Part shown: positions 1-64,000 of the stretch, in pieces
How the letters are laid out: every line of letters starts with the position of its first letter
Position numbering within the stretch: the stretch's first letter is position 1
Origin: an uncultured Bdellovibrionales bacterium
Lineage (GTDB): Bacteria > Bdellovibrionota_G > JALEGL01 > JAGRMV01
Assembly (NCBI GenBank): GCA_964497185.1
Contig: CAZCBX010000006.1
Span: 49,904-113,903 of the forward strand
Direction of reading: 5' to 3'
Length of the DNA: 64,000 bases
Notes under the pieces: model-generated
Told to the model about the DNA's origin: nothing
The model's input: only the letters and a program-made list of their open reading frames with translations
Database searches by the model: none
Program-made: the position numbers and the translations under genes

Positions 1-624
1 CCGCAGGGTATTGAAAAACTTAGAACGCTGTCGTCGAGACGGGGTTAAGGCAGTTAACGCTGGGTTATTGCAAACGCGGCGATCCAAAAAGGCTTGCACG
101 TCGTCTACAGGCTCTGCCACAAACCCAAACAGATCTTCTTCCGGATGTTGTAACTGCTGATCTGGAAAAAGCTGTGCATATCGCGCATCGCTAACTTGAA
201 TGGGCACTGGCGACTGCGTCTCTCGGTTGTATTGGGGGACAAACTGCCCTTCAATGCCGGATTGCGGTTCTGGCTCCTGACCCAAAAATTTCTCGATAAA
301 AGAGGCATCCCCCATTCGCTCTTGTTGATCCTCAACTCTTTCTTGCAACTCAGCCAGCTGGCTGGACTGTGTTTGTTTTTGGTCAATGCAAGACACCAGA
401 CGATCGCCCAAAAATTGCTCTGCGCTGGTTAGATTGCTTTTGATGCCCTCATAGGAATGAAGAAAATCGTCATCTTGATACGTCCGCAGCTCTTTAATCC
501 ATGCGCTCTCTTGTTTTTTGGCTTTGGGGCGCTGTTTTTCATAGATTTCTTTGCCAGTGTAGCCCAGCGTTAAACCAATGCCCAAGCACACAAACGCTAA
601 TATGGTGGTCATCATATGCTTCAT
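1..624 (-). CDS. Hypothetical protein with N-terminal membrane anchor, truncated at the window edge
   Basis: Hand-translated open frame from ATG at 624 (MKHMMTTILAFVCLGIGLTLGYTGKEIYEK...) with no stop before position 1. Absent from the ORF track because it has no stop. Confidence 0.7.
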   Translation of the reverse strand, partial: MKHMMTTILAFVCLGIGLTLGYTGKEIYEKQRPKAKKQESAWIKELRTYQDDDFLHSYEGIKSNLTSAEQFLGDRLVSCIDQKQTQSSQLAELQERVEDQQERMGDASFIEKFLGQEPEPQSGIEGQFVPQYNRETQSPVPIQVSDARYAQLFPDQQLQHPEEDLFGFVAEPVDDVQAFLDRRVCNNPALTALTPSRRQRSKFFNTLR

Positions 625-721
625 GGATCACCATCTTATCAGAATCCCTCTGAAAAAGAATAAAAGTTAAGTGTCGACAAATCAATTCGATTTGATATAT
701 ACGGCACCTTGTTTGATATGT

Positions 722-806
722 GCCGACGTGGCGGAACTGGCAGACGCGCTTGGTTTAGGCCCAAGTGGGGTAACCCGTGGGGGTTCGACTCCCTCCGTCG
801 GTACCA
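722..806 (+). tRNA. tRNA-Leu (anticodon TAG)
   Basis: GCCGACG/CGTCGGT acceptor stem, CTTGG-TT-TAG-GC-CCAAG anticodon arm, long variable arm, GGTTCGACTCC T-arm, encoded CCA. Confidence 0.97.
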
Positions 807-1230
807 AACATCCTTTTTTTTGTTCCTGCTTAATTTTTTGATTCCTTGCTCTATGTGGCTCCTGACGAGAGTCGAACTTTGTTCGAGCTTTTGTTGGGTC
901 GCCTGCGGCTCCATGGCTCCGTCGGTACCAAACATCTTTTTTTTGTTCCTGCTTAGTTTTTTGATTCCTTGCTCTATGAGGCTCCTCGCGGGAGTCGAAC
1001 TTTGTTCGAGCTTTTGTTGGGTTTAGCAAATCTTAGGACGTCAGGCCTTAGATTTGCTTATGTCATGATTTGGTTTGAGCTTGCTCAAAGCATAATCTGA
1101 CCTCCTGCGGCTCCATGGCTCCGTCAATACCAAACATTCTTTTTTTTGTTTTTGCTTATGTCATGATTTGGTTTGAGCTTGCTCAAAGCATAATCTGACC
1201 TCCTTCGACTCCATGGCTCCGTCGGTGCCA
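807..1230 (+). repeat. tRNA-Leu-linked tandem repeat, three units (124, 202 and 98 nt), each ending in a copy of the tRNA 3' end
   Basis: ATGG+CTCCGTCGGTACCA-like copies end at 930, 1132 and 1230, each followed by AACAT and a T-tract. Units 1 and 2 are nearly identical apart from an insertion. Confidence 0.9.
1023..1101 (+). mobile_element. Two-hairpin mini-element, 79 nt (TTAG...GAC); partial second copy at 1154-1199
   Basis: Present in repeat unit 2 (GGGT|TTAG...GAC|CTcctgcgg) and absent from unit 1 (GGGT|CGcctgcgg). Same architecture at 7454, 13661 and 13690. Confidence 0.75.
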
Positions 1231-1386
1231 AACATTTTTTTTATTCCAGGGGCTTACCATTTTGGTTACTGGAATAAGTGAATCGAGGTATTTTTTGGGT
1301 TTGTAGGGCCGCAATCGGTCTTTTTGGGCTTGTAAATGGGCGCTAGGGGTGGACGTTTGGTTGGGTTTAGGGTAGAAGGCTTCGCT

Positions 1387-2649
1387 ATGAAAGTACAAGT
1401 AGATCACGTCAGCGACGTTAAGAAGAAAATTGTTGTCACCATTGATGAAGATCAGGTGCAGAGCCAAATGGATGAGGCTTATGTGGATCTTCAAAAAAAT
1501 GCGCAAATTCCTGGTTTTCGCAAAGGCAAAACGCCCAAATCACTTTTAGAGAAGAAGTATGGCCCTTCAGTTGAAGCTGAAGTTTTTCAAAACTTAATGC
1601 GCGCCACCATGAGCGAAGCTTTGGAAGAAAATGACTTAGACGCTATTTCCATTTCGGATGTAAGCCCGCCTGAAAGAAAAAAAGGCGAAGGTTTAACTTA
1701 CTCTGCATCACTAGAAGTTCGCCCCAACTTTGAACCCAAAGATTACAAAGGCATTTCTGTCAAACAGAACAAAGAAGACGTGAAAGACGAAGCCATTCAA
1801 GAAGTATTGGATCGCATTTTGGACAACCATGCCGTGATGAAACCCTTGGATGCAAAAAGCCCCAAAAAAGGCCAATATGCTTCCATTTTGGTTGAACATC
1901 TGGATGACCAAGGCAATGTGACCGAGACGCCCAAAGCTGAAGAACAGCTTCACATGGTTGGACACGAATCAGCCCGCAAAGATGTCGATCAAGCCATTCA
2001 AAAAATGTCTGTGGGCGATACCCAAGATTTAACCTTGGAGAATGTGCCTGGCCAAAAAGACGATCAAAAAACGTTTGTTCGGTTGACTTTAAAAAGCGTG
2101 AAAGAAAAACAATTGCCTGAACTTAACGATGACTTTGCCAAAACAGTGGGTCCTTTTGAAAATCTTGATGCGCTTAAAAAACAAATCAAAGAAGATCTTT
2201 CCTCTGAATTGGAAGATCGCAAAAAAGTAGATCATGCCACGCAAATTTTGGATCATTTGCGCAAAAAAAATAAAGTGGCCCTGCCCGACACCATGTTGGA
2301 GCAAGAAATGCAAAACATGCGACAAGAATTTTTCAACCGTGTGGTACAAAGCGGCCAAAGCCTGCCGGAAGATTTTTCTGCAGACAAGATGAACGAAGAA
2401 ATGAAACCCGAGGCTGAAAGGCGCGTGCATGAGCAGCTTCTGCTAACGGCCATTGCCAAAAAAGAAAACATTGAAGTCACGCCCCAAGAAATTCACGCAA
2501 AATTGCATGAGCTTTCACACATGTACAACAAGCCTGAAGGAGAGCTTCGTGCGGAGCTTGAAAAATCCGGACGAATGGACTTCTTGCATTATCAGCTTCT
2601 ATCGCAGAAAACGCTTGATTTCCTTGTTGGCGAAGCTAACATGAAGTGA
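1387..2649 (+). CDS. tig: Trigger factor
   Basis: Ribosome-binding signature IPGFRKGK; upstream of clpP-clpX. Start taken at MKVQVD (1387). Confidence 0.95.
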
Positions 2650-2695
2650 ATCTGGGCTTGACCCTATTGTCAGCACCATCATTAGAAAGGGTTTT

Positions 2696-3304
2696 ATGTC
2701 TTCATTGATTCCAATGGTCGTAGAACAAACGCATCGTGGCGAACGTTCATACGACATTTATAGCCGACTTTTAAAAGAACGAATTATTTTTTTGAGCACC
2801 CCTGTCAACGATGAAGTAGCCAATCTCATTGTGGCACAATTGTTGTTTTTAGAATCCGACAATCCTGACAAAGACATTCAATTGTACATCAATTCTCCAG
2901 GTGGCTCGGTCTATTCGGGTATGGCCATATACGATACCATTCAGCATATTAAACCTGAAGTCTCTACTTTTTGCATGGGCATGGCGGCGTCCATGGCGGC
3001 GGTGCTTTTGGCCGCAGGCCAAAAAGGCAAAAGATTTGCTCTGCCCCACTCTCGCGTGATGATTCACCAGCCTTTGGGGGGCTTTCAAGGCCAAGCCACA
3101 GACATTGATATTCAGGCCAAAGAAATTTTAAAAATCAGAGACGAACTCAACCAAGTTCTTCAGCGACATACCGGACAAAGTTTGGATAAAATTCAAGAGG
3201 ATACAGACCGCGACTATTATATGACCTCCGCAGAAGCCAAAGAGTATGGTATTATAGATCACGTAGTTGAAAAACGATCTGACATTGCGAGTGTAACTTC
3301 ATGA
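2696..3304 (+). CDS. clpP: ATP-dependent Clp protease proteolytic subunit
   Basis: [26 protein letters not shown] (catalytic Ser), MIHQP. Confidence 0.99.
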
Positions 3305-4566
3305 CCGAACAAAACAACGACCAAAACCAACTTCATTGTTCATTTTGTGGCAAAGGACAGCGAGAAGTCAAAAAGCTGATTGCTGGCCCCACGGTGTACA
3401 TTTGTGATGAGTGCATTGAACTTTGCAACGACATCATTGAAGAAGAAGGCCAAAACGAAGAAGCTGTAGGAACAGCGCCTTCGGCCATTCCAAAGCCCAA
3501 AGACATCAAAGCCATATTGGACGAATATGTCATTGGCCAAGAAGATGCCAAAAAAGTCCTTTCGGTTGCTGTTTATAATCACTACAAGCGCATTGACAGT
3601 CCTGTGGTTTCCAGCAGCGACATTGAGCTGCAAAAATCCAACATTTTGATGCTGGGCCCCACCGGTAGCGGTAAAACGTTGTTGGCTCAAACCCTTGCCC
3701 GCATTTTAAACGTGCCTTTTACCATCATTGATGCCACCACCTTAACCGAAGCCGGTTATGTGGGGGAAGATGTTGAAAACATCATTGTTACGCTTTTACA
3801 AAATGCAGATTACGATGTTGAACGCGCGCAGCGTGGCATTGCCTACATTGATGAAATCGACAAAATCGCACGCAAAGCCGATAACCCTTCGATTACCCGT
3901 GATGTATCGGGAGAAGGCGTGCAACAAGCACTGCTGAAAGTCATTGAGGGCACGGTTGCCAATGTACCGCCCAAAGGGGGACGCAAACACCCGCAACAAG
4001 AGTTTTTGCAAGTAGACACGAGCAACATGCTGTTTATTTGTGGTGGCGCGTTTGTCGGCTTGGACAAAGTCATTGAAAGACGCATCACGCAAACCAGCAT
4101 TGGTTTTGGTGCTGAGCTAAAATCCAGCAAACCCAAAGGCACGGGCGAACTCTTTCAAGAAGTAAAAAATGAAGATTTAACCAATTATGGTTTGATTCCT
4201 GAATTTATTGGTCGTGTGCCTGTGGTGGCATCGCTCAATGATTTGGACGAAAACGCACTGATTGATATTTTAACTCAGCCCAAAAACGCCTTAATCAAAC
4301 AATATCAAAAACTCTTTGATATGGAGAACGTCAAACTCACATTCACCCCGACGGCCATCTCCGCCATTGCGACCAAAACCATGGACCGCAAAGCCGGCGC
4401 ACGTGGTTTACGCTCTATTTTAGAAGAAATCATGCTGGATATTATGTATGAAATTCCTTCTCAAGAGCACGTGGAAGAGTGCGTCATTTCAGAAGACGTT
4501 GTATTAAAGGGCGATAAGCCTCTGGTTGTGTATCAACAGCCCAAAAAAGAAGCTGAAAGCGCTTAA
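3301..4566 (+). CDS. clpX: Clp protease ATP-binding subunit ClpX
   Basis: CSFCGK...CDEC zinc finger, GPTGSGKT Walker [18 protein letters not shown] loop. Confidence 0.99.
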
Positions 4567-4672
4567 GTCCAAATAAGTCGAAGCAAAGTTTTTTGAGTCT
4601 TGCTTTTTTTTGGTGTGTGCCTACATTGGTAGATATAGGAACTGATATCTGCCAAACAAGGACAAGACCTCA

Positions 4673-7123
4673 ATGACTGAAGACAAAAAACCACTTTCCA
4701 GCAATTTACCAGCCACAGTGACGCGGGTGCCATTACTGCCACTTCGCGATATTATCGTATTTCCACACATGGTGGTGCCATTGTATGTTGGCCGTGAAAA
4801 ATCGGTCAAAGCACTCGAATATGCCATGAAAAATGGCAAAGACCTTTTGCTGTCTGCACAGAAAAAAGCCAAAACCAATGACCCCCAAGAAGAAGATATT
4901 TATACGGTGGGTACATTGGGCAAGATTAAACATCTTTTGCGCTTGCCGGACTCCACCGTAAAAGTTCTGGTGGAAGGGAAAAAGCGAGTTAAAATCAAAC
5001 AATTTATTGAACACCAAGATTTCTTCTTTTGCGAAATCAAAGATTTGGTGGAGCCTGAAACCAAAGACGTAGAGCTTGAGGCAATGGTTCGACAAGTTCA
5101 AAAAAGTTTTGAAGCTTATGTAAAGCTCAATAAAAACATTCCCCCTGAAATGATTATGTCGGTTTCCAACATGGATGAGCCATCGCGTGTGATTGACACC
5201 ATTGCTGCGCACCTCACGTTGAAACTCAAAGACAAACAAGAGGTGCTTGAAATACCGGACGCGCATTCGCGCTTGGAAAAGCTGTATGCTCTGATGCAAT
5301 CTGAAATAGAAATTTTGCAGATTGAAAAACGCATTCGTTCGCGTGTTAAAAAGCAAATGGAGAAAACGCAAAAAGAGTATTATCTCAACGAGCAAATGGC
5401 GGCCATTCAGAAAGAGCTGGGTGAAAAAGAAGACGGTAAATCTGAAATCAATGAGATTGAAGACAATCTTAAAGAGAAAAAACTGCCTGTTGAAGCCAAA
5501 GAGCGCATTGAAAAAGAACTCAAAAAATTAAAAATGATGTCGCCCATGTCGGCGGAAGCCACGGTTGTGCGCAACTACATCGACAACATGATGGAACTGC
5601 CCTGGCTCGAATACAGCGAAGACAAACTCGACATTCCAGAAGCCGAAAAAGTGCTCGAACGTGATCACTATGGATTGGATAAAGCCAAGAAACGAATTTT
5701 GGAATACCTATCGGTTCAAAAACTGGTTAAAGGCATCAAGGGACCCATTCTTTGCTTGGTTGGGCCTCCGGGTGTGGGTAAAACCTCTTTGGCCCGTTCA
5801 ATTGCTGATTCAACGGGGCGTAAATTTGCCAAAATGTCCGTGGGGGGCATGCGGGACGAGGCTGAAATTCGCGGCCACCGACGCACCTACATTGGCGCCA
5901 TGCCTGGTAAAATTATTCAGGCCATTAAAAAAGCGGGCAAGTCCAATCCTGTTTTCTTGATTGATGAAATTGATAAAATGGCGATGGACTTCCGTGGGGA
6001 TCCCTCTGCGGCCATGCTTGAAGTATTGGATCCACAACAAAACCATAGTTTTGGCGATCACTACTTGGATGTAGATTACGACTTGTCCAAAATTATGTTT
6101 GTGGCCACGGCCAATTCCGTCAGCGGCATACCGCGCCCATTGCTGGATCGAATGGAAGTCATTCATCTGTCTGGGTATACCGAAGAGGAAAAACTTCAAA
6201 TTACCAACAAATATCTGATTCCCAATCAGGTCAAAGAAAATGGTTTAACCCCAGACAACATTACGTTCACCGATGCTGGCGTATTGGAAGTCATTCAAAG
6301 ATACACCCGCGAAGCGGGGGTTCGAAATCTTGAAAGAGAAATTTCCTCCATCTGTCGTAAGATTGCCAAAAAAGTAGTCGAGGAAGGAAGTGAGCACCAT
6401 TCAGAAATTACACCTGAACAAGTGCATGATTTGCTCGGCGTACCCAAATTTAAATACGGCATGGCTGAAAAAGAGAGCCAAATAGGCCTAACCAACGGGC
6501 TTGCCTGGACTGAAATGGGTGGAGACTTGTTGCAAATTGAAGTTTCTGTACTACCAGGCAAAGGCAAACTTAAACTTACGGGTAAACTGGGCGATGTGAT
6601 GCAAGAATCGGCACAAGCAGCCATGACCTACATTCGCTCGCGCTCGAAAGCCTTTGGTTTGCGCGATCATTTTTATGAAAAAATTGATTTTCACGTTCAT
6701 GCACCCGAAGGGGCCATTCCAAAAGATGGTCCATCGGCGGGCATCACCATTGCCACTTCGTTGGCCAGTGCCATCATGGGAATTCCCGTGCGCAGAGATG
6801 TTGCCATGACTGGCGAAATCACATTGCGTGGCAAAGTGTTGCCGATTGGCGGACTCAAAGAAAAAGTATTGGCGGCCCATCGTGGCGGCGTGACCGATAT
6901 CATCATTTCGGTGGATAATGAAAAGGACTTAAAAGATATTCCTGAAAACATTCGTGAGGAAATGACCTTTCACACCGTGGAAAACGCCGATGAGGTACTG
7001 AAAATCGCACTGGATTTGCAACCAGGCCAAAGCCTACTGGACAAAGAAGGCGATTTTGCCCTTGAAATCTTTGAAGCCGGTGCGGATGTACCCGGTGTCA
7101 AAGATGAAAAAGCCATGCATTAG
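4673..7123 (+). CDS. lon: Lon protease (endopeptidase La)
   Basis: LPLRD N-domain, GPPGVGKTS Walker A, PKDGPSAG catalytic Ser, IGGLKEK. Confidence 0.99.
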
Positions 7124-7190
7124 CCCTTTTGTAAAAAAAGGTTGACCCTACCCAGAGGGTATGAAATAAGACCCTCTATTGTCAAAGGAT

Positions 7191-7266
7191 GGGCGATTAG
7201 CTCAGCTGGCAGAGCGCCACATTTACACTGTGGATGTCGGCGGTTCGATCCCGTCATCGCCCACCA
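7191..7266 (+). tRNA. tRNA-Val (anticodon TAC)
   Basis: GGGCGAT/ATCGCCC acceptor stem, CCACA-TT-TAC-AC-TGTGG anticodon arm, GGTTCGATCC, CCA; 76 nt. Confidence 0.97.
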
Positions 7267-7580
7267 TCTCCTTATTCCTTGCTTGATTTGAAAGTTTCTT
7301 TGTACCCGCAACTACCAGCAGATCGAACCAAGGTTCTCTGTTGATTGGACTCGCCCTTCGGCGAGTATGGCGTCATCGCCCTCCATCTCTTTATTCCTTG
7401 CTTGATTTGAAAGTTTCTTTGTACCCGCAACTACCAGCGGATCGGCTAGGGTTTTAGTGGTTCTTATGACGTAGGAATTAGAACCACTTATGCCACATTT
7501 GGGCTTGAGCTGGCTCAAAGCAAATGTGGCCTCTGTTGATTTTATCAGCCCTTCGGCGGATATGGCGTCCTCGCTCTTCA
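7267..7580 (+). repeat. tRNA-Val-linked tandem repeat, two units (119 and 195 nt)
   Basis: ATGG+CGTCATCGCCCTCCA ends at 7385 and a degenerate ATGG+CGTCCTCGCTCTTCA ends at 7580. The first roughly 50 nt of both units are nearly identical. Confidence 0.9.
7454..7530 (+). mobile_element. Two-hairpin mini-element, 77 nt (TTAG...GGC)
   Basis: Filled site GGTT|TTAG...GGC|CTCTGTTGATT in unit 2 versus empty site GGTT|CTCTGTTGATT in unit 1 (7332-7346). Confidence 0.8.
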
Positions 7581-7704
7581 TTTTGAGGGGGTTTTACCTA
7601 ATTTTTTAGAATCCATTGAGTGCGTATGGTAAAATAGTAGAGATATTCAGTATTTATCCTAAATATTTGAAAATCGTTGGTTGTATTTACTCATGGGTTG
7701 TTGC

Positions 7705-10458
7705 ATGTTGTATCGAGGTTGTATTTTTGTTGTGTGGCTTTGCTGTTGCTTTTTATGGCAGTGCAATGCAGGCACCCCTACGTCTAAACTTGTTTTTAAG
7801 CCTTCTCCACAAAACCCAGCCAGCACTTTTACTCTCATTCAACCTTCATCTACCCATGCCAAAGATGAACGCATCCTTCTTCGCATTGAAAATTTGTCTC
7901 CCGAGAACAAAGCCACTTTGCATGATGATCCTGCTTGTCAAAACGCACTGCCTCATTTAGCCGATGCGTCGTCTCGTGCCCATGCTGTCGATTTTTCCAT
8001 CGACTTAGAGCAAGACGGTGTTTACACCTACTATGCGCAAGTTGGTTCACCTGAAAGTAATCATCCGCTTTGTTTGGGACCGGTAAGCTATCGTTTGGAC
8101 CGCATTGCGCCCGTCATCACCGATGTCTCGGATGGGTCTGGGTCTTACATTGCGTTATCTACCAGCGAGTCCGATAATCCAGTGTATGTGTATGATGATG
8201 ACGCCTGCACAAATGAAGTGGGCGAGCTATTACCCGATGGCAATGGCAACGACATTGTGTTTGCACCAGGCCTGACGGAAAATGGCGTGTTTTTATATTG
8301 GGTGCAAACGCAGGACAATGCCGGCAACTTATCCGATTGTGTGGGTCCGCTTTTTTATATGTATTTGGGTGCTTCGCCCAACTCCATGATTTCGATGCCC
8401 AATCAATTGGCCATCAACACGGGCACCCTCGAATACAATGTTGATTTTGGTGATGTATTTTCGGCTTCAATGGCTGCCAGCGATGTCACCGTGCAAACCA
8501 CCGGTGACGTGCAATACAGTGTGCAAGTGTTAAACGGCACAACCAAAACACCCACCATTGTGTTAACGGTCACTGGCGGCAATGGCACCATCAACAGCGT
8601 GAGCATTCCAGAGGGCTTGGGTGACAACCTTGTGGCAGGCACACCGGCCGCCACTCAAAATACCGTGGTTCGTGTGGACAACATTGCACCCAACGTCACT
8701 TTGTCTTTGTCACCATCCACACCTTCCCCGGGTGATTTTAATCCCATTTTGTTTGATATAACGGCAACCACGCCCACTGATTTGGCCTCGGTCGCCCTGT
8801 TTAAAAATGACCCCACTTGTTCGAGTCCTGCAGCCAATACTGGTGGCCACCCTGCACAAACGTCACTGAGTCTTGCATCCGACACCATTGAAACCGGTAC
8901 AGGCACTTATCTATACTATCTGCAAGCCATCGATGCGGCAGGCAATGCATCCGGATGCGTCGGCCCGGTCAGCTATCAGCTCAGTGCGCCAGATCCGGTG
9001 AGCAATCTCAACATTTCTGCCAAAGGTTGTGATTACTTATCCATTGGTTGGACCAAGCCCAACGAAAACGGCACCACCATTGTCAATTATCAAACCCGTT
9101 ACAAACCTTCGGCGCTCCTGGATGAAAGCAATTTTGTTTTATTTGACCCAGGCATCTCTACACAAACCTTTGAAACCATTGGACCCGCTGCGCCCCACAC
9201 GCTAACCGTTGATACCGTCTACGATTTTCAAATGCGAACCGTCACCAGCAACGGGGCCATATCGCCTTGGTCCAATACCTATACAGGCGCAACCTTGCCC
9301 AACACCCTATTTTTCTGTGGGAATGACAATTACGGCGCATTTAACACAGGGGGTGCCACCACCAGCAAAATGGTTGCATTTGATGACGGAACCACCGTAG
9401 AGCATTACAATCAAAGCAATTTATTGATTAATACCTACACGCTTGACGCGGGTGAAACACAAGGCATCAACAGCACGCAGTTCGATTATGTTTTATCGGA
9501 CAAACCATTGTACATTGCGGGTCGAAGAGGCAGTGGGGGCAATACACGCAAAGCAAACGTGGTTTGGAGTTCCAAAGACTGGGCGGGCAAACAGTTTTTA
9601 TTCAATGGATCGCGCGCGCCCAATCACATTTTAAGCGTTTACGCATTTGAAGATGCCACCATTGATGTCATCAATGCCAGTGGGGTTGTGGTTACGCAGA
9701 CCATCAATGCTGGCCAAAGCACCACGTTTAGTGTGGGCAATGGCAGTTATGAGGTCGACAGTACAGGCACGTTGGTTGCCTATCTGTTTTCGAGCAGTGG
9801 CAATCCCATGGGCAACAACCTGCAAGACCCAATGCCTTTACTGCCACTGTCCACCGATATCATTGGTTACACCGGCAGCATCAGCGGTGCCCAAATTTCT
9901 TCTTTAAGCAATGGCAATGTCGTCAACGCAAGGCATTCCAACGATGTGCTTGATACCCGAACTGTCAACATCGGCAACCCCCAATCCATTTCAGCCCGAG
10001 GTAACGGCAACGTGACACTTTACCAATCAGAGGCTGTGCATGTGACCTCTTCAGCCCCCATCGTTGCCCGTAGTAATGCGGACAGCAATGGCAACTGTTC
10101 GGCGCCTTTTCTTCCAGTTACCATGATGCGCAAGCGATACGCCATCAATGTCTATGCTGAGTGGGTGGCCTTTGCCGCATTGGAAAGTGGCGATATTGAA
10201 GTGGTGGATCCACAAACAGGTTCCGTGGTGGCCACCATCACCCTGGTCCAAAATGATCCAACTCCACCTACAGCCTCCACCACCCCTTGGAAAGCACGAA
10301 TCGATCGCTCCACGCTGTTAAACTTGGTCAGTAGCAACTCAACGACTGAAGGGGTTATCTTTCGATCGACCATTGCCTTTGCGGCTTGGTATGAACCTCA
10401 AAATGACAACTTCGCAGCTGACGACGATGAAACATTGCTTTATGGTACCAATGATTAA
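7705..10458 (+). CDS. Large secreted/surface protein with repeated Ig-like modules, a fibronectin type III domain and a beta-rich C-terminal region
   Basis: Hydrophobic Cys-ending N-terminus; three modules ending G.Y.Y..Q..D.AGN...C.GP..Y; FN3-like PDPVSNL...IGWTKP..NGTTIVNYQTRY. Start chosen at ATG 7705 (the ORF track starts at TTG 7681). Confidence 0.75.
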   Translation: MLYRGCIFVVWLCCCFLWQCNAGTPTSKLVFKPSPQNPASTFTLIQPSSTHAKDERILLRIENLSPENKATLHDDPACQNALPHLADASSRAHAVDFSIDLEQDGVYTYYAQVGSPESNHPLCLGPVSYRLDRIAPVITDVSDGSGSYIALSTSESDNPVYVYDDDACTNEVGELLPDGNGNDIVFAPGLTENGVFLYWVQTQDNAGNLSDCVGPLFYMYLGASPNSMISMPNQLAINTGTLEYNVDFGDVFSASMAASDVTVQTTGDVQYSVQVLNGTTKTPTIVLTVTGGNGTINSVSIPEGLGDNLVAGTPAATQNTVVRVDNIAPNVTLSLSPSTPSPGDFNPILFDITATTPTDLASVALFKNDPTCSSPAANTGGHPAQTSLSLASDTIETGTGTYLYYLQAIDAAGNASGCVGPVSYQLSAPDPVSNLNISAKGCDYLSIGWTKPNENGTTIVNYQTRYKPSALLDESNFVLFDPGISTQTFETIGPAAPHTLTVDTVYDFQMRTVTSNGAISPWSNTYTGATLPNTLFFCGNDNYGAFNTGGATTSKMVAFDDGTTVEHYNQSNLLINTYTLDAGETQGINSTQFDYVLSDKPLYIAGRRGSGGNTRKANVVWSSKDWAGKQFLFNGSRAPNHILSVYAFEDATIDVINASGVVVTQTINAGQSTTFSVGNGSYEVDSTGTLVAYLFSSSGNPMGNNLQDPMPLLPLSTDIIGYTGSISGAQISSLSNGNVVNARHSNDVLDTRTVNIGNPQSISARGNGNVTLYQSEAVHVTSSAPIVARSNADSNGNCSAPFLPVTMMRKRYAINVYAEWVAFAALESGDIEVVDPQTGSVVATITLVQNDPTPPTASTTPWKARIDRSTLLNLVSSNSTTEGVIFRSTIAFAAWYEPQNDNFAADDDETLLYGTND

Positions 10459-11327
10459 TGATTTTGTTTAAACTGCTGAATGCTTTCTGCCACTTGCGCG
10501 CCAAATAAAACAACAATGGAATTGTAGTACATCCACAATAATAAAATGACTAGATTTCCTGCCGTTCCATACAGCGATGCCCATTTGCTCTGCGTTAGAT
10601 AGCTTAACAAAACATTCTTACCCACGGAAAAAAGAAACGAAGAAACCAATGCGCCTATGATCAGATTTCTTTTTTTCATCTCACGCGCACCCAATAACTT
10701 ATAAAGTACAAAGAAAAGTCCAGCATTGATGCCGTAAGACAGCAGGAAGCTAATCATTTGATTCATCCATTCTGCTGCCAGCAGTGCTTCGGCTTGTTCT
10801 TCAATCATAAAGTGAAAAATCAAATCAATTAAAATGGCCACCAATACGATAAACCCAATCACAAACACCATAATAAAAGACACCAGCACATCCCATATCT
10901 TTTGCCTCTTTTGAAGATTGTCTTCCATAAAGGTAAAAATATCGCGAAAAGCCGTTTGCAAGGCTGAAAAAATGGCGTTGGAAGCCCATAAAAGCAACAA
11001 AATACCTGTAATGCTCGCCACCAGTCCTGATTCTGAGCGGCGCGCACTGGATGCGGATTCTTTCAGTACTTTCACCAGGTCTTCATTGAGGTATTGCCCA
11101 ATAAAATTAAACAGGGAATCACTGGCCAGGTGCATATCCACCACCAAGCTGGCAATGAAAATAGAAATGAGCAATACGGGCGGCACCGAAAAAATCGTAT
11201 AAAATGAAACAGCTGCTGCATGATGAACAATACGGTTATCAAAAATACCTTTGCCCATGTCCATCAACAAATTTTTGGTTGCTTTGAGCATGCTACACCA
11301 GCTTATATCAGTCTTTACGATATGCAA
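10455..11327 (-). CDS. YihY/virulence factor BrkB family membrane protein
   Basis: AAAVSFYTIFS.PP and SLYGTAGNLVILLLWMYYNS.VVLFGA motifs; multiple TM segments. True start may be 11291. Confidence 0.9.
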   Translation of the reverse strand: MHIVKTDISWCSMLKATKNLLMDMGKGIFDNRIVHHAAAVSFYTIFSVPPVLLISIFIASLVVDMHLASDSLFNFIGQYLNEDLVKVLKESASSARRSESGLVASITGILLLLWASNAIFSALQTAFRDIFTFMEDNLQKRQKIWDVLVSFIMVFVIGFIVLVAILIDLIFHFMIEEQAEALLAAEWMNQMISFLLSYGINAGLFFVLYKLLGAREMKKRNLIIGALVSSFLFSVGKNVLLSYLTQSKWASLYGTAGNLVILLLWMYYNSIVVLFGAQVAESIQQFKQNH

Positions 11328-11335
11328 AATCGTAC

Positions 11336-12733
11336 TTAGGATAGTTCTTGTACACTAGTTTCAAAGCGGGCTTGAATGTAGGGCTTAACAATTGGACTGG
11401 TTTTGATTTTCGCCCCCAGGGTATAGAGCAAATTGTACAAACCAATTTCAGCTCGCATAATGTAAGTCAACTCGGGCCAAAGGATTTTTGCCTTTGCAGA
11501 CGCTTGAAAAAGCCGCTTAAATTCGTTTAAAATCATACCATCTGAAAAATCGACCACTTGATCTACTTGGGTATCCCAACGAGGATAAATTTGGGCGTAC
11601 AATCTTGAAAAACCTCGATGAACTTCTAGCTGAGCTTCTGTGAGCTCATTAACTGAAAATTTCCGATGAACCTTTTCCACCATGGCTTTGTACTGACGCT
11701 GATCCTGATCCAAATCCAGCGTTAAAGATGAAACAAAAGCGTCAATCATGTCGCTGGGCACGGCTTTGACGCATCCAAAATCAACCAAGCCAATTGATCC
11801 ATCTGGATCAAAAAGATAATTGCCCAAATGTGGATCGGCGTGCAAATAGCCAATGCGATGGATTTGATGGTGATACATGTTCATTAATTGACGGGCCAAT
11901 CGATTGCGAAAAGCTTGAGATTTTTCTTTTTCCAATATTTTTTCTAAACTCATACCGGGCACAACACTCATGGTCAGCACCTTAGCGTTTGAAAATTCTG
12001 GATGGACTTTGGGCAATGCAACGCCTTCAAAATTTTCAAAACCCTTGGCAAAAATGGAAATATTCTTTGCTTCGTGCAGGTAATCTGTCTCCTCTAGTAA
12101 CCCGCGCTTAAGTTCATCGAATGCAGCTTGATGGTAATGTTTGGTCCACATCATCGGTTTGAAGGTGGTGCGAATCACTTGCAAATCATGCTCGATGGTT
12201 TTGGCAATGTTGGGGTATTGCAACTTCACCACCACTGGGGTGCCATCCTTAAGTTTTGCATGGTGTACCTGCCCCATGGAAGCTGAGGCAAACGCTTGAG
12301 CATCAAATTCGCCAAACACTTTCTCTGGCATGACACCAAATACTTTTTTAAACTGCAACCTGGCCATGGTCGGATTCATGCTGGGGGCATGCATTTGTAA
12401 CGTGCTTAGCTCCGTCAAAGCTTGCTCAGGCAGCCATTGGCCCTGCATACTCATCATCTGGCCCAGTTTCATCCAAGGCCCTTTTAAGCCTTTAAGAGCC
12501 TGTGTGGCTTTAACAGCCTGGTCACTCACCTTTTGGTCTGCCAGTTTCGCTGCTTGGTCTTGCTCTAAAAACGCCTTTTGAATTTGATACCCAATGTAAC
12601 TATTGGAAATACCCAATCCCACTTTGGCCATGGTCCACGCGCGTTTGATTTGCCCTTGTGTAAAATCAAAGTCTTCTTCCTCCGTACTTGCGGCATCAGA
12701 ATCATGCTGATCATCCGCGCTTACCATGTCCAT
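11336..12733 (-). CDS. ABC1/AarF/UbiB family atypical kinase
   Basis: [38 protein letters not shown]. Likely start MDMVS overlaps the TetR stop. Confidence 0.93.
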
Positions 12734-13368
12734 GGGCTTTTGTTTAAAAAAGCAAACCCCATGGTTAGCGAACGATCCAACATGGCCATGGTTTTTTGCT
12801 TGTCTTCGGAAGTATCTTTGAGCCAGTAATACAAAATACCATAATAGTAGGTTGCAAACATGTAAGCACCCCAATCACCCAGGGGAGGAATTTCTCCATT
12901 TTCATGGGCTTTCACGAACAATTCTTTGATAAATTGAAGGTACCGACTGGTGTGAACTTGGGTGTCTAATTTAAGCGGATTGAGTTTGGATCGAGGATCC
13001 AACGCTTTGATAAATGCCGCATGAATAAAATCTTCGTAGGGTGACAGCTGTTCAAGTTGCATATGAATCAGACCAAAAAGTTTTTCGTTGAGTGGGGCTT
13101 TTTGCAACGTTTTATCTTTTTGATACTGCGACATAACTTGCTCAATTTCTTTTTCATAGAAATACAGCGCCAAGTCTTCTTTGGTGGCAAAATAATTGTA
13201 AATGGTGCCTTCAGCCACGCCAGCTTGAGCGGCCAGTTCTTTTGTGGTGGTTTGCGCAAAGCCCTTTTTTTGAAACAACGTCAGCGCAGCTTGCAAAATT
13301 TTGTCTTTCACAACTTGCTTTTTGGTTTCTCGAACCCGAGAAGCGGACTTTTTCTTTGTTTTTGGCAT
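12721..13368 (-). CDS. TetR/AcrR family transcriptional regulator
   Basis: [43 protein letters not shown] helix-turn-helix. Confidence 0.93.
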
Positions 13369-13445
13369 GAGTATACTCATTATTATCAGATCCCCTTGCG
13401 GGTGTAAATCTGCGACTTTCTTGAAAAAAGGCGTAAAAAACCTGT

Positions 13446-13473
13446 TTGACTCCCCTTCGGAATGTGGTAGAAC
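13446..13473 (+). promoter_or_regulatory. Putative sigma70-type promoter of tRNA-Asp
   Basis: TTGACT-16 nt-TAGAAC with an upstream TG, ending 16 nt before the tRNA. Confidence 0.45.
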
Positions 13474-13489
13474 CAACTTTCAAAATTTA

Positions 13490-13566
13490 GGGGTCGTAGT
13501 TCAGTTGGTTAGAACGCCTGCCTGTCACGCAGGAGGTCGCGGGTTCGAGTCCCGTCGGCCCCGCCA
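13490..13566 (+). tRNA. tRNA-Asp (anticodon GTC)
   Basis: GGGGTCG/CGGCCCC acceptor stem, CCTGC-CT-GTC-AC-GCAGG anticodon arm, GGTTCGAGTCC, GCCA. Confidence 0.98.
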
Positions 13567-13660
13567 CTGTCTTCTTTTGGAGATGGTTGCTTCTCTTTAT
13601 CTTTATTCTATATTATTGCACGTGCTGGGGACTCGAACAGAGTTCGTCTATTTACTGGGT

Positions 13661-13806
13661 TTAGTGGTTCTTGTGACGTTAGGAACTAGGCCAGTTTCGC
13701 GCACACTCCTTGAGCACGAAACTTGGCATAAGCCGCGTTACTAAAGCAACGGCTAAAACCACTTATGTCATAATTTTTTTTCAGCTATGCTGAAGGGAAA
13801 TTTGAC
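13661..13806 (+). mobile_element. Two-hairpin mini-element (79 nt once the nested copy is removed)
   Basis: GGGT|TTAGTGGTTCT..GACGTTAGG..AG[nested]AACCACTTATGTCA...TGAC|CT; hairpin 1 is nearly the same as in the Val copy. Confidence 0.75.
13690..13756 (-). mobile_element. Nested inverted mini-element copy, 67 nt
   Basis: Reverse complement reads GGTT|TTAGCCG...CGGCTTATGCCAAGTTTCG...CGAAACTGGC|CT. Removing it restores the host stem arm AGAACCAC. Confidence 0.75.
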
Positions 13807-13922
13807 CTCCTTACGGCTCCATGGCGTCGGCTTTTTCTTTTTTTACTTTAGGTTTAGCATGTGAAATTTTGTTTTTTTCCAAGCAGGTGGGGACATGTGC
13901 CTTTCGTACAGGGCCCGCGGTT

Positions 13923-14915
13923 TTAGGATTGGATGGATTGGAGGAGTTTTAGGAGGGCTTTTTCTTCTTTGTTGGTGAAGTTGTCCTGATCGATTTCTTT
14001 GAGGACTTCTTCAATGTAGTTTTGAAGCGTGACACCCGCCTCGTATTGTTGAACCACACGGGGGTCGATGTAGTTGGCTTTGGCCACGGCTTCGGTGTTG
14101 CCCAAGTGCTGTGCAACTTGATTGATGGCTTCTTTGATTTTTGTTTTTTGTTCTTTTTGGCTTTCCACCACGCCCATTTCATTTAATAACGTTGCTGCCA
14201 AAAAAGTACCGGCCCAGGTTCGAAAGTCTTTAGCGGAGTACTCCTCACCCATGACTTCATGAATGTACCGATTAAGATCGTCAGACTTTACATCTACTTT
14301 TTGTCCTTCTGAATCAAAGTATTTGAAAATTTCATAGCCGGGCACTTCATCAATTTCTCTGACGATTTCTGCCAGTCTTCGGTCTTTGATCTTTTTGGTG
14401 TGGGTCTTTCCTGATTTGCCCTTATAGCTAAAAGTAAGTTTATGGCCCTGCACATCCAAATGCTTAGACCTTAGTGTGGTTAGCCCGTAGGTTTGATTCT
14501 GGCTGGTATAGTAATCGCTGCCTGGTCGAAAGTAAGCATTTTCCATCAAGCGCACCATGCACGCCATAACTTTATCACGATTGAGATTGGGTTGCGCCAA
14601 ATGCTGGCCGGTCACTTGTCGCATATGAGAAAGGCGAGAAGCAAAGTCGATGATTCGCGCAAACTTTTTCTTTTCCTGTTTTTCGCGCCATTTGGGGTTG
14701 TATATGTACTGCTTGCGCCCTTTGACATCCCGTCCCCAAGCAAAAACTTTTGCCCGCGGCTGCTGTGCAAAAATATGAACATCCGTCCACGCTGGCGGAA
14801 TGGCCAAACTTTGAATCCACGACTTGAGTTTTTTGGACACAATGGTTTTACGGGTTTGCGCATCCAGGTACCGAAAGCCCTGTCCCCACTTTTTTCGCTC
14901 GATGGTTTGGCCCAT
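13923..14915 (-). CDS. DNA topoisomerase IB (bacterial, poxvirus-like)
   Basis: IPPAWTDV, GRDVKGRKQYIY, FRPGS, YGLTTL, FSYKGKSG, SAKDFRTW, LGNTEAVAKANYIDP (catalytic Tyr). Confidence 0.95.
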   Translation of the reverse strand: MGQTIERKKWGQGFRYLDAQTRKTIVSKKLKSWIQSLAIPPAWTDVHIFAQQPRAKVFAWGRDVKGRKQYIYNPKWREKQEKKKFARIIDFASRLSHMRQVTGQHLAQPNLNRDKVMACMVRLMENAYFRPGSDYYTSQNQTYGLTTLRSKHLDVQGHKLTFSYKGKSGKTHTKKIKDRRLAEIVREIDEVPGYEIFKYFDSEGQKVDVKSDDLNRYIHEVMGEEYSAKDFRTWAGTFLAATLLNEMGVVESQKEQKTKIKEAINQVAQHLGNTEAVAKANYIDPRVVQQYEAGVTLQNYIEEVLKEIDQDNFTNKEEKALLKLLQSIQS

Positions 14916-15002
14916 AGTTTTTTATCATGCGTGAATGTTTTACGTGTCACATATAGCGTTGGTTAGGTGGTCTTTTTTTCTTTAGTTTTTGGCTCGACAT
15001 CC

Positions 15003-15081
15003 GTCAGTTGCAGTCACCTGTAGGCAATGGCTCGCCCCTTCGGGGCTGTGCTTTATTTGCCTACAGGTGACTGCAACCGAC
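15003..15081. repeat. Long intergenic palindrome (25-bp arms, one mismatch) with conserved loop
   Basis: GTCAGTTGCAGTCACCTGTAGGCAA / TTGCCTACAGGTGACTGCAACCGAC around loop TGGCTCGCCCCTTCGGGGCTGTGCTTTAT; loop is related to that of 27982-28054. Confidence 0.9.
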
Positions 15082-15128
15082 TCGGTTTGAGGGTAAAAAT
15101 TATTACAAAAAATTAAATTGGTTTATAT

Positions 15129-15171
15129 GTCATTGAATTAGTTGCAGAAGATCTGCAACTAATTCAATGAC
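15129..15171. repeat. Perfect 20-bp inverted repeat with 3-nt loop
   Basis: GTCATTGAATTAGTTGCAGA-AGA-TCTGCAACTAATTCAATGAC. Confidence 0.9.
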
Positions 15172-15353
15172 TACGTTTCTATTTTTTTCTTTTTTTCAAA
15201 TACTTAAACGTTTAAAAATCAAGTTTCTTGACCAGCTTCATTGCACTTGATTTTTTTGTTTTACAAGTTTAATTACATTAATTGTTCAAATTAAAAATCA
15301 TCAAAACGTAAATAATTATTGATAAAAACAACCATTATCAAAAGAGCTTATCC

Positions 15354-17843
15354 ATGAAAAAAAATCCCAACATCATTTCAAATTTTCTTAAGATATTTTC
15401 ATCATCTGCGAACAACCTATTACTTTTTTCTTTATTGATAGGTTTGGTTGGTTGTTCAAACAGCAGTACCAATACAGATGAATTATTTTCATCAAGTCGA
15501 GTAATTACTTTTGAGGAAATCTACCCAGAAAACCGTGGTGAGATTCAAAGCCAAAATTTTTCTTTAGATAAGTGGTCATGGAATCAAGATATCGCTGAAG
15601 GTGCGACTCTTCAGGAAGGCATTCACTATACGCTAGACTCAAACATGATTCCAGCAGGCTTGAGTTTTCAAATCAAAATTAATACCAATAGAACAGCAAC
15701 ATTCAGCCTACTTGGAAGAGCCATTGACCATCATGTGAGCGACTCAGTAAATGATATTAACTTTACCTTTCTTAAAGATGCTTTCTTAGCAGGTTCGCCA
15801 AAGGCTTTAGCAGAGGAAAAACTACCGACATCGATCAATATTCTTTTTGGCATTGGTTATCAATTATCAGGCACGGTTGTTGACTTGGTTGACAAGGTTG
15901 AGCTTACTGAAGTTCGTCAAGGTCAATCCGTGGTGTTAACATCTGAAAGTACAAATTTTGTTTTTTCGAACCGGTATGAAGATGGAGATCCATTTGAACT
16001 TGAAGTTTTCAATTTCACAGGCAATAAAGTTTGTGGATTAAATCAATCTGATGGGACTTTTGCATCACAAAATTATGATTCTCTGATTTTAACCTGTTCT
16101 TCTCCGATTCAGCCAACAGTGTTGAATCTTGATGCTATCGTACCTTATAGAACAATGCAGTATAGTTGGGTTGATGCTCAACACGCTATGTTTTATTACC
16201 TTGAGGAATCACTTGATGGTGGAATAACCTACGAACCAGTGTCGGAAAATATAGCTACAAACGTTCAGGCTGGAGAATATATGCTTGAAAACTCATTGTA
16301 TGAAAGTTTCGGAGCACAATACCGTTTACAATCATGCAATTCTCAAGAATGCGTCGCTTCGAACACCATTGTCATACCACAAATTATGCTCAATAATTAC
16401 ATAGATTATTTAAAAGCAAGCAATACAGGTGGTAATGATAATTTTGGACATGCTTTATCAATTAGTGACGATGGGAACACTTTGGCAGTTGGGGCATACT
16501 ATGAAGACAGCAATTCTACAGGCATCAACGGAAACCAAGATGATAATAGTTCATCAAATTCGGGAGCCGTATATATTTTTACACGGACAAATACTGGATG
16601 GAGCCAAGAAGCATATTTAAAAGCCAGCAATTCAGATTTTAATGACCAGTTTGGCAATGCGATATCATTGAGTGGAGATGGTTCTACGTTAGCAGTAGGT
16701 GCCCATTACGAAGATAGCGGATCCACAGGTATAAATGGAAATCAAAATAATGACAATGCATCACAATCGGGTGCTGTTTATATATTTATAAAAAATGATT
16801 TTGGATGGTCACAGGAGGCATATATTAAAGCTAGTAATCCTGGTGTAGATGATCGGTTTGGGTCCTCAGTTTCACTCAATGGTGCCGGCAATAAATTGGC
16901 CGTAGGTGCAATCCATGAAGGCAGTGGCGCGACTGGTGTAAATGGAAATCAATATGATGAGAGTGAAGGTTGGTCCGGTGCGGCTTATGTATTTTCTAAA
17001 AATCAAGGTGTATGGGCTCAGGATGCTTATTTCAAGGCAAGTAATACCTCATCAGAAAATCATTTTGGACAATCTGTTTCAATGAGTGCGGATGGAAATA
17101 CTTTGGCGGTAGGAGCTCCCCTTGAATATAGTGAAGCTACTGGCATAAACGGTGATGGAAATCAAAGTGTTGATAGCTCCAGCGTAAACTCAGGTGCTGC
17201 TTATATCTTTTCCAATAGTGCATCTGGTTGGAGCCAGGATGCCTATATCAAAGCAAGTAATGCTGAGGAAAACGATCGATTTGGATATTCCCTTTCTTTG
17301 AGCGGTGACGGCTATACTCTTGCAGTAGGGGCCTCTGATGAAGACAGCAGCGCAACTGATATAAACGGAAATCAAAATAGCAATAGTGAATCAAACTCAG
17401 GTGCCGTATACATTTTTACGAAAAATAATTCCTCTTGGAGTCAAGAAGCTTATATTAAAGCAAGCAACACTGACGAAGGCGACAAATTCGGTAGTTCTGT
17501 ATCGTTAAATTATGATGGAGATTTTTTAGCAGTGGGAGCAAAGTTAGAAAGTAGTAGTTCCATAGGGTTAAACGGCAATCAAAACAACCATTTCAGTACA
17601 TCAGAATCTGGAGCAGTATACATATATGAACGCTCTTCACATATTTGGAATCAACATACATACGTAAAATCAAGCAATACAGATTCTGAAGATGAGTTTG
17701 GTTCTGCAGTATCGATAAGTGGGGATGGGGCCACATTGGCTGTGGGTGCAAATAAAGAAAACAGCAGTGCGATGGGCATCAATGGCAATCAAAATGATAA
17801 CAGCTCCAGCTCTGGCGATTCAGGTGCAGTATACGTTTATTGA
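15354..17843 (+). CDS. Lipoprotein with seven FG-GAP/integrin-alpha-like repeats (probable beta-propeller)
   Basis: Lipobox LVGC; seven repeats of Y.KASN....D.FG..S.S.DG.TLAVGA..E.S...GINGNQ.....SGAVY.F; visibly AT-rich coding sequence. Confidence 0.9.
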   Translation: MKKNPNIISNFLKIFSSSANNLLLFSLLIGLVGCSNSSTNTDELFSSSRVITFEEIYPENRGEIQSQNFSLDKWSWNQDIAEGATLQEGIHYTLDSNMIPAGLSFQIKINTNRTATFSLLGRAIDHHVSDSVNDINFTFLKDAFLAGSPKALAEEKLPTSINILFGIGYQLSGTVVDLVDKVELTEVRQGQSVVLTSESTNFVFSNRYEDGDPFELEVFNFTGNKVCGLNQSDGTFASQNYDSLILTCSSPIQPTVLNLDAIVPYRTMQYSWVDAQHAMFYYLEESLDGGITYEPVSENIATNVQAGEYMLENSLYESFGAQYRLQSCNSQECVASNTIVIPQIMLNNYIDYLKASNTGGNDNFGHALSISDDGNTLAVGAYYEDSNSTGINGNQDDNSSSNSGAVYIFTRTNTGWSQEAYLKASNSDFNDQFGNAISLSGDGSTLAVGAHYEDSGSTGINGNQNNDNASQSGAVYIFIKNDFGWSQEAYIKASNPGVDDRFGSSVSLNGAGNKLAVGAIHEGSGATGVNGNQYDESEGWSGAAYVFSKNQGVWAQDAYFKASNTSSENHFGQSVSMSADGNTLAVGAPLEYSEATGINGDGNQSVDSSSVNSGAAYIFSNSASGWSQDAYIKASNAEENDRFGYSLSLSGDGYTLAVGASDEDSSATDINGNQNSNSESNSGAVYIFTKNNSSWSQEAYIKASNTDEGDKFGSSVSLNYDGDFLAVGAKLESSSSIGLNGNQNNHFSTSESGAVYIYERSSHIWNQHTYVKSSNTDSEDEFGSAVSISGDGATLAVGANKENSSAMGINGNQNDNSSSSGDSGAVYVY

Positions 17844-17964
17844 GTATAAAAGTCTTATGAGGGTAAAAAATTTTTAAGATGAATGCATTTCGATTCAACT
17901 CAATGAATAATCCTTCATTAAATCACTAAATTTTAAAAAAATGTATTTTAATGTTCTCGATCCT

Positions 17965-18636
17965 TTAATTGACGGGAGCAGCTAAAAAAGGAAAGGTTTC
18001 CAACTCAGCTGATGGTGCGCCAATACCATCATCAATAGCATCTACCCCTGTCGAAGCGCCCTTCATTACCACTGTATAGTAAGTCTGAATCACATCTACG
18101 ATTGGCTTACGGCCGCCGCAATCATTATTAGGATCTCCTCCAGAGGGATCATTAGTTAATCCCATGGCCGTTAGCTCTACAGCCATATATACCTCGCATT
18201 CGCTTCCTGCGTTCCGATCAATGTAAATCTGATCATCCAACAAAAGTTGCCCAAAAGCATCATAGCGGCCTGCATTGGTGGCTAACGGTGAACTAACCGC
18301 AATATCCGAACGATTGGTTAGGGCATTGTCGCCACAGCCATTGCCATTGGTACCTTCATCGCGCAGTCCATCATACGATGCCAAGCTAAAGCTTACCTCA
18401 GATAAAAAGTCACTGGATGCATCCTCCAATGATGTGGTGTTGTAATCATTGAGCTGATCATCTCGTTGCGTGTCACTGCGAAATGTACCGATGAAAAGTT
18501 CTGAAAAATAAGCTCGGCCAGCGCGGTCAATCAAACGGCCTTCAGGTTCAGGAGGTGTGACATCATCATCGCTGCTGCTACACGCAGCTATACTAAAAAG
18601 GATCATGGCGGATAAAATTATCTTGCTTCGTTTCAT
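17965..18636 (-). CDS. Lipoprotein, DUF4331-like (C-terminal part)
   Basis: Lipobox IAAC; IDRAGR, CGGRKP..DVI and C-terminal FPFLAAP motifs typical of DUF4331. Confidence 0.7.
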   Translation of the reverse strand: MKRSKIILSAMILFSIAACSSSDDDVTPPEPEGRLIDRAGRAYFSELFIGTFRSDTQRDDQLNDYNTTSLEDASSDFLSEVSFSLASYDGLRDEGTNGNGCGDNALTNRSDIAVSSPLATNAGRYDAFGQLLLDDQIYIDRNAGSECEVYMAVELTAMGLTNDPSGGDPNNDCGGRKPIVDVIQTYYTVVMKGASTGVDAIDDGIGAPSAELETFPFLAAPVN

Positions 18637-18638
18637 GC

Positions 18639-19361
18639 TTATTGCTCCGGGGTGAGTGTGGTTGGGTCAAATGTTTCGGTAGTGGCATACACGCCATAAA
18701 CGGGTCCTTCGCCCACAATGTTGGTATCTGCTTGTATAGCGATGGCCAAAATATTTTGGTCTTGATAGGCGTTTTCGGGTGATTCCTCCTCACCTGTGTA
18801 AGTGTCCAGCAAGCTATCACGTTGAGCATTGAGCAAAGCGTGGCACTGTGCTGAATCATTGGAGGCCGCTTGGTTGTCTTGTCGTTGTGCCGCGCGGGCT
18901 GTGTTGAAATTGGCTTTGTCTCTAAAGGATGGATCCTTGGCTAAGCGGGTGATGATTCGAAATGTACCAGCAGTGTTGCCCACACCTGAAGGGCCGGGGA
19001 TATTCGCATTAACATCACTTACAAGTACTCCAGAGCCATCCTTCTCACATGTCACGCGACCCGTCTCGCCAAAATAACACTCAATGGTGGTTTCAGTTTG
19101 AGTGGTGCCGTAGGATGCACTGTTGTTAATGTGGAATACGTATTTGGCTTCGGTAGAAAATTCTGAATCCGTGTCTGCATTGGGATGAACGGTCATAATT
19201 AAATTCATGGTGTCATTGTCTTCCATCCACGCATAAACGTTGGCGATGTCAGTTGAAGGCTTGGCGGATACATCGGATCCATCCTGATGATCGGCAAGTG
19301 AATTACCCGCCCAAAAGCTAACGAATAGCGCCCAAAATACTGTAAAAATACATACTTGCAC
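18639..19361 (-). CDS. Secreted DUF4331-like protein (N-terminal part)
   Basis: Signal peptide followed by ADHQDG....P.TDIANVYAW; FSTEAKYVFHI; DPSF; NILAIAI. Confidence 0.75.
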   Translation of the reverse strand: MQVCIFTVFWALFVSFWAGNSLADHQDGSDVSAKPSTDIANVYAWMEDNDTMNLIMTVHPNADTDSEFSTEAKYVFHINNSASYGTTQTETTIECYFGETGRVTCEKDGSGVLVSDVNANIPGPSGVGNTAGTFRIITRLAKDPSFRDKANFNTARAAQRQDNQAASNDSAQCHALLNAQRDSLLDTYTGEEESPENAYQDQNILAIAIQADTNIVGEGPVYGVYATTETFDPTTLTPEQ

Positions 19362-19490
19362 AGATAACCTCCATTGGTTTTTTCTTATAGATTATAACAC
19401 TGCCAGGCATCATGACACAAGCAACACTTATTTTATCTAGCTTTAGCAAGGTTGCATCGACGCAAAGGCGTGAATATAGTGAGAATAATC

Positions 19491-20009
19491 ATGAAAAGAG
19501 CCGTTTTGAACCATTTGCGTCGATTTGATGTTGTAGCTTGTTTGTTAACAGGGCTGCTGGGTGGTACGCTCTACTTATTGCTCATTTTATTTTGGATTCC
19601 ACTTTGGGATGGCGGCACGCCTGGCATCATGCTTCGCTGGGCCGCTTCGTTTGCCATGGGCGGTGAGATTCTTGCGCCACCTTCTACGTTTGGTTGGGAT
19701 GTGCTGGCATATGCCGTGGGCAGCTTTTGGTTGGCGGGCGTGGTGTTTGCACTGATCGTTAATTTTATTCTCCATGGTGTAAACGAGTGGCTCGGTTTGC
19801 TCGGTGGCATGGGTTTTGGATTGATTTTGTATGGCATCGATTTTTATTATTTTGATGCTTATTACCCCTGGCTGATTGCATCTCGAAGCACCGCCATGGT
19901 GATCACCTACATTGTGTTTGGTGGCTTTGTGGGGTACGTGTATCATGTGATTGCCGCCAGACGTGGCCATCACCCCATCGATTCACAACCTTTGAAAACG
20001 GCTTCCTAA
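19491..20009 (+). CDS. Hypothetical integral membrane protein (about 4 TM)
   Basis: Hydrophobic ORF; start taken at MKRAV. Confidence 0.7.
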   Translation: MKRAVLNHLRRFDVVACLLTGLLGGTLYLLLILFWIPLWDGGTPGIMLRWAASFAMGGEILAPPSTFGWDVLAYAVGSFWLAGVVFALIVNFILHGVNEWLGLLGGMGFGLILYGIDFYYFDAYYPWLIASRSTAMVITYIVFGGFVGYVYHVIAARRGHHPIDSQPLKTAS

Positions 20010-20020
20010 GGTCTGCCTAA

Positions 20021-23000
20021 TTATTTACCCATGGTTTGATTGCGCGCGTGGAGATACCAAAGGCCTATTCCTGTATACGAGCCTACAAAAAAAGTGGTTG
20101 CTGCTTTTACATTCCATAGATGATTCAAACGTTGGCGGCAGAGCAGCGATACAATGGCCTGACTTGTTAAGTAGCTAGCGCCCAACGAAGGTACCACCAT
20201 CCAGCCGCGGTTAAACATATAGTACTGAATACCTGGGGTGGTTACGCCATAATCCACCGTAGCCTGGTAACTCTCATCACCGAGGGTTAAAAATGTCCAT
20301 ATGTCTTTTTCACCTTTGGCTTTTAACACTTCTTTTTCGGCTTCTTCCTGTTTTTGTAAAAATACGCTGAACTGATCTACGACATAATCTTCCAACTCTT
20401 CATTGGTTTGCATTTGATGGGTGAGCTCTTTTTGCAAAAACCAATCAAACCACTGATCTTCGGTGGCATCCGGTGACATGCGCTGAGCTTTTTGCAAAAC
20501 ATCTTGAATGTTTTCTCGCACCGGAGCCAACGCAGGTTCTGACCAATCCAACCATGGATTGTCGGCCATGGTGATTAGTTCTGGATGCGTTTCTAAGGTT
20601 TGGAATAATTGTTTTCTAAGATTGTCGTTTTGCAACAACTTTCCATCGTGGCCCCATATCAGCGACTCACCCGCTTGAAACTCCAATGCTTCAATGGGCG
20701 CCCCTATGAATGAAAAAAAGGCAGCCTCTGAAAGCATTTTATACAAAGCGATGGGCGATACACCCGTAAATGCCAAATATCGGAGTGTGGGGGCAAAAAC
20801 ACCCTGCATACCCACTTCATGCAGGCCGCGTGTAACAAATTCGTAGTCCAGTTCATCATCATGGTGGATGGTGCTGTAGGTGCTAAATTCAATGAGGGTG
20901 GACATCCAAATCATAATTTTTGCAAGCCCTGCGTTGGCCACGGTGGTCAAAGACGAGGTGGGCGTAACACATTCACCACGAATTCTGCGATGAAAGTCAA
21001 AAGTTCGAAATGGCGCTTTCCATTGAGCCATGGATACCTGCCCTTGCGCAATCAGCTCATCCACCTTTTTTTCCAAAGAAGCCATCGCTTTTTGATAGCC
21101 ACGCCACTCAAATTGCAAATAAGTATCGCGACGGCCTGTATTTTGTAGCAAAGAAACAATGACATCCGTTTGTTCCATTTGCTTTAAGGTTTGCCGAACT
21201 TGCTTGGGCTGCAAGCTTTGCAGGGGCGCTGCAAAAGGATTGTCCTGATCAATGACTCGGTACACATTCTCAAGCGCCAAAGGTCTACCAGGCTGTGATC
21301 GAGCCAGCCGCTCCGCAGCCTGGTACTTGGCATCGATCATTCTGTAGCGTGCGTAGCGCTGCATTTGATAAGCATCCGCAAAATGATCAATGAGATAATT
21401 TCTTCGGTGCCTATAATAATAGGGATTAAGTTTGCGGTTGCCTTTGAGCCATTGTCCTAGGTTTGGTTTCGCCGATGCCGTGTGGCCAGGCCGAATATAG
21501 GCGGCCAAAGATTTATTATGGCGGCCAATCATATCCACTGCTTCTCGGAAAGCGCGAACATCCACCTCGGTTTGAATGGTTACACGGTCGAGTTGTTTGG
21601 CCAATCTTAGCCAGTCCAAATCATCCAACAAATGACTTCGCACCAACGGATGAATTAGCTTTTCCATTAAATCGTCTGGCAAAGGTGCAAACTGAGATTT
21701 TTGCCGTAAAAAGTCCCAAATCTGATTTCGGACATGCGTATACGAAATCCATTTACCTTTTTTTAAATGTCCTCTAACCCATACACCTGAAATTTTCCGA
21801 TGATAAACCATACGTCTTGCAATGTCTTGGGTTTGTGCAGGGTTAAACCAGGGCAGCGCCGAGGGTTTTTGGGCTGCTGCCACCTCGAGTCGCTCCATGA
21901 GGGCCACCAGTTTTTTTTCGGCTTGGTATATGCGTTGTGGGCTGCGATGGGTTTTGTCCAGTGCTTTCACAAGACGTTTCCATTGCATTTGTGCCAAACG
22001 CGGATGCTTTTCCAATACGTTCATAAAGCTTTGCCATGTTGATCTCCAACTTGATGGCATTTTTACGCGAAGACTGGGTTTATTTGAAGCCAAGCGCTCA
22101 AGAGGTTTGGCCGATTGATGGGGGATCTTTGAAGCGGTGGAAAGTCGAAACTTGCGGGCCAATCCAGGAAAGTCTTTTTGAACCATCGCCATCGCATTGC
22201 GCGTTTGATTGCTTACGATGTAGCGCTCAAACTCTGCCAACCACGAATAAACATTGCCATTGAGATGAGGGGCATCGGCCAATTTTTTTCCCAAAGCATG
22301 TCGAAAAAGCGGATCATGCAAAAAGGTTTCAGGTTTTAAACCCTTATCCAGTCCTGCTTTTGGATAGCGATGGGCCAATTGTTCCAATGCAGTCGTATTG
22401 CGAAAAGCGGAGAGCGAAAATTCTTTGGCAACATTGGGGAGATCTTTTTCAATCATGGCAATGGCCTGATCGGTTTGCTTTGAAATGATGTGTTTTTGAA
22501 ATTGTTCCAGCCAATCGTCCAACCCCTGGTTTGACTTAAACATTACAGCCAACCGATCCGCCATGGATGTTCGCAGCGACGGAGACCCCAAGAAATGAAC
22601 TGCCTCTTGGTTTGGCCTTAAAATTTTTCCAACTTTGGTGTGCCGGAGATTGTGTACTTGCTCCAAGGGATCTGCGATTTTGTACATCTCCTCCAAACGT
22701 AAGACGGCCTTATCAAATATTTGTTTGTAACTTTTGCTACTTTTTAACCACAGCTCTTTGACTTGCTTTAGCACGTGATTGCCAGATACGGCACCACCAA
22801 TGGCTGAGGCAATGACAAGATACGTCCACTCATGCTTGATGGAAGATCGCAAGCGTTCCAATTCCAAAGCAGCTTCCTGCCAGTCAATTTGACCCGTCGC
22901 TACGTTGGCTTCCATCAATTTTTTATGATCATACAAGTTGATCAAATTGTATGCACCATTGATCGTGTACAAACCAGAGCCCAGCACCATGGCTGGAATA

Positions 23001-25075
23001 AACAGTGATTTTCCCATGCTAAAAGGAACAAGAAGTATGGAGGCCACCATCACTGCTTTGGTGCGGTGATCACGGTTAATTTCTTCTCGAATTTGCTGGC
23101 TGTCATAATCTTGAAGTGCCAAACAAAGATAATGGCCATACTCCCTGCTTGGGCGTTGTGCAGAATACATGGCAAGGGGCACGGGAAAATGTTGGATGAT
23201 AAAGCTTAGATAATTTTCATAATCAACGTTTTGAAGCGAAACAACCGACCGATGCTCAACTTGCCATTTTTCGGTGATGGTTTGCAAGTAACTTTTCGTA
23301 TCTTCCAGAAACGTTTTTATTTGCTCAAGGTCAAGAGCCATGGGCTTTGCAGCAAACATTTCTTTGGGTTTTTTGCTGGCAAAATAAGTGTGCTCATTGA
23401 ATGTTAGAGGAGCAAATTGTTTGTCTTTCCGATATGGCTCAAGCAATTTCAAGAAAGCGTCATTGTAGTGAACCGGTCCAAAAGCCGTACCTTCCTGCAT
23501 ACAACGCTCAAAAGGTGTATGGTCATAGACGCCCAGCATTTTTCGCAATTTGGATGATCCCATCAATACTTCAAAAAATGGGTGATGAATCAGTGAACTT
23601 GTTCGATTTTGAAAGCGTTGATCATAATTATGAAGCTCTGCCTTGGACAAAAGCTGGTACTCTTGGCTGGAAACCCCTTCCTGCAGACAATATTGATTGA
23701 CTCGGGTCATCTCTTGCCCAAGCCATGCTATATCTTGCACCAATTGTGCCGCATCCCAATGATGATCTTGGTATGCTTGATGGTGAATTTTTAGCATCGG
23801 TTCAAGTTCTTTAAACCGATGCTCCTCACAATATGGCGTATCCAACTCGCAGACAAAATGACGAAACACATTCTTAAAATGCTCCCATGATTGAATTTGA
23901 TAGTGCTCGCCCTCGAGAGCCGACTGATAGGAATCATTGAGCATATGCTGCATGGCCAAATGCGCCACAACCCAAGGGTGCATGTCTTGTGCAATGTCGG
24001 CTTTAAATTTCGCGTACCGATTTTCTTGTTTAAATTCATCTCCGGGTAACAATACAGGTGCTGGCATGATCTGTGCCTGAATTTGAGAATCCAGTTCAAC
24101 CAATTCTTTGCGCGACATGTGAACCGTAACCGTTGAAGCAGGCAACCACAAATCAGAAGGCTGCCAAGTCTGATCTTGTTCAGTAGGCACCTCAGGGCTG
24201 CGCTGCTGGGCATAGACTTGATAAAGTTGACGGACGTACGTTTGATTGTGAATTTGTTGTGGTTTGTAATACGTTTGCTGTTCAACGCTGATTGAAGCTT
24301 TCTGAACCTGCTGTGTAAATAGGTTTCCCCTTAGAGAACAGCTTTGCAGCTCTTGTTGAAAACCCAGCACATGGACGGAAAAATTTTGTGCCTTTGATGC
24401 AAGCTTTGTTTGAAAATCCTGCAACATATGGGCATAGGCATAATAAAAAAGCTCTTGGTCAGCGCTGTTGCGCGCCACCGACTTTACAGCTTGTTCAATT
24501 TTTTCACTTTGGTTGGCTAGAAAATCAATTTCCTGATTATACGTTTTAAAATCGTAGCGACTTGTGGCTCCTTTTTGCAAACACTGATCTCTATATTTTT
24601 GATTTTCCATCAGCGGCAAATCAAAATACGCGTGGGGTTGGATTTGACACCGCTGCTTTTCAATAAAAATTGTATTTTGTACATCCTGCATCACAAAGCT
24701 GACGATTTCTGCCTGGCAATAAAGCGGCTCATACAACACAGGATGCGCTGCAAAGTGTCCATGGCATGCTTCTGGCCGATCCAAACACTGCTTAAGAAAA
24801 AGTGCAGTGGCGTGCAAGGGTTTGGTCAGCCATAGCCCTTGTGCAAACGTGTGAAGGGAAGTTTGATAATCCTCTACCACTTTTTTTACATTGTAATGGC
24901 GGCCATACTCAAAGGTTTGATCCAGCACGGCCATCGGGTTTTGTCCATTGCTGTACAAATACCCTTGTTCGATCATTCTCTGTTTACAAGCAGGTGAGAG
25001 CGTGGGTGCTGTGTCCCCAAAAACGCTGGATGCTGAAAACATCAGTGTACAAATCAATAAAATAAAACGATGCAT
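20021..25075 (-). CDS. Very large (1684 aa) secreted hypothetical protein
   Basis: Signal peptide MHRFILLICTLMFSASSVFG; central and C-terminal hydrophobic helices; internal 62-aa duplication. Confidence 0.85.
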   Translation of the reverse strand: MHRFILLICTLMFSASSVFGDTAPTLSPACKQRMIEQGYLYSNGQNPMAVLDQTFEYGRHYNVKKVVEDYQTSLHTFAQGLWLTKPLHATALFLKQCLDRPEACHGHFAAHPVLYEPLYCQAEIVSFVMQDVQNTIFIEKQRCQIQPHAYFDLPLMENQKYRDQCLQKGATSRYDFKTYNQEIDFLANQSEKIEQAVKSVARNSADQELFYYAYAHMLQDFQTKLASKAQNFSVHVLGFQQELQSCSLRGNLFTQQVQKASISVEQQTYYKPQQIHNQTYVRQLYQVYAQQRSPEVPTEQDQTWQPSDLWLPASTVTVHMSRKELVELDSQIQAQIMPAPVLLPGDEFKQENRYAKFKADIAQDMHPWVVAHLAMQHMLNDSYQSALEGEHYQIQSWEHFKNVFRHFVCELDTPYCEEHRFKELEPMLKIHHQAYQDHHWDAAQLVQDIAWLGQEMTRVNQYCLQEGVSSQEYQLLSKAELHNYDQRFQNRTSSLIHHPFFEVLMGSSKLRKMLGVYDHTPFERCMQEGTAFGPVHYNDAFLKLLEPYRKDKQFAPLTFNEHTYFASKKPKEMFAAKPMALDLEQIKTFLEDTKSYLQTITEKWQVEHRSVVSLQNVDYENYLSFIIQHFPVPLAMYSAQRPSREYGHYLCLALQDYDSQQIREEINRDHRTKAVMVASILLVPFSMGKSLFIPAMVLGSGLYTINGAYNLINLYDHKKLMEANVATGQIDWQEAALELERLRSSIKHEWTYLVIASAIGGAVSGNHVLKQVKELWLKSSKSYKQIFDKAVLRLEEMYKIADPLEQVHNLRHTKVGKILRPNQEAVHFLGSPSLRTSMADRLAVMFKSNQGLDDWLEQFQKHIISKQTDQAIAMIEKDLPNVAKEFSLSAFRNTTALEQLAHRYPKAGLDKGLKPETFLHDPLFRHALGKKLADAPHLNGNVYSWLAEFERYIVSNQTRNAMAMVQKDFPGLARKFRLSTASKIPHQSAKPLERLASNKPSLRVKMPSSWRSTWQSFMNVLEKHPRLAQMQWKRLVKALDKTHRSPQRIYQAEKKLVALMERLEVAAAQKPSALPWFNPAQTQDIARRMVYHRKISGVWVRGHLKKGKWISYTHVRNQIWDFLRQKSQFAPLPDDLMEKLIHPLVRSHLLDDLDWLRLAKQLDRVTIQTEVDVRAFREAVDMIGRHNKSLAAYIRPGHTASAKPNLGQWLKGNRKLNPYYYRHRRNYLIDHFADAYQMQRYARYRMIDAKYQAAERLARSQPGRPLALENVYRVIDQDNPFAAPLQSLQPKQVRQTLKQMEQTDVIVSLLQNTGRRDTYLQFEWRGYQKAMASLEKKVDELIAQGQVSMAQWKAPFRTFDFHRRIRGECVTPTSSLTTVANAGLAKIMIWMSTLIEFSTYSTIHHDDELDYEFVTRGLHEVGMQGVFAPTLRYLAFTGVSPIALYKMLSEAAFFSFIGAPIEALEFQAGESLIWGHDGKLLQNDNLRKQLFQTLETHPELITMADNPWLDWSEPALAPVRENIQDVLQKAQRMSPDATEDQWFDWFLQKELTHQMQTNEELEDYVVDQFSVFLQKQEEAEKEVLKAKGEKDIWTFLTLGDESYQATVDYGVTTPGIQYYMFNRGWMVVPSLGASYLTSQAIVSLLCRQRLNHLWNVKAATTFFVGSYTGIGLWYLHARNQTMGK

Positions 25076-25282
25076 GTATGGCCTATAAATAATGGATAAA
25101 ATAATGGAGATCGTCCGTGGTTTCCTGAAAAAGCATCGAGTCAGCTGAAGGTGGACGAAAGAAACCCAGCGCTTCTAAAAAGACTTTTTCAGGTTCATCA
25201 TTGGCGTGGGCATGATGATAAGAGGATTTGGATAAGCTGCTTGAACCATAACGCAATCCTTATCGAATAAATCGGCACCGTG

Positions 25283-26398
25283 TCAAGCGCCAAACGTTGT
25301 TTTTTTGTGGTGTTTCCAAAACGAATAAAACCGCCGAAAACTTTTGGCTTTCACATCAAACATCCACGTGCGTGCGTTTGCTTGCCCCTGCCAATGGTCC
25401 ACCAAAGGATAGGCTTTGTAATAAATGCTGCCTTTGCACCTGGCTTGAAAATCCTTAAAATTTTCTACGTAAAGCTCCACCCCTGGCAAAATGGACTGCG
25501 CCAGGGACCACAGCCATTGCAACCTTTTGGGCGACATGGGAAATCGATCCAAAAGATCCGGTTCAATCAATAACACATGCACCCCCTGCTCCGGTTTGCT
25601 GCGCCAATCGGGATCCAAATTCCATAAATGATGCAAGCAAACATCTTGGGTAAAGACAAGCGTCTGCATGATATTTTTTGGCCACGTCATGGTGTCAATT
25701 TGCCAAGCTTCACGCGTTTGCCAAGTGGCCGGTGGCGTGGCATGGGCAATGTTTTCATAGTCCACATCCAGCCACGTTCCTTGCTGCTGCTGACGGCTGT
25801 ATTTGTTGATGTTGTCTTGATTAAACCAATAGGGTTTGTTGGAAAAGGTGGCAGCCACCCACTGCCAGCTCAACGTATTGGAGGCCAAATCTCCATCCAT
25901 CAAGTGATAATGCAACCACGCACTGCCTGTTTTCCAGTCGGTTTTGGCAAAGTTGCATGCCAAACTGGCAGTCCACATGCGCGCATGATTGTGCATGGCA
26001 CCAGTATCAAAAAGTTTTTGCAACACTTGATTCATGACAACAATGTTCGTATTGGCATTTAGCAGTACTGCAGGCAGCTGCTCGCAGGCTTCTGTCTGAG
26101 CGCTTTCCATGTTTTGAAAAATATCATTGCCATGGTGCAACCAAACGTGATGAAAAAATTCACGCCAGGCCAATTCAAAAATGAGTTTTTCACATGTCTC
26201 CCATGATGCATGTTTTAAAACATGCTCAGCGATTTGTTTGGTGTTGATGACGCCATGGGTTAGGTATGGGCTAAGCCACGTCACGGCCCCATCCAAAAAA
26301 TTGCGCGTGCGTGCATAGGCTGCTGGATCAATTTTGGCAATGCGCTGCTGAATTTCTGGCAATGAAATTGGGAAAATGGCTGTATCTGATGCGTTCAT
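25283..26398 (-). CDS. DNA photolyase-like protein with N-terminal FAD-binding domain (inverted topology)
   Basis: YARTRNFLDGAVTWLSPYLTHG, ELAWREFF, MHNHARMW.AS, DGDLASNTLSWQW in the N-terminal half. Confidence 0.88.
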   Translation of the reverse strand: MNASDTAIFPISLPEIQQRIAKIDPAAYARTRNFLDGAVTWLSPYLTHGVINTKQIAEHVLKHASWETCEKLIFELAWREFFHHVWLHHGNDIFQNMESAQTEACEQLPAVLLNANTNIVVMNQVLQKLFDTGAMHNHARMWTASLACNFAKTDWKTGSAWLHYHLMDGDLASNTLSWQWVAATFSNKPYWFNQDNINKYSRQQQQGTWLDVDYENIAHATPPATWQTREAWQIDTMTWPKNIMQTLVFTQDVCLHHLWNLDPDWRSKPEQGVHVLLIEPDLLDRFPMSPKRLQWLWSLAQSILPGVELYVENFKDFQARCKGSIYYKAYPLVDHWQGQANARTWMFDVKAKSFRRFYSFWKHHKKTTFGA

Positions 26399-26637
26399 GA
26401 TTCATCTTTCTGTCCATTTTGACTCGAACGACGACAGCGCTCTGAACAATACTTTATCTCATCCCACTGCCCCCGCTGAGCCCATTTTTTTCGATTTTCA
26501 AAAGGCAACCCACAGGTTTTACAAATTTTTGTTTCCTTCACTTTTGCCCTTTTGGCCATGCTCTATATTTATAAGATATTGAAATAATTGCAAACATAGC
26601 CATTGAACTTTCAAAAATTTTTGAATATATTGAATCC

Positions 26638-27135
26638 ATGAACAGCCCCTCTCTTCGCATATTTGCTCTGCTGAGTCTTTGCGTGCCCTTGCTTATAGGC
26701 TGCTTAGAGGAAACCAATCAACACGTTTCCAACATGGACCAAAATATGGCCAAAATGGCTCAGAGCATGCAAGCCATGAGCGCAAGCGTGCAAGACATCA
26801 ATCTCACGGCTGAGGAAGGTTTATCTAAAATGGATAAACGGATTCAATCATTTGAAAGAGTGTTTCAAAGTGCTGTGGAGCAATTGAGTTTCATGGCGGA
26901 TACGGTGGCCAAACTAGATCGCTTGCTTGAACTTATTGTGTATGTGGAAAAGATGGCCGTTAGTCTAGAAGGTATGGGCGAATCAGTTGAAAAATTAGAA
27001 GTCCTCATTCGCATCGCCGAAGAGCTCGCTGACAAATTAGGCGTCAACTTAGAGGAGTACTTTGAAAATCCAGGCACTCCAACAAAAACAACCGATGAAA
27101 TCGAAGAGGACTTGGGACAAGAATATGATGTTTAA
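26638..27135 (+). CDS. Hypothetical coiled-coil lipoprotein
   Basis: Lipobox LIGC; heptad, Met-rich helix; acidic tail. Confidence 0.7.
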   Translation: MNSPSLRIFALLSLCVPLLIGCLEETNQHVSNMDQNMAKMAQSMQAMSASVQDINLTAEEGLSKMDKRIQSFERVFQSAVEQLSFMADTVAKLDRLLELIVYVEKMAVSLEGMGESVEKLEVLIRIAEELADKLGVNLEEYFENPGTPTKTTDEIEEDLGQEYDV

Positions 27136-27841
27136 ATATAAATGGATGTTGTACGGGTGCATGATTGTTTGGCTTAGCGCCTTCAGCACACTGAGCCACG
27201 CAGAGATTGATATCGAAAACAGTTACACAGTCTGCTCCATCCAAAATAAAGCAATGATTGAGAAAAAGCTTTCGTCATTCGACAAGTTTCAAAAGATTGA
27301 TCAACCAAAAAGCGAAGCTGGCTTTTTGGACGTCTTTGATATGGAAAGCTTTGACAAAGCCAATCTAATTCGTTCAAAACCCATGGACAACGACCCAGAA
27401 CTGGTCCACTTTGTGATTCAACCTGGGTTCATCATCAATCGACTCAAGATGCAGCACCCGTTAAGCAAGGATGATCGGCCTCAATTTTATGCGAAATGTT
27501 CTTTCATTAAATCCACCGATCAACTTGCATTGGAGTGCTCTCAAGATCATACAAAAACAAAATTTGCGGTGGATGCTTTCAACATGAAAATTGTAAGCAA
27601 AACTGATGCAACGTGCCCCCAGAATCAACGTCTCTTCATTGGGTACGAAATTCGTATTAACGAAGGAGACTACATGACCATTAAAAATAAATTTTCTCGC
27701 ATGAAACGAGGAAATATGATTGTTGATCGTGTGATTGACTACTTATTGGAAGAATTTGAAGAACCAACTGATTTCTTTGAAAACTACTGGAGCGATTTTT
27801 TTCCGGCTTGGGATCAATCCAACGATTGGGTTCGTGGTTAA
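27125..27841 (+). CDS. Hypothetical secreted protein
   Basis: Signal peptide MMFKYKWMLYGCMIVWLSAFSTLSHA; start overlaps the end of the upstream gene. Confidence 0.7.
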   Translation: MMFKYKWMLYGCMIVWLSAFSTLSHAEIDIENSYTVCSIQNKAMIEKKLSSFDKFQKIDQPKSEAGFLDVFDMESFDKANLIRSKPMDNDPELVHFVIQPGFIINRLKMQHPLSKDDRPQFYAKCSFIKSTDQLALECSQDHTKTKFAVDAFNMKIVSKTDATCPQNQRLFIGYEIRINEGDYMTIKNKFSRMKRGNMIVDRVIDYLLEEFEEPTDFFENYWSDFFPAWDQSNDWVRG

Positions 27842-27981
27842 AAAGCTTTTTTATTCAAACTTAACCTAACACTTTGGCTCAAACCCTTACGCTCAAAGCA
27901 ACATAAAAAATAATACTGGCATGCTTTCCCGGCACCTCTAACATACTTTATGACTGGCTTTTAAAAACCGATGGGTGGCCC

Positions 27982-28054
27982 GGTAGCGTTAGGCCCTTTC
28001 AGGCAAATAAAGCGCAGCGGAGCGAGCCATTGCCTGAAAGGGCCTAACGCTACC
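27982..28054. repeat. Perfect 25-bp-arm palindrome, same loop family as 15003-15081
   Basis: GGTAGCGTTAGGCCCTTTCAGGCAA-ATAAAGCGCAGCGGAGCGAGCCA-TTGCCTGAAAGGGCCTAACGCTACC. Confidence 0.92.
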
Positions 28055-28110
28055 TAAAGTACTCCCATCTGCACAACAGAACCGCGAGCAAACAAACCAG
28101 ATAAGCACTC

Positions 28111-28965
28111 TTAGTAAACCCAATAAGCCACCCCCATCAATACCAACATCCCATCGAGCAGCCCCTCAAAAAGCCAGATCGAACGTCGACCACTGGCGTA
28201 CAAGGCCAAGGCCAAGCTCAAAACTTGAATAAAAATAAAAAGTAAAAGCAGCGTGGCTGTGATTACACGATGCTGCCACAGAAAGTACGCCCCTCGGCTG
28301 GCGATAAGCGTGAGCACAATCAGCACCCATGGATGGTGGCGGGCGGGAAGTGTTTGGCCTATGGTTTTCATGGAGGGTACATCCAGCTGCTGGTCCCGAA
28401 TGTCAAACGGAATGGTTAGCACCGTAATCCAACAAAAAATCATGGCTGCGTATACCGATGTCTCAAACTCTTGAAAATGTTGCCACTGCACCCATGGCAA
28501 CATGGCAATGGAGGTCCATACCAGCGCCACCAACACGATTTTAATGCGAGGGATGCTTCGCAGTCCATGAAGATTTTTACGCCCCATGGACAAACGCATG
28601 GCATAAAAAACCGCTGGCATTGCAAAAGCCCAAAGCCAAACCAGTACAGGACGGTTCCATAAAAGCCAAACCCCAATGCCTGCAATCCCTAGCGCCGCGA
28701 CCACACCATAACGGGACAACCAAGGCCATGGCGAATTTGGACCAAAGCCAGACCACCGTCCCAAGGGTTTTTGCATGCGGTACAAAAACCAAGTGCCTAC
28801 AAAAACCAAAAAAACCAAGGAACTCGAAACAGCCACCCCAGCCACGCGATAGGAAAAAACAAGCAGCCCAACTGCGCCCATTGCCATCCAAAGCCGTTGA
28901 ACAATCATCCATTTCCATACGGTGGTCATTCCATTCACCATGGTTAGCAGCCTATCGGATGGCAC
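28111..28965 (-). CDS. UbiA prenyltransferase-like membrane protein
   Basis: LRSIPRIKIVLVALVWT and TIPFDIRD..LD...MKTI motifs; multiple TM segments. Confidence 0.6.
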   Translation of the reverse strand: MPSDRLLTMVNGMTTVWKWMIVQRLWMAMGAVGLLVFSYRVAGVAVSSSLVFLVFVGTWFLYRMQKPLGRWSGFGPNSPWPWLSRYGVVAALGIAGIGVWLLWNRPVLVWLWAFAMPAVFYAMRLSMGRKNLHGLRSIPRIKIVLVALVWTSIAMLPWVQWQHFQEFETSVYAAMIFCWITVLTIPFDIRDQQLDVPSMKTIGQTLPARHHPWVLIVLTLIASRGAYFLWQHRVITATLLLLFIFIQVLSLALALYASGRRSIWLFEGLLDGMLVLMGVAYWVY

Positions 28966-29070
28966 ATAGAATGTCGAAATCTCAGCGATGAAAAAACATT
29001 TTTTACCTCTTCATAAGCCACAAAAAAAGGCTTGGCAGGTGTGGACCTAGGACAAAATGGGTCGTCTTTT

Positions 29071-29652
29071 ATGCTCAAGCCTGCTAAAACAAAAAACATG
29101 GCCTTACCCAGCAATCAGCTTCCAGAGGATCTTTCTCTTTCGCAAGAAGAGCTATTGTTTTGTGCCGTCATTGAAGAGCTGGTGGAACAATGGGGCTTTA
29201 AACGATTGGTCGCACGCGTTTGGTCCCTGCTCTATTTAAGACGTGTGCCTTTGAATCAAAGTCAAATCGAAGAAGCATTGGGCCTGTCCAAAGGCAATGT
29301 CAATGGTCTATTGCAAGAGTTGCTGCGTTGGGGCGTGGCACAAAAGGTTCGCCTTCCCAATGACCGCAACTATTATTATGAAGTCGACAAACACATTTGG
29401 AAATCGGTGGCGCATGTGATTCAAGCCAGAGAACTTAGAATTTTAAACGATGCCATCGCACGTTTGGGCGAAATGCAAGAAGCCCTACAAAAAGCCGATA
29501 AAACTGAGCGCATTGCCCATCAAATTGAGCGGGCCCAGCATGTTCAAGATGCCATTGCCACCGCCCAAACCCTTACACAGATGTTGGTGGGTGCTTCGCC
29601 GGAAAAACTCGCGCGGGTCAGTAAAATTGTCTCTCGCTTGCGCAATCTATAA
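29071..29652 (+). CDS. GbsR/MarR family transcriptional regulator
   Basis: WGFKRLVARVWSLLYL...LNQSQIEEALGLSKGNVNGLLQELLRWG...DRNYYY winged HTH. Confidence 0.85.
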   Translation: MLKPAKTKNMALPSNQLPEDLSLSQEELLFCAVIEELVEQWGFKRLVARVWSLLYLRRVPLNQSQIEEALGLSKGNVNGLLQELLRWGVAQKVRLPNDRNYYYEVDKHIWKSVAHVIQARELRILNDAIARLGEMQEALQKADKTERIAHQIERAQHVQDAIATAQTLTQMLVGASPEKLARVSKIVSRLRNL

Positions 29653-29673
29653 CTTCCAGCCTATACTCTCAAC

Positions 29674-30714
29674 ATGAGTGATTGCTGCCCACCCGCCCAA
29701 AGCAAAAAAAAGCTAGACGTCCTTCTTTGGGGCAGTGTAGCGCTGGTTGCCGCAGGCTTTTGCATCCATTTTTTTGGCCCCGCTTCTGCACCCGATGCTT
29801 TACAAACTTACGGCCATGCCACCGTAGAGCTCATGAAAAAAATGTGGTTGGGGCTGGTGCTGGGCATCCTTGTGGTGGGATTGCTCACAGGCATACCAAG
29901 AGACTTTGTGGTTGCCATACTGGGAAAACCGGGCAGCACCCAAGGTATTCTAAGAGCCACAGCTGCAGGCTTGCTACTGGACTTGTGCAGCCATGGCATC
30001 TTGCTGGTGGGACTCAAACTTTATGAACGGGGAGCAAGCCTGGGCCAAATGATGGCTTTTTTGATTGCCAGCCCGTGGAATTCACTCAGCTTAACCATCA
30101 TTTTAATCTCTTTGATTGGTCCGATGTACACCCTCATTTTTATTGTGGGCAGCGCCATCATTGCCATTGTCTCTGGCCTTTTGTTCGATCGCCTGGTTCG
30201 ACATGAAATTTTGCCGCCTAATGAGAATCAACAAGCGATACCCGAAGACTTTTCTTTTTGGCGACAAGCCAAACAAGGTTTAAAACAAACCCAATTCAAC
30301 GCTTCGTTTTTTAAAAATGTGGCCATTGAGGGCTTAAGAGATTCTCGGATGATTCTCCGTTGGATCTTTTTTGGCGTGGTGGCTGCCAGCGCCATTCGCG
30401 CGTTTGTGCCTGTGGACACCTTTGCCCAGTGGTTTGGCCCCTCAATCGGCGGCCTTGCCCTCACCCTGGTTTTTGCCACCATCATTGAAGTATGCAGTGA
30501 AGGCTCCACCCCCATTGCAGCCGACCTGGTTACCCGTGCGGGCGCTGTGGGCAATGGTTTTACCTTTTTAATGGCGGGCGTATCCACCGACTACACCGAA
30601 ATCATGGGCATCAAAGAACGAACCGGCTCATGGAAAATTGCTCTTTTTCTACCCTTGGTCACTTTGCCGCAAGTTGTTTTAGTCGGTTGGTTGCTCAACC
30701 ATCTGTATAGTTGA
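29674..30714 (+). CDS. Permease, ArsP/DUF318 family
   Basis: MSDCC N-terminus, LDLCSHG, GASLG..MAFLIASP, IEVCSEG. Confidence 0.85.
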   Translation: MSDCCPPAQSKKKLDVLLWGSVALVAAGFCIHFFGPASAPDALQTYGHATVELMKKMWLGLVLGILVVGLLTGIPRDFVVAILGKPGSTQGILRATAAGLLLDLCSHGILLVGLKLYERGASLGQMMAFLIASPWNSLSLTIILISLIGPMYTLIFIVGSAIIAIVSGLLFDRLVRHEILPPNENQQAIPEDFSFWRQAKQGLKQTQFNASFFKNVAIEGLRDSRMILRWIFFGVVAASAIRAFVPVDTFAQWFGPSIGGLALTLVFATIIEVCSEGSTPIAADLVTRAGAVGNGFTFLMAGVSTDYTEIMGIKERTGSWKIALFLPLVTLPQVVLVGWLLNHLYS

Positions 30715-31299
30715 TTTCTGGAACACCAGATGAAATATGGGGTCGCCGCGGGTTAGGTATTTTTGTTCAAAGTGGGTGCGTGGGGCAAAGGGCATGGTGT
30801 CCCGAAACACTTCATCGACTTGCACTTCCAGCGCCCATTGTTTCTCCATGTAATGCTTGGCTTCTTCTGCGTAAAACGGCATGTTGGTGGCCAGCACAAG
30901 GGTTCCACTCGGCTTTAAACACGCCAACATTCGATGCATCAGCGGCATACGATGCCATCGTTTGTTGGCCTGACCCTCTTTTGGATAAGGGTTGGGATAA
31001 AGCAAAAAGATTTGTTGTAAGCTTTGCGCTGGCACGCTGTGCACCAAAAATCGATCGGCGTCTTCCCGCACCACCGACAAATTGGTCAACGGGGATTGTT
31101 GTTGAAGGGCTAAGCGCATTTTTTCCAGCCGCACTGCCGAGCGATCCAGCGCAATGATATGACGGTCTGGATGCGCTTTGGCATAGGCGATGGGATGCAT
31201 GCCCACCCCACAGCCAATTTCTAAATCGACGCGATCGGCTTGTGGCCAAGCAAATGGTTTGCGGGGCGGTGGCACTTTATCCGATTGAAACTTGCGCAT
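30679..31299 (-). CDS. TrmB-like SAM-dependent methyltransferase (tRNA m7G46 family)
   Basis: DLEIGCGVG motif I, YPNPYPK, RTHFEQKY; canonical FPDPW is altered. Confidence 0.75.
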   Translation of the reverse strand: MRKFQSDKVPPPRKPFAWPQADRVDLEIGCGVGMHPIAYAKAHPDRHIIALDRSAVRLEKMRLALQQQSPLTNLSVVREDADRFLVHSVPAQSLQQIFLLYPNPYPKEGQANKRWHRMPLMHRMLACLKPSGTLVLATNMPFYAEEAKHYMEKQWALEVQVDEVFRDTMPFAPRTHFEQKYLTRGDPIFHLVFQKSTIQMVEQPTD

Positions 31300-31343
31300 G
31301 GGCTTGCTTGTACCTTGAAGGTTTTCCATATACAAGCGATGGC

Positions 31344-31982
31344 ATGAAATATGATGGACTGATTTTTGACCTCGATGGTACCTTTTGGAACACCTGCCAA
31401 GCCTGTGCCGATACATGGAACTGCGTGCTTCGCGAACAAAACATCGATTACCGAAATATTACCATTGACGATATGCAAGGCATTATGGGCAAAACCCACG
31501 ATGAAATTCAAAGCATGTTTTTTGCAGATATGCCAACTGACCAAGCCCGTGCCTTGATGCACGATATTCTCCAGCGCGAAAATGAGTTTATACTCGAAGG
31601 CGGATGGCATCTTTATGAAAACGTGGAAGCCGGTTTGGCCCAGCTGGCCCAAAAGTATCCCTTGTTTGTGGTAAGCAATTGTCAGGAAGGGTACCTTCAA
31701 AGCTTTAATCAAGTCACAGGCTTGGTCGATCGTTGCATTCAAGATTATGAATACATTGGCCGCACCGGAAAGCCCAAAGCTCAAAACATCCAGGCCATTG
31801 TTGATCGAAACAACCTGACTTGTCCTATATATATAGGCGATACAGAAGGCGATTACCAAGCCGCCCTCCAAGCAGGCATCGATTTCGCGCATGTCAGTTA
31901 CGGCTTCGGCCAAGCAAGCAACGCCACCCTGGTATTTGAAAGCTTCACACAGCTAACCCACCACTTTGCCCCCTCCCAATAA
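31344..31982 (+). CDS. HAD family hydrolase
   Basis: IFDLDGT, VVSNC, YIGDTEGD. Confidence 0.92.
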   Translation: MKYDGLIFDLDGTFWNTCQACADTWNCVLREQNIDYRNITIDDMQGIMGKTHDEIQSMFFADMPTDQARALMHDILQRENEFILEGGWHLYENVEAGLAQLAQKYPLFVVSNCQEGYLQSFNQVTGLVDRCIQDYEYIGRTGKPKAQNIQAIVDRNNLTCPIYIGDTEGDYQAALQAGIDFAHVSYGFGQASNATLVFESFTQLTHHFAPSQ

Positions 31983-32048
31983 AAAAACAAACGCCCATGG
32001 CGTTTGCCTTATAATTCACTCAGAACCACAGCAAACTTTGTAGCGCCA

Positions 32049-32116
32049 GCTCGAGGGGGTCCCTCTGTGCGTCTCCGCAGCGCAGCGAGGACTAGCACAG
32101 AGGGACCCCCTCGAGC
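32049..32116. repeat. Perfect 22-bp-arm palindrome upstream of the ACIII operon
   Basis: GCTCGAGGGGGTCCCTCTGTGC-24 nt-GCACAGAGGGACCCCCTCGAGC. Confidence 0.9.
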
Positions 32117-32253
32117 CCCACGATAAAAAAACAACCTCTTTAAAGCGCAAAAAAGCACAAATTTCACCTCCACTACCATTGCTTTTTCTGCAAAAAGGGG
32201 TAAATAGGGGGCGGATTTTTAAAAGAAGTCTTTTTGAGGATGGAGTTTACATT

Positions 32254-32901
32254 TTGAGTCAGATTTTTCCTAAAAAAGTCAACAAGTTGTTGCCTTTGAT
32301 CGTCGTAGGTAAGGTGCTGGGCATTACCTTTGCCATTCTATTTGTTTGGTATTACTTTTCTCCAAAATACACCGACGTTGGTTACCGCCCCACTCAACCC
32401 ATTGAATACAGTCACAAACTCCACGCGGGCGATTTGGGGATTGATTGCCGATATTGCCACACTGGGGTTGAAAACGGCCGTTATGCCCAAGTACCCCCCA
32501 CCCAAGTGTGTATGAACTGCCACAACATGATTGGCAAAGACAACAAAAAACTCGAAGCCTTGCGTGAAAGCTGGGAGACCAACACGCCCATTCAATGGGT
32601 TCGCGTTCACGATTTGGCCGACTATGCTTACTTTAACCACGCCGCCCACATTCGCGCGCAAATTGGTTGTGAGAGCTGCCATGGCAACGTAACCAAAATG
32701 GAAAAAGTCATGCGCGTGGAGCCTTTGAGCATGAGTTGGTGTTTGGACTGTCACCGAAATCCCACGCCACACATTCGCCCTGCCAACATGATTACAAGCT
32801 TTGATTGGCATCCATCTGAAAATCAACTCCGCGATGCGCAAAAAGTGATGGTGGAAAAAAACATTAACCCCAAAGTCGAATGTTCGGTTTGTCACCGTTA
32901 G
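32254..32901 (+). CDS. actA: Alternative complex III pentaheme cytochrome c subunit
   Basis: One TM and five CxxCH motifs (CRYCH, CMNCH, CESCH, CLDCH, CSVCH); QPIEYSHKLHAG; TTG start after GGAG. Confidence 0.92.
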   Translation: MSQIFPKKVNKLLPLIVVGKVLGITFAILFVWYYFSPKYTDVGYRPTQPIEYSHKLHAGDLGIDCRYCHTGVENGRYAQVPPTQVCMNCHNMIGKDNKKLEALRESWETNTPIQWVRVHDLADYAYFNHAAHIRAQIGCESCHGNVTKMEKVMRVEPLSMSWCLDCHRNPTPHIRPANMITSFDWHPSENQLRDAQKVMVEKNINPKVECSVCHR

Positions 32902-32934
32902 ATCTATATCTATATGAGGGAAGGTAGATTCAAG

Positions 32935-35877
32935 ATGAGCTCAAATAAAACCACCACAGATTCAAAAAACACGTACTGGCGCAGCCTAGATCAAAAAAAT
33001 CACACGCCTGCCTATCAACAGTTTGTTGAAAGAGAGTTTCCAGAAGGTGCCGAACAAATGGCCAATCCGGTCACGCGTCGCAATTTTATGAAAATTATGG
33101 GTGCTTCTGCCGGGCTTGCTGGCCTAACGGCATGCCGCATGCCCAAAGAAGACATTGTACCTTTTGTCAAAGCACCGGAAAACGTCACGCCGGGCAAAGC
33201 CAAATTCTACGCCACCAGCATGAACATGGATGGTCATGCATTGGCATTGCTGGCACAAAGCACCGATGGCCGTCCCACCAAGATCGAAGGCAACGACATG
33301 CACCCTTCCTCCAACGGGGGCGCACACGCATGGGCTCAAGCATCGGTATTGGGCCTCTACGACCAAGACCGACATCGTGTCGTCACGGAGCAAACCGCAC
33401 CCAAGAAGTGGAGTGAGTTTGAAACGGCATGGCGCAGCCTGGCCGCACAACACAAAGAAGACAAAGGTTTGGGCTTGGCCGTCATTTCAGGTCAATTTAA
33501 TTCTCCAACCTTTGATCGCTTGCAAAAAGAATTCATGGCGATGTATCCCAAAGCCACCTGGGTTACCAGTGGTGGTGCATACACCCGACCCGCTTTGGTT
33601 CAAAGCCGTCTCAATTTAAAAGAAGCCGATGTCATCGTATCGTTTGATCACGATTTCTTGGGCACTGACTTAGACAAAGTTCGCAACACCAAAGATTATG
33701 CGGCCAAAAGAAAAGTGCATCAACCCAAAGACACCATGAACCGTCTGTATCAAGTTGAAGCAGGATACACTTTGACAGGCGCCAACGCCGACCATCGTTT
33801 GGCGGTGGATGCCAGCCAGATCAAAGAAGTGCTCAAACGCTTGTATCAACTATTGTCTGCGTCGGTATCCATGCCGGCTTTAAAATCCACCACCGACAAC
33901 CAGCATGACCACTGGTTAAAAGCCGTTGCCAAAGACCTATTAAAAAACAAAGGTCGAAGTGTCGTTACCGCTGATTTGGACCGCGGTGATACTGAAACCT
34001 ACCGTCTGATTGCGCAAATCAACCGCGCTTTGGGCAACAGCGACCAAACCATATCTTTTTATGACAACCGCGAGGCAGTTGAGGCATTCACCAACGCCGC
34101 CAAACAGTGGAAAACCAAGAAGCAAAACAAACAACTTAAAACAGTGGTTGTATTGGGCGACAACCCCATTTACACATTTCCAGCGCAGTGGGATATGGCC
34201 AACACGTTGGATCAAACCACCACGGTCATCGTGGCCAACCAAGGTCCAACCGAAACCAGCGCAAAAGCTTCATGGACCCTGCCTCTTTCTCATTATTTGG
34301 AAAGCTGGGGTGACCATTACAGCCCAGAAGGACAACAAACACTGGTGCAACCATTGATTCGTCCGCTATTTGACTCTAAATCGCACATTGAAATTCTTCG
34401 AATTTTGACCCACCTCTCTCCCATGAGCGGATATGAGCTGGTTCAAGACACCCATAAAAATGTGGATTGGAACCAAGCGCTGCACCGTGGTTTTATTCGT
34501 CAGAAAGAACGACGCAGCTTGGGGACCAATGTTTTGTCTTTGGGCAGCGCCTCAGCGGCCAAAACTGCGCCCTCTGGCATTGAAGTTGAATTTAAAGTTT
34601 CACCTTCGGTGTACGATGGTCGCTTTGCCAACAACGGTTGGCTGCAAGAATTGCCCCACCCCATCACCAAAATTGCTTGGGACAACCCCGCCATGATAAG
34701 CCCCGCTTTGGCCAAAGAAAAAGGGTTAAGCAACGGCCAGATGATCGAATTAAGCAAAGATGGTCAAACCATTTCGCTTCCAGTGTGGATCGTACCGGGT
34801 CAAGCCAAGAACACCATTACAGTGGAATTTGGCTATGGACGAAACGTCTGCGGAAACATTGGCCACAACGTTGGGTACAATGTTTATCCGCTGCGCTCCG
34901 AATACAGCCAAACTTTGGCTACGGGCGTAACACTTAACGCATTGGCCACGTCAGTTGATTTGGCCACCACTCAGGATCATGGCACGATGGAAGGTCGTCC
35001 CATTGTCCGCGAAGCCACGTTAAGCGAGTTTCGACAACATCCCGAATTTGCCAAAGAAATGGTGGAGCATCCTCCATTGAAATCACTTTGGAAAGAACAT
35101 GACTATTCAACAGGTTATCAATGGGGCATGGTCATTGATCTGAATGCCTGCACGGGTTGCAATGCATGTGTGATTTCTTGCCAAAGTGAAAACAACATTC
35201 CGATCGTGGGCAAAGAACAGGTGAAGCTGGGCCGTGAAATGCATTGGATGCGCATGGACCGCTACTTCAGCGGTGATGAAGAAGACCCCATGGTGGTCTT
35301 TCAACCCATGGCCTGTGTACACTGTGAAAACGCCCCCTGTGAGCAAGTTTGTCCAGTCAATGCGACCGTTCATGATGATGAAGGTTTAAACGTGATGGTA
35401 TACAACCGCTGCATTGGTACACGTTACTGTTCCAACAACTGTCCGTACAAAGTGCGAAGATTTAATTTCTTTAACTATGTGAAAGAATCTCCACTCAACA
35501 CCAAGAAAAATCCCTTGGTGCAGATGGCCCATAACCCTGAAGTCAGTGTTCGTTTCCGTGGGGTGATGGAAAAATGTACTTATTGTACTCAGCGTATTGA
35601 AACTGCACGCAGCAAAGCCAAGGTGGACAACCGCAGCATCGCCGATGGCGACATTGTGACCGCTTGTCAACAAGCGTGTCCTGCCGATGCGATTGTGTTT
35701 GGCAATATCAACGATCCCGATAGTCAGGTGAGCAAACTTAAAAAGCTTAACCACGATTATGCATTGTTGGCAGAGCTAAACAATCAACCTCGAACCACTT
35801 TCTTGGCCAAGCTTCGCAACCCTAACCCAGAATTGGTCACAAAGACAAAAACCCAAGCTCATGGGAGCCACGCATGA
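32935..35877 (+). CDS. actB: Alternative complex III ActB (molybdopterin-oxidoreductase-like domain plus Fe-S domain)
   Basis: YWRSL, Tat motif [45 protein letters not shown]. Confidence 0.95.
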
Positions 35878-37268
35878 ATCAACATCCATTAGCCACCAAA
35901 CAACCCGCGCAGCCCGACCTGATTGAAGGCAATCCTTCGTTTGGCTGGATCACTGAAAAAATCTCCAGCATCACCGAAACATGGCGTGTGCCCAGTCCAA
36001 AAATATGGCTGCTGGGTTTTATGACCGCCCTTTCTCTGCTGATGCTATTGGGGGGATCCGTTGGGTACCTATTTTGGCGTGGTATTGGTATTTGGGGTGT
36101 GCAAATTCCAAATGCGTGGGGTTGGGCCATTATCAACTTTGTATTTTGGGTCGGGATCGGTCACGCAGGCACGCTGATCTCTGCGATCTTATTTTTGTTT
36201 CGACAAAAGTGGCGTACAAGTATCAACCGTGCAGCGGAAGCCATGACCATTTTTGCGGTTATGGCCGCGCTTGTTTTTCCAACCATCCACGTTGGACGTG
36301 TATGGGTCATTTATTGGACCCTACCGCTTCCAAACCAAATGGAAATGTGGCCTAACTTCCGCAGTCCACTGCTTTGGGACGTATTTGCGGTGAGCACCTA
36401 CTTCACGGTTTCATTGTTGTTTTGGTATGTGGGGTTGATTCCCGACATCGCCTCACTGCGTGACCGCGCCAAAGGCCGCGTGCGCAAAATCGTTACAGGC
36501 ATTTTCTCATTGGGCTGGCGCGGTGCCAACCGCCAATGGCAACACTATGAAAAAGCCTATTTGATTTTGGCCGGTATTGCCACGCCGCTTGTTTTATCGG
36601 TTCACTCGGTGGTTTCTTTCGACTTTGCTGTATCTCAAGTGATGGGATGGCACACCACCATCTTCCCGCCCTACTTTGTGGCTGGCGCGATCTTTTCTGG
36701 TTTTGCCATGGTTATGACCTTGATGATCATTGTCCGCAAAGCATATGGCATTGAAAACATCATCACCATGGGCCACCTGGATAAAATTGCCAAAGTGCTT
36801 TTGGCCACAGGTCTTATGGTGGGTTATGCCTACACCATCGAGTATTTCACTGCGTGGTATAGCGGCAACCCCTACGAAGCATTTATTTTTAAAGCACGTG
36901 CAGGCGGCATGTATGCGTGGGCCTATTGGATTATGTTTAGCTGCAACGTATTTGTGCCCCAAATTTTTTGGTTTAAAAAGATGCGATCCAATTTAACGGT
37001 GATGTTTATTGTTTCCATTTTGGTCAACGTGGGCATGTGGTTTGAGCGATTTGTCATCACGGTTACGTCACTGTCTCAAGATTACCTTCCTTCTAGCTGG
37101 GACTACTTTAGCCCCACCATTTGGGATGTAACCACGTTTTTAGGCACCTTTGGCCTTTTCTTCACCATGTTTATGTTGTTTTTAAAATTTGTACCCATGG
37201 TTGCGGTTTCAGAAGTCAAAGCTGTTTTGCCGCAAGCAGACCCTCACCACGGAGACCATCATGAGTAA
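35874..37268 (+). CDS. actC: Alternative complex III ActC (NrfD family)
   Basis: [49 protein letters not shown]. Confidence 0.96.
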
Positions 37269-37800
37269 GTCATACGCATTGGTTGCATATTTCAATACGC
37301 CCAAAGAGCTGCTGCACGCGGCCAAAAAAACCAAAAATACGGGCTTTAAAAAATTTGATACCTATTCACCCTTTCCCATCCATGGAATGGACGATGCCAT
37401 GGGGTTGAAACCCTCAAAAATTGGGATCATTGCCGCCATCGGCGCGTTATGCCTGGGGTCATTTGCGATGTTTTTTCAATATTGGACATCGGCTGTTGAC
37501 TATCCTTTGGTGCTTTCGGGCAAAGAATATTTTAGTTACCAAGCGTTTGTGCCCATTACTTTTGAGTTATCCATTTTGGGCGCTGCTTTGGCCACCATTT
37601 TAAGCATGTTTGCCTTTAACAAACTGGGTTTTTTGTATCACCCTATTTTTTCTGCCAAAGGCATTGAAGTGGTCACCGATGATGGCTTTGCGCTGGTCAT
37701 TGAAGCCGCCGATCCAACTTTTGATGTGGATAAAACCAAAGCTTTTATGGAAACCCTGTCACCTGTTCGTGTCGAATGGGTAGGAGAAGATCAAGCATGA
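37261..37800 (+). CDS. actD: Alternative complex III ActD (DUF3341)
   Basis: [27 protein letters not shown]. Confidence 0.93.
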
Positions 37801-38411
37801 AACATTCTGTTGTCCTTACCCTTGGCGCAGTCATTTTAATGACCGGATGCTTCCGAGAGATGCCTACTGAAAAGCCGCCCATTCATTTAAATCAAAACAT
37901 GGATGATCAAGAAAAATTTGAGCCTTACGAAAAAAATACTTTTTTCAGCGACGGGTCCGCCATGCGTATGCCCGTGCCTGGCACCGTGGCCCGCGACGAT
38001 GTAAAGTCAGATACGGCCTTTTATCAAGGCAAAACTGAGTCTGGAAAATTGGTCGATAAAAACCCCCTATCCCTAACCACTGAAGTGATGGAGCGGGGTC
38101 AAGAGCGTTACAATATTTATTGTCGTCCCTGTCATGGATCCGTCGGCGATGGTCAAGGCATTGTTTACTTGCGTGGGCGTGATCAAGGTTTTGTGCCACC
38201 CACCAACTTCCACACCGATTTAATGCGTGGGAAAACCGATGGTCATTTTTATGACGTCATCACCAATGGTGTGCGCAACATGATGCCTTATCGCTATCAA
38301 ATCAATGAAGAAGATCGCTGGGCCATCGTTCACTATGTGCGTGCCCTACAGCGCAGCCAAAACGCGACTGAAAACGATATTCCTGCCTCTATGAAAAACA
38401 AGGTGAAATAA
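37797..38411 (+). CDS. actE: Alternative complex III ActE monoheme cytochrome c lipoprotein
   Basis: Lipobox MTGC, NMDDQ, PVPGTVAR, CRPCH, DRWAIVHYVRALQ. Confidence 0.92.
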   Translation: MKHSVVLTLGAVILMTGCFREMPTEKPPIHLNQNMDDQEKFEPYEKNTFFSDGSAMRMPVPGTVARDDVKSDTAFYQGKTESGKLVDKNPLSLTTEVMERGQERYNIYCRPCHGSVGDGQGIVYLRGRDQGFVPPTNFHTDLMRGKTDGHFYDVITNGVRNMMPYRYQINEEDRWAIVHYVRALQRSQNATENDIPASMKNKVK

Positions 38412-38412
38412 T

Positions 38413-39600
38413 ATGAAACTAGATTCAAAACAAATCATACTCGATAAAGTTCCATTTTTGCTCCGCAATGGGCTCACCATTGGCGTATTGGGCAGCCTTG
38501 CCTGCATTGCAGCGGTGATCATCAACAAAGATCAGTTTTTCTTTTCTTTTTTAACCGCTGGCATGTTTTGGCTTAGCATTCTTTTGGGCGCTTTATTTTA
38601 CACCATGATTCATCATGTGGTTGGCGCACGTTGGAGCATTGTGATCCGCCGGCTGATGGAAAGCATGGCGGCAGCCATTCCTTACTTAGGTCTTTTGCTG
38701 CTCATTGGCATCGTTGTTGGCATTCACAGTCTTTATCACTGGAGCCATGAAGAAGCCGTGGCTGCAGACCATTTGTTGCAACATAAAAGTGCGTACCTTA
38801 ATCAGCCTTTCTTTATTGTTCGTTCTGTTATTTATGTGCTTTGCTGGTCTCTGTTGGCGCGAACCCTTTACAAAAAATCGGTTGCGGGCGATCAAGCATA
38901 CGATTACGCAGACAATAGCAAAAGCCACGCCGTGAGCGCACCAGGGCTTATTCTTTTTGCTTTGACACTCACCTTTGCCGCTTTTGACTGGATGATGAGC
39001 TTGGACCCCCATTGGTACTCCACCATTTTTGGGGTTTATTATTTTGCAGGTTGTGCCATGAGCTTCTTTGCATTTATTTCACTGCTGACCATGATGCTTC
39101 AATCTTGCGGATATTTAGAGGGTGTGGTCACGACGGAACATTACCATGACATGGGCAAACTGATGTTTGCATTTATGTGCTTTTGGACATTCATCGCCTT
39201 TTCACAATATGTGTTGATTTGGTATGGCAACATCCCAGAAGAAACCATTTGGTATGCGCATCGCTGGGAAGGTTCTTGGAAATATGTATCGCTCTTTCTG
39301 GCCATCGGTCACTTTGTCATTCCCTTTATTATGTTGATGCCCCGTGGCTCAAAACGCACCAAAAAAATTCTGGCTGGTTTTGCCATTTGGCTTTTGTTCA
39401 TGCAGTTTGTGGATATGCACTGGCTCATCATGCCCAATTTTCACAAGCATGACTTTCATCTAAGCTGGATCGATCTGGTCACCTGGATTGCCTTGGGTGG
39501 ATTCACCCTTCATTTTATTGTTCGCAAACTTAAAAAGCACCCACTGGTCCCGATCAAAGATCCATTTTTGAAAGAGTCCATTGGCTTTACCAACCACTAA
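38413..39600 (+). CDS. actF: Alternative complex III ActF
   Basis: KSAYLNQPFF, DWMMSLDPHWYSTIFG, HDMGKLMFAF, IWYGNIPEE. Confidence 0.94.
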   Translation: MKLDSKQIILDKVPFLLRNGLTIGVLGSLACIAAVIINKDQFFFSFLTAGMFWLSILLGALFYTMIHHVVGARWSIVIRRLMESMAAAIPYLGLLLLIGIVVGIHSLYHWSHEEAVAADHLLQHKSAYLNQPFFIVRSVIYVLCWSLLARTLYKKSVAGDQAYDYADNSKSHAVSAPGLILFALTLTFAAFDWMMSLDPHWYSTIFGVYYFAGCAMSFFAFISLLTMMLQSCGYLEGVVTTEHYHDMGKLMFAFMCFWTFIAFSQYVLIWYGNIPEETIWYAHRWEGSWKYVSLFLAIGHFVIPFIMLMPRGSKRTKKILAGFAIWLLFMQFVDMHWLIMPNFHKHDFHLSWIDLVTWIALGGFTLHFIVRKLKKHPLVPIKDPFLKESIGFTNH

Positions 39601-39606
39601 GGAGAG

Positions 39607-39924
39607 ATGATTATGAGCGGATTTCACGCAGATGGATACGAAAAGAGCGATGTAGAAGTCAGCAAACTATGGTTGGCCATTGCTTTTCCTACGATTATCA
39701 TTGCCTTGGGTTTGGTGGCTGTCGATCAATTTCAAGTGCTTCTTTTTGAAAAACAATATTACGAACAGGTGTTGGATGTGGAAGAACCCATGGCCAAAGA
39801 GCAGCGCCAAAAAGAAATGCAGACCCTACAAAGCTACGGCGTCTTGGATGCCAAAAAAGGCAAGTATCGCTTGCCCGTCCGCCGCGCAATGGAGCTTATG
39901 GTGCAGGAGCAAAACGAGTTTTAA
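39607..39924 (+). CDS. Small membrane protein, ActG-like
   Basis: GYEKSDV, one TM, LQSYGVLD...YRLPV.RAM; lies between actF and SCO. Confidence 0.7.
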   Translation: MIMSGFHADGYEKSDVEVSKLWLAIAFPTIIIALGLVAVDQFQVLLFEKQYYEQVLDVEEPMAKEQRQKEMQTLQSYGVLDAKKGKYRLPVRRAMELMVQEQNEF

Positions 39925-40802
39925 TGCTTTTTAAGTTTTCATACCGCAAGAAACTTTCTTGCTTAAGCTTGTTTGGTTTTGGGCTGTTGGGCGTGTTGAA
40001 CTCAGCCGATGCGCAAGTCATTGATCATACGCCTGAACGTCTTGAAAAAATCGATACGGTGGATCATTTAGGTGAAAAAATTTCACTCGACTATACGTTT
40101 ATCAATGAAGAAGGCCAAAAAGTACGCCTTGGCGATTACTTTAACCAAGGTCGTCCTGTTATTTTGAATTTGGTTTATTATCGTTGCCCCATGCTCTGCA
40201 CGTTTGTGCTTAATGCAGTGGGCGAAGGGTTGGCCAAGTTGCCAACATGGTCTCCGGACGAGCAATACACTTTGATTACCATTAGCATCAACCCAGAAGA
40301 GACGGCTGAGGTGGCGCAAGCCAAAAAGAGCAATTATGCCAAATTGCTTTACGACCTACCCAGCGTCAATGCCAATGAGCCTGTAAAGTGGCATTTTTGG
40401 GTGTCACCTGATAATCAAGTCAAGAAGCTCGCAGAAGAGTTGGGATTTTCATACTACTATGATGAAGTCATAGAAGAATATGCTCACCCAGCGGTGACAT
40501 ATGTTTTATCGCCCGATGGCACCATGTCTCGCAATCTTTACGGCCTAGATTATGCTGTCAAAGATTTGCGCTTTGCTGTGCTAGAGGCGTCCAAAGGCAA
40601 TGTAGGCAACATTGTCGAAAAAGTTTTGTTGTATTGCTACCGCTATGATGCGGAGCAAGGCAGTTATGTGCTGTTTGCCGTAAATGCTATGAAATTGGGT
40701 GGGTTGTTTACCATTGCCTCACTGGGACTGTTCTTAGGGCTTATGTGGCGCTACGAACGAAAAACATCCGACCAAGACCATCAGGGAGAACACCATGCGT
40801 GA
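39924..40802 (+). CDS. SCO family copper chaperone
   Basis: YYRCPMLC (CxxxC), YAHP, C-terminal TM. Confidence 0.92.
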   Translation: MLFKFSYRKKLSCLSLFGFGLLGVLNSADAQVIDHTPERLEKIDTVDHLGEKISLDYTFINEEGQKVRLGDYFNQGRPVILNLVYYRCPMLCTFVLNAVGEGLAKLPTWSPDEQYTLITISINPEETAEVAQAKKSNYAKLLYDLPSVNANEPVKWHFWVSPDNQVKKLAEELGFSYYYDEVIEEYAHPAVTYVLSPDGTMSRNLYGLDYAVKDLRFAVLEASKGNVGNIVEKVLLYCYRYDAEQGSYVLFAVNAMKLGGLFTIASLGLFLGLMWRYERKTSDQDHQGEHHA

Positions 40803-41733
40803 GTTTATTACGTGGATTATGCCCGAATCGGCATCCACGATGTCTGGTTCAGTGGATCAACTGACTTACTTCATCATGTATGTCAGTGTATTTTTCTTTG
40901 TATTGATTACGATCGGCATGATCGCGTTTATCATCAAGTTTCGAAAACGTTCCGATGATGATGTCACTTCTTCTGTTGACCACAGCACCATCATTGAAGT
41001 CATATGGACTGCCATTCCCACACTGCTTTTGGCCGTGATGTTTGTATGGGGGGTCGATGTATACATGAGAATGAACATCCCGCCCAAAAACTCTCTAGAA
41101 ATTAAAGTCACGGGTCAAAAATGGTTTTGGACCTTTGGATATCCCAACGGGGCTGTGAGCAATGAGTTTGTCATTCCGGTCAACACAGCTGTGAAAACGC
41201 TGATCTCATCCAAAGACGTGCTGCACGGCATGTATATTCCAGCATTCCGTACCAAAATGGACGCCCTGCCCAACCGTTATACCGTTAGCTGGTTTGAAGC
41301 CACCAAAACAGGTGAATATCCGCTATACTGCACCAAGTACTGTGGCACCAGCCATTCCCAGATGATCACCACCGTGCGCGTGTTGTCACAGCAAGATTTT
41401 GAAAGCTGGTTGGCCGAATCCAGCGGCCCGGCAGATGGCGTACCGCTTTCTGAATATGGTGAAAAACTTTACAACAAGTACGCTTGCAACACGTGTCACA
41501 GCCTCGATGGAAGCGCCATGAACGGCCCCACTTGGCAAGGCCTATGGCAAAGCGACCGAAACTTTGAAGCAGGTCCAAGTGTCAAAGCCGATGAAAACTA
41601 CATTCGTGAATCCATTTTGGAGCCACAAGCCAAGATCGTGAAAGGCTATGCGCCAATCATGCCCTCATACCAAGGCATCTTGAAAGAAAAAGACATCGAA
41701 GCATTGATTGAATTTATTAAAACTGTGGAGTAA
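40795..41733 (+). CDS. coxB: Cytochrome c oxidase subunit II with fused cytochrome c (caa3 type)
   Basis: EVIWTAIP, DVLHG, CuA motif CTKYCGTSHSQM, C-terminal CNTCH. Confidence 0.96.
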   Translation: MREFITWIMPESASTMSGSVDQLTYFIMYVSVFFFVLITIGMIAFIIKFRKRSDDDVTSSVDHSTIIEVIWTAIPTLLLAVMFVWGVDVYMRMNIPPKNSLEIKVTGQKWFWTFGYPNGAVSNEFVIPVNTAVKTLISSKDVLHGMYIPAFRTKMDALPNRYTVSWFEATKTGEYPLYCTKYCGTSHSQMITTVRVLSQQDFESWLAESSGPADGVPLSEYGEKLYNKYACNTCHSLDGSAMNGPTWQGLWQSDRNFEAGPSVKADENYIRESILEPQAKIVKGYAPIMPSYQGILKEKDIEALIEFIKTVE

Positions 41734-41745
41734 TTAGGAGACCCC

Positions 41746-43401
41746 ATGAGCTATTCAGACAACACCCAAACCAACTATCTCAATGCCACCAAAGGCATAT
41801 GGTCGTGGCTAACCACCGTAGACCACAAACGCATCGGCATGATGTACTTAGTGCTGGTGCTGGCTTCCTTTTTTGTGGGTGGTCTTTTTGCGCTGCTTGT
41901 TCGTATGGAACTTTTTACACCGGAGCTGACAGGCATCCTTGTTGATGCAGGCGCCAGCGAAACAGACAAACAAAATGCGTACAACACTTATTTTAGTATG
42001 CACGGCATTATCATGGTGTTTTTGTTTGTGATTCCATCGATCCCAGCCATCATCGGCAACTTTGTACTGCCGCAAATGGTGGGTGCGTTGGATGTGGCTT
42101 TTCCCCGCTTGAATTTGGCAAGCTGGTACATCTACCTCATCGGCGTTATTTTTTCCTTTTACGTGCTTCTTTCTGGCGGTGTCGATACAGGTTGGACGTT
42201 TTACACCCCCTACAGCGCACAAATAGACGGACCCATCGCCGCCATTGGTCTTGCAGTGTTTATCTTAGGCTTTTCGTCCATTCTGACGGGTCTTAATTTC
42301 ATTGTGACCATTCACAAATTGCGCCTGCCGGGCATCACCTGGTTTAACATGCCCTTGTTTCTATGGGGCATGTACGCAACGGCGGTCATCCAAGTATTGG
42401 CCACGCCCGTTATCGGTATCACCATGGTGCTGTTGCTTATTGAACGCGTGGCAGGCATCGGTATCTTCAACCCTGAAATGGGGGGTGATCCGGTCTTGTA
42501 TCAACATTTCTTCTGGTTTTACTCCCACCCTGCGGTGTACATCATGATTTTACCAGGCATGGCCGTGGTCAGTGAATTGATTGCAACCTTTAGCCAAAAA
42601 CGCATTTTTGGTTACAAAGCCATTGCGTATTCTTCAGTGGCCATTGCTGCCGTTAGCTTTTTGGTATGGGGCCATCACATGTTTACCAGTGGTCAGTCGA
42701 AGTTTGCGATTATCGTATTTTCATTTTTAACTTTTTTTGTGGCCATTCCTTCCGCCGTAAAAGTGTTTAACTGGCTGGCGACCCTCTATCGCGGTTCCAT
42801 TACCTTAGAGACGCCCATGCTTTACGCTTTATCGTTTATCCTCTTTTTTACTTTTGGAGGCCTAACCGGACTGTTTCTGGGCGCACTGGCCACGGATGTT
42901 CATTTGCACGCAACTTACTTTGTTGTGGCTCATTTTCATTACGTGATGTTTGGTGGCACCGTGGTGGCCTTTATCGGCGGCTTGCATTATTGGTGGCCTA
43001 AGTTTACAGGCAAAATGTACAATGAATTTTGGGGCCGTGTGGGTGCGGTGCTGGTGTTTATCGGCTTTAATCTTACCTTTATGCCTCAATTTGCTGCTGG
43101 ATTCAAAGGCATGCCTCGTCGATATGCGATGTACGATCCTGAATTCAAAATCTTTAATCAACTGTCAACCATTGGGGCATTTGTGCTATTGATCGCTTTT
43201 TCTCTGATTCTGGTGAACTTTTTGGTGTCCATCTGGAAAGGTGAAAAAGCCCCCATGAATCCCTGGAATTCACTCACCCTCGAATGGCAAACCCAAAGCC
43301 CACCGATCACCGAAAACTTTGAAACCAAACCCGATTTAACTTACGGACCGTATGATTACGACATTCGTCAAAAAGACCGTTTGGCACGAAAAGGAGCATA
43401 A
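41746..43401 (+). CDS. coxA: Cytochrome c oxidase subunit I (A2 type)
   Basis: [23 protein letters not shown] (YS motif of type A2), WGHHM, HFHYV, GMPRRY. Confidence 0.98.
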
Positions 43402-43404
43402 ATC

Positions 43405-44040
43405 ATGGGCCACTCTAAATACCTCGCACACCATTTTACAGACTTAGAGCAACAGTCCGATTCAGCCAAATTGGGCATGTGGCTCTTTTTGCTCACTGAA
43501 ATTTTGCTTTTTGGTGGCGTGTTTGTTGCCTACGCCATTTATCGGGCGTGGTATCCAGAAACATTTCAAAACGCCAATGAGTTTTTAGACGTGCGTTTGG
43601 GAACCATCAATACAGTGGTGCTGATTGTAAGCTCTTTGACCATGGCTCTGGCCATCCGAGACATTCAGCTTAACAAACGCAAAGCATCCATGATCAATCT
43701 GATGGTGACCATTGCGTTGGCTGCGGTCTTTTTGGTCATCAAGTATTTTGAATACTCGCATAAAATCCATGAAGGCATGTTGCCTGGCAAATTTTACTTT
43801 TTTGATGGCGTGGCTGGCACCAATCCCCATGTCTTTTTCTCCATCTATTTCTTACTAACGGGAATTCATGGACTTCACATCATCATCGGCATGTCACTGA
43901 TTACCTGGATGTTGATTAAATTGCGACAAGGTCATTTTTCATCGGAATACTATGTGCCCATCGAATGCGTTGGACTGTATTGGCATTTGGTGGATTTGAT
44001 TTGGATTTTCTTGTTTCCCTTATTGTATTTAATTGGATAG
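43405..44040 (+). CDS. coxC: Cytochrome c oxidase subunit III
   Basis: [36 protein letters not shown]. Confidence 0.96.
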
Positions 44041-44052
44041 GAGCACCCCGTC

Positions 44053-44478
44053 ATGAGCGAACATTCTTCAGAACACAAACATCATGTCATGCCCCTTTGG
44101 ATTTATCTGAGTGTGGCAGGCGCACTGCTGATACTGACAGGCGTTACTGTGGGTGCTGCATACATTCCATTTAGTGAATTTACGGGCATTGGCTCCCTCA
44201 ACTTTGTGGTGGCAATGCTCATTGCCAGTTTTAAAGCAACGTTGGTGGCACTGTTTTTTATGCATTTGCTGTACGACAACAAGCTTTATCTTTTTGCTTT
44301 GGCCTCTGGGGTGGGATGTTTGATCATCTTTATTGTCATCACCATGTTTGACACCGAACGACGCGGCGATGTTAACATTGAACAGCGCTTGCCCATCATT
44401 GAACAAACGGAGCCCGAGCGTTTTGTCATTCCCAAAAAGCATAAGGGAGATGTGGTACCGCCGGACGCCGCTCATTAA
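44053..44478 (+). CDS. Cytochrome c oxidase subunit IV family protein
   Basis: IASFKATLVALFFMHLLYD; last gene of the operon. Confidence 0.9.
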   Translation: MSEHSSEHKHHVMPLWIYLSVAGALLILTGVTVGAAYIPFSEFTGIGSLNFVVAMLIASFKATLVALFFMHLLYDNKLYLFALASGVGCLIIFIVITMFDTERRGDVNIEQRLPIIEQTEPERFVIPKKHKGDVVPPDAAH

Positions 44479-44573
44479 TTTTTTTTACTAAGATCTACAA
44501 AGAAACATCCACCTTTTTTGATTGTGCTCAATCAGTGCTGGCTGCTTTGGCTTGCCTCTGATAGAAGTGACAC

Positions 44574-45839
44574 GTGAGTCTAACCAATACTTTTTGGCGT
44601 CTGTTTTGGGTGCAATTTTTGGGCGCTTTTGTAGACAATTTTTACAAAAGTTTTCTGTTGGTTTTTCTTGTATTTGAGTCGATTTCTCTTTGGGGCCTTT
44701 CCTCTCAACAGCTCATCGCGCTGGGCAGTTTTTTGTTTATCCTTCCTTTTTTTCTAGTTTCAACATTTGCCGGTAACGTAGCCACCCGTTTTGAAAAAAG
44801 CTATTTGGTTCGCTACATCAAGTTGTGGGAAGTGGCTTTGATTTGCGTGGGTCTGCTCTTTTATTGGAATCAAATGCATGGGGGGCTGGTATTGGTGCTT
44901 TGTGGATTGGGCTTGCAGTCTACTTTTTTCGGACCGATCAAATACAGCATTCTACCCGAATATGTTGCCCCCAAAAGTCTGCTGCTGGCCAATGGGTGGA
45001 TTGAGCTGGGCACCTTTGTATCGATCTTGCTGGGCACACTTTTGGGCACACAGTCCAATGTGTTTCGTATGAGTCAACCGTGGCTTTTTTATGTTCTTTT
45101 TTTGGCTCCGCCTCTGTTGGGTCTTGTGATCAGTTTCGGGCTAAAGCCTGTGGCCGTGGAAAATGCACAACAAGTGCTGCGATGGAATTTTTTGGCTGAT
45201 ATCAAAGAGGAAATGGTTCGCTTTTATAAAAATCGACCTGTTTTTATGACCATCCAGGGGATTTCAATTTTCTGGTTTAACGGCTTGTGGGGCATGACCA
45301 TTTTACCCGTGCTCACCAAAGAGGTGTTTGGTGCGCCTGAAGACTTGGTCAGCTTGTTTCTTTGCATTTTCACTTTTGGCATTGGCTTGGGTTCGTTGCT
45401 CTGTGGTCGACTTCAAAAAAACATCCCTCTTTTGCGCTGGCTTTTGATCCAAATGGGTTTTTTACTATTTTGGCTGATTTTGCTTTGGGTCATGGGCACC
45501 CAACACCATGTTTATCACAGCATGTTGCAATGGGTCGGTCATCCCAAAGGCGCCATTTTTTGTCTGACGCTTTTTGGTTTATCTTTTACATTGGGCTTGT
45601 ATGCAGTGGCCTTGTACACAGCCTTACAAGTCGTGCCTGATAAAAACCGAAGGTCCAAAGCCATTGCCAATAACAACATTTACAACGCTTTGTACATGGC
45701 GGTGGCCATGATTTTGTTTTTTGTTGTGGCCGATCATATTCAAGTGCGCGACAACTTTTTGATCATGTTTGCGATCAACATCGTTTTCACTTTGTTCTTA
45801 TGGAAAAAATTTCCCGCTGCAACCAAAAACACTTTGTAA
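44574..45839 (+). CDS. MFS transporter (LplT/Aas-associated type)
   Basis: QFLGAFVDN, FILPFFL.S.FAG, QSTFFGPIKYSILPE, ANGWIELGTFVSILLGT. Confidence 0.88.
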   Translation: MSLTNTFWRLFWVQFLGAFVDNFYKSFLLVFLVFESISLWGLSSQQLIALGSFLFILPFFLVSTFAGNVATRFEKSYLVRYIKLWEVALICVGLLFYWNQMHGGLVLVLCGLGLQSTFFGPIKYSILPEYVAPKSLLLANGWIELGTFVSILLGTLLGTQSNVFRMSQPWLFYVLFLAPPLLGLVISFGLKPVAVENAQQVLRWNFLADIKEEMVRFYKNRPVFMTIQGISIFWFNGLWGMTILPVLTKEVFGAPEDLVSLFLCIFTFGIGLGSLLCGRLQKNIPLLRWLLIQMGFLLFWLILLWVMGTQHHVYHSMLQWVGHPKGAIFCLTLFGLSFTLGLYAVALYTALQVVPDKNRRSKAIANNNIYNALYMAVAMILFFVVADHIQVRDNFLIMFAINIVFTLFLWKKFPAATKNTL

Positions 45840-45843
45840 TGGC

Positions 45844-46395
45844 TTAATGGGTCCATTGATAACGATGCAGAAAAACATTTTGCCCTGTTAGGGTTTCATG
45901 TTCGGTTTTATGACCTTCACTGCGTTCAAAACCATTGTTGAGCAAAACCTTTACAGAGGAATGATTGCCTAATTTGACCCATGCATACAGCGTCTTAAGA
46001 GGGAAGGCTTGCTGCCAATGCTGCATGAGGATGGCCAGGCTGCGGGTGGCATAGCCTTTTTGGGTGTGTGCCCCATCCACCCAATACCCCAATTCGCCCA
46101 CGTGATCTTTGGGATGGTACCGATTAAGCCCCATTTGTCCCACCAGCGTGTTGTTTGAGGTCAAACGCATGGCCCAAATTTTGGTGGGGTCGTCGCTGGT
46201 TTTATTGTGCTGAAGGGTGACCCAATGTTTAGCATCTGCCGTGGTGTAGGGATGGGGTACATTGGTACACCAGCGGGCGATGGTGGGGTCTTGCAGAATA
46301 TAGACCAGCTGCTTGGCATCCGTGGGTAATAGCTCGGTCAGACAGAGTGTGTCGTCTACAGGAAGGGTTTTACGAGACTTAAGCTTGTCGTTCAC
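45844..46395 (-). CDS. GNAT family N-acetyltransferase (RimJ/RimL-like)
   Basis: VPHPYT..DA, ELGYWV....QKGYAT, N.SS.KVLLNNGF. Confidence 0.88.
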   Translation of the reverse strand: MNDKLKSRKTLPVDDTLCLTELLPTDAKQLVYILQDPTIARWCTNVPHPYTTADAKHWVTLQHNKTSDDPTKIWAMRLTSNNTLVGQMGLNRYHPKDHVGELGYWVDGAHTQKGYATRSLAILMQHWQQAFPLKTLYAWVKLGNHSSVKVLLNNGFERSEGHKTEHETLTGQNVFLHRYQWTH

Positions 46396-46846
46396 GAATT
46401 TTACAATAGTACTGCTGGTGGTATTCTTCTGCTTTGTAAAAAGGCCCAGCAGGCGATATTTCGGTCACAATGGGTGAAGAATATTTGCCACTTCGGTTTA
46501 ATTCATCTTTGATTTGCTCAGCCACCTTCTTTTGCGCATTGGTTTCGTAAAAAATTGCTGACCGGTATTGTGTTCCCACATCGGGCCCTTGTCGATTTAA
46601 TGTTGTTGGATCGTGCATGTTAAAAAAGGTTCTCACCAATGCTTCAAAGTCAGTTCGCTCAGAATCATATTGTACTTGCACCACTTCCGCATGACCGGTT
46701 TGTCCTGTGCATACCTCTTCATACGTTGGGTTTGGCTTTTCGCCGCCACTGTACCCGGAGGTTACCTCGGTTACGCCTTCTATTTTTCGAAAATCATCCT
46801 CGACACACCAAAAACAGCCTGCCCCAAACATCGCTTTATCAGCCAT
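46379..46846 (-). CDS. msrA: Peptide-methionine (S)-S-oxide reductase
   Basis: GCFWC, GYSGG, PTYEEVC, HDPT, GTQYRS, AEEYHQQY. Confidence 0.97.
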   Translation of the reverse strand: MADKAMFGAGCFWCVEDDFRKIEGVTEVTSGYSGGEKPNPTYEEVCTGQTGHAEVVQVQYDSERTDFEALVRTFFNMHDPTTLNRQGPDVGTQYRSAIFYETNAQKKVAEQIKDELNRSGKYSSPIVTEISPAGPFYKAEEYHQQYYCKIRERQA

Positions 46847-46918
46847 TGCTCTATCCTCCCATGGTTCAAACAATCATTGATTGTTTCCTCACTGCAATTG
46901 GTATAAACAATTGCTTGC

Positions 46919-47959
46919 ATGAAAGCAATCCTCTCTTTTTTGAGTATTATTCTTATGAGTTGTTATCAAAACCCATATTACGACGAAAACAAGGCCCATC
47001 ACACACCCGAAGGGTTTATCAATACCCCCAAATTGCCCGACAAAGGTTGGAAAGACTTCTGGCGATGGCGCAAAGAACGAAAACAAGGGCAATTAAAAGC
47101 TCCTGACTTTCCTGAAGTTTCACCCTTTGAAGTTGTGCCTGCAAAAAAAATTCAGCAGGCGCTCGTGCGCACGCCCTCTTCGGCCACCTGGTTGGGCCAT
47201 GCCTCTGTGCTGGTCGCCATGGATCAAAAATGGATCATCACCGACCCACATTTCACCACCCACGCCTCTCCTGTTCGTTTTGCGGGGCCCAAACGTTACA
47301 CGCCACCCCCCATGTCGTTGGATGAACTGCCACCACTGGATATTGTGCTGATCAGCCACGATCACTATGATCATTTGGATGCTGGCACGGTTCAAGCCAT
47401 TGCAAAGCATCCCAAGCACCAAAATGCCACGTTTGTGGTGCCCTTGGGCTACAAAACCTGGCTGAATAAGCGTGGCATTCAAAAGGTGGTAGAACTGGAC
47501 TGGTGGGCATCGACCCATGTGCAAGGCATTGAGCTAACTTGCGCCCCAGTACAACACTGGACCAAACGCACGCCCTGGGATACCAATCGCCGATTGTGGT
47601 CTGGTTGGATTGTCGTAGGCCAAGACAAACGTTTTTATTTTGCGGGCGACACGGGTTATCATCCCAAACATTTTAAAGAAGTGGGACGCCAATGGGGGCC
47701 ATTTGATCTAGCCGCATTGCCCATAGGCGCCTATGAGCCGCGTTGGTTTATGAAAGATTCTCATATGAATGTAGAGGAAGCCATTTTGGTGCATCAAGAG
47801 TTGGAAGCCAAACAAAGCATGGGGATTCACTGGGGCACTTTTATTTTGACCGATGAGCCCCTCACTGAGCCACCTCAATTGCTGGATGCCCTGACCCAAA
47901 AAGACCCTTCTTTGGCACCGTTTCATGCCCTTATGCATGGTCAGACCATTGAATTTTAA
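46919..47959 (+). CDS. MBL-fold metallo-hydrolase (NAPE-PLD/RomA-like), probable lipoprotein
   Basis: WLGHAS, ISHDHYDHLD, FAGDTGY, PIGAYEPRWFM, HWGTF. Confidence 0.92.
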   Translation: MKAILSFLSIILMSCYQNPYYDENKAHHTPEGFINTPKLPDKGWKDFWRWRKERKQGQLKAPDFPEVSPFEVVPAKKIQQALVRTPSSATWLGHASVLVAMDQKWIITDPHFTTHASPVRFAGPKRYTPPPMSLDELPPLDIVLISHDHYDHLDAGTVQAIAKHPKHQNATFVVPLGYKTWLNKRGIQKVVELDWWASTHVQGIELTCAPVQHWTKRTPWDTNRRLWSGWIVVGQDKRFYFAGDTGYHPKHFKEVGRQWGPFDLAALPIGAYEPRWFMKDSHMNVEEAILVHQELEAKQSMGIHWGTFILTDEPLTEPPQLLDALTQKDPSLAPFHALMHGQTIEF

Positions 47960-48072
47960 GCCAAGCGGAAATCTAACAAAGGTAAGGACGAAAATCCCAA
48001 TTTTTCGTTGACGCCAGCGCCCAAAGCATTACAACAAGGTAAACTCACCATGCAACCTGAAGGAGTATAGCA

Positions 48073-49119
48073 ATGGTATCCATGGCAGAATACATTTGGA
48101 TGGACGGGGCAAAACCAACCCAACATCTTCGATCCAAAACCCGAATTGTTCACATTCAAGACCACGAGAACGTATCCCCAGACGATTTTCCCAATTGGGG
48201 CTACGACGGCTCGTCCACTTACCAAGCCCAGGGCAATAGCTCAGACTTGGTGCTCATCCCCGTTCATGTGGTCCATGACCCCATCCGTGGGCTGGGCAAT
48301 TATTTGGTCATGTGCGAGGTCATGAATCCAGACGGTTCACCGCATGAAACCAATACACGCGCCAAGTTGCGCGACATTTTAGACCGTGGTGCTAGCAAAC
48401 ACGAGCCATGGTTCGGCTTTGAGCAAGAATATACGCTCTTTAATGGCCGCACACCTTTGGGCTGGCCCGAAAATGGATTTCCAGCGCCTCAAGGCCCCTT
48501 TTACTGCGGCGTGGGTGCCGATGAAGTGTATGGCCGACAGCTGGTCGAGGAACATTTGCAGCTTTGCATTGATGCAGGTCTGATGATCTACGGAGTTAAT
48601 GCCGAAGTGATGCCAGGTCAGTGGGAATATCAAATTGGCTACCGTGGCATCGGCAACGAATCCGCCGATCCTTTGACCATTTCAGACCAAAATTGGCTGA
48701 CACGCTGGCTGTTGTATCGCGTGGGTGAAGAATACAAAGTCACTGCCACATTGGATCCAAAACCTGTCAAAGGTGACTGGAACGGTGCTGGGCAGCACAC
48801 CAATTTCTCCACCAAAGAACTTCGCGATCCCAAAACAGGCCGCGATGCGATGGAGCTGTACATCAAACGATTGGAAGCCAAACACGATGAGCACATTCCA
48901 GCCTATGGTGATGGTTTGGCCAAGCGTTTAACGGGTGACCATGAAACATGCCACATTACATCGTTTCGCGCGGGACCATCTGATCGAGGTGCCTCGATTC
49001 GAATTCCCCTTGATATGCAACGCGATGGCTGTGGCTACTTAGAAGATCGTCGGCCCGGCGCAAACGCAGATCCATATGTTGTTTCTGCACGCATTCTTCA
49101 AACCATTTGTGATTTATAA
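48073..49119 (+). CDS. glnII: Glutamine synthetase, type II
   Basis: 348 aa; EYIWMDG, LRSKTR, YDGSST.QA.G..SD, GFEQEY, NAEVMPGQWEYQ, GDWNGAG.HTNFST, YLEDRRP. Confidence 0.92.
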   Translation: MVSMAEYIWMDGAKPTQHLRSKTRIVHIQDHENVSPDDFPNWGYDGSSTYQAQGNSSDLVLIPVHVVHDPIRGLGNYLVMCEVMNPDGSPHETNTRAKLRDILDRGASKHEPWFGFEQEYTLFNGRTPLGWPENGFPAPQGPFYCGVGADEVYGRQLVEEHLQLCIDAGLMIYGVNAEVMPGQWEYQIGYRGIGNESADPLTISDQNWLTRWLLYRVGEEYKVTATLDPKPVKGDWNGAGQHTNFSTKELRDPKTGRDAMELYIKRLEAKHDEHIPAYGDGLAKRLTGDHETCHITSFRAGPSDRGASIRIPLDMQRDGCGYLEDRRPGANADPYVVSARILQTICDL

Positions 49120-49146
49120 AACTAAAAACGACAAAGGAACCAACCC

Positions 49147-49851
49147 ATGAAAAAAACGATAATGACATTGGCAATTGTTGCCGCATTGGCTGCTTGCAAC
49201 CAGCCTAAGAAAGCCAACATATCCAAGGCTTCATTGGATTCAGAAAGCAAAACCTATAGCTATGCATTGGGCCGTCAATTTGGCGACAACATGAAAACGC
49301 TTCAAGTGGATATCGACAAAGATATCCTTGTGGCATCCATTGAAGCAGCGCTTAACGGAGATGACAGTGTGCTAACCGAGGAAGAAATTCAGCAAGCCAT
49401 GGTCAACTTACGCAATGTGCGTGTGGCACAAATGAAAGAAGCGTCTGAAGCCAACAAAGCCAAAGGGGATGAATTTTTGGCAGCCAACAAAGATAAGGAA
49501 GGCGTCAAAGTCACAGACTCTGGACTTCAATACAAAATCATTGAAGAAGGCACTGGCAAATCACCCAAAGCCACCGATCGTGTCAAAGTGCATTATGCGG
49601 GCACACTGATTGACGGTACGGAATTTGACAGCTCCATCAAACGCGGCACACCCGCAACCTTTGGCGTCAACGGCGTAATCAAAGGCTGGACCGAAGCGCT
49701 TCAAATGATGAAAGAAGGCGGCAAATGGAAACTGTTCATTCCTGCCGACCTTGCTTATGGCCCCATGGACCGTCCGAGCATTCCAGGCAATTCTGTACTA
49801 ATCTTTGACGTAGAATTATTGGAAGTCATCAAGGAAGAAAAGAAAAAATAA
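49147..49851 (+). CDS. FKBP-type peptidyl-prolyl isomerase (FkpA/Mip-like lipoprotein)
   Basis: LAAC lipobox, SGLQY, VHYAGTLIDGTEFDSS, VIKGWTEALQ, LAYG. Confidence 0.95.
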   Translation: MKKTIMTLAIVAALAACNQPKKANISKASLDSESKTYSYALGRQFGDNMKTLQVDIDKDILVASIEAALNGDDSVLTEEEIQQAMVNLRNVRVAQMKEASEANKAKGDEFLAANKDKEGVKVTDSGLQYKIIEEGTGKSPKATDRVKVHYAGTLIDGTEFDSSIKRGTPATFGVNGVIKGWTEALQMMKEGGKWKLFIPADLAYGPMDRPSIPGNSVLIFDVELLEVIKEEKKK

Positions 49852-49857
49852 GCTTTC

Positions 49858-50250
49858 ATGAAACTTCTCATGAAACCCATTCGGTGGTTTGTTGGTCAGG
49901 TGATCCTATTCATTAATTGGCTCACCTGGCCCAAACCCCTAAAGCGCAGCGACCAAGCCCAACAAGCCGTCAATCAGCAAGCTGCGCATTTATCATTATA
50001 CCAATTCAAAGCCTGTCCTTTTTGCGTCAAAGTAAGACGCCACATCCAAAAGTTAAATATACCGATCGAGATGCGTGAAGCCAAACATGAAGGTCCCCAT
50101 CGCCAAGCACTCATTGCGGGTGGTGGCAAAGCCAAAGTGCCCTGCTTGCGCATTCAAGACCATCCAACCGATACGTGGATGTATGAATCCAACGACATCA
50201 TCGCGTATCTCAACGAAAGGTTTGCACCCCATGAAACGACTCCCCTTTAA
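49858..50250 (+). CDS. Glutaredoxin/GST N-terminal domain protein
   Basis: CPFC, KVPCL, MYESNDII.YL. Confidence 0.88.
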   Translation: MKLLMKPIRWFVGQVILFINWLTWPKPLKRSDQAQQAVNQQAAHLSLYQFKACPFCVKVRRHIQKLNIPIEMREAKHEGPHRQALIAGGGKAKVPCLRIQDHPTDTWMYESNDIIAYLNERFAPHETTPL

Positions 50251-50629
50251 AAGCACAGATTTAGGCCTCTTGGCTCTGCGCATCGCCTCAGGTGGCTTTA
50301 TGTTGTATGGACATGGTTGGGACAAATTCATGAATTTTTCCACCAAAGCCCCCGACTTTCCCTCTGTTATGGGGTTAGGTGGCAAGTTCAGTTTGGCTTT
50401 GGCCACTGGGGCTGAATTTTTTGCAGCAGCCCTAGTCCTTCTGGGCATCTGCACACGTTGGGCAACCTTACCTTTAATCGCCACCATGGGCGTGGCAGGG
50501 TTTATCATTCACGGCAGCGACCCTTGGCAGAAAAAAGAACTCGCCCTGATTTATCTGGTGATGTTCATTGCTTTATTTTTTACAGGCGGCGGCAAATACA
50601 GCCTAGACCGCTTGTGGTGCAAAAAATAA
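50231..50629 (+). CDS. DoxX family membrane protein
   Basis: LLALRI..G..MLYGHG.DK, AEF, LG..TR, KELALIY, GGGKYSLD. Confidence 0.9.
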   Translation: MKRLPFKSTDLGLLALRIASGGFMLYGHGWDKFMNFSTKAPDFPSVMGLGGKFSLALATGAEFFAAALVLLGICTRWATLPLIATMGVAGFIIHGSDPWQKKELALIYLVMFIALFFTGGGKYSLDRLWCKK

Positions 50630-50650
50630 CCATCCCATCGACCAAACCCA

Positions 50651-50682
50651 AAAAAAGCCACGCCCCAAAAGCGTGGTTTTTT
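50651..50682. terminator. Probable bidirectional intrinsic terminator
   Basis: AAAAAAGCCACGC-loop-GCGTGGTTTTTT between the convergent DoxX and hflC genes. Confidence 0.65.
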
Positions 50683-50703
50683 ATATCCAACACCCCAACC
50701 TTC

Positions 50704-50811
50704 CGTCCCCAAAGGGACAGTCCCTTTGGGGACGCAGGCCGGAAGTGCTTACTGGACATACCCGGTGCCCGTAAAAGCACGAACCCTCCGTCCCTTTTGG
50801 GACGGAGGGTT
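50704..50811. repeat. REP-like palindrome doublet
   Basis: CGTCCCCAAAGGGAC-A-GTCCCTTTGGGGACG, then AACCCTCCGTCCC-TTTT-GGGACGGAGGGTT; second copy at 56690-56801. Confidence 0.88.
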
Positions 50812-50857
50812 TAAACAAACAGAGACGGCTTTGAACAAAAGTTCAATACCCCATCAC

Positions 50858-51724
50858 TTATCGTCCTTTTTTTAGAATCTCTAACAATGAGCTATCAGGG
50901 CTGAGATAGATCTCGGTGCCTTCTTGAAAGATTTTTTTATAGCTATCCAGCGTTCGCGTAAACTCATAAAAATCTGGATCTTGGTTGTATGCATTGGCGT
51001 AAATTTTGGTCGACATGGCATCGCCCTCACCTCGAATGATTTCAGACTCTTTTTTGGCATTGGCTTGAATGATGCGCGCCTCTTTTTCAGCCTGCGATCG
51101 AATTTTTTTGGCTTCTTCTTCGCCCTCCGACCGATACTTTTTGGCCAGCTGTTCCCGTTCGGTCCGCATGCGGGCAAAAACATTGCGCGTATTTTCTTCT
51201 GGCAAGTCAGCGCGCTTGATTCGAACATCCACCACCTCAATGCCGTAATTTTCCCGCGCAATGGTCTCATTGGAAATCGCAAGCGCCTGCTCGCACAACT
51301 CAGAACGTTTTTCCGAAATCAACGCCTTTAACGTATTTTGCCCAAGCACTTCACGCAACGCAGAGTAAATCACATCATCCAAACGAGATACGGCCCCATT
51401 GACCGTGCGCACTGATTTATAAAATTTAAGGGGGTCAGTGATTTTCCAGCGGGAGTAGTTGTCCACCAACACTTGCTGTTTGTCCCCTGTAATCAATACA
51501 CGGGGATCGGCATCGTATTCAAGCAGCCGTTTTTCAAACTCAACCACATTTTGAATCAAAGGCTTTTTAAAATGCAAGCCTGCATTCACCACCGTTCGTT
51601 TGGGTTTGCCAAGCTCGATCACAATGGCCTGCTGCCACTCCTGAACGATAAACGTAGCGCTATTGATTAAAATTGCCAGTCCAACAAAAATTAGCAAATA
51701 AACTGAAAACTTCGCGTTCTTCAC
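50858..51724 (-). CDS. hflC: Protease modulator HflC
   Basis: SPFH domain, GIEVVDVRIKRADLP, RMRTERE, RGEGDA, FYEFTRTL; follows hflK. Confidence 0.95.
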   Translation of the reverse strand: MKNAKFSVYLLIFVGLAILINSATFIVQEWQQAIVIELGKPKRTVVNAGLHFKKPLIQNVVEFEKRLLEYDADPRVLITGDKQQVLVDNYSRWKITDPLKFYKSVRTVNGAVSRLDDVIYSALREVLGQNTLKALISEKRSELCEQALAISNETIARENYGIEVVDVRIKRADLPEENTRNVFARMRTEREQLAKKYRSEGEEEAKKIRSQAEKEARIIQANAKKESEIIRGEGDAMSTKIYANAYNQDPDFYEFTRTLDSYKKIFQEGTEIYLSPDSSLLEILKKGR

Positions 51725-52734
51725 TTAGAACTCCCTTTTTTTAATTCACGAACATTCATATAAGGCACCACGCTGCCCGACACACCGCTATCTAAAATGG
51801 TGATATCCATTTTGGGTAGAATCTCTTCCATGGTTTCCAAGTACACACGGGTTTTTGTGACATTTTTACCCCGCTGGTACTCTTTTAAAAAAGCCAAGTA
51901 ACGGTTGGCTTCCCCTTGCGCTTCTGTCACGCGTGCTTCTCGGTATGCTTCAGCTTCATTGATTTCACGGGCAGCTTCCCCGCGCGCAGCTGGAATCACA
52001 TCGTTGCTAAAGCCCATGGCTTCATTGATTTTTCGTTCCTTATCCTGCTGGGCTGAAATAACATCTTTAAACGCATCGTTAACCTGATCGGGCGGATTAA
52101 CATCCTGTAACTTGACAGTGACCACTTGAATGCCCGAGTCATAGTCGTCCATGTATTGCTGAATAATTTTCTGCGCTTCCACTTGCACCAACGCTTTGCC
52201 TTCCGTTAACACCAAATCAATTTCGTTTTTTCCTATAACTTCACGCATGGCACTCTCGGAGGCATCACGCAGCGTACCGGCTGGATCTCGAACGTAGAAT
52301 AAATATTTAAGCGGGTCGTTGACTCTGTACTGCACGATGAATTCCAAGCTCACAATGTTTTCATCACCAGTCAACATCAGCGCCTCATTGTTAATTTGTT
52401 GATAGCGCGCAGGTGGACCGACCGCAATGGTGCGAAACCCCACTTCTAATTTTTGGACGCGCGTCACGGGCACTTTGATGGTTTCACCGATGGGTCGGGG
52501 CCAGTTCCAGCTTAACCCAGGCGCTTGGGTGCGTTGGTATTTACCAAACACCAACAAAACAGCTTCTTGATCGGGTTGAACCGTAAAAAAACCGGACAAC
52601 CCCCATAAAATCACCAGCACCACCAAAACAGTGGATGCCTTTTGAAATATTTTTCCAAAACCTGCTTTTATTTTGGCAATGGCTGCGTCAATGTCAGCTT
52701 GTGAGTACGGTGGTTGATTGTAGCCGTTGGCCAT
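51721..52734 (-). CDS. hflK: FtsH protease modulator HflK
   Basis: MLTGDENIV, SAMREVIG, DVNPP.QV.DAF.DV, EAQGEA.R. Confidence 0.95.
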   Translation of the reverse strand: MANGYNQPPYSQADIDAAIAKIKAGFGKIFQKASTVLVVLVILWGLSGFFTVQPDQEAVLLVFGKYQRTQAPGLSWNWPRPIGETIKVPVTRVQKLEVGFRTIAVGPPARYQQINNEALMLTGDENIVSLEFIVQYRVNDPLKYLFYVRDPAGTLRDASESAMREVIGKNEIDLVLTEGKALVQVEAQKIIQQYMDDYDSGIQVVTVKLQDVNPPDQVNDAFKDVISAQQDKERKINEAMGFSNDVIPAARGEAAREINEAEAYREARVTEAQGEANRYLAFLKEYQRGKNVTKTRVYLETMEEILPKMDITILDSGVSGSVVPYMNVRELKKGSSK

Positions 52735-52815
52735 GCATATCTCCTGTGGGAATGTTAATCAGACTGGCATAGGTCATAACAAGGCCATCACACAAGTCAA
52801 TGTTCTTGCATCTAG

Positions 52816-53724
52816 TTATACGACTTTGGCAGATTGGGTTTGCGTTCGATGCCGATGAACCAAAATCAGTGCTGTCACAATCAAACACACACCAATCCAC
52901 TCAAACACGTTGGGCCAGCGATTTAACACCAAGGCATCCACCGCAATGGCCACAAATGGGATAAGATAGTTTAAAGACGCCGCCTTTACGCTGCCCCATT
53001 CGTGAATGAGATGATAAAACATCAACATGGCCAAGGTTGTGGAACAAAAAGATAAGTAAAAAACGCCCACCATGGCCTTCGGGTGTGCTTGAAGCTCCGA
53101 CCACGTGGGCAAAGTCTCTCCCACTGCCCACGACAAGGCCAAAAGAAGAATGCTGGATGTAAAGGTTTGAATGATCACAGACCATACCAAATCAATCTGC
53201 CGCCCGTATTTGCGCGTACCCACCACATTAATAGAGTAAGATATGGCCATGACCACGATGGCCACCATGCCCCAAAAGGTTTGATTGTCTGAAAAATCCA
53301 TTTGAATCGACGGCCAAAATATAAAGCCCATTCCTATAAAGCCGATCAACACGCCCACCATGCCCATACGCGACAGACGGTCGGAAGGAATAACAAACCA
53401 GGCCATCAGCAGGGAAAAAATGGGGACGCTTCCGTTGAGCATACCGGCCAGCGAAGGGTCAATGTATTGTTGGCCCCAAAACAAACACGCCCACGGAATG
53501 GTAAAAGCAAACAACCCCATAATCGTCCATTTAAATACAATGCCATATTCTTTAAGGGGGCAGGGTCGCTGCGAGATCATCAAGTATCCACCCAGGAAAA
53601 TCACGGTTAAAAACACACGCAAAAAAGCTGAAAAAAATGGCGGAAACACCTCCAAAACGTATTTAATCGCAATAAACGAACAGCCCCACAGTATGGCGTT
53701 GAGTATGAACAAAATGCGATTCAT
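52816..53724 (-). CDS. DMT/EamA family transporter
   Basis: LWGCSFIAIK, two EamA-like halves, about 10 TM. Confidence 0.9.
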   Translation of the reverse strand: MNRILFILNAILWGCSFIAIKYVLEVFPPFFSAFLRVFLTVIFLGGYLMISQRPCPLKEYGIVFKWTIMGLFAFTIPWACLFWGQQYIDPSLAGMLNGSVPIFSLLMAWFVIPSDRLSRMGMVGVLIGFIGMGFIFWPSIQMDFSDNQTFWGMVAIVVMAISYSINVVGTRKYGRQIDLVWSVIIQTFTSSILLLALSWAVGETLPTWSELQAHPKAMVGVFYLSFCSTTLAMLMFYHLIHEWGSVKAASLNYLIPFVAIAVDALVLNRWPNVFEWIGVCLIVTALILVHRHRTQTQSAKVV

Positions 53725-53803
53725 GGCTGGGGTGTATCTTACATCTCAGCCCCCGACAAGAAAACTTGTTTACAACCCTTAACTTTGATATTCAAGCGCC
53801 ACT

Positions 53804-54157
53804 TTGATCGAAATTTTAAAATGCAAAATCCACGGCGCCATCGCCACCGGCGCAGACAAAGACTACGAAGGCAGCATCCTCATCGACAAAAACTGGATGG
53901 AGATGGCTGGCATCTTGGAATACGAAAAAGTCCACGTCTGGAACCGAGACAATGGCACACGCCACGTCACTTATGCCATCGCGGGTGAAGCTGGGTCCGG
54001 TGCCATCATATCCAATGGCCCTGCTGCCCACTTGGTCAACTCAGGCGATCGACTCATCATTGCCGCGTTTGTTCAAATTGAAGAAGCACGTGCGCCTTAC
54101 TTCAAGCCCAAAATCATCCTCTTCGATCAAGACCGACAAGCTTATTTAAAAAAATAA
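53804..54157 (+). CDS. panD: Aspartate 1-decarboxylase
   Basis: KIH, YEGSI.ID (Gly-Ser autocleavage site), NG.R..TYAI.G, NGPAAH. Confidence 0.93.
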   Translation: MIEILKCKIHGAIATGADKDYEGSILIDKNWMEMAGILEYEKVHVWNRDNGTRHVTYAIAGEAGSGAIISNGPAAHLVNSGDRLIIAAFVQIEEARAPYFKPKIILFDQDRQAYLKK

Positions 54158-54161
54158 TTTT

Positions 54162-55028
54162 TTACGCCTTGGTGGGTGATAACGGCGGCGTCTGCCCCTT
54201 CATCAACATGTCAAAATTTTTGGCCTCAAATTGAAGTGCAGAATAAAAAGGCCCAAACTCTGCATAATGGGCGCTGGCTTCATCAAAGCGCATTTCATAA
54301 ATGAGTTCTTTAAAAACTTTGGGGTCCGAAGCAAATAAATCCACGCCCCACTCCCAGTCGTCACTGCCAATGCTGCCGGAAATAATTTGCTGCACGCGGC
54401 CAGCATATTTGCGCCCCACCATACCGTGCTCAAACATCATCCGTGATCGATCTTTCATGCTTTCAGTGTACCAATTGTATTTTTCGCCTCGTCGTTTGTC
54501 CATAGGGTAAAAACAGAGGTAGCGCTCTTTGGGAATTTCACAGAAAATACGCCCGCCCATGCGATTGTACTGATCTTGCATGCGCTCTTGCCACCCAGCT
54601 TTCCATGCATCGCTGTCGGGTTTAAGACCTTGCTGCAACAATTCATCATGAATTTTTTGGGTCATGGCATACATACCCAGTTCTACAATAGACACATACG
54701 ACGTGGTGGGTGATAAATAGGAATAGAGGGCCAATTGTTTGATGGTTAATTCAACTTGATTCAGGTCATCAAAGGTTGGACGAAAGTGCAAAAACATCAG
54801 GTCGGCTTTGTGGCCAAGCACGCTAAACCAGCCAGAATGGCCTTGCTCCGGATGGGTCAATGTTTGAAAGCATTCGGTGGCTTCCGCCACAATTTGGTCT
54901 CGGGTGGCTGGGTCTAACTGATGCAGCCGAGCCCAATCCACCGAGTAAAATTCATGAAGCGCGGCCCAGCCATCCAAGGTGGCTGGTACAATGCACTGAG
55001 TGGAAGCAGATGAGTCTATTGGTTTCAT
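54162..55028 (-). CDS. Chlorite dismutase superfamily protein, coproheme decarboxylase (HemQ/ChdC)-like
   Basis: GHKADLM, SYVSIVELGMY, CFYPMDKRR, NWY, EHG..GRKYAG, DDWEWGV.LF, MRFDEASA.YAEFGPF. Confidence 0.88.
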   Translation of the reverse strand: MKPIDSSASTQCIVPATLDGWAALHEFYSVDWARLHQLDPATRDQIVAEATECFQTLTHPEQGHSGWFSVLGHKADLMFLHFRPTFDDLNQVELTIKQLALYSYLSPTTSYVSIVELGMYAMTQKIHDELLQQGLKPDSDAWKAGWQERMQDQYNRMGGRIFCEIPKERYLCFYPMDKRRGEKYNWYTESMKDRSRMMFEHGMVGRKYAGRVQQIISGSIGSDDWEWGVDLFASDPKVFKELIYEMRFDEASAHYAEFGPFYSALQFEAKNFDMLMKGQTPPLSPTKA

Positions 55029-55030
55029 GG

Positions 55031-55495
55031 TTATGCTTTTATCGCATGGTGGGTGGTTTGTCGAATGGCTTCAAACAATCCAATGCCCACCGAGGTGGAT
55101 AAATTTAAGCTCCGAACGGGGCCGCCCATGGGTATTTGCACCAGCTGATGGGCCCTTGCTTTTTTAAAGTTGTCAGGCAAGCCTTGGGTTTCACTGCCAA
55201 ACACCAGCACGGTGTCTGGGGTGTACGTCACTTCCCAATACGGACGCGTGGCAAACCTTGAAAACAAAACCATGGGCCGCTGCCCCACACTGGAGGCCAA
55301 AAAAGCGTCCAAGCTTGGGTGCACCGTCAAATCCAAATGCTGCCAATAATCCAGCCCTGCTCTTTTCACCTGGCGATCATCCAAGGTGTAGCCCAACGGC
55401 TCCACCAAATGCAGCCGCGTCTGAGTGGACACGCAGGTGCGGCCAACATTGCCTGTGTTCCAAGGGATTTGCGGATGTACGAGCACAATGTCCAT
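55031..55495 (-). CDS. trmL: tRNA (cytidine(34)-2'-O)-methyltransferase
   Basis: PQIPWNTGN.GR, RAGLDYW, FGSETQGL, VRSLNLS. Confidence 0.94.
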   Translation of the reverse strand: MDIVLVHPQIPWNTGNVGRTCVSTQTRLHLVEPLGYTLDDRQVKRAGLDYWQHLDLTVHPSLDAFLASSVGQRPMVLFSRFATRPYWEVTYTPDTVLVFGSETQGLPDNFKKARAHQLVQIPMGGPVRSLNLSTSVGIGLFEAIRQTTHHAIKA

Positions 55496-55600
55496 AGGGG
55501 TGGGTATACCTGATCTTTGCAAACGCGTCTTTGTAAAATATCCAGCGCAAGACCGCTTAAGGACGTAGTCACACGCGCGCTTTCATGATAACAATAACCC

Positions 55601-56176
55601 ATGGCACGAAAAGAGCAGCGCGCACCCTACTTTTTATGGGTGGACTTAGAAATGACCGGTCTCATCCCTGAGCAAGAACGCATTATCGAGATTGCAGCCA
55701 TCGTGACCGACTACCACCTAGAACCCCAAGCCACTTTTCATGAAGTCATCCATCAGCCACAAGAATTCATCGACAACATGGACGACTGGAACAAAAAAAC
55801 CCACGGCAAAACAGGCTTGATTGACAAAATCCCGCATGGCAAACCCATCGAACAAGTCGAGCAAGAATTTCTATATTTTTTAAATCAGTTTTATGAAGCC
55901 AACGAAGCCATCATTTTGTGTGGCAACTCCATCAGCCAGGACAAAGCCTTTATCAAACTGTACATGGAAAGATTGGATCAGCGCCTCCACTACCGCATCA
56001 TCGACATTTCATCCATCAAAGAAATTTTTCAGCGCATTTACGATCAGAAATTTGATAAACGTGAATCCCATAAGGCCGTAGAAGATATCGAAGATTCCAT
56101 CAACGAGCTTAAATATTATATGTCGTTTATCAATTTACCCATGCTTCCCTCGGGTAAAACCTCGGCGCAGCTATAA
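55601..56176 (+). CDS. orn: Oligoribonuclease
   Basis: WVDLEMTGL, IIEIA.IVTD, CGNSI.QD..F, LHYRIIDISS, H.A.EDI.DSI.EL. Confidence 0.95.
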   Translation: MARKEQRAPYFLWVDLEMTGLIPEQERIIEIAAIVTDYHLEPQATFHEVIHQPQEFIDNMDDWNKKTHGKTGLIDKIPHGKPIEQVEQEFLYFLNQFYEANEAIILCGNSISQDKAFIKLYMERLDQRLHYRIIDISSIKEIFQRIYDQKFDKRESHKAVEDIEDSINELKYYMSFINLPMLPSGKTSAQL

Positions 56177-56644
56177 CGCTTGCGCTTTTGCAGTTTCGAT
56201 CAAAGCTTGCACCGATTGACCGAGCTCTGGATGCGTCCAGTTGGGTGCGATTTCCGCTAGCGGCTCCAACACAAACAAACGCTGGTGCATGCGTGGATGC
56301 GGAACCACAAGCCCTTGTTCACGAATAATGCGCCCTTGGTAATCAATTAAATCCAAATCCACTGGTCGCGGCAAAAGCATGCCTTTCTCGCTGGTATTGC
56401 GACCCAAATCGGCCTCAATTTGAAACAACGCCGCCAACAGCTCTTCGGGCGACAATCGCGTATGCAATTCAACCACGCCATTGATATAAGGATTTTGTGT
56501 CCCTTGCACGCCCCAAGGCTGCGTTTCAATCAAACGGGATTGGGCCGCGAGCTCTCCAAGACAACCCATCGCTTGCACCGCTTGCAACAGCGAGGCTCGC
56601 ACATCCCCCTGATTGCCACCCAACGCAATGTAACAACGATTCAT
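56171..56644 (-). CDS. folK: 2-amino-4-hydroxy-6-hydroxymethyldihydropteridine diphosphokinase
   Basis: YIALGGNQG, IE..LGR, PRPVDLDLI, VPHPRM.QR.FVL.PL.EIAP. Confidence 0.95.
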   Translation of the reverse strand: MNRCYIALGGNQGDVRASLLQAVQAMGCLGELAAQSRLIETQPWGVQGTQNPYINGVVELHTRLSPEELLAALFQIEADLGRNTSEKGMLLPRPVDLDLIDYQGRIIREQGLVVPHPRMHQRLFVLEPLAEIAPNWTHPELGQSVQALIETAKAQAL

Positions 56645-56689
56645 CACCCACCCATACTACCCAAACCAAAAAAAACCAAGTCCCCTCCA

Positions 56690-56801
56690 CCCTCCGTCCC
56701 CAAAGGGACAGTCCCTTTGGGGACGGAGGGGTTCGGGGGCAGTCTGGGTGTAGATTTTGTGTTTTGACGCATCCTAGCCTCCGTCCCCTTGGGGACGGAG
56801 G
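56690..56801. repeat. REP-like palindrome doublet (second copy)
   Basis: CCCTCCGTCCCCAAAGGGAC-A-GTCCCTTTGGGGACGGAGGG, then CCTCCGTCCCC-TT-GGGGACGGAGG. Confidence 0.9.
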
Positions 56802-56867
56802 GTTTTGCACATCCACCCAACTTCTTCAATCATTGGCGTCCTATGCATTCCCTGATAAAAGCATACT

Positions 56868-57677
56868 GTGACTCTTTGGGAATCTGTCATTTTGGGTATC
56901 ATTCAGGGCCTGACCGAATTTTTACCCGTATCTAGCTCAGGCCATCTGGCTTTGGGCCAACATCTCTTTGGCATGGATCAAGGCAATTTGTATGTTAGCG
57001 TGATGTTGCATGGTGCCACCCTTGCCGCCACGGTGGTGGTTTTTCGAAAGCGCTTAATGGGCATCAGCCAAGCCGTTCTTCAATTTGCGCGCTCGCCTCG
57101 AACTCAGCGCTGGCAAAGTCATCCCGACCGCATTCTTTTAACCTCCATGGCGCTGACCACGTTGGTCACTGGCACACTGGGCCTTGTATTTGAAGACCTT
57201 ATTACCCAAGCATTTACCTCCATGAAACTCGTGGGTGTTTGCCTTTTATGCACGGGCGGTCTGCTTTGGTTGCCCCTGCTATTGCGCAAAGCCAACAACC
57301 CCGACGGACCCATCTTATCCAAAACGGCAGCCCTCGGGGTCGGGCTGGCTCAGGCCATGGCCATTTTGCCGGGTATTTCGCGATCGGGTTCCACCCTGGC
57401 TGCATCAATGTTGGGGGGCTTAAGCCGAGAAAAAGCGGGTGAGTATGCCTTTTTAATTTCATTGCCCGTAATTGCCGGTGCGTTGCTTTTAGAAGTGCTT
57501 AAACTTAGTCCGCAAGAACAAATACCCACTGCGGTACTGGCGGCGGGCGTCATAAGTGCTTTTGTTACAGGTATGCTAGCTCTACATTTTTTATTGCGCT
57601 GGCTGGCGCACGGCAAGCTCCATTATTTTTCATGGTACTGTTGGACGGTGGGCTTGGTGGCCCTCATTTTTACCTAA
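56868..57677 (+). CDS. uppP: Undecaprenyl-diphosphate phosphatase
   Basis: QGLTEFLPVSSSGHL, AILPGISRSG.T. Confidence 0.96.
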   Translation: MTLWESVILGIIQGLTEFLPVSSSGHLALGQHLFGMDQGNLYVSVMLHGATLAATVVVFRKRLMGISQAVLQFARSPRTQRWQSHPDRILLTSMALTTLVTGTLGLVFEDLITQAFTSMKLVGVCLLCTGGLLWLPLLLRKANNPDGPILSKTAALGVGLAQAMAILPGISRSGSTLAASMLGGLSREKAGEYAFLISLPVIAGALLLEVLKLSPQEQIPTAVLAAGVISAFVTGMLALHFLLRWLAHGKLHYFSWYCWTVGLVALIFT

Positions 57678-57694
57678 ACGAAGCTTCTATACAG

Positions 57695-58471
57695 TTACGA
57701 AACAGCTCTGGGAGCCTTGGGTGCTGAATTCTGATGCGCAACAGAGTCTACCTTTGCCACTGAATGCAAACATTGGCGGATCAACTCATGCGACTTGGCC
57801 AGCCAGTCCGGCGCCTTGGCGCGAAACGATCGATGTTGCAAATGATGCCACATTTTCTTCGCGAGGGACGACTGGCCTTCACCGCCCAATGCGCTCATCC
57901 AATCATTGGATGCATCTTGACCACCATCGGCCACCGCCCGAATACAAATAAAATCCAATTCGGAGGCATCAGCAATGGCCTTGGCCCAAGGCCCCGCCAA
58001 CGCGTCCAATACATCCATCTGACTGGAGGCATGCAGCCCTGCTTTTTCTGTAACCGACGCAACATCCTTGTGCATACAAAGCACACTCTGCCATAGCGGC
58101 GAAGTCTTCGATACATCGCCTTCAAAAGCCATCACCGACAGACAAGGCTGGCGCTTCTGTTCATAAAATAGCTCTGCCGCCCAAACCGGATCGCCCACCT
58201 CAGAATGCTTGACCAACCCCGACACAAAACCATGCCCCAAACAAAGCGCCAATTGATCAAACTGCGCCAATGCACCGCGCACAGCTTTACCTGCCGCGGA
58301 TGGCTCCATCCCTGTCACCACAAATATCGCTTGCACCGCCATCGACAATCGTGGCTGAAAATAAGCAAAAGCAGGCTGCTGCTCCCAGACCACCTGCCCC
58401 TCATAACCCAAAAACCGCATCAACGCCTGCGCCTCCAAGGCCGACCCACTCAAAAACAAAATCCGATTCAT
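57695..58471 (-). CDS. Nucleoside phosphorylase/nucleosidase-fold protein (degenerate)
   Basis: SALEA, VTGM, G.GFVSGL....VGD, IRAVAD pattern of the PNP/MTAN fold; specificity not assignable. Confidence 0.55.
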   Translation of the reverse strand: MNRILFLSGSALEAQALMRFLGYEGQVVWEQQPAFAYFQPRLSMAVQAIFVVTGMEPSAAGKAVRGALAQFDQLALCLGHGFVSGLVKHSEVGDPVWAAELFYEQKRQPCLSVMAFEGDVSKTSPLWQSVLCMHKDVASVTEKAGLHASSQMDVLDALAGPWAKAIADASELDFICIRAVADGGQDASNDWMSALGGEGQSSLAKKMWHHLQHRSFRAKAPDWLAKSHELIRQCLHSVAKVDSVAHQNSAPKAPRAVS

Positions 58472-58568
58472 CCAAAAATCATACAATCGCTGCTTCAAAA
58501 GCGCAAAATAAAGAATAAAAACAAAGCCCACTTGACAGCCAATAACGCTTTGCAATATAACCATAAGC

Positions 58569-59420
58569 ATGGCTCGATTCGGGATATGCTTGTGTTTGCT
58601 GCTTACCAGTACCATAACCAATGCACAGCAACTCCATTATGCGGAAGAAGCCAAGCATTTGCTAGAGCAAACTCCCAACATCAACCTGATGGTGCTGATG
58701 TCACAGCAACCTCCCATCTATGACAATTCTGCTCTAAAAGGTATGCCCGTTGATTGCTCATTTCCACGACAAGCCACTTTTATGATTGATCACATTTCCA
58801 CCGTGAAAGAAACGCCCATGGTGGATTGGTACGGCATGCTTTTGTACGACTTTCCCCAAGCGTACATCAATCAATACCGCCAAGCCGATGAAGAAGACCA
58901 AAGCCTTGAACTGGCAGCACTCAACCTACAATTGGTGGAAGATACCTTTATGAAATTGGTGGGTAACAACCTGGGCCCAGAGGATTACGCCCATATGCAT
59001 AATCAACATCAAAAACTTGAACAACTCTGGCAACTGGACAATCAAAATCTACACCCCAAAGCGGTCATCAAAATGAAATCACTGGCTCGAAAAATTCAAC
59101 ACGTCGAGCAAACCCTCCATCGACTCTACGCCATCTTTGAACACCAAACCTCAGACTGGATGATCACCCCAATTTTTGGGTACAATGCGAGTGTATATGA
59201 AGAAGTTGTGGCGCTGGCCAATGGCATACTCGAACAAGCCAAAGCCTTCCGCCTCTACCAATACAGCGCACAAGTCCATCTACGCTATCTAGACAGCCTC
59301 AAACGCGAAGAGCCCGCTTGCAACCCAGAAGCCACTTACTGGATTGACCTACCATCCAAAACCATGCAAGACTATGGCGCCAAACCCATCGTCCTAAGCA
59401 ATCACCTCAGCGTAAATTAG
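58569..59420 (+). CDS. Hypothetical secreted alpha-helical protein
   Basis: Signal peptide MARFGICLCLLLTSTITNA; 283-aa ORF. Confidence 0.75.
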   Translation: MARFGICLCLLLTSTITNAQQLHYAEEAKHLLEQTPNINLMVLMSQQPPIYDNSALKGMPVDCSFPRQATFMIDHISTVKETPMVDWYGMLLYDFPQAYINQYRQADEEDQSLELAALNLQLVEDTFMKLVGNNLGPEDYAHMHNQHQKLEQLWQLDNQNLHPKAVIKMKSLARKIQHVEQTLHRLYAIFEHQTSDWMITPIFGYNASVYEEVVALANGILEQAKAFRLYQYSAQVHLRYLDSLKREEPACNPEATYWIDLPSKTMQDYGAKPIVLSNHLSVN

Positions 59421-59719
59421 CTTTCATCAATAAAGCCCCGAAAACCAGCCCAAAGTGTTCGTAAATCAAACTGAACGTACGAATTTTGCTAAAAAAAAAT
59501 CATCGATAAATCCCGACTATATGCATGTTAAAAGGACCTACCCCCCATCACAAGGCATTCCACGCCTTCTATTTGTGCACACTTTATTTTGGCATATTAA
59601 TTGCTTTAAATCTGAATAAAAAGAATCAATGAAGCCCATTGTTTCTATTGATCTTAAAAGCTTCAATATGGTACAAATAAAGCCCGTTATAATACAGTGC
59701 GTTATTTTTGGAGAAAAAC

Positions 59720-62248
59720 ATGAACCCATTCAATCTTAAACAATTTTCCTATCTATTTATACTTGCAAGCACTATGGTACTTACCGGATGCGGTGGAGGT
59801 TCATCTTCCGAAAATACAAATGTGCTCACTTTCGAAGAGTTTCAACCTGAAAATCAAGGCCGCTTTCAGCCCGTTATCTTAAAGCTCAATCATTTCTATT
59901 GGCATGAGTCACTTCCAGAAGGCAGCTTTCTGATTGAGGGTCAACATTACAACATTGACCCTGAAGATTTTCCCGAAGGTCTCACTTTCCAAATCCGTGT
60001 TATCGATCGCAAAAGCGCTGAGCTATCATGGCTCGGCAACGCCAAAGTCCACCATGTCAATGAAACCAAAGACATACCTTTCTCTTTCACCAAAGAAGCC
60101 TTTTGGGCCGCCAGTGAAAAAGCCTTTACCAAAGAAACCAAAGACTGGAAGCTACGCCTTCAATACGGCAAAGGGTATCAACTTTCGGGTGCCATCCACT
60201 CTTCAACACCAGGGATGATTAAAATTAAAGAACTCTCCACCGGAGGCATCACCACCATTGACATAAGCCAGAACCAAACTTTTACCCTACCCACCAAACT
60301 TGAAGACAAAGAACCCTACACCTTACAAATTGTCGAACACCCTGCTGGCCAATGCTGTTACTTGCAGCAAGGCGATGGCATTACGCAAGGTAAAGACGTT
60401 GAGGATTTGCAAATTGAATGTCAGCCAGCGCAGCTTCGCATTCCCAAAAATGTCAATGAAGCTTTTATTTCTCCCGAACAATGGTTGGTGCAACCAGGAA
60501 TCACCAACGGTTTAAATAATGTTGTAATGGCAACCGTCCAACCCGATAGCAAAACGACTCATAACAAATATGGGGATGGGGCTTTGGTTTGGCAAGCAAG
60601 TACAGACGGAGGGCCAGCAAAATTTGTATCGGTGTACAATGCCAACACCAATGCTTGGAGCCATCCGCAGCAAACCACTTTTCAAGACGCACAGTCCATT
60701 TATGGCAACGGACTCCAAGCATTTACCAGTGGCACTTCACAAACCACCATTCGCGATGACAAAGGCGTACAAGTTGCGTTGGCTGTAGACAATCAAGCCG
60801 GTGGCGGTGCGCATTTGGCACAGTTTGCCATGGGCAATCCAAACCATCTGCAAAGCGCCCAAAACTTGCAATACAATTACAACAATTATGAATTTGCCCA
60901 ACAAGACAATGGCGTATGGAACAAAACCATTTTAAAAGAAGGTAACAAACGGATCATTCAAATTTTTGTCGATGGGGCTTCCCAAGGCAATTTTACCATT
61001 CGCTACAATTTGCTAGAAAATTTTGATCCCAATCGAAATGAGTACAACCCCTCCCAAGAAAATTATGCCATCTCTATAGATCGAAACAACCTACAGTCAG
61101 ATTTTCAACCATTTATTGAAGCAAAAGTAGATGCCAAAGGTCACGGTGTGATGGTATGGACTTCCCAAACTCAAATCAACAGTGTTACCCATGAAACCAA
61201 TTTGTATATGGTCGAAATCCAAAACCATCGCCCTGTATCCCCCTTGCAGGATGTAGACAAAATAAACGATCACCCACTTGCAGATGACCATCCGCAGCTC
61301 CACATAAATGAGCAAGGCGATGCCTTACTGGTCTGGATTGAACAATACAACAACGGTTCAGAAACCCGACTCACCATCCATAAACAAGAAAAAAATGCGA
61401 AGTTCCCTTCCTGGAATCCGCCTCACAGCGCTGAATCTACAGACGATACCCTACAATGGGCCAACACCCAAATAGCGGACATCAAAGCATTTTCAAGATT
61501 TGCTGTGCATGCAGACATGAATACGCATGGAGATTTTATCATTGTTTGGACTCAAGAAGATGGCAACAACCGCGCGGACCTACACGGCATGCTTCGCAGA
61601 TTTTATACAGATCAAAAAACACTCTCCATGCACTCCAACCCCAATGCCACCAAAATTTTTGATGCAAGCAGCCACTCTGTTAATTACATTGATGCAGATG
61701 GTTTTGATGTTCAAATAAACGACAAAAAATTGTTTACAGTGGCCTATCAAGCGTACGATGACAAAGACATGACTACACAATCGATGATCATCGCGCCCAA
61801 CATCGAAAGCATCATCGTGCCCCAAGAACAGTCACCTTCTTTAAGCTTTGGCACCCACGGCCAATATGAGGTTTGGCAAAACCAAACTATGACATCCACC
61901 AGTGTATCAATCCCACAAGGTCACTCGTTCGTAAATATGAACACTGCCACCAATGGCACAGGAAGCCGCAGTTGGTACCAATTTGATCAAAGCATGTACA
62001 TACCCACACCCGACAACGGCGATGTCGAACCCCTCGAACATGTAAAAGTGCAGCTCACACAAATCGACCAGCAAGGGCAAGTTCAAATAGTATCCGAGGA
62101 CCAAATTGAGTTAGAAACCCTCACCGAAATCGAACATAGCAAAGTGGTCGGCATTGTCGACCATACGGGTTGTGGTGCAAGCACGATCATCCTTGAAGCC
62201 ACATTGACCAATGGTGCCACAGCCATTTTAAGCGGAGGATCTCAATAA
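59720..62248 (+). CDS. Large lipoprotein; N-terminal domains shared with 15354-17843, C-terminal beta-repeat region
   Basis: Lipobox LTGC then GGGSSS; repeats such as AKVDAKGHGVMVWT, LHINEQGDALLVWI, ADMNTHGDFIIVWT; GGAG upstream of ATG 59720. Confidence 0.82.
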   Translation: MNPFNLKQFSYLFILASTMVLTGCGGGSSSENTNVLTFEEFQPENQGRFQPVILKLNHFYWHESLPEGSFLIEGQHYNIDPEDFPEGLTFQIRVIDRKSAELSWLGNAKVHHVNETKDIPFSFTKEAFWAASEKAFTKETKDWKLRLQYGKGYQLSGAIHSSTPGMIKIKELSTGGITTIDISQNQTFTLPTKLEDKEPYTLQIVEHPAGQCCYLQQGDGITQGKDVEDLQIECQPAQLRIPKNVNEAFISPEQWLVQPGITNGLNNVVMATVQPDSKTTHNKYGDGALVWQASTDGGPAKFVSVYNANTNAWSHPQQTTFQDAQSIYGNGLQAFTSGTSQTTIRDDKGVQVALAVDNQAGGGAHLAQFAMGNPNHLQSAQNLQYNYNNYEFAQQDNGVWNKTILKEGNKRIIQIFVDGASQGNFTIRYNLLENFDPNRNEYNPSQENYAISIDRNNLQSDFQPFIEAKVDAKGHGVMVWTSQTQINSVTHETNLYMVEIQNHRPVSPLQDVDKINDHPLADDHPQLHINEQGDALLVWIEQYNNGSETRLTIHKQEKNAKFPSWNPPHSAESTDDTLQWANTQIADIKAFSRFAVHADMNTHGDFIIVWTQEDGNNRADLHGMLRRFYTDQKTLSMHSNPNATKIFDASSHSVNYIDADGFDVQINDKKLFTVAYQAYDDKDMTTQSMIIAPNIESIIVPQEQSPSLSFGTHGQYEVWQNQTMTSTSVSIPQGHSFVNMNTATNGTGSRSWYQFDQSMYIPTPDNGDVEPLEHVKVQLTQIDQQGQVQIVSEDQIELETLTEIEHSKVVGIVDHTGCGASTIILEATLTNGATAILSGGSQ

Positions 62249-62249
62249 A

Positions 62250-63677
62250 ATGTTTATCCAAAGATATTATTTAACCCATAAGCACAGCGCATGTTGCATG
62301 TTCTTTTTATTGTTGTTGATCACTGCATGCGGTGGAAGCAACGGCCCAACGGAAAAGCCCAACCCCAAACCACCAGGTGAGCATCCCAGCTCGCCTATTG
62401 ATCGCGTGCAACTTGAGGCGCCAGGCATGGTCAGCAGTCACCTCAATGGCACATACTGCTACGTCCGCGAAAACAACAAAGAACAAGCCATATGCAAGGG
62501 CCCTGTCAATGCCATGCATGGCGATGGTGACAACAACGATAACATTGTTCAACTGCCTGAGAATGAAAGTTATTTTGCACAAGTCCATGTCGGGGCGAAT
62601 CACGTCTGTGGCCTTACCAACAGAGGCTATGTATACTGTTGGGGTGCGGCCATGGGCCAACCACTACTGGGCTCTTCCGTCAGCCAAGCACAAGCCAAAC
62701 CCCTTCAAGTCCCCTTACCCGAAAACGTAGAATATTTTACCGATCTCATGGTAGGCCAAGCCCATAGCTGTGCACTGGCAGACAACAAAGATGTTTACTG
62801 CTGGGGTAACGGCAATGTCGGTCAACTCGGTGACGGCCAAGCCACCAACAGCACAAGCCCGGTAAAAGTCGATTTTTCTGCCATTGATTTAGAAGGTGCC
62901 CAAATCGACAATCTCAACCCATCCCAAGGCGATTTCACGTGCGCCACCACAGACACACTCCGCACGATTTGTTGGGGGGATAATGACAAAAATCAAATTC
63001 GATTCAGTTTAACCAATCAATATGATACCCCACAAGAAGTTGAATACGAAATCTACACCTTTGGTCCAGAAAACACCGAATACACAGCAAAGTATATCGA
63101 AATCCAGAGCGGTTTGGGCCACAGCTGCGGCTTAACTACTATTGACTTTGTCTGGCCCGATGAGGAAGATAATCCCACCAACAATGATACTTTAATCATT
63201 TGTTTTGGTGACAATACCTTTGGCCAAACAACCAGCAACAACTATAATAACTTCAACTTCCCCCCCGAAGATTATTTTGCCCCCTATCCATCCGCACCTC
63301 TGGCCGTGGTAACACCCGGTGAATTACCCAATTTAGAAGCCATGTTTGTGGGTAGCAATCAAACATGTGGCACATCCTATGATGAGTTTGGTCAATTAAA
63401 ATTGGGATGTTGGAGAATTGTTGAAGACTTTGAAAATCCATATCAATTCTTGTTCATTGAGAATATTGCGGAGCAAGAGCTTGTTTTTGATGCACCAATC
63501 GAAAGTTTTTCAATCGGCAATCCTTCAATTGCTATTTTAACAAATGAAAAAATAGCCATCATTGAAGGTTTAGAGAATATAAACGTATCTGGTAACCCTA
63601 TCCCATTCCACACGGATACAGCTCCTTACTCAGAAAAATTAACTTCTCTGGAATGGATACCAACCGAAGAAAACTAA
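62250..63677 (+). CDS. RCC1-repeat lipoprotein
   Basis: ITAC lipobox; G.NH.CGL...G.VYCWG, GQAHSCAL...VYCWGNG..GQLGDG. Confidence 0.88.
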   Translation: MFIQRYYLTHKHSACCMFFLLLLITACGGSNGPTEKPNPKPPGEHPSSPIDRVQLEAPGMVSSHLNGTYCYVRENNKEQAICKGPVNAMHGDGDNNDNIVQLPENESYFAQVHVGANHVCGLTNRGYVYCWGAAMGQPLLGSSVSQAQAKPLQVPLPENVEYFTDLMVGQAHSCALADNKDVYCWGNGNVGQLGDGQATNSTSPVKVDFSAIDLEGAQIDNLNPSQGDFTCATTDTLRTICWGDNDKNQIRFSLTNQYDTPQEVEYEIYTFGPENTEYTAKYIEIQSGLGHSCGLTTIDFVWPDEEDNPTNNDTLIICFGDNTFGQTTSNNYNNFNFPPEDYFAPYPSAPLAVVTPGELPNLEAMFVGSNQTCGTSYDEFGQLKLGCWRIVEDFENPYQFLFIENIAEQELVFDAPIESFSIGNPSIAILTNEKIAIIEGLENINVSGNPIPFHTDTAPYSEKLTSLEWIPTEEN

Positions 63678-63680
63678 AAA

Positions 63681-64000
63681 ATGAGCTTTTTTTCACACAC
63701 AGCTAAAAAACACTTGGATTTATATTTTATAATTTCATGTATTTTTATGGTTGCATGCAGTGACATTGACTCATCAACCCTGGACGCCAATCTAAATCCG
63801 CAAGACAATGTAAACTCGAATAACCGTATAGAGTTTAAATCGCCAGGCATGGTGAGTAGCCATCTTAACGGCACTTACTGCTATGTTCGCGAAAGCCAAA
63901 AAGAAAAAGCCATATGCAAGGGCCCTGTCAATGCCATGCATGGTGATGGTGATAACAATGATAACATTGTCGTACTTCCAGAAGGTGAAAGCTATTTTGC
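63681..64000 (+). CDS. Tandem paralog of the RCC1-repeat lipoprotein, truncated at the window edge
   Basis: Hand translation MSFFSHTAKK...MVACSD...PGMVSSHLNGTYCYVRE..KE.AICKGPVNAMHGDGDNNDNIV.LPE.ESYF matches the upstream gene. Confidence 0.88.
   Translation, partial: MSFFSHTAKKHLDLYFIISCIFMVACSDIDSSTLDANLNPQDNVNSNNRIEFKSPGMVSSHLNGTYCYVRESQKEKAICKGPVNAMHGDGDNNDNIVVLPEGESYF

Follow-up and report, generated by a model that had tools for sequence, protein, structure and literature searches.

Short two-hairpin DNA elements at tRNA T-loop sequences in the genome of an uncultured Bdellovibrionales bacterium

Introduction

Classical REPs start with a GTAG head, and in tRNA genes the attachment sites of integrases have a T-loop sublocation. 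PATEs, which are terminal-only derivatives of the IS200/IS605 type, are described in PMC3119063 as transposase-free and lacking inverted terminal repeats, with near-terminal palindromes, a targeting word of 4-6 nt at one side, forms of 52 bp and divergent sequences, and as mobile elements that nest. The same paper describes SMR-A of Haloquadratum as ~80-110 bp long, leaving no target duplication, strongly preferring the palindromes of other mobile elements as landing sites and having a mobilisation mechanism that is unknown. Casposases, according to PMC9939771, integrate at tRNA 3' ends with a T-loop palindrome as 'leader' and with duplications of 14-15 bp, and the integration is often tandem.

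Here we analyze a stretch of 64,000 nt (positions 1-64,000, called the window), in which two-hairpin sequences follow tRNA-Leu, tRNA-Val and tRNA-Asp. All of the traits listed for PATEs (freedom from transposase, palindromes, targeting word, shortness, divergence and nesting) hold for these elements, which have a hairpin near each end and no inverted terminal repeats, and which are inserted 3' of a short word without duplication. They differ from PATEs in that the hairpin foot is at the first base instead of tens of bases inward, the right end falls inside the hairpin 2 stem, a tRNA T-loop word serves as target and the copies are confined to tRNA gene trailers; nor does this genome (G000, assembly 96.8% complete) have an IS200-type TnpA/TnpB with matching ends. 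The elements resemble SMR-A in size, in the absence of target duplication and in landing inside palindromes of other elements, but SMRs have inverted terminal repeats, occur in another domain of life and use another target.

Results and Discussion

Two-hairpin copies in the window

The window was scanned with a covariance model derived from the copies (CM R1), which scored 63.7 bits at 1023-1101 (+), 59.2 bits at 7454-7530 (+), 51.2 bits at 13690-13756 (-) and 41.7 bits at 13729-13806 (+), the last being the right part of an interrupted copy at 13661-13806. All four copies listed in the initial annotation were recovered, together with a hairpin-2-only remnant of an A-type element at 1145..1199 (+, 28.4 bits) that was absent from the earlier list, and the phenomenon is larger than was noted then. 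Members of the family are 67-85 nt long and have the order TTAG, hairpin 1, CTTATG, hairpin 2. By sequence reading, folding and the model, A-type elements of 79 nt (1023..1101, +) and 77 nt (7454..7530, +) have the junctions GGGT/TTAG..GAC/CTCC and GGTT/TTAG..GGC/CTCT, respectively. The A-type element at 13661..13806 (+; junctions GGGT/TTAG..GAC/CTCC, model) is split into the halves 13661-13689 and 13757-13806 by a short B-type element of 67 nt (13690..13756, -; fold and model). The latter sits at GTGGTT^CTAG within hairpin 1 of its host, and its minus-strand junctions at 13756/13690, read directly from the sequence, are GGTT/TTAG..GGC/CTAG. When window positions 1-14500 were compared with Rfam, only tRNA scored above the gathering score and two other rows were far below their thresholds; the elements were unmatched, in line with the initial annotation, which did not recognise a named family.

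Folding of the three intact window copies as single-stranded DNA gave z values of -6.3, -7.1 and -3.9 against shuffles. Each copy forms two separate hairpins, one near each end, and the 5' and 3' ends are unpaired with each other. In 20 of the 25 copies it was the top strand that folded better. Top-strand folds contained 35 G.T pairs among 700, bottom-strand folds 9 among 652. The stems had been described as differing in sequence yet staying paired, which covariation supports: in a MAFFT alignment of 23 copies 79.9% of cells were paired, compared to 69.2% in shuffles, with double changes in 12 of 21 pairs and a covariation score of 0.287 against 0.121 that was reached by none of 500 shuffles (slid controls, 0.06-0.14). 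An alignment of 38 copies fitted by the model, and hence leaning towards structure, gave 84.1% against 68.0%, double changes in 18 of 21 pairs and a score of 0.382 against 0.133.

Ends and target site

Throughout the genome the model found 32 matches at E<=1 and 29 at E<=1e-4, and 25 of the 28 tabulated copies are <=330 nt from a tRNA or tmRNA gene. The further copies share these precise ends. The first four bases are TTAG in 25 of 26, the flanking bases are T at -1 (25/25), G at -3 (20/25) and C at +1 (23/25), and the element closes with GAC (12), GGT (9) or GGC (5). No target duplication was seen in any copy, and the flanks rejoin to a tRNA T-arm without a repeated base. These data bear out the initial annotation in its reading of a discrete mini-element with exact ends that is inserted 3' of GG(G/T)T without target duplication.

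The preferred site, GGTT^C(G/A)A.TCC, is tRNA T-loop DNA, with insertion between positions 55 and 56, and a secondary site, GGGT^C(T/G)CC, lies in a second repeat. In copies co-oriented with the tRNA, the element is preceded by 3-7 nt that match the 5' T-stem strand followed by TT, and the 21 nt behind it reproduce the cognate tRNA between T-loop position 3 and CCA, with 21/21 identity in two Pro(ggg) cases and at Ala, His and Thr(cgt); similarity 3' of the element can extend beyond CCA into the trailer. Since the flanks on both sides match the tRNA T-arm, the uninterrupted tRNA gene represents the empty site. Relative to the nearest tRNA gene 15 copies have the same and 10 the opposite orientation, a split that argues against a role in a tRNA read-through transcript, and in the 10 antisense copies the T-loop sequence past the element is only 8-11 nt long. 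All of the 18 GTTCRANTCC sites distant from tRNA genes are unoccupied, showing that the ten-base word by itself does not attract insertion. Both the T-loop target and the existence of units repeating the cognate tRNA 3' end lay outside the earlier reading.

Units trailing the tRNA genes

The T-loop copies hit by the elements are found in units of 100-250 nt situated 3' of tRNA and tmRNA genes, which close with a copy of the cognate tRNA 3' end of 14 or ~21 nt. Similarly built units occur at about 20 different tRNA genes, and a downstream copy of the gene's own 3' end was found for 17 of 34 tRNA/tmRNA genes, the exact repeats being 14 nt or 19-22 nt including CCA. Those of 14 nt belong to Phe, Leu(tag) and Gly(gcc), and the units are tandem.

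Behind the intact tRNA-Leu(tag) (722..806, +), whose 3' end recurs at the close of every downstream unit, the array has three units and not four as counted initially. Unit alignment identified Leu unit 1 (807..930, +) as a skeleton composed of an inverted T-loop copy, GGGAGTCGAAC, then GTTCG, TTGTTGGGT^CGCC (unoccupied at 899/900) and CCATGG, followed by 14 nt copied from the tRNA 3' end. Leu unit 2 (931..1132, +) has the same skeleton plus the A-type element, a clean indel of 79 nt between GGGT and C(G/T)CC. Leu unit 3 (1133..1230, +) is a deletion derivative in which the unit start (..TTTGCTTA) is fused to TG and hairpin 2 of the element, with TGCTTA microhomology. Correspondingly, the intact tRNA-Val(tac) (7191..7266, +) is followed by Val unit 1 (7267..7385, +), with the empty site GGTT^CTCTG at 7335/7336, and by Val unit 2 (7386..7581, +), which by alignment equals unit 1 plus the A-type element, a clean indel of 77 nt between GGTT and CTCTG. 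The Asp unit (13567..13826, +), downstream of the intact tRNA-Asp(gtc) (13490..13566, +), consists of the inverted T-loop copy GGGGACTCGAAC, the skeleton, the nested element pair, CCATGG and a short copy of the tRNA 3' strand (CGTCGGC). The minus-strand GTT^CGAGTCC site in GGGGACTCGAAC is unoccupied, and inverted T-loop sites were found empty in other units as well. The Leu, Val and Asp tandem units themselves belong to the phenomenon, which the initial annotation had likewise overlooked.

Evidence for insertion rather than deletion

The empty paralogous sites claimed previously for Val and Leu were confirmed by these alignments, and other evidence has the same direction. Nesting is reciprocal, with B-type in A-type at window position 13690-13756 and A-type one base inside B-type at C4:55277-55355. 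Copies at C7:11253 and C7:11454 share 97% identity with the one at C7:9951, but identity falls to ~50% in the 40-nt flanks. The element keeps its exact ends in five or more unrelated flank contexts whose only common feature is T^C, i.e. the T-loop, GGGT^CTCC, GGTT^CTAG in hairpin 1, ATCT^CTCGG, and GTTT^GAG in a B-type copy. Identity among most copies is only 60-89%, which indicates that most events are old.

A model search of 17 genomes of the phylum revealed 1 to 6 copies in each of four related genomes; the element recurs in the same context in G001, G002, G004 and G006, and the tRNA genes concerned differ between genomes that belong to different families. Partial tRNA copies in G008 have other two-hairpin sequences directly after GGTT. 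The congeners G002 and G004 differ at tRNA-Arg(tct), where G002 has a complete unit, element included, that G004 lacks; the difference is a ~290-nt block that begins just past CCA. In G006 the spacers ahead of the element in the Asp and Trp units share blocks. Together, the shared spacers and the whole-unit indel indicate that some of the spread took place at the level of the unit and not of the element. Taken together, the filled and empty paralogous sites, the reciprocal nesting, the 97% pair with unrelated flanks and the unit indel between congeners point to insertion, not deletion.

Search for the moving enzyme

The view that the element is non-autonomous was upheld, as none of the copies is protein-coding and an autonomous one is missing from the contigs; separate models of the left and right ends gave no gene-spanning pairs in the 96.8% complete assembly. 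The assignment to HUH transposition found no confirmation. The genome has four Y1_Tnp ORFs, RAYT-like open frames of 212-243 aa, each bracketed by its own, different hairpins, and no match to CM R1 was found beside any of them. Y1 genes are also present in G003 and G005, both of which are without element copies. The likeness to REP/REPIN systems lies in the conserved four-base head (TTAG here) directly followed by an imperfect hairpin, in the covarying stems, in the RAYT-like Y1 genes and in hairpin-1-like tandem arrays off tRNA genes in metagenome contigs (L078). However, the repeats of the hairpin types that flank the RAYT-like genes, which represent the true REPs of this genome, are dispersed over the contigs and not tRNA-linked, whereas the element is a fixed direct-order pair of two different hairpins with defined ends, and its closeness to tRNA genes differs from the genome-wide intergenic dispersal of REPs.

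Concerning other enzymes, the TnpB/Cas12 TNB domain (PF07282) had 0 matches in G000, G001, G002, G004, G006 and G010, and neither a reverse transcriptase nor an IS91-type Y2 enzyme was found. Cas1 (PF01867) was absent from G000 and its family, and within the order it matched only G006 and G014 of 15 genomes; the tyrosine recombinases of G000 are only two, both Xer-sized. A mini-element of IS110/IS1111 was rejected because no DEDD transposase co-occurs on the same site: IS110 is absent in the element carriers G002 and G004, and the single IS110-family gene type of G006 is placed in a REP-like site. A MITE of a DDE transposon was likewise rejected, as the copies have neither terminal inverted repeats nor target-site duplication. 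The circle junctions proposed initially were searched for over the window in four metagenome contig sets, and no circle or excision joint was seen in these contigs, which cannot show rare forms.

Origin of the copies

Our results are best explained, with a probability of roughly 0.55, if the copies constitute a new non-autonomous, T-loop-specific family of mobile DNA elements of the single-strand type, moved by an enzyme in trans. The data above demonstrate the family itself, with its ends, target, structure and insertion polarity, and its occurrence in relatives. The element is inserted as a unit between T and C, without target duplication, and probably in single-stranded form through an enzyme provided in trans, like IS200/IS605 or REP elements. 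Such single-strand chemistry would fit the conserved strand-specific fold, the lack of inverted terminal repeats and of duplication, and the short 5' target word.

It is conceivable, although we consider it rather unlikely, that the whole unit is mobile, i.e. that the spacer and the two-hairpin segment between direct repeats of the tRNA 3' end make up a small integrative element at tRNA 3' ends. The target would then be duplicated (14 or ~21 bp, casposase-like) or the tRNA end carried along (as in an integrase-borne island), and the two-hairpin segment would be a terminal recognition module and not an independent transposon. The frequent 3' end copies, the tandem units, the ~290-nt Arg(tct) block and the common Asp and Trp spacer blocks of G006 speak for this, as does the reappearance of the first 35-55 nt of the spacer after the last CCA at Ala, Arg(tct), Met and Cys. 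Location at tRNA 3' ends, 14-nt direct repeats, a T-loop palindrome just upstream and tandem arrangement are all reminiscent of casposons (PMC9939771), but the units here are 100-250 nt without genes, a second unit type has ~21-nt repeats, Cas1 is lacking and no terminal inverted repeats were visible at the unit ends by eye. Partial 3' tRNA copies from the T-arm, downstream of an intact gene, also resemble integrase attachment sites, and the partial copy 2.8 kb downstream of tRNA-Trp, at C3:178095, is a classical integration-type arrangement in this genome; here, however, two Xer-sized recombinases contrast with similar units at about 20 tRNA genes, and the partial copies are interrupted inside the would-be crossover region. 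What argues against mobility of the unit as the explanation is that the two-hairpin segment alone is the indel between otherwise identical units, that it nests in other copies, and that it occupies the opposite strand in inverted T-loop copies with no tRNA 3' end after it. Movement of the unit and of the element can both be true, at different levels.

Less probable again is a scenario with no dedicated enzyme, where one ancient insertion multiplied through tandem duplication, template switching or gene conversion involving the many T-loop-bearing repeats, the junctions being fixed by short shared T-loop words. The identical spacers of the tandem units at Cys, Gly and Val, the 119-nt Val unit 1 missing from one metagenome contig, and the deletion at TGCTTA in Leu unit 3 are consistent with such events. 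The copy in Cys unit 2 is nearer to the Gly copies 1.3 kb off (97%) than to its tandem neighbour (91%), which could reflect conversion, and the inverted T-stem copies that flank junctions resemble template-switch products. Nevertheless, this scenario would have to produce the constant exact ends in contexts sharing only T^C, on both strands, and next to different tRNA genes when genomes from separate families are compared.

Cas12k, which homes to tRNA genes, uses a GTN/GGTT motif, and the guides of TnpB are the flank past the right end. A comparable arrangement, with the hairpins as scaffold, the next ~21 nt (tRNA 3' end) as guide and GGTT as adjacent motif, as in TnpB omega-RNAs or Cas12k homing guides, would agree with GGTT directly 5' of the site, the exactly 21 target-identical nt after hairpin 2 in type II units and the strand-specific, covarying fold, but is very improbable given the absence of the TNB domain from the six genomes searched, the antisense copies with their 8-11 nt, the similarity that can continue through CCA into the trailer, and the match that such a guide would have to the intact tRNA gene of the cell itself.

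For a T-loop-specific mobile element moved in trans, the explanation we favour, the strongly preferred landing site is tRNA T-loop DNA, with GGGT^C(T/G)CC as a secondary one. Insertion into a functional tRNA gene would destroy it, and copies are therefore seen only in spare T-loop sequences, which the units trailing tRNA and tmRNA genes provide in the form of partial 3' tRNA copies and inverted T-loop copies.

Copies, ends and fold of the element

The four copies in the window that were described in the initial annotation, with the layout TTAG-hairpin 1-CTTATG-hairpin 2, were all recovered with R1, a covariance model built from an alignment of 23 copies. They lie inside repeated units trailing three plus-strand tRNA genes, Leu(tag) (722-806), Val(tac) (7191-7266) and Asp(gtc) (13490-13566). 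R1 matched 1023-1101 on the plus strand (junctions, marked by slashes, GGGT/TTAG..GAC/CTCC), 7454-7530 on the plus strand (GGTT/TTAG..GGC/CTCT), 13690-13756 on the minus strand (GGTT/TTAG..GGC/CTAG) and 13729-13806 on the plus strand, the last being the right portion of a split plus-strand copy at 13661-13806 (GGGT/TTAG..GAC/CTCC). A further plus-strand match at 1145-1199 is a remnant with hairpin 2 only. Downstream of tRNA-Leu there are plus-strand ORFs of 437, 202, 421 and 816 aa (1336-7123); judged by its first residues the 437-aa ORF reads as trigger factor, and by order and size the following ORFs may be its usual partners ClpP, ClpX and Lon. We looked for an orthologous empty Leu site, and in none of the five relatives examined does tRNA-Leu lie upstream of tig.

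The genome-wide search suggested in the initial annotation was carried out by iterated nhmmer and then R1 on the source assembly (2.14 Mb, 30 contigs, here C1, C2 and so on, with the window at C6:49904-113903; 96.8% complete), and yielded 29 copies at E<=1e-4 and 32 at E<=1. The ends of the 25-26 full copies were set by the closing pair of hairpin 2. TTAG is the start in 25/26, the exception being a copy with A-type DNA inserted one base inside. On the 5' side, T occupies position -1 in 25/25 and G position -3 in 20/25; on the 3' side, C occupies position +1 in 23/25. The copies end in GAC (12), GGT (9) or GGC (5). No base is repeated at the junctions of the full copies, so the precise ends and the lack of target duplication proposed from the window hold across the genome.

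Two sub-types were distinguished by hairpin 1. In type A its loop is GACG(G)TAGGA, and in type B the hairpin is GCCGTGCT..AGCACGCGGC, often with the loop GCGAAGC, an exceptionally stable DNA mini-hairpin; a short B form lacks the inner portion of hairpin 1. Folded as ssDNA, the three intact window copies were more stable than their shuffles (z = -6.3, -7.1 and -3.9). The covariation score of the MAFFT alignment (23 copies) was 0.287 as compared to 0.121 when shuffled (0/500 shuffles reached it) and 0.06-0.14 when the pairing was slid, with double changes in 12/21 stem pairs. For 38 copies aligned to the model, an alignment biased towards the structure, the values were 0.382 vs. 0.133, with double changes in 18/21 pairs. 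In 20/25 copies the top strand gives the more stable fold, with a mean gain of 1.2 kcal/mol (Wilcoxon p = 0.0006, not a true probability as the copies are related), and G.T pairs make up 35/700 of the pairs in top-strand folds vs. 9/652 in bottom-strand folds. Relative to the nearest tRNA gene 15 copies have the same and 10 the opposite orientation, a split that is hard to reconcile with a role in the tRNA read-through transcript. The one Rfam family matched was tRNA, the element itself having no Rfam match, and promoter and terminator scans gave no excess over shuffles and were uninformative.

Insertion rather than deletion

The short units could in principle have lost a segment of a longer ancestor. 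Five agreeing lines of sequence comparison instead support that the copies arose by insertion, in agreement with the mobile element proposed in the initial annotation. First, paralogous units are filled or empty within the same array: the Val units differ by 77 nt between GGTT and CTCTG and the Leu units by 79 nt between GGGT and C(G/T)CC, each a clean indel in the tandem-unit alignment, as expected from the empty sites that had been pointed out there. True deletion is seen in the third of the three Leu units, a derivative retaining hairpin 2 alone. Second, nesting occurs in both directions, with B inside hairpin 1 of A in the window (GTGGTT^CTAG) and A one base inside B at C4:55277-55355. Third, identical ends are found in at least five flank contexts with only T^C in common. 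Fourth, a tRNA-Cys unit contains a copy (C7:9951) with 97% identity to two copies in tRNA-Gly units, C7:11253 and C7:11454, both in opposite orientation to the tRNA-Gly gene. The flanks are ~50% identical, and the Cys copy is closer to the Gly copies than to its own tandem neighbour (91%). Fifth, at tRNA-Arg(tct) a ~290-nt block with unit and element is present in the congener G002, and in the congener G004 the end of the neighbouring gene follows after ~8 nt.

The T-loop as target

From the flanking sequences the preferred site is GGTT^C(G/A)A.TCC, which is the DNA of the tRNA T-loop, with the insertion point between positions 55 and 56. The intact tRNA gene itself represents the empty site. 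At Pro(ggg) (two copies), Ala, His and Thr(cgt) the 3' flank of the element is identical to the cognate tRNA over 21/21 nt, and by eye the same is seen for the Cys copy; the 5' flank matches the T-stem over 3-7 nt. Of 28 tabulated copies 25 have a tRNA or tmRNA gene no further than 330 nt away. One of the remaining three, C1:294969, has the 3' end of tRNA-Ser(gga) behind it, the gene itself lying at a contig edge. In the same region, C1:294960-295518 at the contig end, there are at least four tandem ~130-nt units, each with an uninterrupted GGTTCGAATCCCCCTC. These units probably trail the tRNA-Ser(gga) gene at the edge of contig C20, and arrays of this kind seem to break the assembly.

Units behind tRNA genes

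We inspected 420 nt downstream of every tRNA gene in the source genome. By a ten-base criterion 17/34 tRNA/tmRNA genes have one to three trailing units, each closed by a copy of the gene's own 3' end, and Ser-tga, Pro-tgg and Asp, beyond these 17, have shorter copies visible by eye. Units of type II consist of a spacer of ~60-70 nt, (T-stem 5' strand)GGTT, the element and the 21 nt from T-loop position 3 to CCA. Units with the type I skeleton, found downstream of at least 12 tRNA genes, open with a ~60-nt spacer, after which come the cognate T-loop in inverted copy (GGGAGTCGAAC for Leu) and 3 nt. GTTC(G/A)-TCTGTTTATTGGG then leads into a hairpin that is variable and covarying, (C)CATGG and finally 14 nt copied from the cognate 3' end. 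Examples are window 807-1230, 7267-7581 and 13567-13826, and C1:122400-122690, C7:11200-11600 and C12:28742-29220. B-type copies enter type I units on the minus strand at GTT^CGAATCC, which is the T-loop word (8-11 nt match), and A-type copies on the plus strand at GGGT^C(T/G)CC or, in Val, at the skeleton's own GGTT^C. Several type I units have kept the inverted T-loop uninterrupted, and short inverted T-stem copies lie immediately left of many junctions.

At Ala, Arg(tct), Met and Cys, and at Arg(tct) of G002, the start of the spacer is found again behind the last CCA. Such a recurrence would be expected if a composite of tRNA 3' end, trailer and element entered the T-loop of an intact gene and thereby restored the gene; plain tandem duplication would account for it equally well. 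In a metagenome contig (run X2, depth 8) position 7271 of the window is joined to 7391, so that one 119-nt Val unit is missing, which reflects either population variation in unit number or assembly collapse. With their tandem arrays and their exact repeats, which begin at a constant T-arm position and reach CCA, the units resemble casposase integration as described in PMC9939771, but they differ in that Cas1 is absent from the source genome.

Other structures occur in the source genome. A third insert type, 'E', is found in T-loop copies as GGTTCGA/CGAC-hairpin-AATAAAAAG-hairpin-..GCGAG-hairpin/AAATCC.., followed by the cognate tRNA 3' end, at tRNA-Gln (C3:82360-82560), tRNA-Met (C4:67415-68050) and the second tRNA-Cys unit (C7:10031-10150). 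The layout is mirrored at tRNA-Arg(cct) (C13:4100-4700): upstream of this gene is a block that contains a D-type copy and is bounded by a 16-nt copy of the tRNA 5' end (GCTCCTGTAGTTCAAC), breaking in the D-loop. At tRNA-Trp (C3:175326-178130) there is a classical island-like insertion of ~2.8 kb AT-rich DNA, followed by a copy of at least 36 nt of the tRNA 3' part with the T-loop intact; no integrase family match was found within it. Hairpins with the conserved loop ATGGCTCGCTTCGCTGCGCTTTATT have stems that are wholly different between copies yet paired. The loop core gave eight matches (C4:13611, C4:55881, C4:67792, C15:5533, C15:5813, C1:256561, C11:77476 and C21:5310), and the loop may be either an element landing in existing hairpin loops or one that duplicates its flanks in inverted order.

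Relatives and public collections

R1 matched 5/17 genomes of the phylum at E<=1e-4 (the source genome, G001, G002, G004 and G006) and 0/24 genomes from elsewhere in the domain. The context in the relatives is an intact tRNA gene, a spacer, ..GGTT, the element and a tRNA 3'-end copy, at Arg(tct), His, Glu, Pro(ggg), Asp, Trp and Ala; one copy in G006 has T-arm-like flanks and no tRNA gene within 3 kb. Although R1 has no match in G008, partial 3' copies accompany 5/32 tRNA genes there, four with other two-hairpin inserts directly after GGTT and one (tRNA-Glu) with the type I skeleton. The phenomenon is therefore wider than this element family.

Public collections were scanned with the exact B-type left-end pattern. 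Among 12 genome-contig stretches with the pattern there was one true copy (59.4 bits; the others <=23.3 bits), in L040, a MAG of a Bdellovibrionales bacterium, beside tRNA-His and tRNA-Arg. None of three viral stretches was true, one of them (L050) being coding-like sequence with no tRNA. Of 20 metagenome stretches two, L073 and L078, look related and are away from tRNA genes. In L078, from another organism, four tandem 52-nt hairpin-1-like units (TAGCCGTTCTGCGAGGGAAGAGAGCTAGAACGCGGCTTATGCGCGGAGGGCG) follow a 930-aa ORF (10669-10970), an array whose sequence suggests that hairpin 1 may be a REP-like module of wider distribution. In open full text (titles and abstract starts, among the matches listed) we found no title that concerns the T-loop of bacterial tRNA gene copies as a site of hairpin elements or IS insertions.

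Search for the mobilising enzyme

The initial annotation had proposed an HUH-type enzyme, to be sought, along with RAYT, IS91 or IS110, as a gene bracketed by the element's ends. No gene bracketed in this way was found. Four Y1_Tnp (RAYT-like) ORFs are present in the source genome (C7:112567-113244, C2:164914-165579, C18:15920-16525 and C14:4264-4509), each bracketed by its own hairpins, which are unlike the element, and with no R1 match beside any of them. Repeats of these REP types are dispersed over the contigs (half-site matches: GGGGACAGACACC type 27, CGTCCCC..GGGAC type 33). Y1 genes also occur in the copy-free G003 and G005, and the Y1 proteins of G002 and G006 form their own clade (36% identity), neither orthologous nor close to any Y1 of the source genome. 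A regular expression for the HUH motif hit 38/1861 ORFs, which by their first residues appear to be housekeeping-like or the known Y1 genes.

An autonomous copy was sought with left-end and right-end models, which gave no pair separated by a gene in the 96.8% complete assembly. PF07282 (TnpB/Cas12 TNB), PF00078 (reverse transcriptase), PF04986 (IS91 Y2) and PF01867 (Cas1) had no match in the source genome, and it has two tyrosine recombinases only. Mimicry of Xer/dif was rejected: CATAA-N6-TTATG was present at two sites, both counted once per strand, and neither is element-like. IS110 was rejected as well, being absent from the copy-bearing G002 and G004 and located in a REP-like site in G006. 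The sole IS110-family transposase gene of the source genome (C16:20177-21450) is ~230 nt downstream of a tRNA-Met gene. Excision joints and the circle junctions predicted in the initial annotation were not seen in contigs of four runs from one microbial-mat sample, material that is blind to rare forms.

Possible mode of insertion

Taken together, our results define a discrete element of 67-85 nt whose two-hairpin fold is conserved and strand-specific. The element inserts at T^C without duplication, strongly prefers the T-loop word and survives only where that word is dispensable. By analogy, an HUH-type reading is plausible: the element would be inserted as single-stranded DNA by a trans-acting enzyme, like the IS200/IS605-derived PATEs and REPs. 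The chemistry of IS608 is the background to this single-strand analogy. Among the PATE features given in PMC3119063, the one that defines the family, a cognate transposase, was not found for the element, and we therefore regard it as working like a PATE rather than as a PATE.

A bolder and, in our judgement, unlikely reading is that T-loop DNA (GGTT^C, 55/56) would serve in this small phylum as a dedicated landing site for several unrelated-looking two-hairpin families, with insertion mechanistically coupled to a gene-sparing duplication of the tRNA 3' end. The enzyme would be of a kind not yet linked to transposition, and none of the known Y1, TnpB, Cas1, IS110, IS91, reverse transcriptase or integrase candidates. 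In such a coupled duplication the T-arm could act as a surrogate left end, the composite of tRNA 3' end, trailer and element moving into the T-loop of the intact gene.

Implications

What is new and interesting is the T-loop specificity together with the tRNA-end units. tRNA genes are classic integration sites, used by integrases and casposases that act on double-stranded DNA with their own enzyme. Here, in contrast, tiny gene-less hairpin elements have as their base-precise target the 11 bases that are most conserved among all tRNA genes. Their survival is limited to spare T-loop copies, and about half of the tRNA genes of one genome bear such copies, in a build that is regular and modular. 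The covariance model can flag regions that are otherwise called pseudo-tRNAs or left blank in annotation, and the position of several copies at contig ends warns that assemblies of genomes like this one can be interrupted at repeats next to tRNA genes. For biochemistry the system offers a defined, cargo-free substrate of 80 nt and an 11-nt target. If the chemistry is single-stranded (HUH-like), this would be a clean natural case in which a universal structured DNA motif determines the choice of target; otherwise, a site-specific activity of a new sort would be there to be discovered.

Follow-up and report, generated by a model that had tools for sequence, protein, structure and literature searches.

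Repeat units behind tRNA genes of an uncultured Bdellovibrionales bacterium carry antisense copies of the host T-arm and look more like mobile DNA than a regulator

The window analyzed here, a stretch of 64,000 nucleotides from an uncultured Bdellovibrionales bacterium, includes three tRNA loci (Leu, Val and Asp) in which the gene is followed by one or more repeat units. Each unit runs in the same order: about 55–60 nt of trailer (the spacer), an antisense copy of the T-arm, a loop, a truncated sense T-arm that ends at a junction J, a core, and a sense copy of the tRNA stretching from J to the 3' end. The antisense copy (9–21 nt) often crosses J; it makes up the 5' side of a fold-back hairpin with a loop of 1–4 nt. 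Three kinds of core were distinguished. Type I, present in all three window loci, is about 30 nt long and consists of a T-rich linker, a GC hairpin and CATGG, with J at tRNA positions 62/63, while type II, with J at 55/56, is a two-hairpin module of about 85 nt called M. A third kind, RtT-like, is the core of the unit behind tRNA-Gln. The features of the window loci are as follows.

722–806, + strand: tRNA-Leu(tag), T-arm GGGGGTTCGACTCCCTCC, 3' part CTCCGTCGGTACCA (ARAGORN; Rfam tRNA, 50.8 bits)
807–868, + strand: first Leu spacer, 62 nt, T-rich, unconserved among tRNAs
869–916, + strand: core of Leu unit 1, type I; antisense GAGTCGAAC (869–877), loop ttt, sense GTTCGAGC (881–888), T-rich linker, weak hairpin GTCGCCTGCGGCTCC, ATGG (913–916)
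917–930, + strand: sense copy of the Leu 3' part from position 63 to CCA, CTCCGTCGGTACCA
931–1131, + strand: Leu unit 2; spacer copy, antisense GGGAGTCGAAC (990–1000), ttt, GTTCGAGC, linker, two-hairpin module (TTTAG..CTTATG..ATCTGAC, about 1021–1100), CTCCTGCGGCTCCATGG (1101–1117), decayed 3'-end copy CTCCGTCAATACCA (1118–1131)
1132–1230, + strand: partial Leu unit 3; start of the spacer, second half of the module, TTCGACTCC-ATGG-CTCCGTCGGTGCCA, T-run
7191–7266, + strand: tRNA-Val(tac), T-arm GGCGGTTCGATCCCGTC (ARAGORN, Rfam)
7267–7385, + strand: Val unit 1; spacer (7267–7320), antisense GATCGAACC (7321–7329), loop aag, sense GGTTCTCTG, linker, hairpin CTCGCC-cttc-GGCGAG (7350–7365), TATGG (7366–7370), 3'-end copy CGTCATCGCCCTCCA (7371–7385)
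7386–7580, + strand: Val unit 2, older; spacer copy (58/62 aligned), decayed antisense GGATCGGCT, two-hairpin module from about 7453, ATATGG, decayed 3'-end copy CGTCCTCGCTCTTCA (7566–7580)
13490–13566, + strand: tRNA-Asp(gtc), T-arm GCGGGTTCGAGTCCCGTC (ARAGORN, Rfam)
13567–13831, + strand: Asp unit; spacer (13567–13627), antisense GGGACTCGAAC (13628–13638), loop aga, sense GTTCGTCT (13642–13649), linker, CTTACGGCTCCATGG (with ATGG at 13821–13824), truncated 3'-end copy CGTCGGC (13825–13831), T-run
about 13660–13809: two-hairpin module of the Asp unit, with a second module nested in reverse

All four antisense T-loop motifs, two of them behind tRNA-Leu, were found in the window at exactly the positions given by a sequence-only reading of this DNA, which had placed an antisense copy of the T-arm about 55–65 nt past the CCA. 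The measured distances from CCA to motif start are 62 nt for the first Leu motif, 60 nt for the second (where the reference CCA is that of the 3'-end copy), 54 nt for Val and 61 nt for Asp. GTTCG or GTTC comes 3 nt after each motif, and folding yields a small hairpin between motif and GTTCG, as expected if this segment can sequester the motif. The motif was likewise confirmed to abut or span J, the point where the second, partial copy of the tRNA is broken, which is TCC^C at 62/63 in the three loci. In partial Leu unit 3, TTCGACTCC-ATGG-CTCCGTCGGTGCCA reproduces the T-loop and 3' end of the tRNA itself with ATGG at TCC^C as the sole insertion.

Across the units, the antisense copy corresponds to an uninterrupted T-arm across J and overlaps the downstream sense copy by 0–7 nt. 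This overlap is 2–6 nt in type II units and only 0–1 nt in most type I units, so that most type I antisense arms cannot pair with their own 3'-end copy; type I overlaps of 5–7 nt occur only at Ser-gga, Arg-acg, the tmRNA gene and His of genome G004. The antisense arm borders on the sense arm, and the two make a near-palindrome, as in AACCTCC-t-GGAGGTT (Pro-ggg) and CGAACCTAC-c-GTAGGTT (Arg-tct of genome G002). Spacers hold a steady length, mostly 52–67 nt, with 39% T and 15% G, and many trailers open with a T-run directly past the CCA. The direct repeat extends through about 50–65 nt of trailer in several loci. A spacer copy stands behind the last 3'-end copy at G002 Ala-ggc (51 nt), G004 Arg-cct (63 nt), G002 Phe (67 nt), G005 Met (64 nt) and, in the genome that contains the window (G000), Leu-tag (about 20–44 nt), where the first 20 nt or so of the first spacer reappear behind later 3'-end copies. 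Comparison of spacer recurrence found no spacer-like sequence past the last 3'-end copy in many other loci.

The units stand in tandem, with up to four repeats, and show a gradient along the array. Those next to the gene are simple, and distal ones have extra modules or have decayed (Leu-tag, Val, Glu, Phe, Ser-gga and His); the oldest unit of an array is the one farthest from the gene. One DNA contig of run X2 joins position 7271 to 7391 and has one Val unit fewer, which could be an assembly collapse.

To evaluate host tracking, we summed the best antisense local match between the 3' part of each tRNA and its own trailer and compared the sum with 5000 permutations of tRNAs and trailers. The sum was 241 in G000 against a permuted 193.8 +/- 6.4 (reached in 0/5000), 177 against 154.8 in G005 (0/5000), 200 against 180.8 in G002 (13/5000) and 187 against 169.5 in G004 (32/5000). 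A covariation test, as the sequence-only reading had called for, used 25 trailers chosen by the hairpin signature alone, the tRNA not being consulted. In all 25, the four bases 5' of GAAC were the reverse complement of positions 57–60 of their own T-loop; permuting among these trailers gave a mean of 7.3 matches and a maximum of 16 in 10,000 permutations. The match held for every one of the 13 tRNAs among them with a loop other than GAAT, which fall into eight loop classes, and genome G003 added 6/6, for a total of 31/31 in five related genomes. Orthologous tRNAs are not independent, and the signal is therefore carried by about 9–10 tRNA species. The claim that the variable T-loop bases follow the host tRNA is borne out; the motif is not a fixed sequence, and it occurs more often than chance would have it.

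Occupancy differs between genomes. Units were scored at 14/31 tRNAs in G000 (occupied meaning a score of at least 9), 11/23 in G005, 6/30 in G002 and 4/28 in G004. The G000 set leaves out tRNA-Ser(gga) and the tmRNA gene, both of which have units; by eye, units occur at 18/34 tRNA and tmRNA genes of this genome, or about half. Only tRNA-His is occupied in all four genomes, and G002 and G004, members of one genus, differ at five tRNAs. At tRNA-Arg(tct), G002 has the tRNA, a 53-nt spacer, an insert, 21 nt of the tRNA 3' end, a second spacer of 53–54 nt and the conserved end of a gene, while in G004, a near-empty site, just 11 nt separate the tRNA from that gene end. Among the compared loci, no clean pair of filled and empty sites was found for type I.

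Module M sits at sequences like GTT^CGAATCC in both orientations, has two hairpins near its ends and shows no clear short target duplication. All true copies lie at most 500 nt from a tRNA or tmRNA gene. In G000, ten distinct reversed copies at nine tRNA loci interrupt an antisense arm and split its hairpin. The top strand of M itself folds better in 9/10 reversed copies (G.U pairs 25/275 vs 11/259), and the tRNA-sense strand folds better in 4/4 and 8/11 forward copies; the strand bias thus follows the orientation of M and not the transcription of the tRNA. Hairpins near the ends and strand-specific folding are features of an IS200/IS605-type miniature element or REP. No autonomous relative of M was found; a scan of genome contigs gave two matches, a relative and a chance hit.

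Taken together, the units resemble a regulator less than they do mobile DNA directed to the T-arm. We tentatively favor, at somewhat less than even confidence, the view that small non-autonomous hairpin elements, directed to the T-arm and acting at the DNA level, gave rise to them, with the antisense copy derived from the target. The analysis demonstrates the anatomy of the units, their host tracking and direct repeats, their turnover from one genome to the next and, for M, a strand bias and a targeting that is independent of orientation; the single-stranded DNA intermediate, the fold-back step and the enzyme are our inference. Hairpin elements would strike the T-arm of tRNA genes, and insertion would be accompanied by a long target duplication from J onward that leaves the gene whole. 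Insertion would also create a fold-back copy of the left half of the target, which would account for the invariable match between antisense copy and host. In single-stranded form, the hairpin would recreate the T-arm as a duplex at the junction, and it would itself be struck again by M on either strand. New units would form beside the gene and displace older ones downstream.

The main alternative, possible but less probable, is that the units act as RNA after co-transcription with the tRNA. The antisense arm could work as a switch by pairing either with the local GTTCG or with the T-arm, the unit could be released as a stable RtT-like RNA with a 3' end produced by the tRNA-processing enzymes, or the hairpin and its U-rich tail could aid termination. 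Several sequence features are what such a role predicts. The hairpin and its loop are identical between genera at Phe (gat), Pro-tgg (aga) and His (aac), where spacer and linker are unalignable, and double changes preserve pairing in the GC hairpin of Phe (TCACCC/GGGTGA vs GCACGC/GCGTGC) and Pro (GCATGC vs GCAAGC/GCTTGC), a pattern that suggests a resident structure under constraint. The cores of type I carry 60/421 G.U pairs on the tRNA-sense strand vs 13/366 on the other, as an RNA would be expected to. The spacers are T-rich and G-poor, and a terminator consensus scan flagged the first hairpin and its T-rich tail at Leu and Asp, not at Val. The layout is shared with E. coli rtT, annotated as the small RNA rttR, and in the Rfam RtT model that RNA is closed by a stem in which the antisense piece pairs with the first bases of the 3'-end copy. 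However, most type I arms here could not form such a stem, given the overlap of 0–1 nt. The fold-back hairpin is weak (mean −4.9 kcal/mol vs −2.6 for shuffles), and the T-run right behind many CCAs makes read-through uncertain. The strand bias of M is indifferent to the direction of tRNA transcription. The switch in particular is weakened because ten M copies split the hairpin and because the units are repeated up to fourfold, decaying away from the gene, and vary in occupancy inside one genus. Between the guide and the switch offered by the sequence-only reading, whose tRNA specificity, junction contact and hairpin all stood, the evidence leans to the former in a modified form.

It is unlikely that the units are relics or minimal forms of integrative elements, with the T-arm as the crossover site of a tyrosine integrase, the direct repeats as attL/attR identity blocks and the hairpin as an accessory site. 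Islands that integrate into tRNA genes leave a direct repeat from the tRNA interior past its end, and the repeat here begins at a fixed point of the T-arm and passes the tRNA end. The overlap region of tyrosine recombinases measures 7 nt, and junctions 55/56 and 62/63 are 7 nt apart; AT-rich spacers of steady length also fit. In contrast, the only PF00589 tyrosine recombinases in G000 are two proteins of Xer-like size (302 and 341 aa; contigs C10 and C12), neither encoded beside a unit, and the units are 120–330 nt long and without cargo. A conserved 4-nt ATGG separates the T-loop-like part from the 3'-end copy, and a protein site need not follow the variable tRNA bases, yet all signature-picked trailers do.

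We consider it improbable that a generic anti-T-loop is passively kept identical to its tRNA, through short-patch gene conversion or template switching at inverted repeats (quasi-palindrome correction), a reading that requires neither a function nor templating during insertion. The antisense copy does follow T-loop changes in orthologous tRNA-His genes, where CAAAT, CGATT and CAATT are paired with GGATTTGAAC, GAATCGAACC and GGGAATTGAAC, respectively, and likewise at Arg-tcg; one copy lags, that of G005 Arg-acg, where the tRNA reads ..AATCAC.. and the antisense copy implies ..AATCGC... However, conversion would have only 7–8 conserved T-loop bases as its anchor, and such matching leaves the 3'-end copies, the constant layout and the conserved loops that have no template unexplained.

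Least probable of all is a guide for a nucleic-acid-guided recombinase or nuclease, in which the antisense arm and 3'-end copy on their scaffold read both T-arm strands, much as an IS110 bridge RNA does with its target-binding loop: the host match is perfect, and the first segment complements the top strand on the left of J and the second is identical to it on the right, the two meeting or overlapping at J, but IS110 was not found in the carriers G002–G005 (88–92% complete), no second, donor-binding loop was seen, and the adjacent sense arm would be superfluous.

The search for a cognate enzyme among the Y1, IS110, reverse transcriptase and integrase families found none. G000 (96.8% complete) has no RVT_1 match, and its one IS110 gene, on contig C16, adjoins no unit. 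The repeats and hairpins that flank its four Y1 HUH genes are other than those of the units, and the Y1 family is present in 17/17 genomes of the phylum set, with or without units.

Four known systems invite comparison. In IS110/IS1111 bridge RNAs, two short segments read opposite strands on either side of the crossover point, and the two-segment, two-strand arrangement at J resembles this; the recombinase, however, does not co-occur with the units, there is no donor loop, and the right segment here is a full tRNA 3'-end copy. M shares with IS200/IS605-type miniatures and REP/RAYT systems its end hairpins, an orientation-bound strand bias and a fixed short site (GTT^C), and G000 does encode Y1 HUH proteins, whereas M is found solely behind tRNA and tmRNA genes and its hairpins are not those flanking the Y1 genes. 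To our knowledge, a long target duplication with a fold-back copy is not a feature of that family. With attL/attR (CIME-like) duplications of tRNA genes, the units share a direct repeat from the T-arm past the 3' end and an intact gene; unlike those elements, they have neither integrase nor cargo at their small size and contain the inverted left half of the target and ATGG.

The repeat rtT of E. coli tyrT/tyrV (RF00391; rttR), an old repeat whose function, as far as we know, is unexplained, likewise lies behind a tRNA as a tandem array, in which every unit closes with a copy of the last 19 nt of the tRNA, and is annotated as a processed small RNA. Its units have a 57–59-nt spacer, then an antisense piece of the T-arm, GGGGAAGGAT, the reverse complement of ATCCTTCCCC, followed by part of the sense T-arm, AAGGTTCGA, and a core rich in GC. 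One E. coli unit contains the 13-mer GGAGCGAAGCGAC, which is also the hairpin A loop in M, and GGAAGGATGAGAA..AAGGTTCGA occurs in both E. coli rtT and the tRNA-Gln trailer here. The cores otherwise differ in sequence, J lies at 57/58 in E. coli and at 62/63 or 55/56 here, and the type I antisense arm covers the left of J, which prevents it from pairing with its own 3'-end copy to close the unit. Units of E. coli score 133–137 bits with RF00391 (membership threshold 45 bits), whereas window positions 600–14300 and 16 trailer loci of G000 gave no match at E <= 1. The E. coli repeat occupies one operon, compared with about half of the tRNA genes here. The layout also occurs in a genome of another phylum (G020) with a core unrelated to the present ones, as is that of E. 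coli. It is conceivable, although we give it little weight, that the antisense arm and 3'-end copy on a small scaffold constitute a self-specifying two-guide module that reads both T-arm strands, steers a putative nicking-joining enzyme and is retargeted by copying its target. If so, E. coli RtT and the units described here would belong to a single ancient class of mobile elements, guided by nucleic acids and living on tRNA genes that they leave unbroken.

The window holds three tRNA genes, and the trailer of each carries antisense copies of its own T-arm:

722-806, tRNA gene, tRNA-Leu(tag)
7191-7266, tRNA gene, tRNA-Val(tac)
13490-13566, tRNA gene, tRNA-Asp(gtc)

The four antisense motifs described in the sequence-only reading were found exactly where it had placed them (869-877 and 990-1000 for Leu, 7321-7329 for Val, 13628-13638 for Asp). 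In each, the T-loop and 3' T-stem strand of the host tRNA appear as their reverse complement, with GTTCG or GTTC 3 nt behind; all four start 54-62 nt past a CCA. ARAGORN identified 33 tRNA genes in the whole 2.14-Mb source genome (G000, 30 contigs), and inspection of every printed trailer revealed the same arrangement behind many of them.

To compare these matches with chance, the best antisense match of each tRNA in its own trailer was scored, and the sum was set against 5000 permutations. The source genome gave 241 versus 193.8 +/- 6.4 permuted (0/5000 as high), and its same-family relatives gave 177 versus 154.8 (G005, 0/5000), 200 versus 180.8 (G002, 13/5000), and 187 versus 169.5 (G004, 32/5000). 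Two control genomes, G006 from the same order (weak signal, 350/5000) and G020 from another phylum (17/5000, explained by units of this kind that form a family of its own), are consequently not clean negative controls. Covariation was assessed on trailers selected by their hairpin signature alone, with the tRNA ignored. All 25 implied bases 57-60 of the host T-loop (permuted matches: mean 7.3, maximum 16 in 10000), and tRNAs with a loop other than GAAT were matched by their own antisense copy in 13 of 13 cases. Adding the six of six matching signature trailers of G003, a further relative, brings the total to 31/31, counts that include orthologues and are thus not independent. The copy tracks even the loops of orthologous tRNA-His genes (CAAAT, CGATT, and CAATT); Arg-acg of G005 is the single lagging mismatch. 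Given the covariation and permutation outcomes, the motif is neither a fixed sequence indifferent to its host nor one occurring at chance frequency.

Each repeat unit reads, in order, antisense arm, loop of 1-4 nt, sense arm (the T-arm up to a junction where the sense copy breaks), core, and a copy of the tRNA from the junction to the 3' end. Type I, found at all three window loci, has its junction at TCC^C (position 62/63) and a sense arm GTTCG-TCT, that is, positions 53-62 without 58-59, which becomes GTTCA-TCT if the loop is TTCAAAT. An alignment of 27 units, together with folds, showed that the type I core consists of a T-rich linker, a GC hairpin, and CATGG. Type II, found at Cys, Pro-ggg, His, and Arg-tct, has its junction at GGTT^C (55/56) and a core made of a two-hairpin module of ~85 nt, termed M, while a third core, RtT-like in look, lies behind tRNA-Gln. 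The antisense arm often crosses the junction, sharing 0-7 nt with the 3'-end copy, and is therefore a copy of an uninterrupted T-arm. Behind tRNA-Ser(gga), four tandem 130-nt units span a contig join, and the tmRNA gene also bears a unit. The distance from junction to antisense arm, ~72-74 nt in both types but with five type II cases only and a movable reference point, hints at a constant spacing across types. Two candidate features were dropped: a hairpin plus NTGG ahead of the antisense arm, mirroring the CATGG end, occurred only at Ser-gga, Asp, and Phe, and an enrichment of TTCGA-like motifs within spacers (15 hits in 36 carriers versus 19 in 76 non-carriers) was unconvincing.

Every true copy of M lies <500 nt from a tRNA or tmRNA gene. 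In type II it occupies the sense T-loop copy; where it occurs in type I units, it is reversed and lies within the antisense arm, at the equivalent T-loop position of the opposite strand. Folding of both strands disclosed that forward M is more stable on the tRNA-sense strand (4/4 and 8/11), while reversed M is more stable on its own top strand (9/10), with G.U pairs at 25/275 on that strand versus 11/259. The strand bias of M thus tracks the orientation of M, not tRNA transcription, which suggests that M itself passes through a single-stranded stage. A search of genome contigs for an autonomous relative of M gave two matches: one was a relative, and the other, from a Terriglobia MAG and lacking both hairpin and tRNA, was rejected as chance.

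Direct repeats frame some of the units. At Arg(tct) of G002, a 53-nt spacer separates the gene from the insert, behind which come 21 nt of the tRNA 3' end and a second copy of the spacer, whereas in G004, of the same genus, 11 nt separate the gene from the same conserved downstream gene end. This is the one usable filled/near-empty pair between the two genomes; for type I sites, the trailers of G003 and G005 could not be aligned. The spacer is also repeated past the last 3'-end copy at Ala-ggc (51 nt) and Phe (67 nt) of G002, Arg-cct of G004 (63 nt), Met of G005 (64 nt), and Leu-tag of the source genome (about 20-44 nt), with no such recurrence at many further loci checked. Where the spacer recurs, the direct repeat measured from the junction is ~65-80 nt long. 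Gene-proximal units are simple, and distal ones are decayed or carry added modules. Among the DNA contigs of one sample, a contig of run X2 (depth 8) joins window position 7271 to 7391 and so has one 119-nt Val unit fewer, a possible copy-number variant in which assembly collapse is indistinguishable from real variation, since 48 letters fit either side of the joint.

Occupancy, defined as an antisense score of 9 or more, was 14/31 tRNAs in the source genome, 11/23 in G005, 6/30 in G002, and 4/28 in G004. His is the sole tRNA occupied in all four, and five tRNAs are occupied in only one of G002 and G004. At Phe, Pro-tgg, and His, the source genome and G005 have an identical first hairpin and loop but spacers and linkers that cannot be aligned. 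The type I signature is present in 5/6 genomes of the family and 1/11 others in the phylum set; an earlier, stricter pattern was found in 4/41 genomes.

The best-supported reading, which we hold tentatively, is that the units are small, non-autonomous hairpin elements acting at the DNA level. Such elements would strike the tRNA T-arm, and the target would be duplicated from the junction onward, so that the gene would stay whole; the left half of the target would be present in the element as a fold-back copy. A single-stranded intermediate, a fold-back step, and an enzyme would be components of this process. This reading explains why the antisense copies track their hosts perfectly and why the arms are near-palindromic, and it covers the direct repeats, the age gradient, unit turnover, and how M behaves.

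Its main rival is a co-transcribed RtT-like RNA or a switch, the latter already envisaged in the sequence-only reading. In type I cores, G.U pairs number 60/421 on the tRNA-sense strand versus 13/366 on the other, and the GC hairpin shows compensatory changes. These compensatory changes and the conserved first hairpin speak against pure decay. The strand bias and the conserved hairpin favour an RNA or switch, as does the E. coli precedent, but split hairpins, tandem copies, and turnover weaken it, and we consider it less likely than the DNA-level reading.

No enzyme family searched tracks the units. The source genome has no RVT_1 reverse transcriptase hit, two tyrosine recombinase genes, and one IS110 gene, beside tRNA-Met on contig C16; IS110 was not found in the carriers G002-G005. 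Four genes of 212-243 aa encode Y1 HUH (RAYT-like) proteins:

C7, 112873-113196, Y1 HUH gene
C2, 164950-165276, Y1 HUH gene
C18, 15956-16288, Y1 HUH gene
C14, 4264-4509, Y1 HUH gene

Each has its own, different flanking palindromic repeats, and the family occurs in 17/17 genomes of the phylum set. One flank repeat (ggggacagacacct..aggtgtctgtcccc) recurs at the end of the Leu-gag trailer. That the units are integrase relics appears improbable, and passive homogenisation as the cause of the matching even more so. Least probable, in our judgement, is a role as guide for a putative recombinase.

Other repeats share these trailers. A long-hairpin family with complementary, variable 20-25-bp stems around a conserved loop core, aATGGCTCGCTTCGCTGCGCTTTATTTg, has TCGCTTCGCT in common with the unit cores; its 14 copies in the source genome include some in the Pro-tgg, Ala-ggc, and Met (C4) trailers and one in the window:

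about 27975-28055 (core 28004-28028), minus strand, long hairpin with 13 further copies in the genome

The C4 tRNA-Met trailer (67415 onward) contains an N stretch and then several repeated blocks of 170-460 nt. Another trailer family directly 3' of CCA has motifs such as aatccttaagg, ccctaagcccc, and taaccctta:

source genome: C5, after Asn; C16, after Met; C9, after the tmRNA gene; C4, after the Leu-caa units
relatives: G004, Asn; G005, Met; G003, Asn and Ser-gct

Behind the C16 trailer lies the sole IS110-type gene of the genome. Many G003 trailers (loci L203-L230) open with a common motif, (g/a)(t/c)cttcg ... ggcaggcc, and the Arg-cct trailer is near-identical in G003 and G004, though these are listed as different genera.

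To our knowledge, RtT has stood for decades as an unexplained peculiarity of a single E. coli operon. The layout fills approximately half of one genome's tRNA genes and recurs with unrelated cores in other phyla. What was an anecdote thereby becomes a class whose rules can be tested: T-arm junctions at fixed positions, duplication of a long stretch of target, and a fold-back arm. Should the DNA-level reading be true, mobile DNA lands harmlessly in essential genes; if the RNA reading is true, many bacteria make a tRNA-linked RNA. Under either, the units currently escape annotation pipelines.

In the literature covered, neither the covariation rule nor units outside the E. coli operon were found described. 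The text of 10.1101/2024.07.17.603846 covered here gives the mode of action of rttR, the small RNA annotated at E. coli rtT, as unknown; that of PMC11623569 only cites Bosl and Kersten 1991, and that of PMC10542128 has no rtT passage. A search of the window region and 16 trailer loci against Rfam (E <= 1) returned only tRNA, tmRNA, and chance matches, with no RtT, while the E. coli tyrT/tyrV units score 133-137 bits as Rfam RtT. Their layout is the same as here: CCA, a 57-59-nt spacer, the antisense piece GGGGAAGGAT (the reverse complement of ATCCTTCCCC), AAGGTTCGA, a GC-rich core, and the last 19 nt of the tRNA, after which the layout repeats. The 13-mer GGAGCGAAGCGAC of one E. coli unit equals the loop of hairpin A in M of the source genome. 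In the tyrT-tyrV unit (locus L094, E. coli K-12 1285500-1288000, minus strand), 4 nt separate it from the 3'-end copy that follows, and its reverse complement gives the type I core in its weak-hairpin form. This 13-mer includes GCGAAGC, a very stable DNA mini-hairpin. G020 has the same layout with a different core behind Gly tcc, Ser cga, and Glu ttc: CCA, ~10 nt, the antisense T-stem 5' strand plus GGTTC, a GC-rich core of ~95 nt, and a 3'-end copy from A58. We file the finding as an RtT-type tRNA-linked repeat.

Follow-up and report, generated by a model that had tools for sequence, protein, structure and literature searches.

A composite block of 146 nt in the trailer of a tRNA-Asp gene (positions 13661-13806) contains an inner segment of 67 nt (13690-13756). 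This segment is probably a separate insertion, in opposite orientation, of a member of a T-loop-targeting family of small elements into hairpin 1 of a resident 79-nt copy of that family. The family members are non-coding, 67 to 85 nt in length, and composed of two hairpins in the arrangement TTAG-hairpin 1-CTTATG-hairpin 2. Positions refer to the window, i.e. the whole 64-kb stretch of DNA that was analysed (C6:49904-113903), which belongs to a draft genome of 2.14 Mb in 30 contigs (hereafter G000).

Anatomy of the composite block

The features of the tRNA-Asp locus are as follows.

13490..13566, plus strand: tRNA-Asp(GTC) gene (ARAGORN; Rfam tRNA, 72.9 bits; sequence)
13627..13649, plus strand: hairpin A of the trailer (sequence; comparison with other trailers)
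13661..13689, plus strand: left part of the host element, from TTAG through the 5' arm and the loop of hairpin 1 to AG, the first two bases of the 3' arm
13690..13756, minus strand: nested 67-nt element of the 'B' type, with a short hairpin 1 (cmsearch; ssDNA fold); hairpin 1 at 13728-13756, hairpin 2 at 13690-13727
13757..13806, plus strand: right part of the host element, with what is left of the 3' arm of hairpin 1 (AACCACTTA), then TG and hairpin 2
13807..13831, plus strand: last part of the trailer unit, with CTCCTTACGGCTCCATGG and then CGTCGGC, which repeats tRNA-Asp 13554-13560 (sequence)

The tRNA-Asp gene has the T-loop GGTT^CGAGTCCC, in which T55 and C56 meet at 13545/13546. Hairpin A consists, in that order, of a copy of the cognate T-loop in inverted orientation (GGGACTCGAAC), aga and GTTCGTCT. 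Comparison of the trailers showed that the layout of the trailer unit end recurs in others.

When reverse-complemented, the nested element begins with TTAGCCGTTGC and finishes with GAAACTGGC. In the same minus-strand reading, ..AAGTGGTT precedes it and CTAGTTCC.. comes after it. Both junctions, GTGGTT|TTAGCC...CTGGC|CTAG, are of the canonical form of the family (..GTT|TTAG and G-R-C|C), and there is no target duplication. Thus, the lengths, ends and flanks given in the preliminary description of this block are accurate to the base. The insertion point, GTGGTT^CTAGTTCC, is located on the bottom strand of the host hairpin 1, within a stem-loop, in keeping with the earlier proposal that stem 1 of the element can itself supply the target. 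This site is a T-loop look-alike, comparable to the T-loop of tRNA-Arg(TCT), GGTT^CTAATCC. In other trailers hairpin A is the usual landing site for inverted copies. That of the Asp trailer is intact and empty, indicating that the inverted nested copy landed approximately 45 nt from the usual place.

Family membership of the nested segment and restoration of the host

Copies of the element were gathered genome-wide using a regular expression and nhmmer, and a covariance model called R1 was built from an alignment (A1) of 22 of them, with both the nested piece and its host excluded. The consensus fold of the 22 copies comprises two hairpins with 18 pairs, 11 of which are kept through two-sided changes. 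The 5' TTAG, the CTTATG linker and a few bases of hairpin 2 are invariant.

Searching the 64-kb window with R1 yielded seven hits at E values up to 10. The match to the nested piece extends exactly from 13756 to 13690 on the minus strand and covers the model from end to end (1-81 of 81; 48.8 bits, E 2.1e-7). R1 also matched the host's right part (13729-13806, 38.9 bits), and two further hits are weak and partial (E 0.17 and E 2). With a sequence-only profile of the 22 copies, the nested piece scored 20.7 bits, a value reached by none of 1000 dinucleotide shuffles (maximum 2.3 bits). A profile of the three other copies of the window, the comparison with shuffled controls envisaged in the preliminary description, gave 5.0 bits against a maximum of 4.0, and again none of 1000 shuffles reached the score. 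Folded as ssDNA, the nested piece has a predicted energy of -17.0 kcal/mol (z -3.86), equalled by none of 200 shuffles; the ssDNA folds of the family have z values from -3.9 to -7.1. These results confirm that the nested piece is a genuine, full-length and inverted member of the family, as had been claimed.

Rejoining the two parts of the host (13661-13689 and 13757-13806) produces a 79-nt sequence, the length of the copy found in the Leu trailer (1023-1101). It is identical at 72 of 79 positions to C12:29021-29099 and at 70 of 79 to C9:18411-18489, and it folds into both hairpins of the family. Excision of exactly 13690-13756 therefore restores the host, as predicted earlier.

Other variants with a short hairpin 1, the free copies of the 67-nt type that the preliminary description had called for, do exist elsewhere in the genome (C1:202638-202704 and C12:28928-28995), though they are only ~75% identical to the nested piece (50/67). 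The best match of the nested piece in the genome is at 50/67 or 57/82, and no closely related source copy was found there. The nesting event cannot be dated, and a recent jump would go beyond what the data support.

Empty and filled sites in neighbouring trailers

The window also contains the following copies.

1023..1101, plus strand: Leu-trailer copy of 79 nt (R1, 63.4 bits), inserted at GGGT^C
1145..1199, plus strand: truncated copy in unit 3 of the Leu trailer, with hairpin 2 only (R1, 26.3 bits)
7454..7530, plus strand: Val-trailer copy of 77 nt (R1, 65.2 bits), inserted at GGTT^CTCTG

The Val and Leu trailers contain paralogous units, which can be compared with one another. In unit 1 of the Val trailer the site is empty (7335/7336, AAGGTT|CTCTGTTGATT), and unit 2 has 77 additional bases at that point. 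Similarly, unit 1 of the Leu trailer has the empty site TTGGGT|CGCC, where 79 additional bases are found in unit 2. The target bases are duplicated in neither pair, and insertion was precise in both. In unit 3 of the Leu trailer, a deletion fuses a GCTTA of the trailer to a GCTTA of the element.

An Rfam search of positions 1-16000 of the window detected only tRNA above threshold, together with two sub-threshold matches at chance level (E 0.23 and 0.43). A hammerhead-like sequence in the Leu trailer, CTGACGAG, was dropped as it had no Rfam support. The Asp trailer was scanned for terminators and promoters, which revealed nothing that accounts for the element.

Census of the family and its target

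We found 28 R1 hits in G000. Among 16 further genomes of this small phylum, five have one to four hits each, and the element is thus present in 6 of 17 genomes. We tabulated 30 copies, two of which have imprecise ends. Twenty-six of the 30 are located within 900 nt 3' of a tRNA or tmRNA gene, 16 of them in the same orientation as that gene and 10 inverted. The preliminary description had proposed site-specific insertion in either orientation, a proposal borne out by these numbers and by the precise empty and filled pairs of the Val and Leu trailers. The insertion junction is T^C in 27 of the 30 copies, including GTT^C in 17, GGT^C in 5 and TCT^C in 3.

The flanks of 25 copies were compared with the cognate tRNA. 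In seven copies of the same orientation, the right flank is identical to the cognate tRNA from C56 to CCA at 20 to 21 of 21 positions, and the left flank consists of GGTT plus bases of the T-stem, with an exact run of 3 to 7 nt in every case. Thus, in those cases the element splits the T-loop of a partial tRNA copy, which is found 60 to 75 nt 3' of the real gene. In eight inverted copies, the right flank corresponds to the 3' half of the cognate T-loop and the T-stem (seven exact over 8 to 11 nt, one with a mismatch), and the left flank reads CGAAC-nnn-GTT; here it is the inverted T-loop copy, hairpin A of the trailer, that is split. In five other genomes of the phylum, five of nine copies have the layout GGTT|element|CRAATCC...CCA. 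All 33 tRNA genes and the tmRNA gene of G000 were called intact, and 17 of these 34 loci are followed by at least one copy of their own 3' strand, for a total of 26 such copies.

Two groups of copies match the T-loop poorly. Seven 'type A' copies are inserted at GGGT^CTCC, before GGCTCCATGG and the tRNA 3' strand, and three copies are found at ATCT^CTCGG inside a larger repeat of ~230 nt. Recognition might thus be looser than the other sites suggest, or there might be several classes of targets. The GGTT^CT target put forward in the preliminary description fits the nested and Val sites, but it represents only one variant. A site resembling the T-loop, GGTT^C(R/T)A(N)T(T)CC, is a more fitting description of the target of the family.

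In the Pro-GGG trailer, a full copy (C4:55277-55355) abuts a second copy devoid of its first bases, and this arrangement may be a second case of an element within an element. The Ser-TGA and Glu trailers each harbour an inverted B-type copy ~25 nt upstream of a direct A-type copy.

Hairpin 1 beyond the phylum

To look for hairpin 1 elsewhere we used a pattern in which TTAG, the loop GAGCRAAGCGA and CTTATG are fixed and the stems are free. It occurs at nine loci in 185,579 species genomes. Two of these loci are in G006, a member of the phylum, and the others belong to Dongiaceae, a gammaproteobacterium, Brevinematales, Paceibacteria/Parcubacteria and an unclassified MAG. Another 27 loci were found in metagenomes, making 36 loci altogether, and the pattern had no hits in IMG/VR. 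The exact pattern of the type-A hairpin 1 was found at a single locus of the 185,579 species genomes, in G002. In every one of 26 distinct hairpin 1 sequences the arms look complementary by eye, a property that the pattern does not require. At most of the 27 metagenome loci, as read from the listing, TTAG is preceded by CA. Hairpin 1 is located within 0 to 1 nt of a tRNA end at 9 of the 36 loci, in some cases on the 3' side and in others antisense before the 5' end.

The whole-element model gave weak hits (30-36 bits) in five genomes of other phyla that have hairpin 1, which indicates that only hairpin 1 is common outside the phylum. Many of the loops contain GCGAAGC or GCGNNAGC, described as an extraordinarily stable DNA mini-hairpin (PMC13037366). 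The presence of this DNA-stable motif in the loops favours a role at the DNA level.

Search for a mobilizing enzyme

G000 encodes four RAYT-like Y1_Tnp proteins, and each gene is located between its own palindromes, which are unrelated to the element. No R1 hits were found near any of the four. Y1 genes were detected in every one of the 17 genomes of the phylum and the element in 6, so that no link between the two can be established by presence. Unrelated flanks and this difference in distribution leave the Y1/RAYT genes with no tie to the element. Genes for TnpB were discarded since G000 has no PF07282 match, and so were tyrosine integrases, for which just two PF00589 genes were detected (in C10 and C12), away from the trailers.

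A single small GIY-YIG gene is present in G000 (C12:19781-20095), coding for a protein of 105 residues with no NCBIfam name. It has no flanking hairpins and no tRNA gene alongside. Small GIY-YIG genes were found in 14 of 17 genomes of the phylum and do not follow the presence of the element (6 of 17). The small GIY-YIG gene likewise shows no tie to the element.

A different situation is found at the metagenome loci L102/L092. There, a tRNA-Ser gene is followed by hairpin 1 (TTAG...GAGCGAAGCGA...CTTATG) bracketing a GIY-YIG gene that codes for a protein of 119 residues, and the gene ends in a tRNA copy, from the T-loop onward. The G000 protein is identical to this protein at 29 of 79 positions (37%, E 5e-19). 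We analysed the loci of 53 GIY-YIG relatives of the L092 type, nine of which are directly 3' of a tRNA or tmRNA gene. At L116 and L120, a tRNA 3' copy follows the GIY-YIG gene, and at L117 a variant of hairpin 1 is found right after the tRNA gene. The GAGCRAAGCGA motif is present at 6 of the 53 loci (0.13 expected) and the strict hairpin 1 at none of them. Conversely, among 81 ORFs adjoining the 36 hairpin 1 loci, only one codes for a GIY-YIG protein.

Assembly support and search for alleles without the insert

The region is covered by contigs from four sequencing runs of a single source sample, which show no differences; the runs do not represent independent samples. DNA of the organism was detected in runs of this sample alone. 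The left junction is spanned by contigs of runs X1, X3 and X4 and the right junction by those of X1 and X2, at a low depth of 3 to 8x. As the separate contig sets of the four runs are identical over both junctions, a chimera of the metagenome-assembled genome or an assembly join is unlikely.

The preliminary description had anticipated alleles that lack exactly 13690-13756, and here the searches were negative. No joint of 13689 to 13757 skipping the insert is present in the contigs of the four runs of the source sample, in which rare variants are dropped, and no such allele was found in the relatives compared, none of which is of the same genus. The tRNA-Asp trailers of five relatives (G001, G002, G009, G011 and G012) are devoid of the whole unit, which thus arose in the present lineage. 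With no allele free of the insert, the case for mobility is based on anatomy and not on polymorphism.

Proposed mode of insertion and alternative explanations

The nested copy provides good anatomical evidence that these two-hairpin modules are inserted independently, in both orientations, at sites resembling the T-loop. We propose that members of the family would insert precisely and without target duplication between the T and the C of a copy of the tRNA T-loop (GGTT^CRAATCC, positions 55/56). Real tRNA genes would never be hit, or hits there would not be tolerated. The landing sites would be decoy T-arms, i.e. the direct or inverted partial tRNA copies located 60 to 75 nt 3' of about half of the tRNA and tmRNA genes. 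Movement might proceed via folded ssDNA, with the element cut and rejoined in trans by a hairpin-recognizing nuclease or transposase, possibly of the Y1/HUH or small GIY-YIG type. Since the bottom strand of the host hairpin 1 is a T-loop look-alike in a stem-loop, one element can serve another as a landing pad.

A broader hypothesis, which we put forward only tentatively, is that these elements represent a distinct class of selfish DNA, homing to the universal T-loop sequence of tRNAs as folded ssDNA and surviving because insertion accompanies, or is limited to, decoy T-arms ~70 nt 3' of tRNA genes. Hairpin 1 would imitate a T-arm, each resident copy would be a fresh landing pad, and the nested copy would be the first direct trace of this process. 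They might then belong to a widespread, undescribed tRNA-targeting system, present in several phyla and sometimes accompanied by a mini GIY-YIG gene.

Several other explanations can be considered. The modules might be remnants of small GIY-YIG cassettes at tRNA 3' ends, spread by nuclease-triggered repair (homing or gene conversion), with the nested copy resulting from two successive repairs. The gene bracketed by hairpin 1 after tRNA-Ser at L102/L092 fits this scenario, as do the nine relatives directly 3' of tRNA or tmRNA genes, the features of L116, L120 and L117, the frequency of GAGCRAAGCGA at GIY-YIG loci and the homologue encoded in G000. However, the strict hairpin 1 is missing from all 53 loci, only one of the 81 ORFs adjoining hairpin 1 loci is a GIY-YIG gene, and the G000 gene has neither hairpins nor a tRNA gene next to it and a distribution different from that of the element. 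In addition, homing copies a cassette to the same locus of another genome, and it explains neither a bare 67-nt module at a non-homologous site nor the base-exact restoration of the host. We consider this explanation unlikely. A scenario devoid of transposition, in which template switching or illegitimate recombination among the hairpin repeats of the trailers generated the composite, seems distinctly improbable. Although the trailers are rich in palindromes and tandem units, a microhomology deletion at GCTTA did take place in unit 3 of the Leu trailer, and a small rearrangement could merge the closely spaced inverted-B and direct-A pairs of the Ser-TGA and Glu trailers, the boundaries of the nested piece are both full ends of a family member, and the host is restored with zero bases lost or gained. 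Furthermore, the GGTT|TTAG and GGC|C junctions match the form found at 17 other copies, and since hairpin A of the Asp trailer is intact and empty, no B copy was merely shifted from there.

Alternatively, the hairpins might be part of a functional RNA made with the tRNA, such as a processing or termination signal, and the 146-nt form might be a retained structural variant. Strong covariation and the immediate proximity of hairpin 1 to tRNA ends at a quarter of the other-phylum loci are in line with such a role, and tRNA trailers can give rise to stable RNAs, as for rtT of Escherichia coli (10.1101/2024.07.17.603846). Nevertheless, 10 of the 26 tRNA-linked copies are antisense to the tRNA, and in other phyla some are antisense and precede the 5' end of the tRNA. 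Paralogous units differ in whether they carry a copy, as do related genomes. There is no Rfam match, and the motif in the loops is a DNA-stable one. A functional RNA is thus very improbable. An assembly artefact, in which two repeat copies were misjoined, appears extremely improbable: a short-read metagenome-assembled genome with a repeat family of ~30 copies and a depth of 3-8x is prone to such errors, but the contigs of the four runs agree at every base over both junctions, which have canonical ends. We therefore favour the insertion of a family member into the hairpin 1 of a resident copy.

Comparison with known systems

Single-strand 'peel and paste' transposition of the IS200/IS605 type produces precise, duplication-free insertions beside a fixed motif in a hairpin context. 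PATEs are reportedly miniature derivatives of IS200/IS605, in work attributed to He et al. in 2015, and REP/REPIN repeats are said to be moved by RAYTs, according to Nunvar in 2010 and Ton-Hoang in 2012. The present family resembles PATEs and REPs in being made of non-coding hairpin units that insert at a short fixed motif in both orientations without target duplication, and in keeping the shape of the hairpins while the letters of the stems vary; Y1 genes are also present in G000. In contrast, no Y1 gene is flanked by the hairpins of the element, the hairpins extend to the very ends of the element, and the target is a T-loop sequence in decoy tRNA pieces, which we have not seen reported for PATEs or REPs.

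The double-hairpin elements of fungal mitochondria (Allomyces and chytrids), reportedly described by Paquin, Laforest and Lang in 2000, are similar to the present family on the basis of their description: two adjacent hairpins of similar size, non-coding, located at many sites and in either orientation, whose mobility was also deduced from presence and absence. They differ in being organellar and GC-rich, without known T-loop specificity. Elements with tyrosine integrases are said, after Williams in 2002, to integrate in the T-loop of tRNA and tmRNA genes and to leave attL/attR repeats. Both situations have in common an intact tRNA gene and, behind it, a partial copy that extends from the T-arm to the 3' end. 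Unlike in att sites, the spacer here is only 60 to 75 nt, it contains no integrase gene or island, and a hairpin element is found inside the would-be crossover site.

Like the tyrT repeats of E. coli (rtT, RF00391), the trailers contain tandem units, each ending in a tRNA 3' copy. However, rtT had no match at E values up to 1 in positions 1-16000 of the window. To our knowledge, no T-loop-splitting hairpin inserts have been reported in rtT units. The element also differs from classical MITEs of the DDE type, as its TTAG.../...GRC ends are not mutual inverted repeats and there is no target-site duplication. In the literature searched, the rtT repeats are the nearest published trailer repeats (10.1101/2024.07.17.603846).

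Small GIY-YIG proteins called Ssn cut hairpin repeats (NTS/SRM) as ssDNA (Nat Commun 2025, PMC11893778). Such repeats are sometimes arranged as repeat-gene-repeat, IS-like, around a gene for a single-domain GIY-YIG protein of ~100 residues, and the activity demonstrated for the Ssn proteins is DNA cleavage, not movement (PMC11893778). Similarities with our family include oriented hairpin repeats with a short conserved tag and the repeat-gene-repeat layout of L102/L092; many hairpin 2 copies begin with a tag-like TGTCAT. Differences are that the published SRM search pattern fits none of 29 copies, with six matches genome-wide (PMC11893778), and that the GIY-YIG gene of G000 has no flanking repeats. 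In the literature that we searched, no description was found of T-loop-targeting hairpin elements, of partial tRNA copies with non-autonomous elements or of GIY-YIG cassettes 3' of tRNA genes.

Significance

The family can be placed among hairpin repeats and MITEs, and its target is unusual. Hairpin repeats of small size tend to be regarded as genomic filler, and the mode of movement is known for few families. The nested copy and the clean empty and filled sites nearby define the ends and the target of this family with base precision. Its target, the T-loop of tRNA, is surpassed in sequence conservation only by the ribosome. An element that recognizes the T-loop and is confined to decoys could account for the partial self-copies found behind numerous tRNA genes across many phyla. 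A second implication is a nuclease or transposase able to read a DNA hairpin in the shape of a T-arm, and such an enzyme would be a useful ssDNA tool.

Partial tRNA copies in the trailers

Downstream copies of the locus's own 3' strand, one or two per locus and 26 altogether, accompany 17 of the 34 tRNA and tmRNA loci in the source genome. These decoy pieces lie ~70 nt behind the gene, and the trailers show two recurrent unit designs. One is a partial tRNA copy in direct orientation that begins at the T-arm; in the other, the cognate T-loop is present in inverted orientation, with a variable hairpin after it, then ATGG and finally the acceptor 3' strand.

The trailer of tRNA-Leu(TAG) (window 807-1232) comprises three tandem units, all of which end by repeating the tRNA 3' end. 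Of these, unit 1 contains no element, and the two-hairpin element (79 nt) is located in unit 2. Unit 3 has undergone a microhomology deletion, in which the stretch separating the GCTTA of the trailer from the GCTTA of the element was lost.

Between tRNA-Leu and tRNA-Val, the ORFs of window 1336-7123 are expected, from their size and order only, to code for candidate trigger factor, ClpP, ClpX and Lon, in that order. With these putative names, the region would be a conserved core neighbourhood, and the trailers would lie outside any island.

Element copies in unusual arrangements

Abutting or atypically located copies of the element are found at the following places in the source genome (C, contig):

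C4:55195-55355, abutting pair in the tRNA-Pro GGG trailer
C3:196635-196719, copy outside a T-loop site
C4:1623-1705, copy outside a T-loop site
C13:4386-4468, copy outside a T-loop site

Both copies of the tRNA-Pro GGG pair lie within a single T-loop copy, where the second, devoid of its first bases (GAGCC, not TTAGCC), adjoins a complete 79-nt copy. This pair may represent a second case of insertion of an element into another one, in direct orientation and at the extreme 5' end. Each of the three copies located outside T-loop sites forms the 3' portion of a larger repeat of ~230 nt, which starts near AACCGGATCTTTTT and contains a long imperfect hairpin. One of these three copies is antisense to tRNA-Arg(CCT), upstream of that gene.

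Y1 transposase and GIY-YIG genes

Four genes for RAYT-like Y1 transposases are present in the source genome:

C7:112873-113196, RAYT-like Y1 gene
C2:164950-165276, RAYT-like Y1 gene
C18:15956-16288, RAYT-like Y1 gene
C14:4264-4509, RAYT-like Y1 gene

Measured from stop to stop, they span 212 to 243 codons, and each is bracketed by palindromic repeats of a separate family. The tRNA-Leu(GAG) trailer, too, contains one of these flanking repeats, a palindrome of the GGGGACAGACACC type.

In nine MAGs, from different phyla, a tRNA or tmRNA gene is directly followed by a small GIY-YIG gene, all of these genes being of one family:

L116, L117, L120, L121, L141, L150, L152, L161 and L167, tRNA/tmRNA-adjoining GIY-YIG loci

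The spacers at these loci are GC-rich and harbour GAGCGAAGCGA-like motifs. At L116 and L120, the GIY-YIG gene is followed by a tRNA copy from the T-loop onward.

Hairpin 1 in other genomes and metagenomes

In a Brevinematales MAG and metagenome contigs (L062, L082 and L100), hairpin 1 of the element forms a head-to-tail array with a period of 53 nt, made up of the 41-nt hairpin and a nearly constant 12-nt spacer, unlike elsewhere, where copies are single. The metagenome contig L095 shares its flanking sequence with two small metagenome contigs, L081 and L096, but no gene for a rolling-circle replication protein was found on it. On L081 and L096 themselves, such a gene (Pfam REP_ORF2-G2P) lies a few hundred bases downstream of hairpin 1, and this proximity hints at a role of hairpin 1 in single-stranded DNA replicons.
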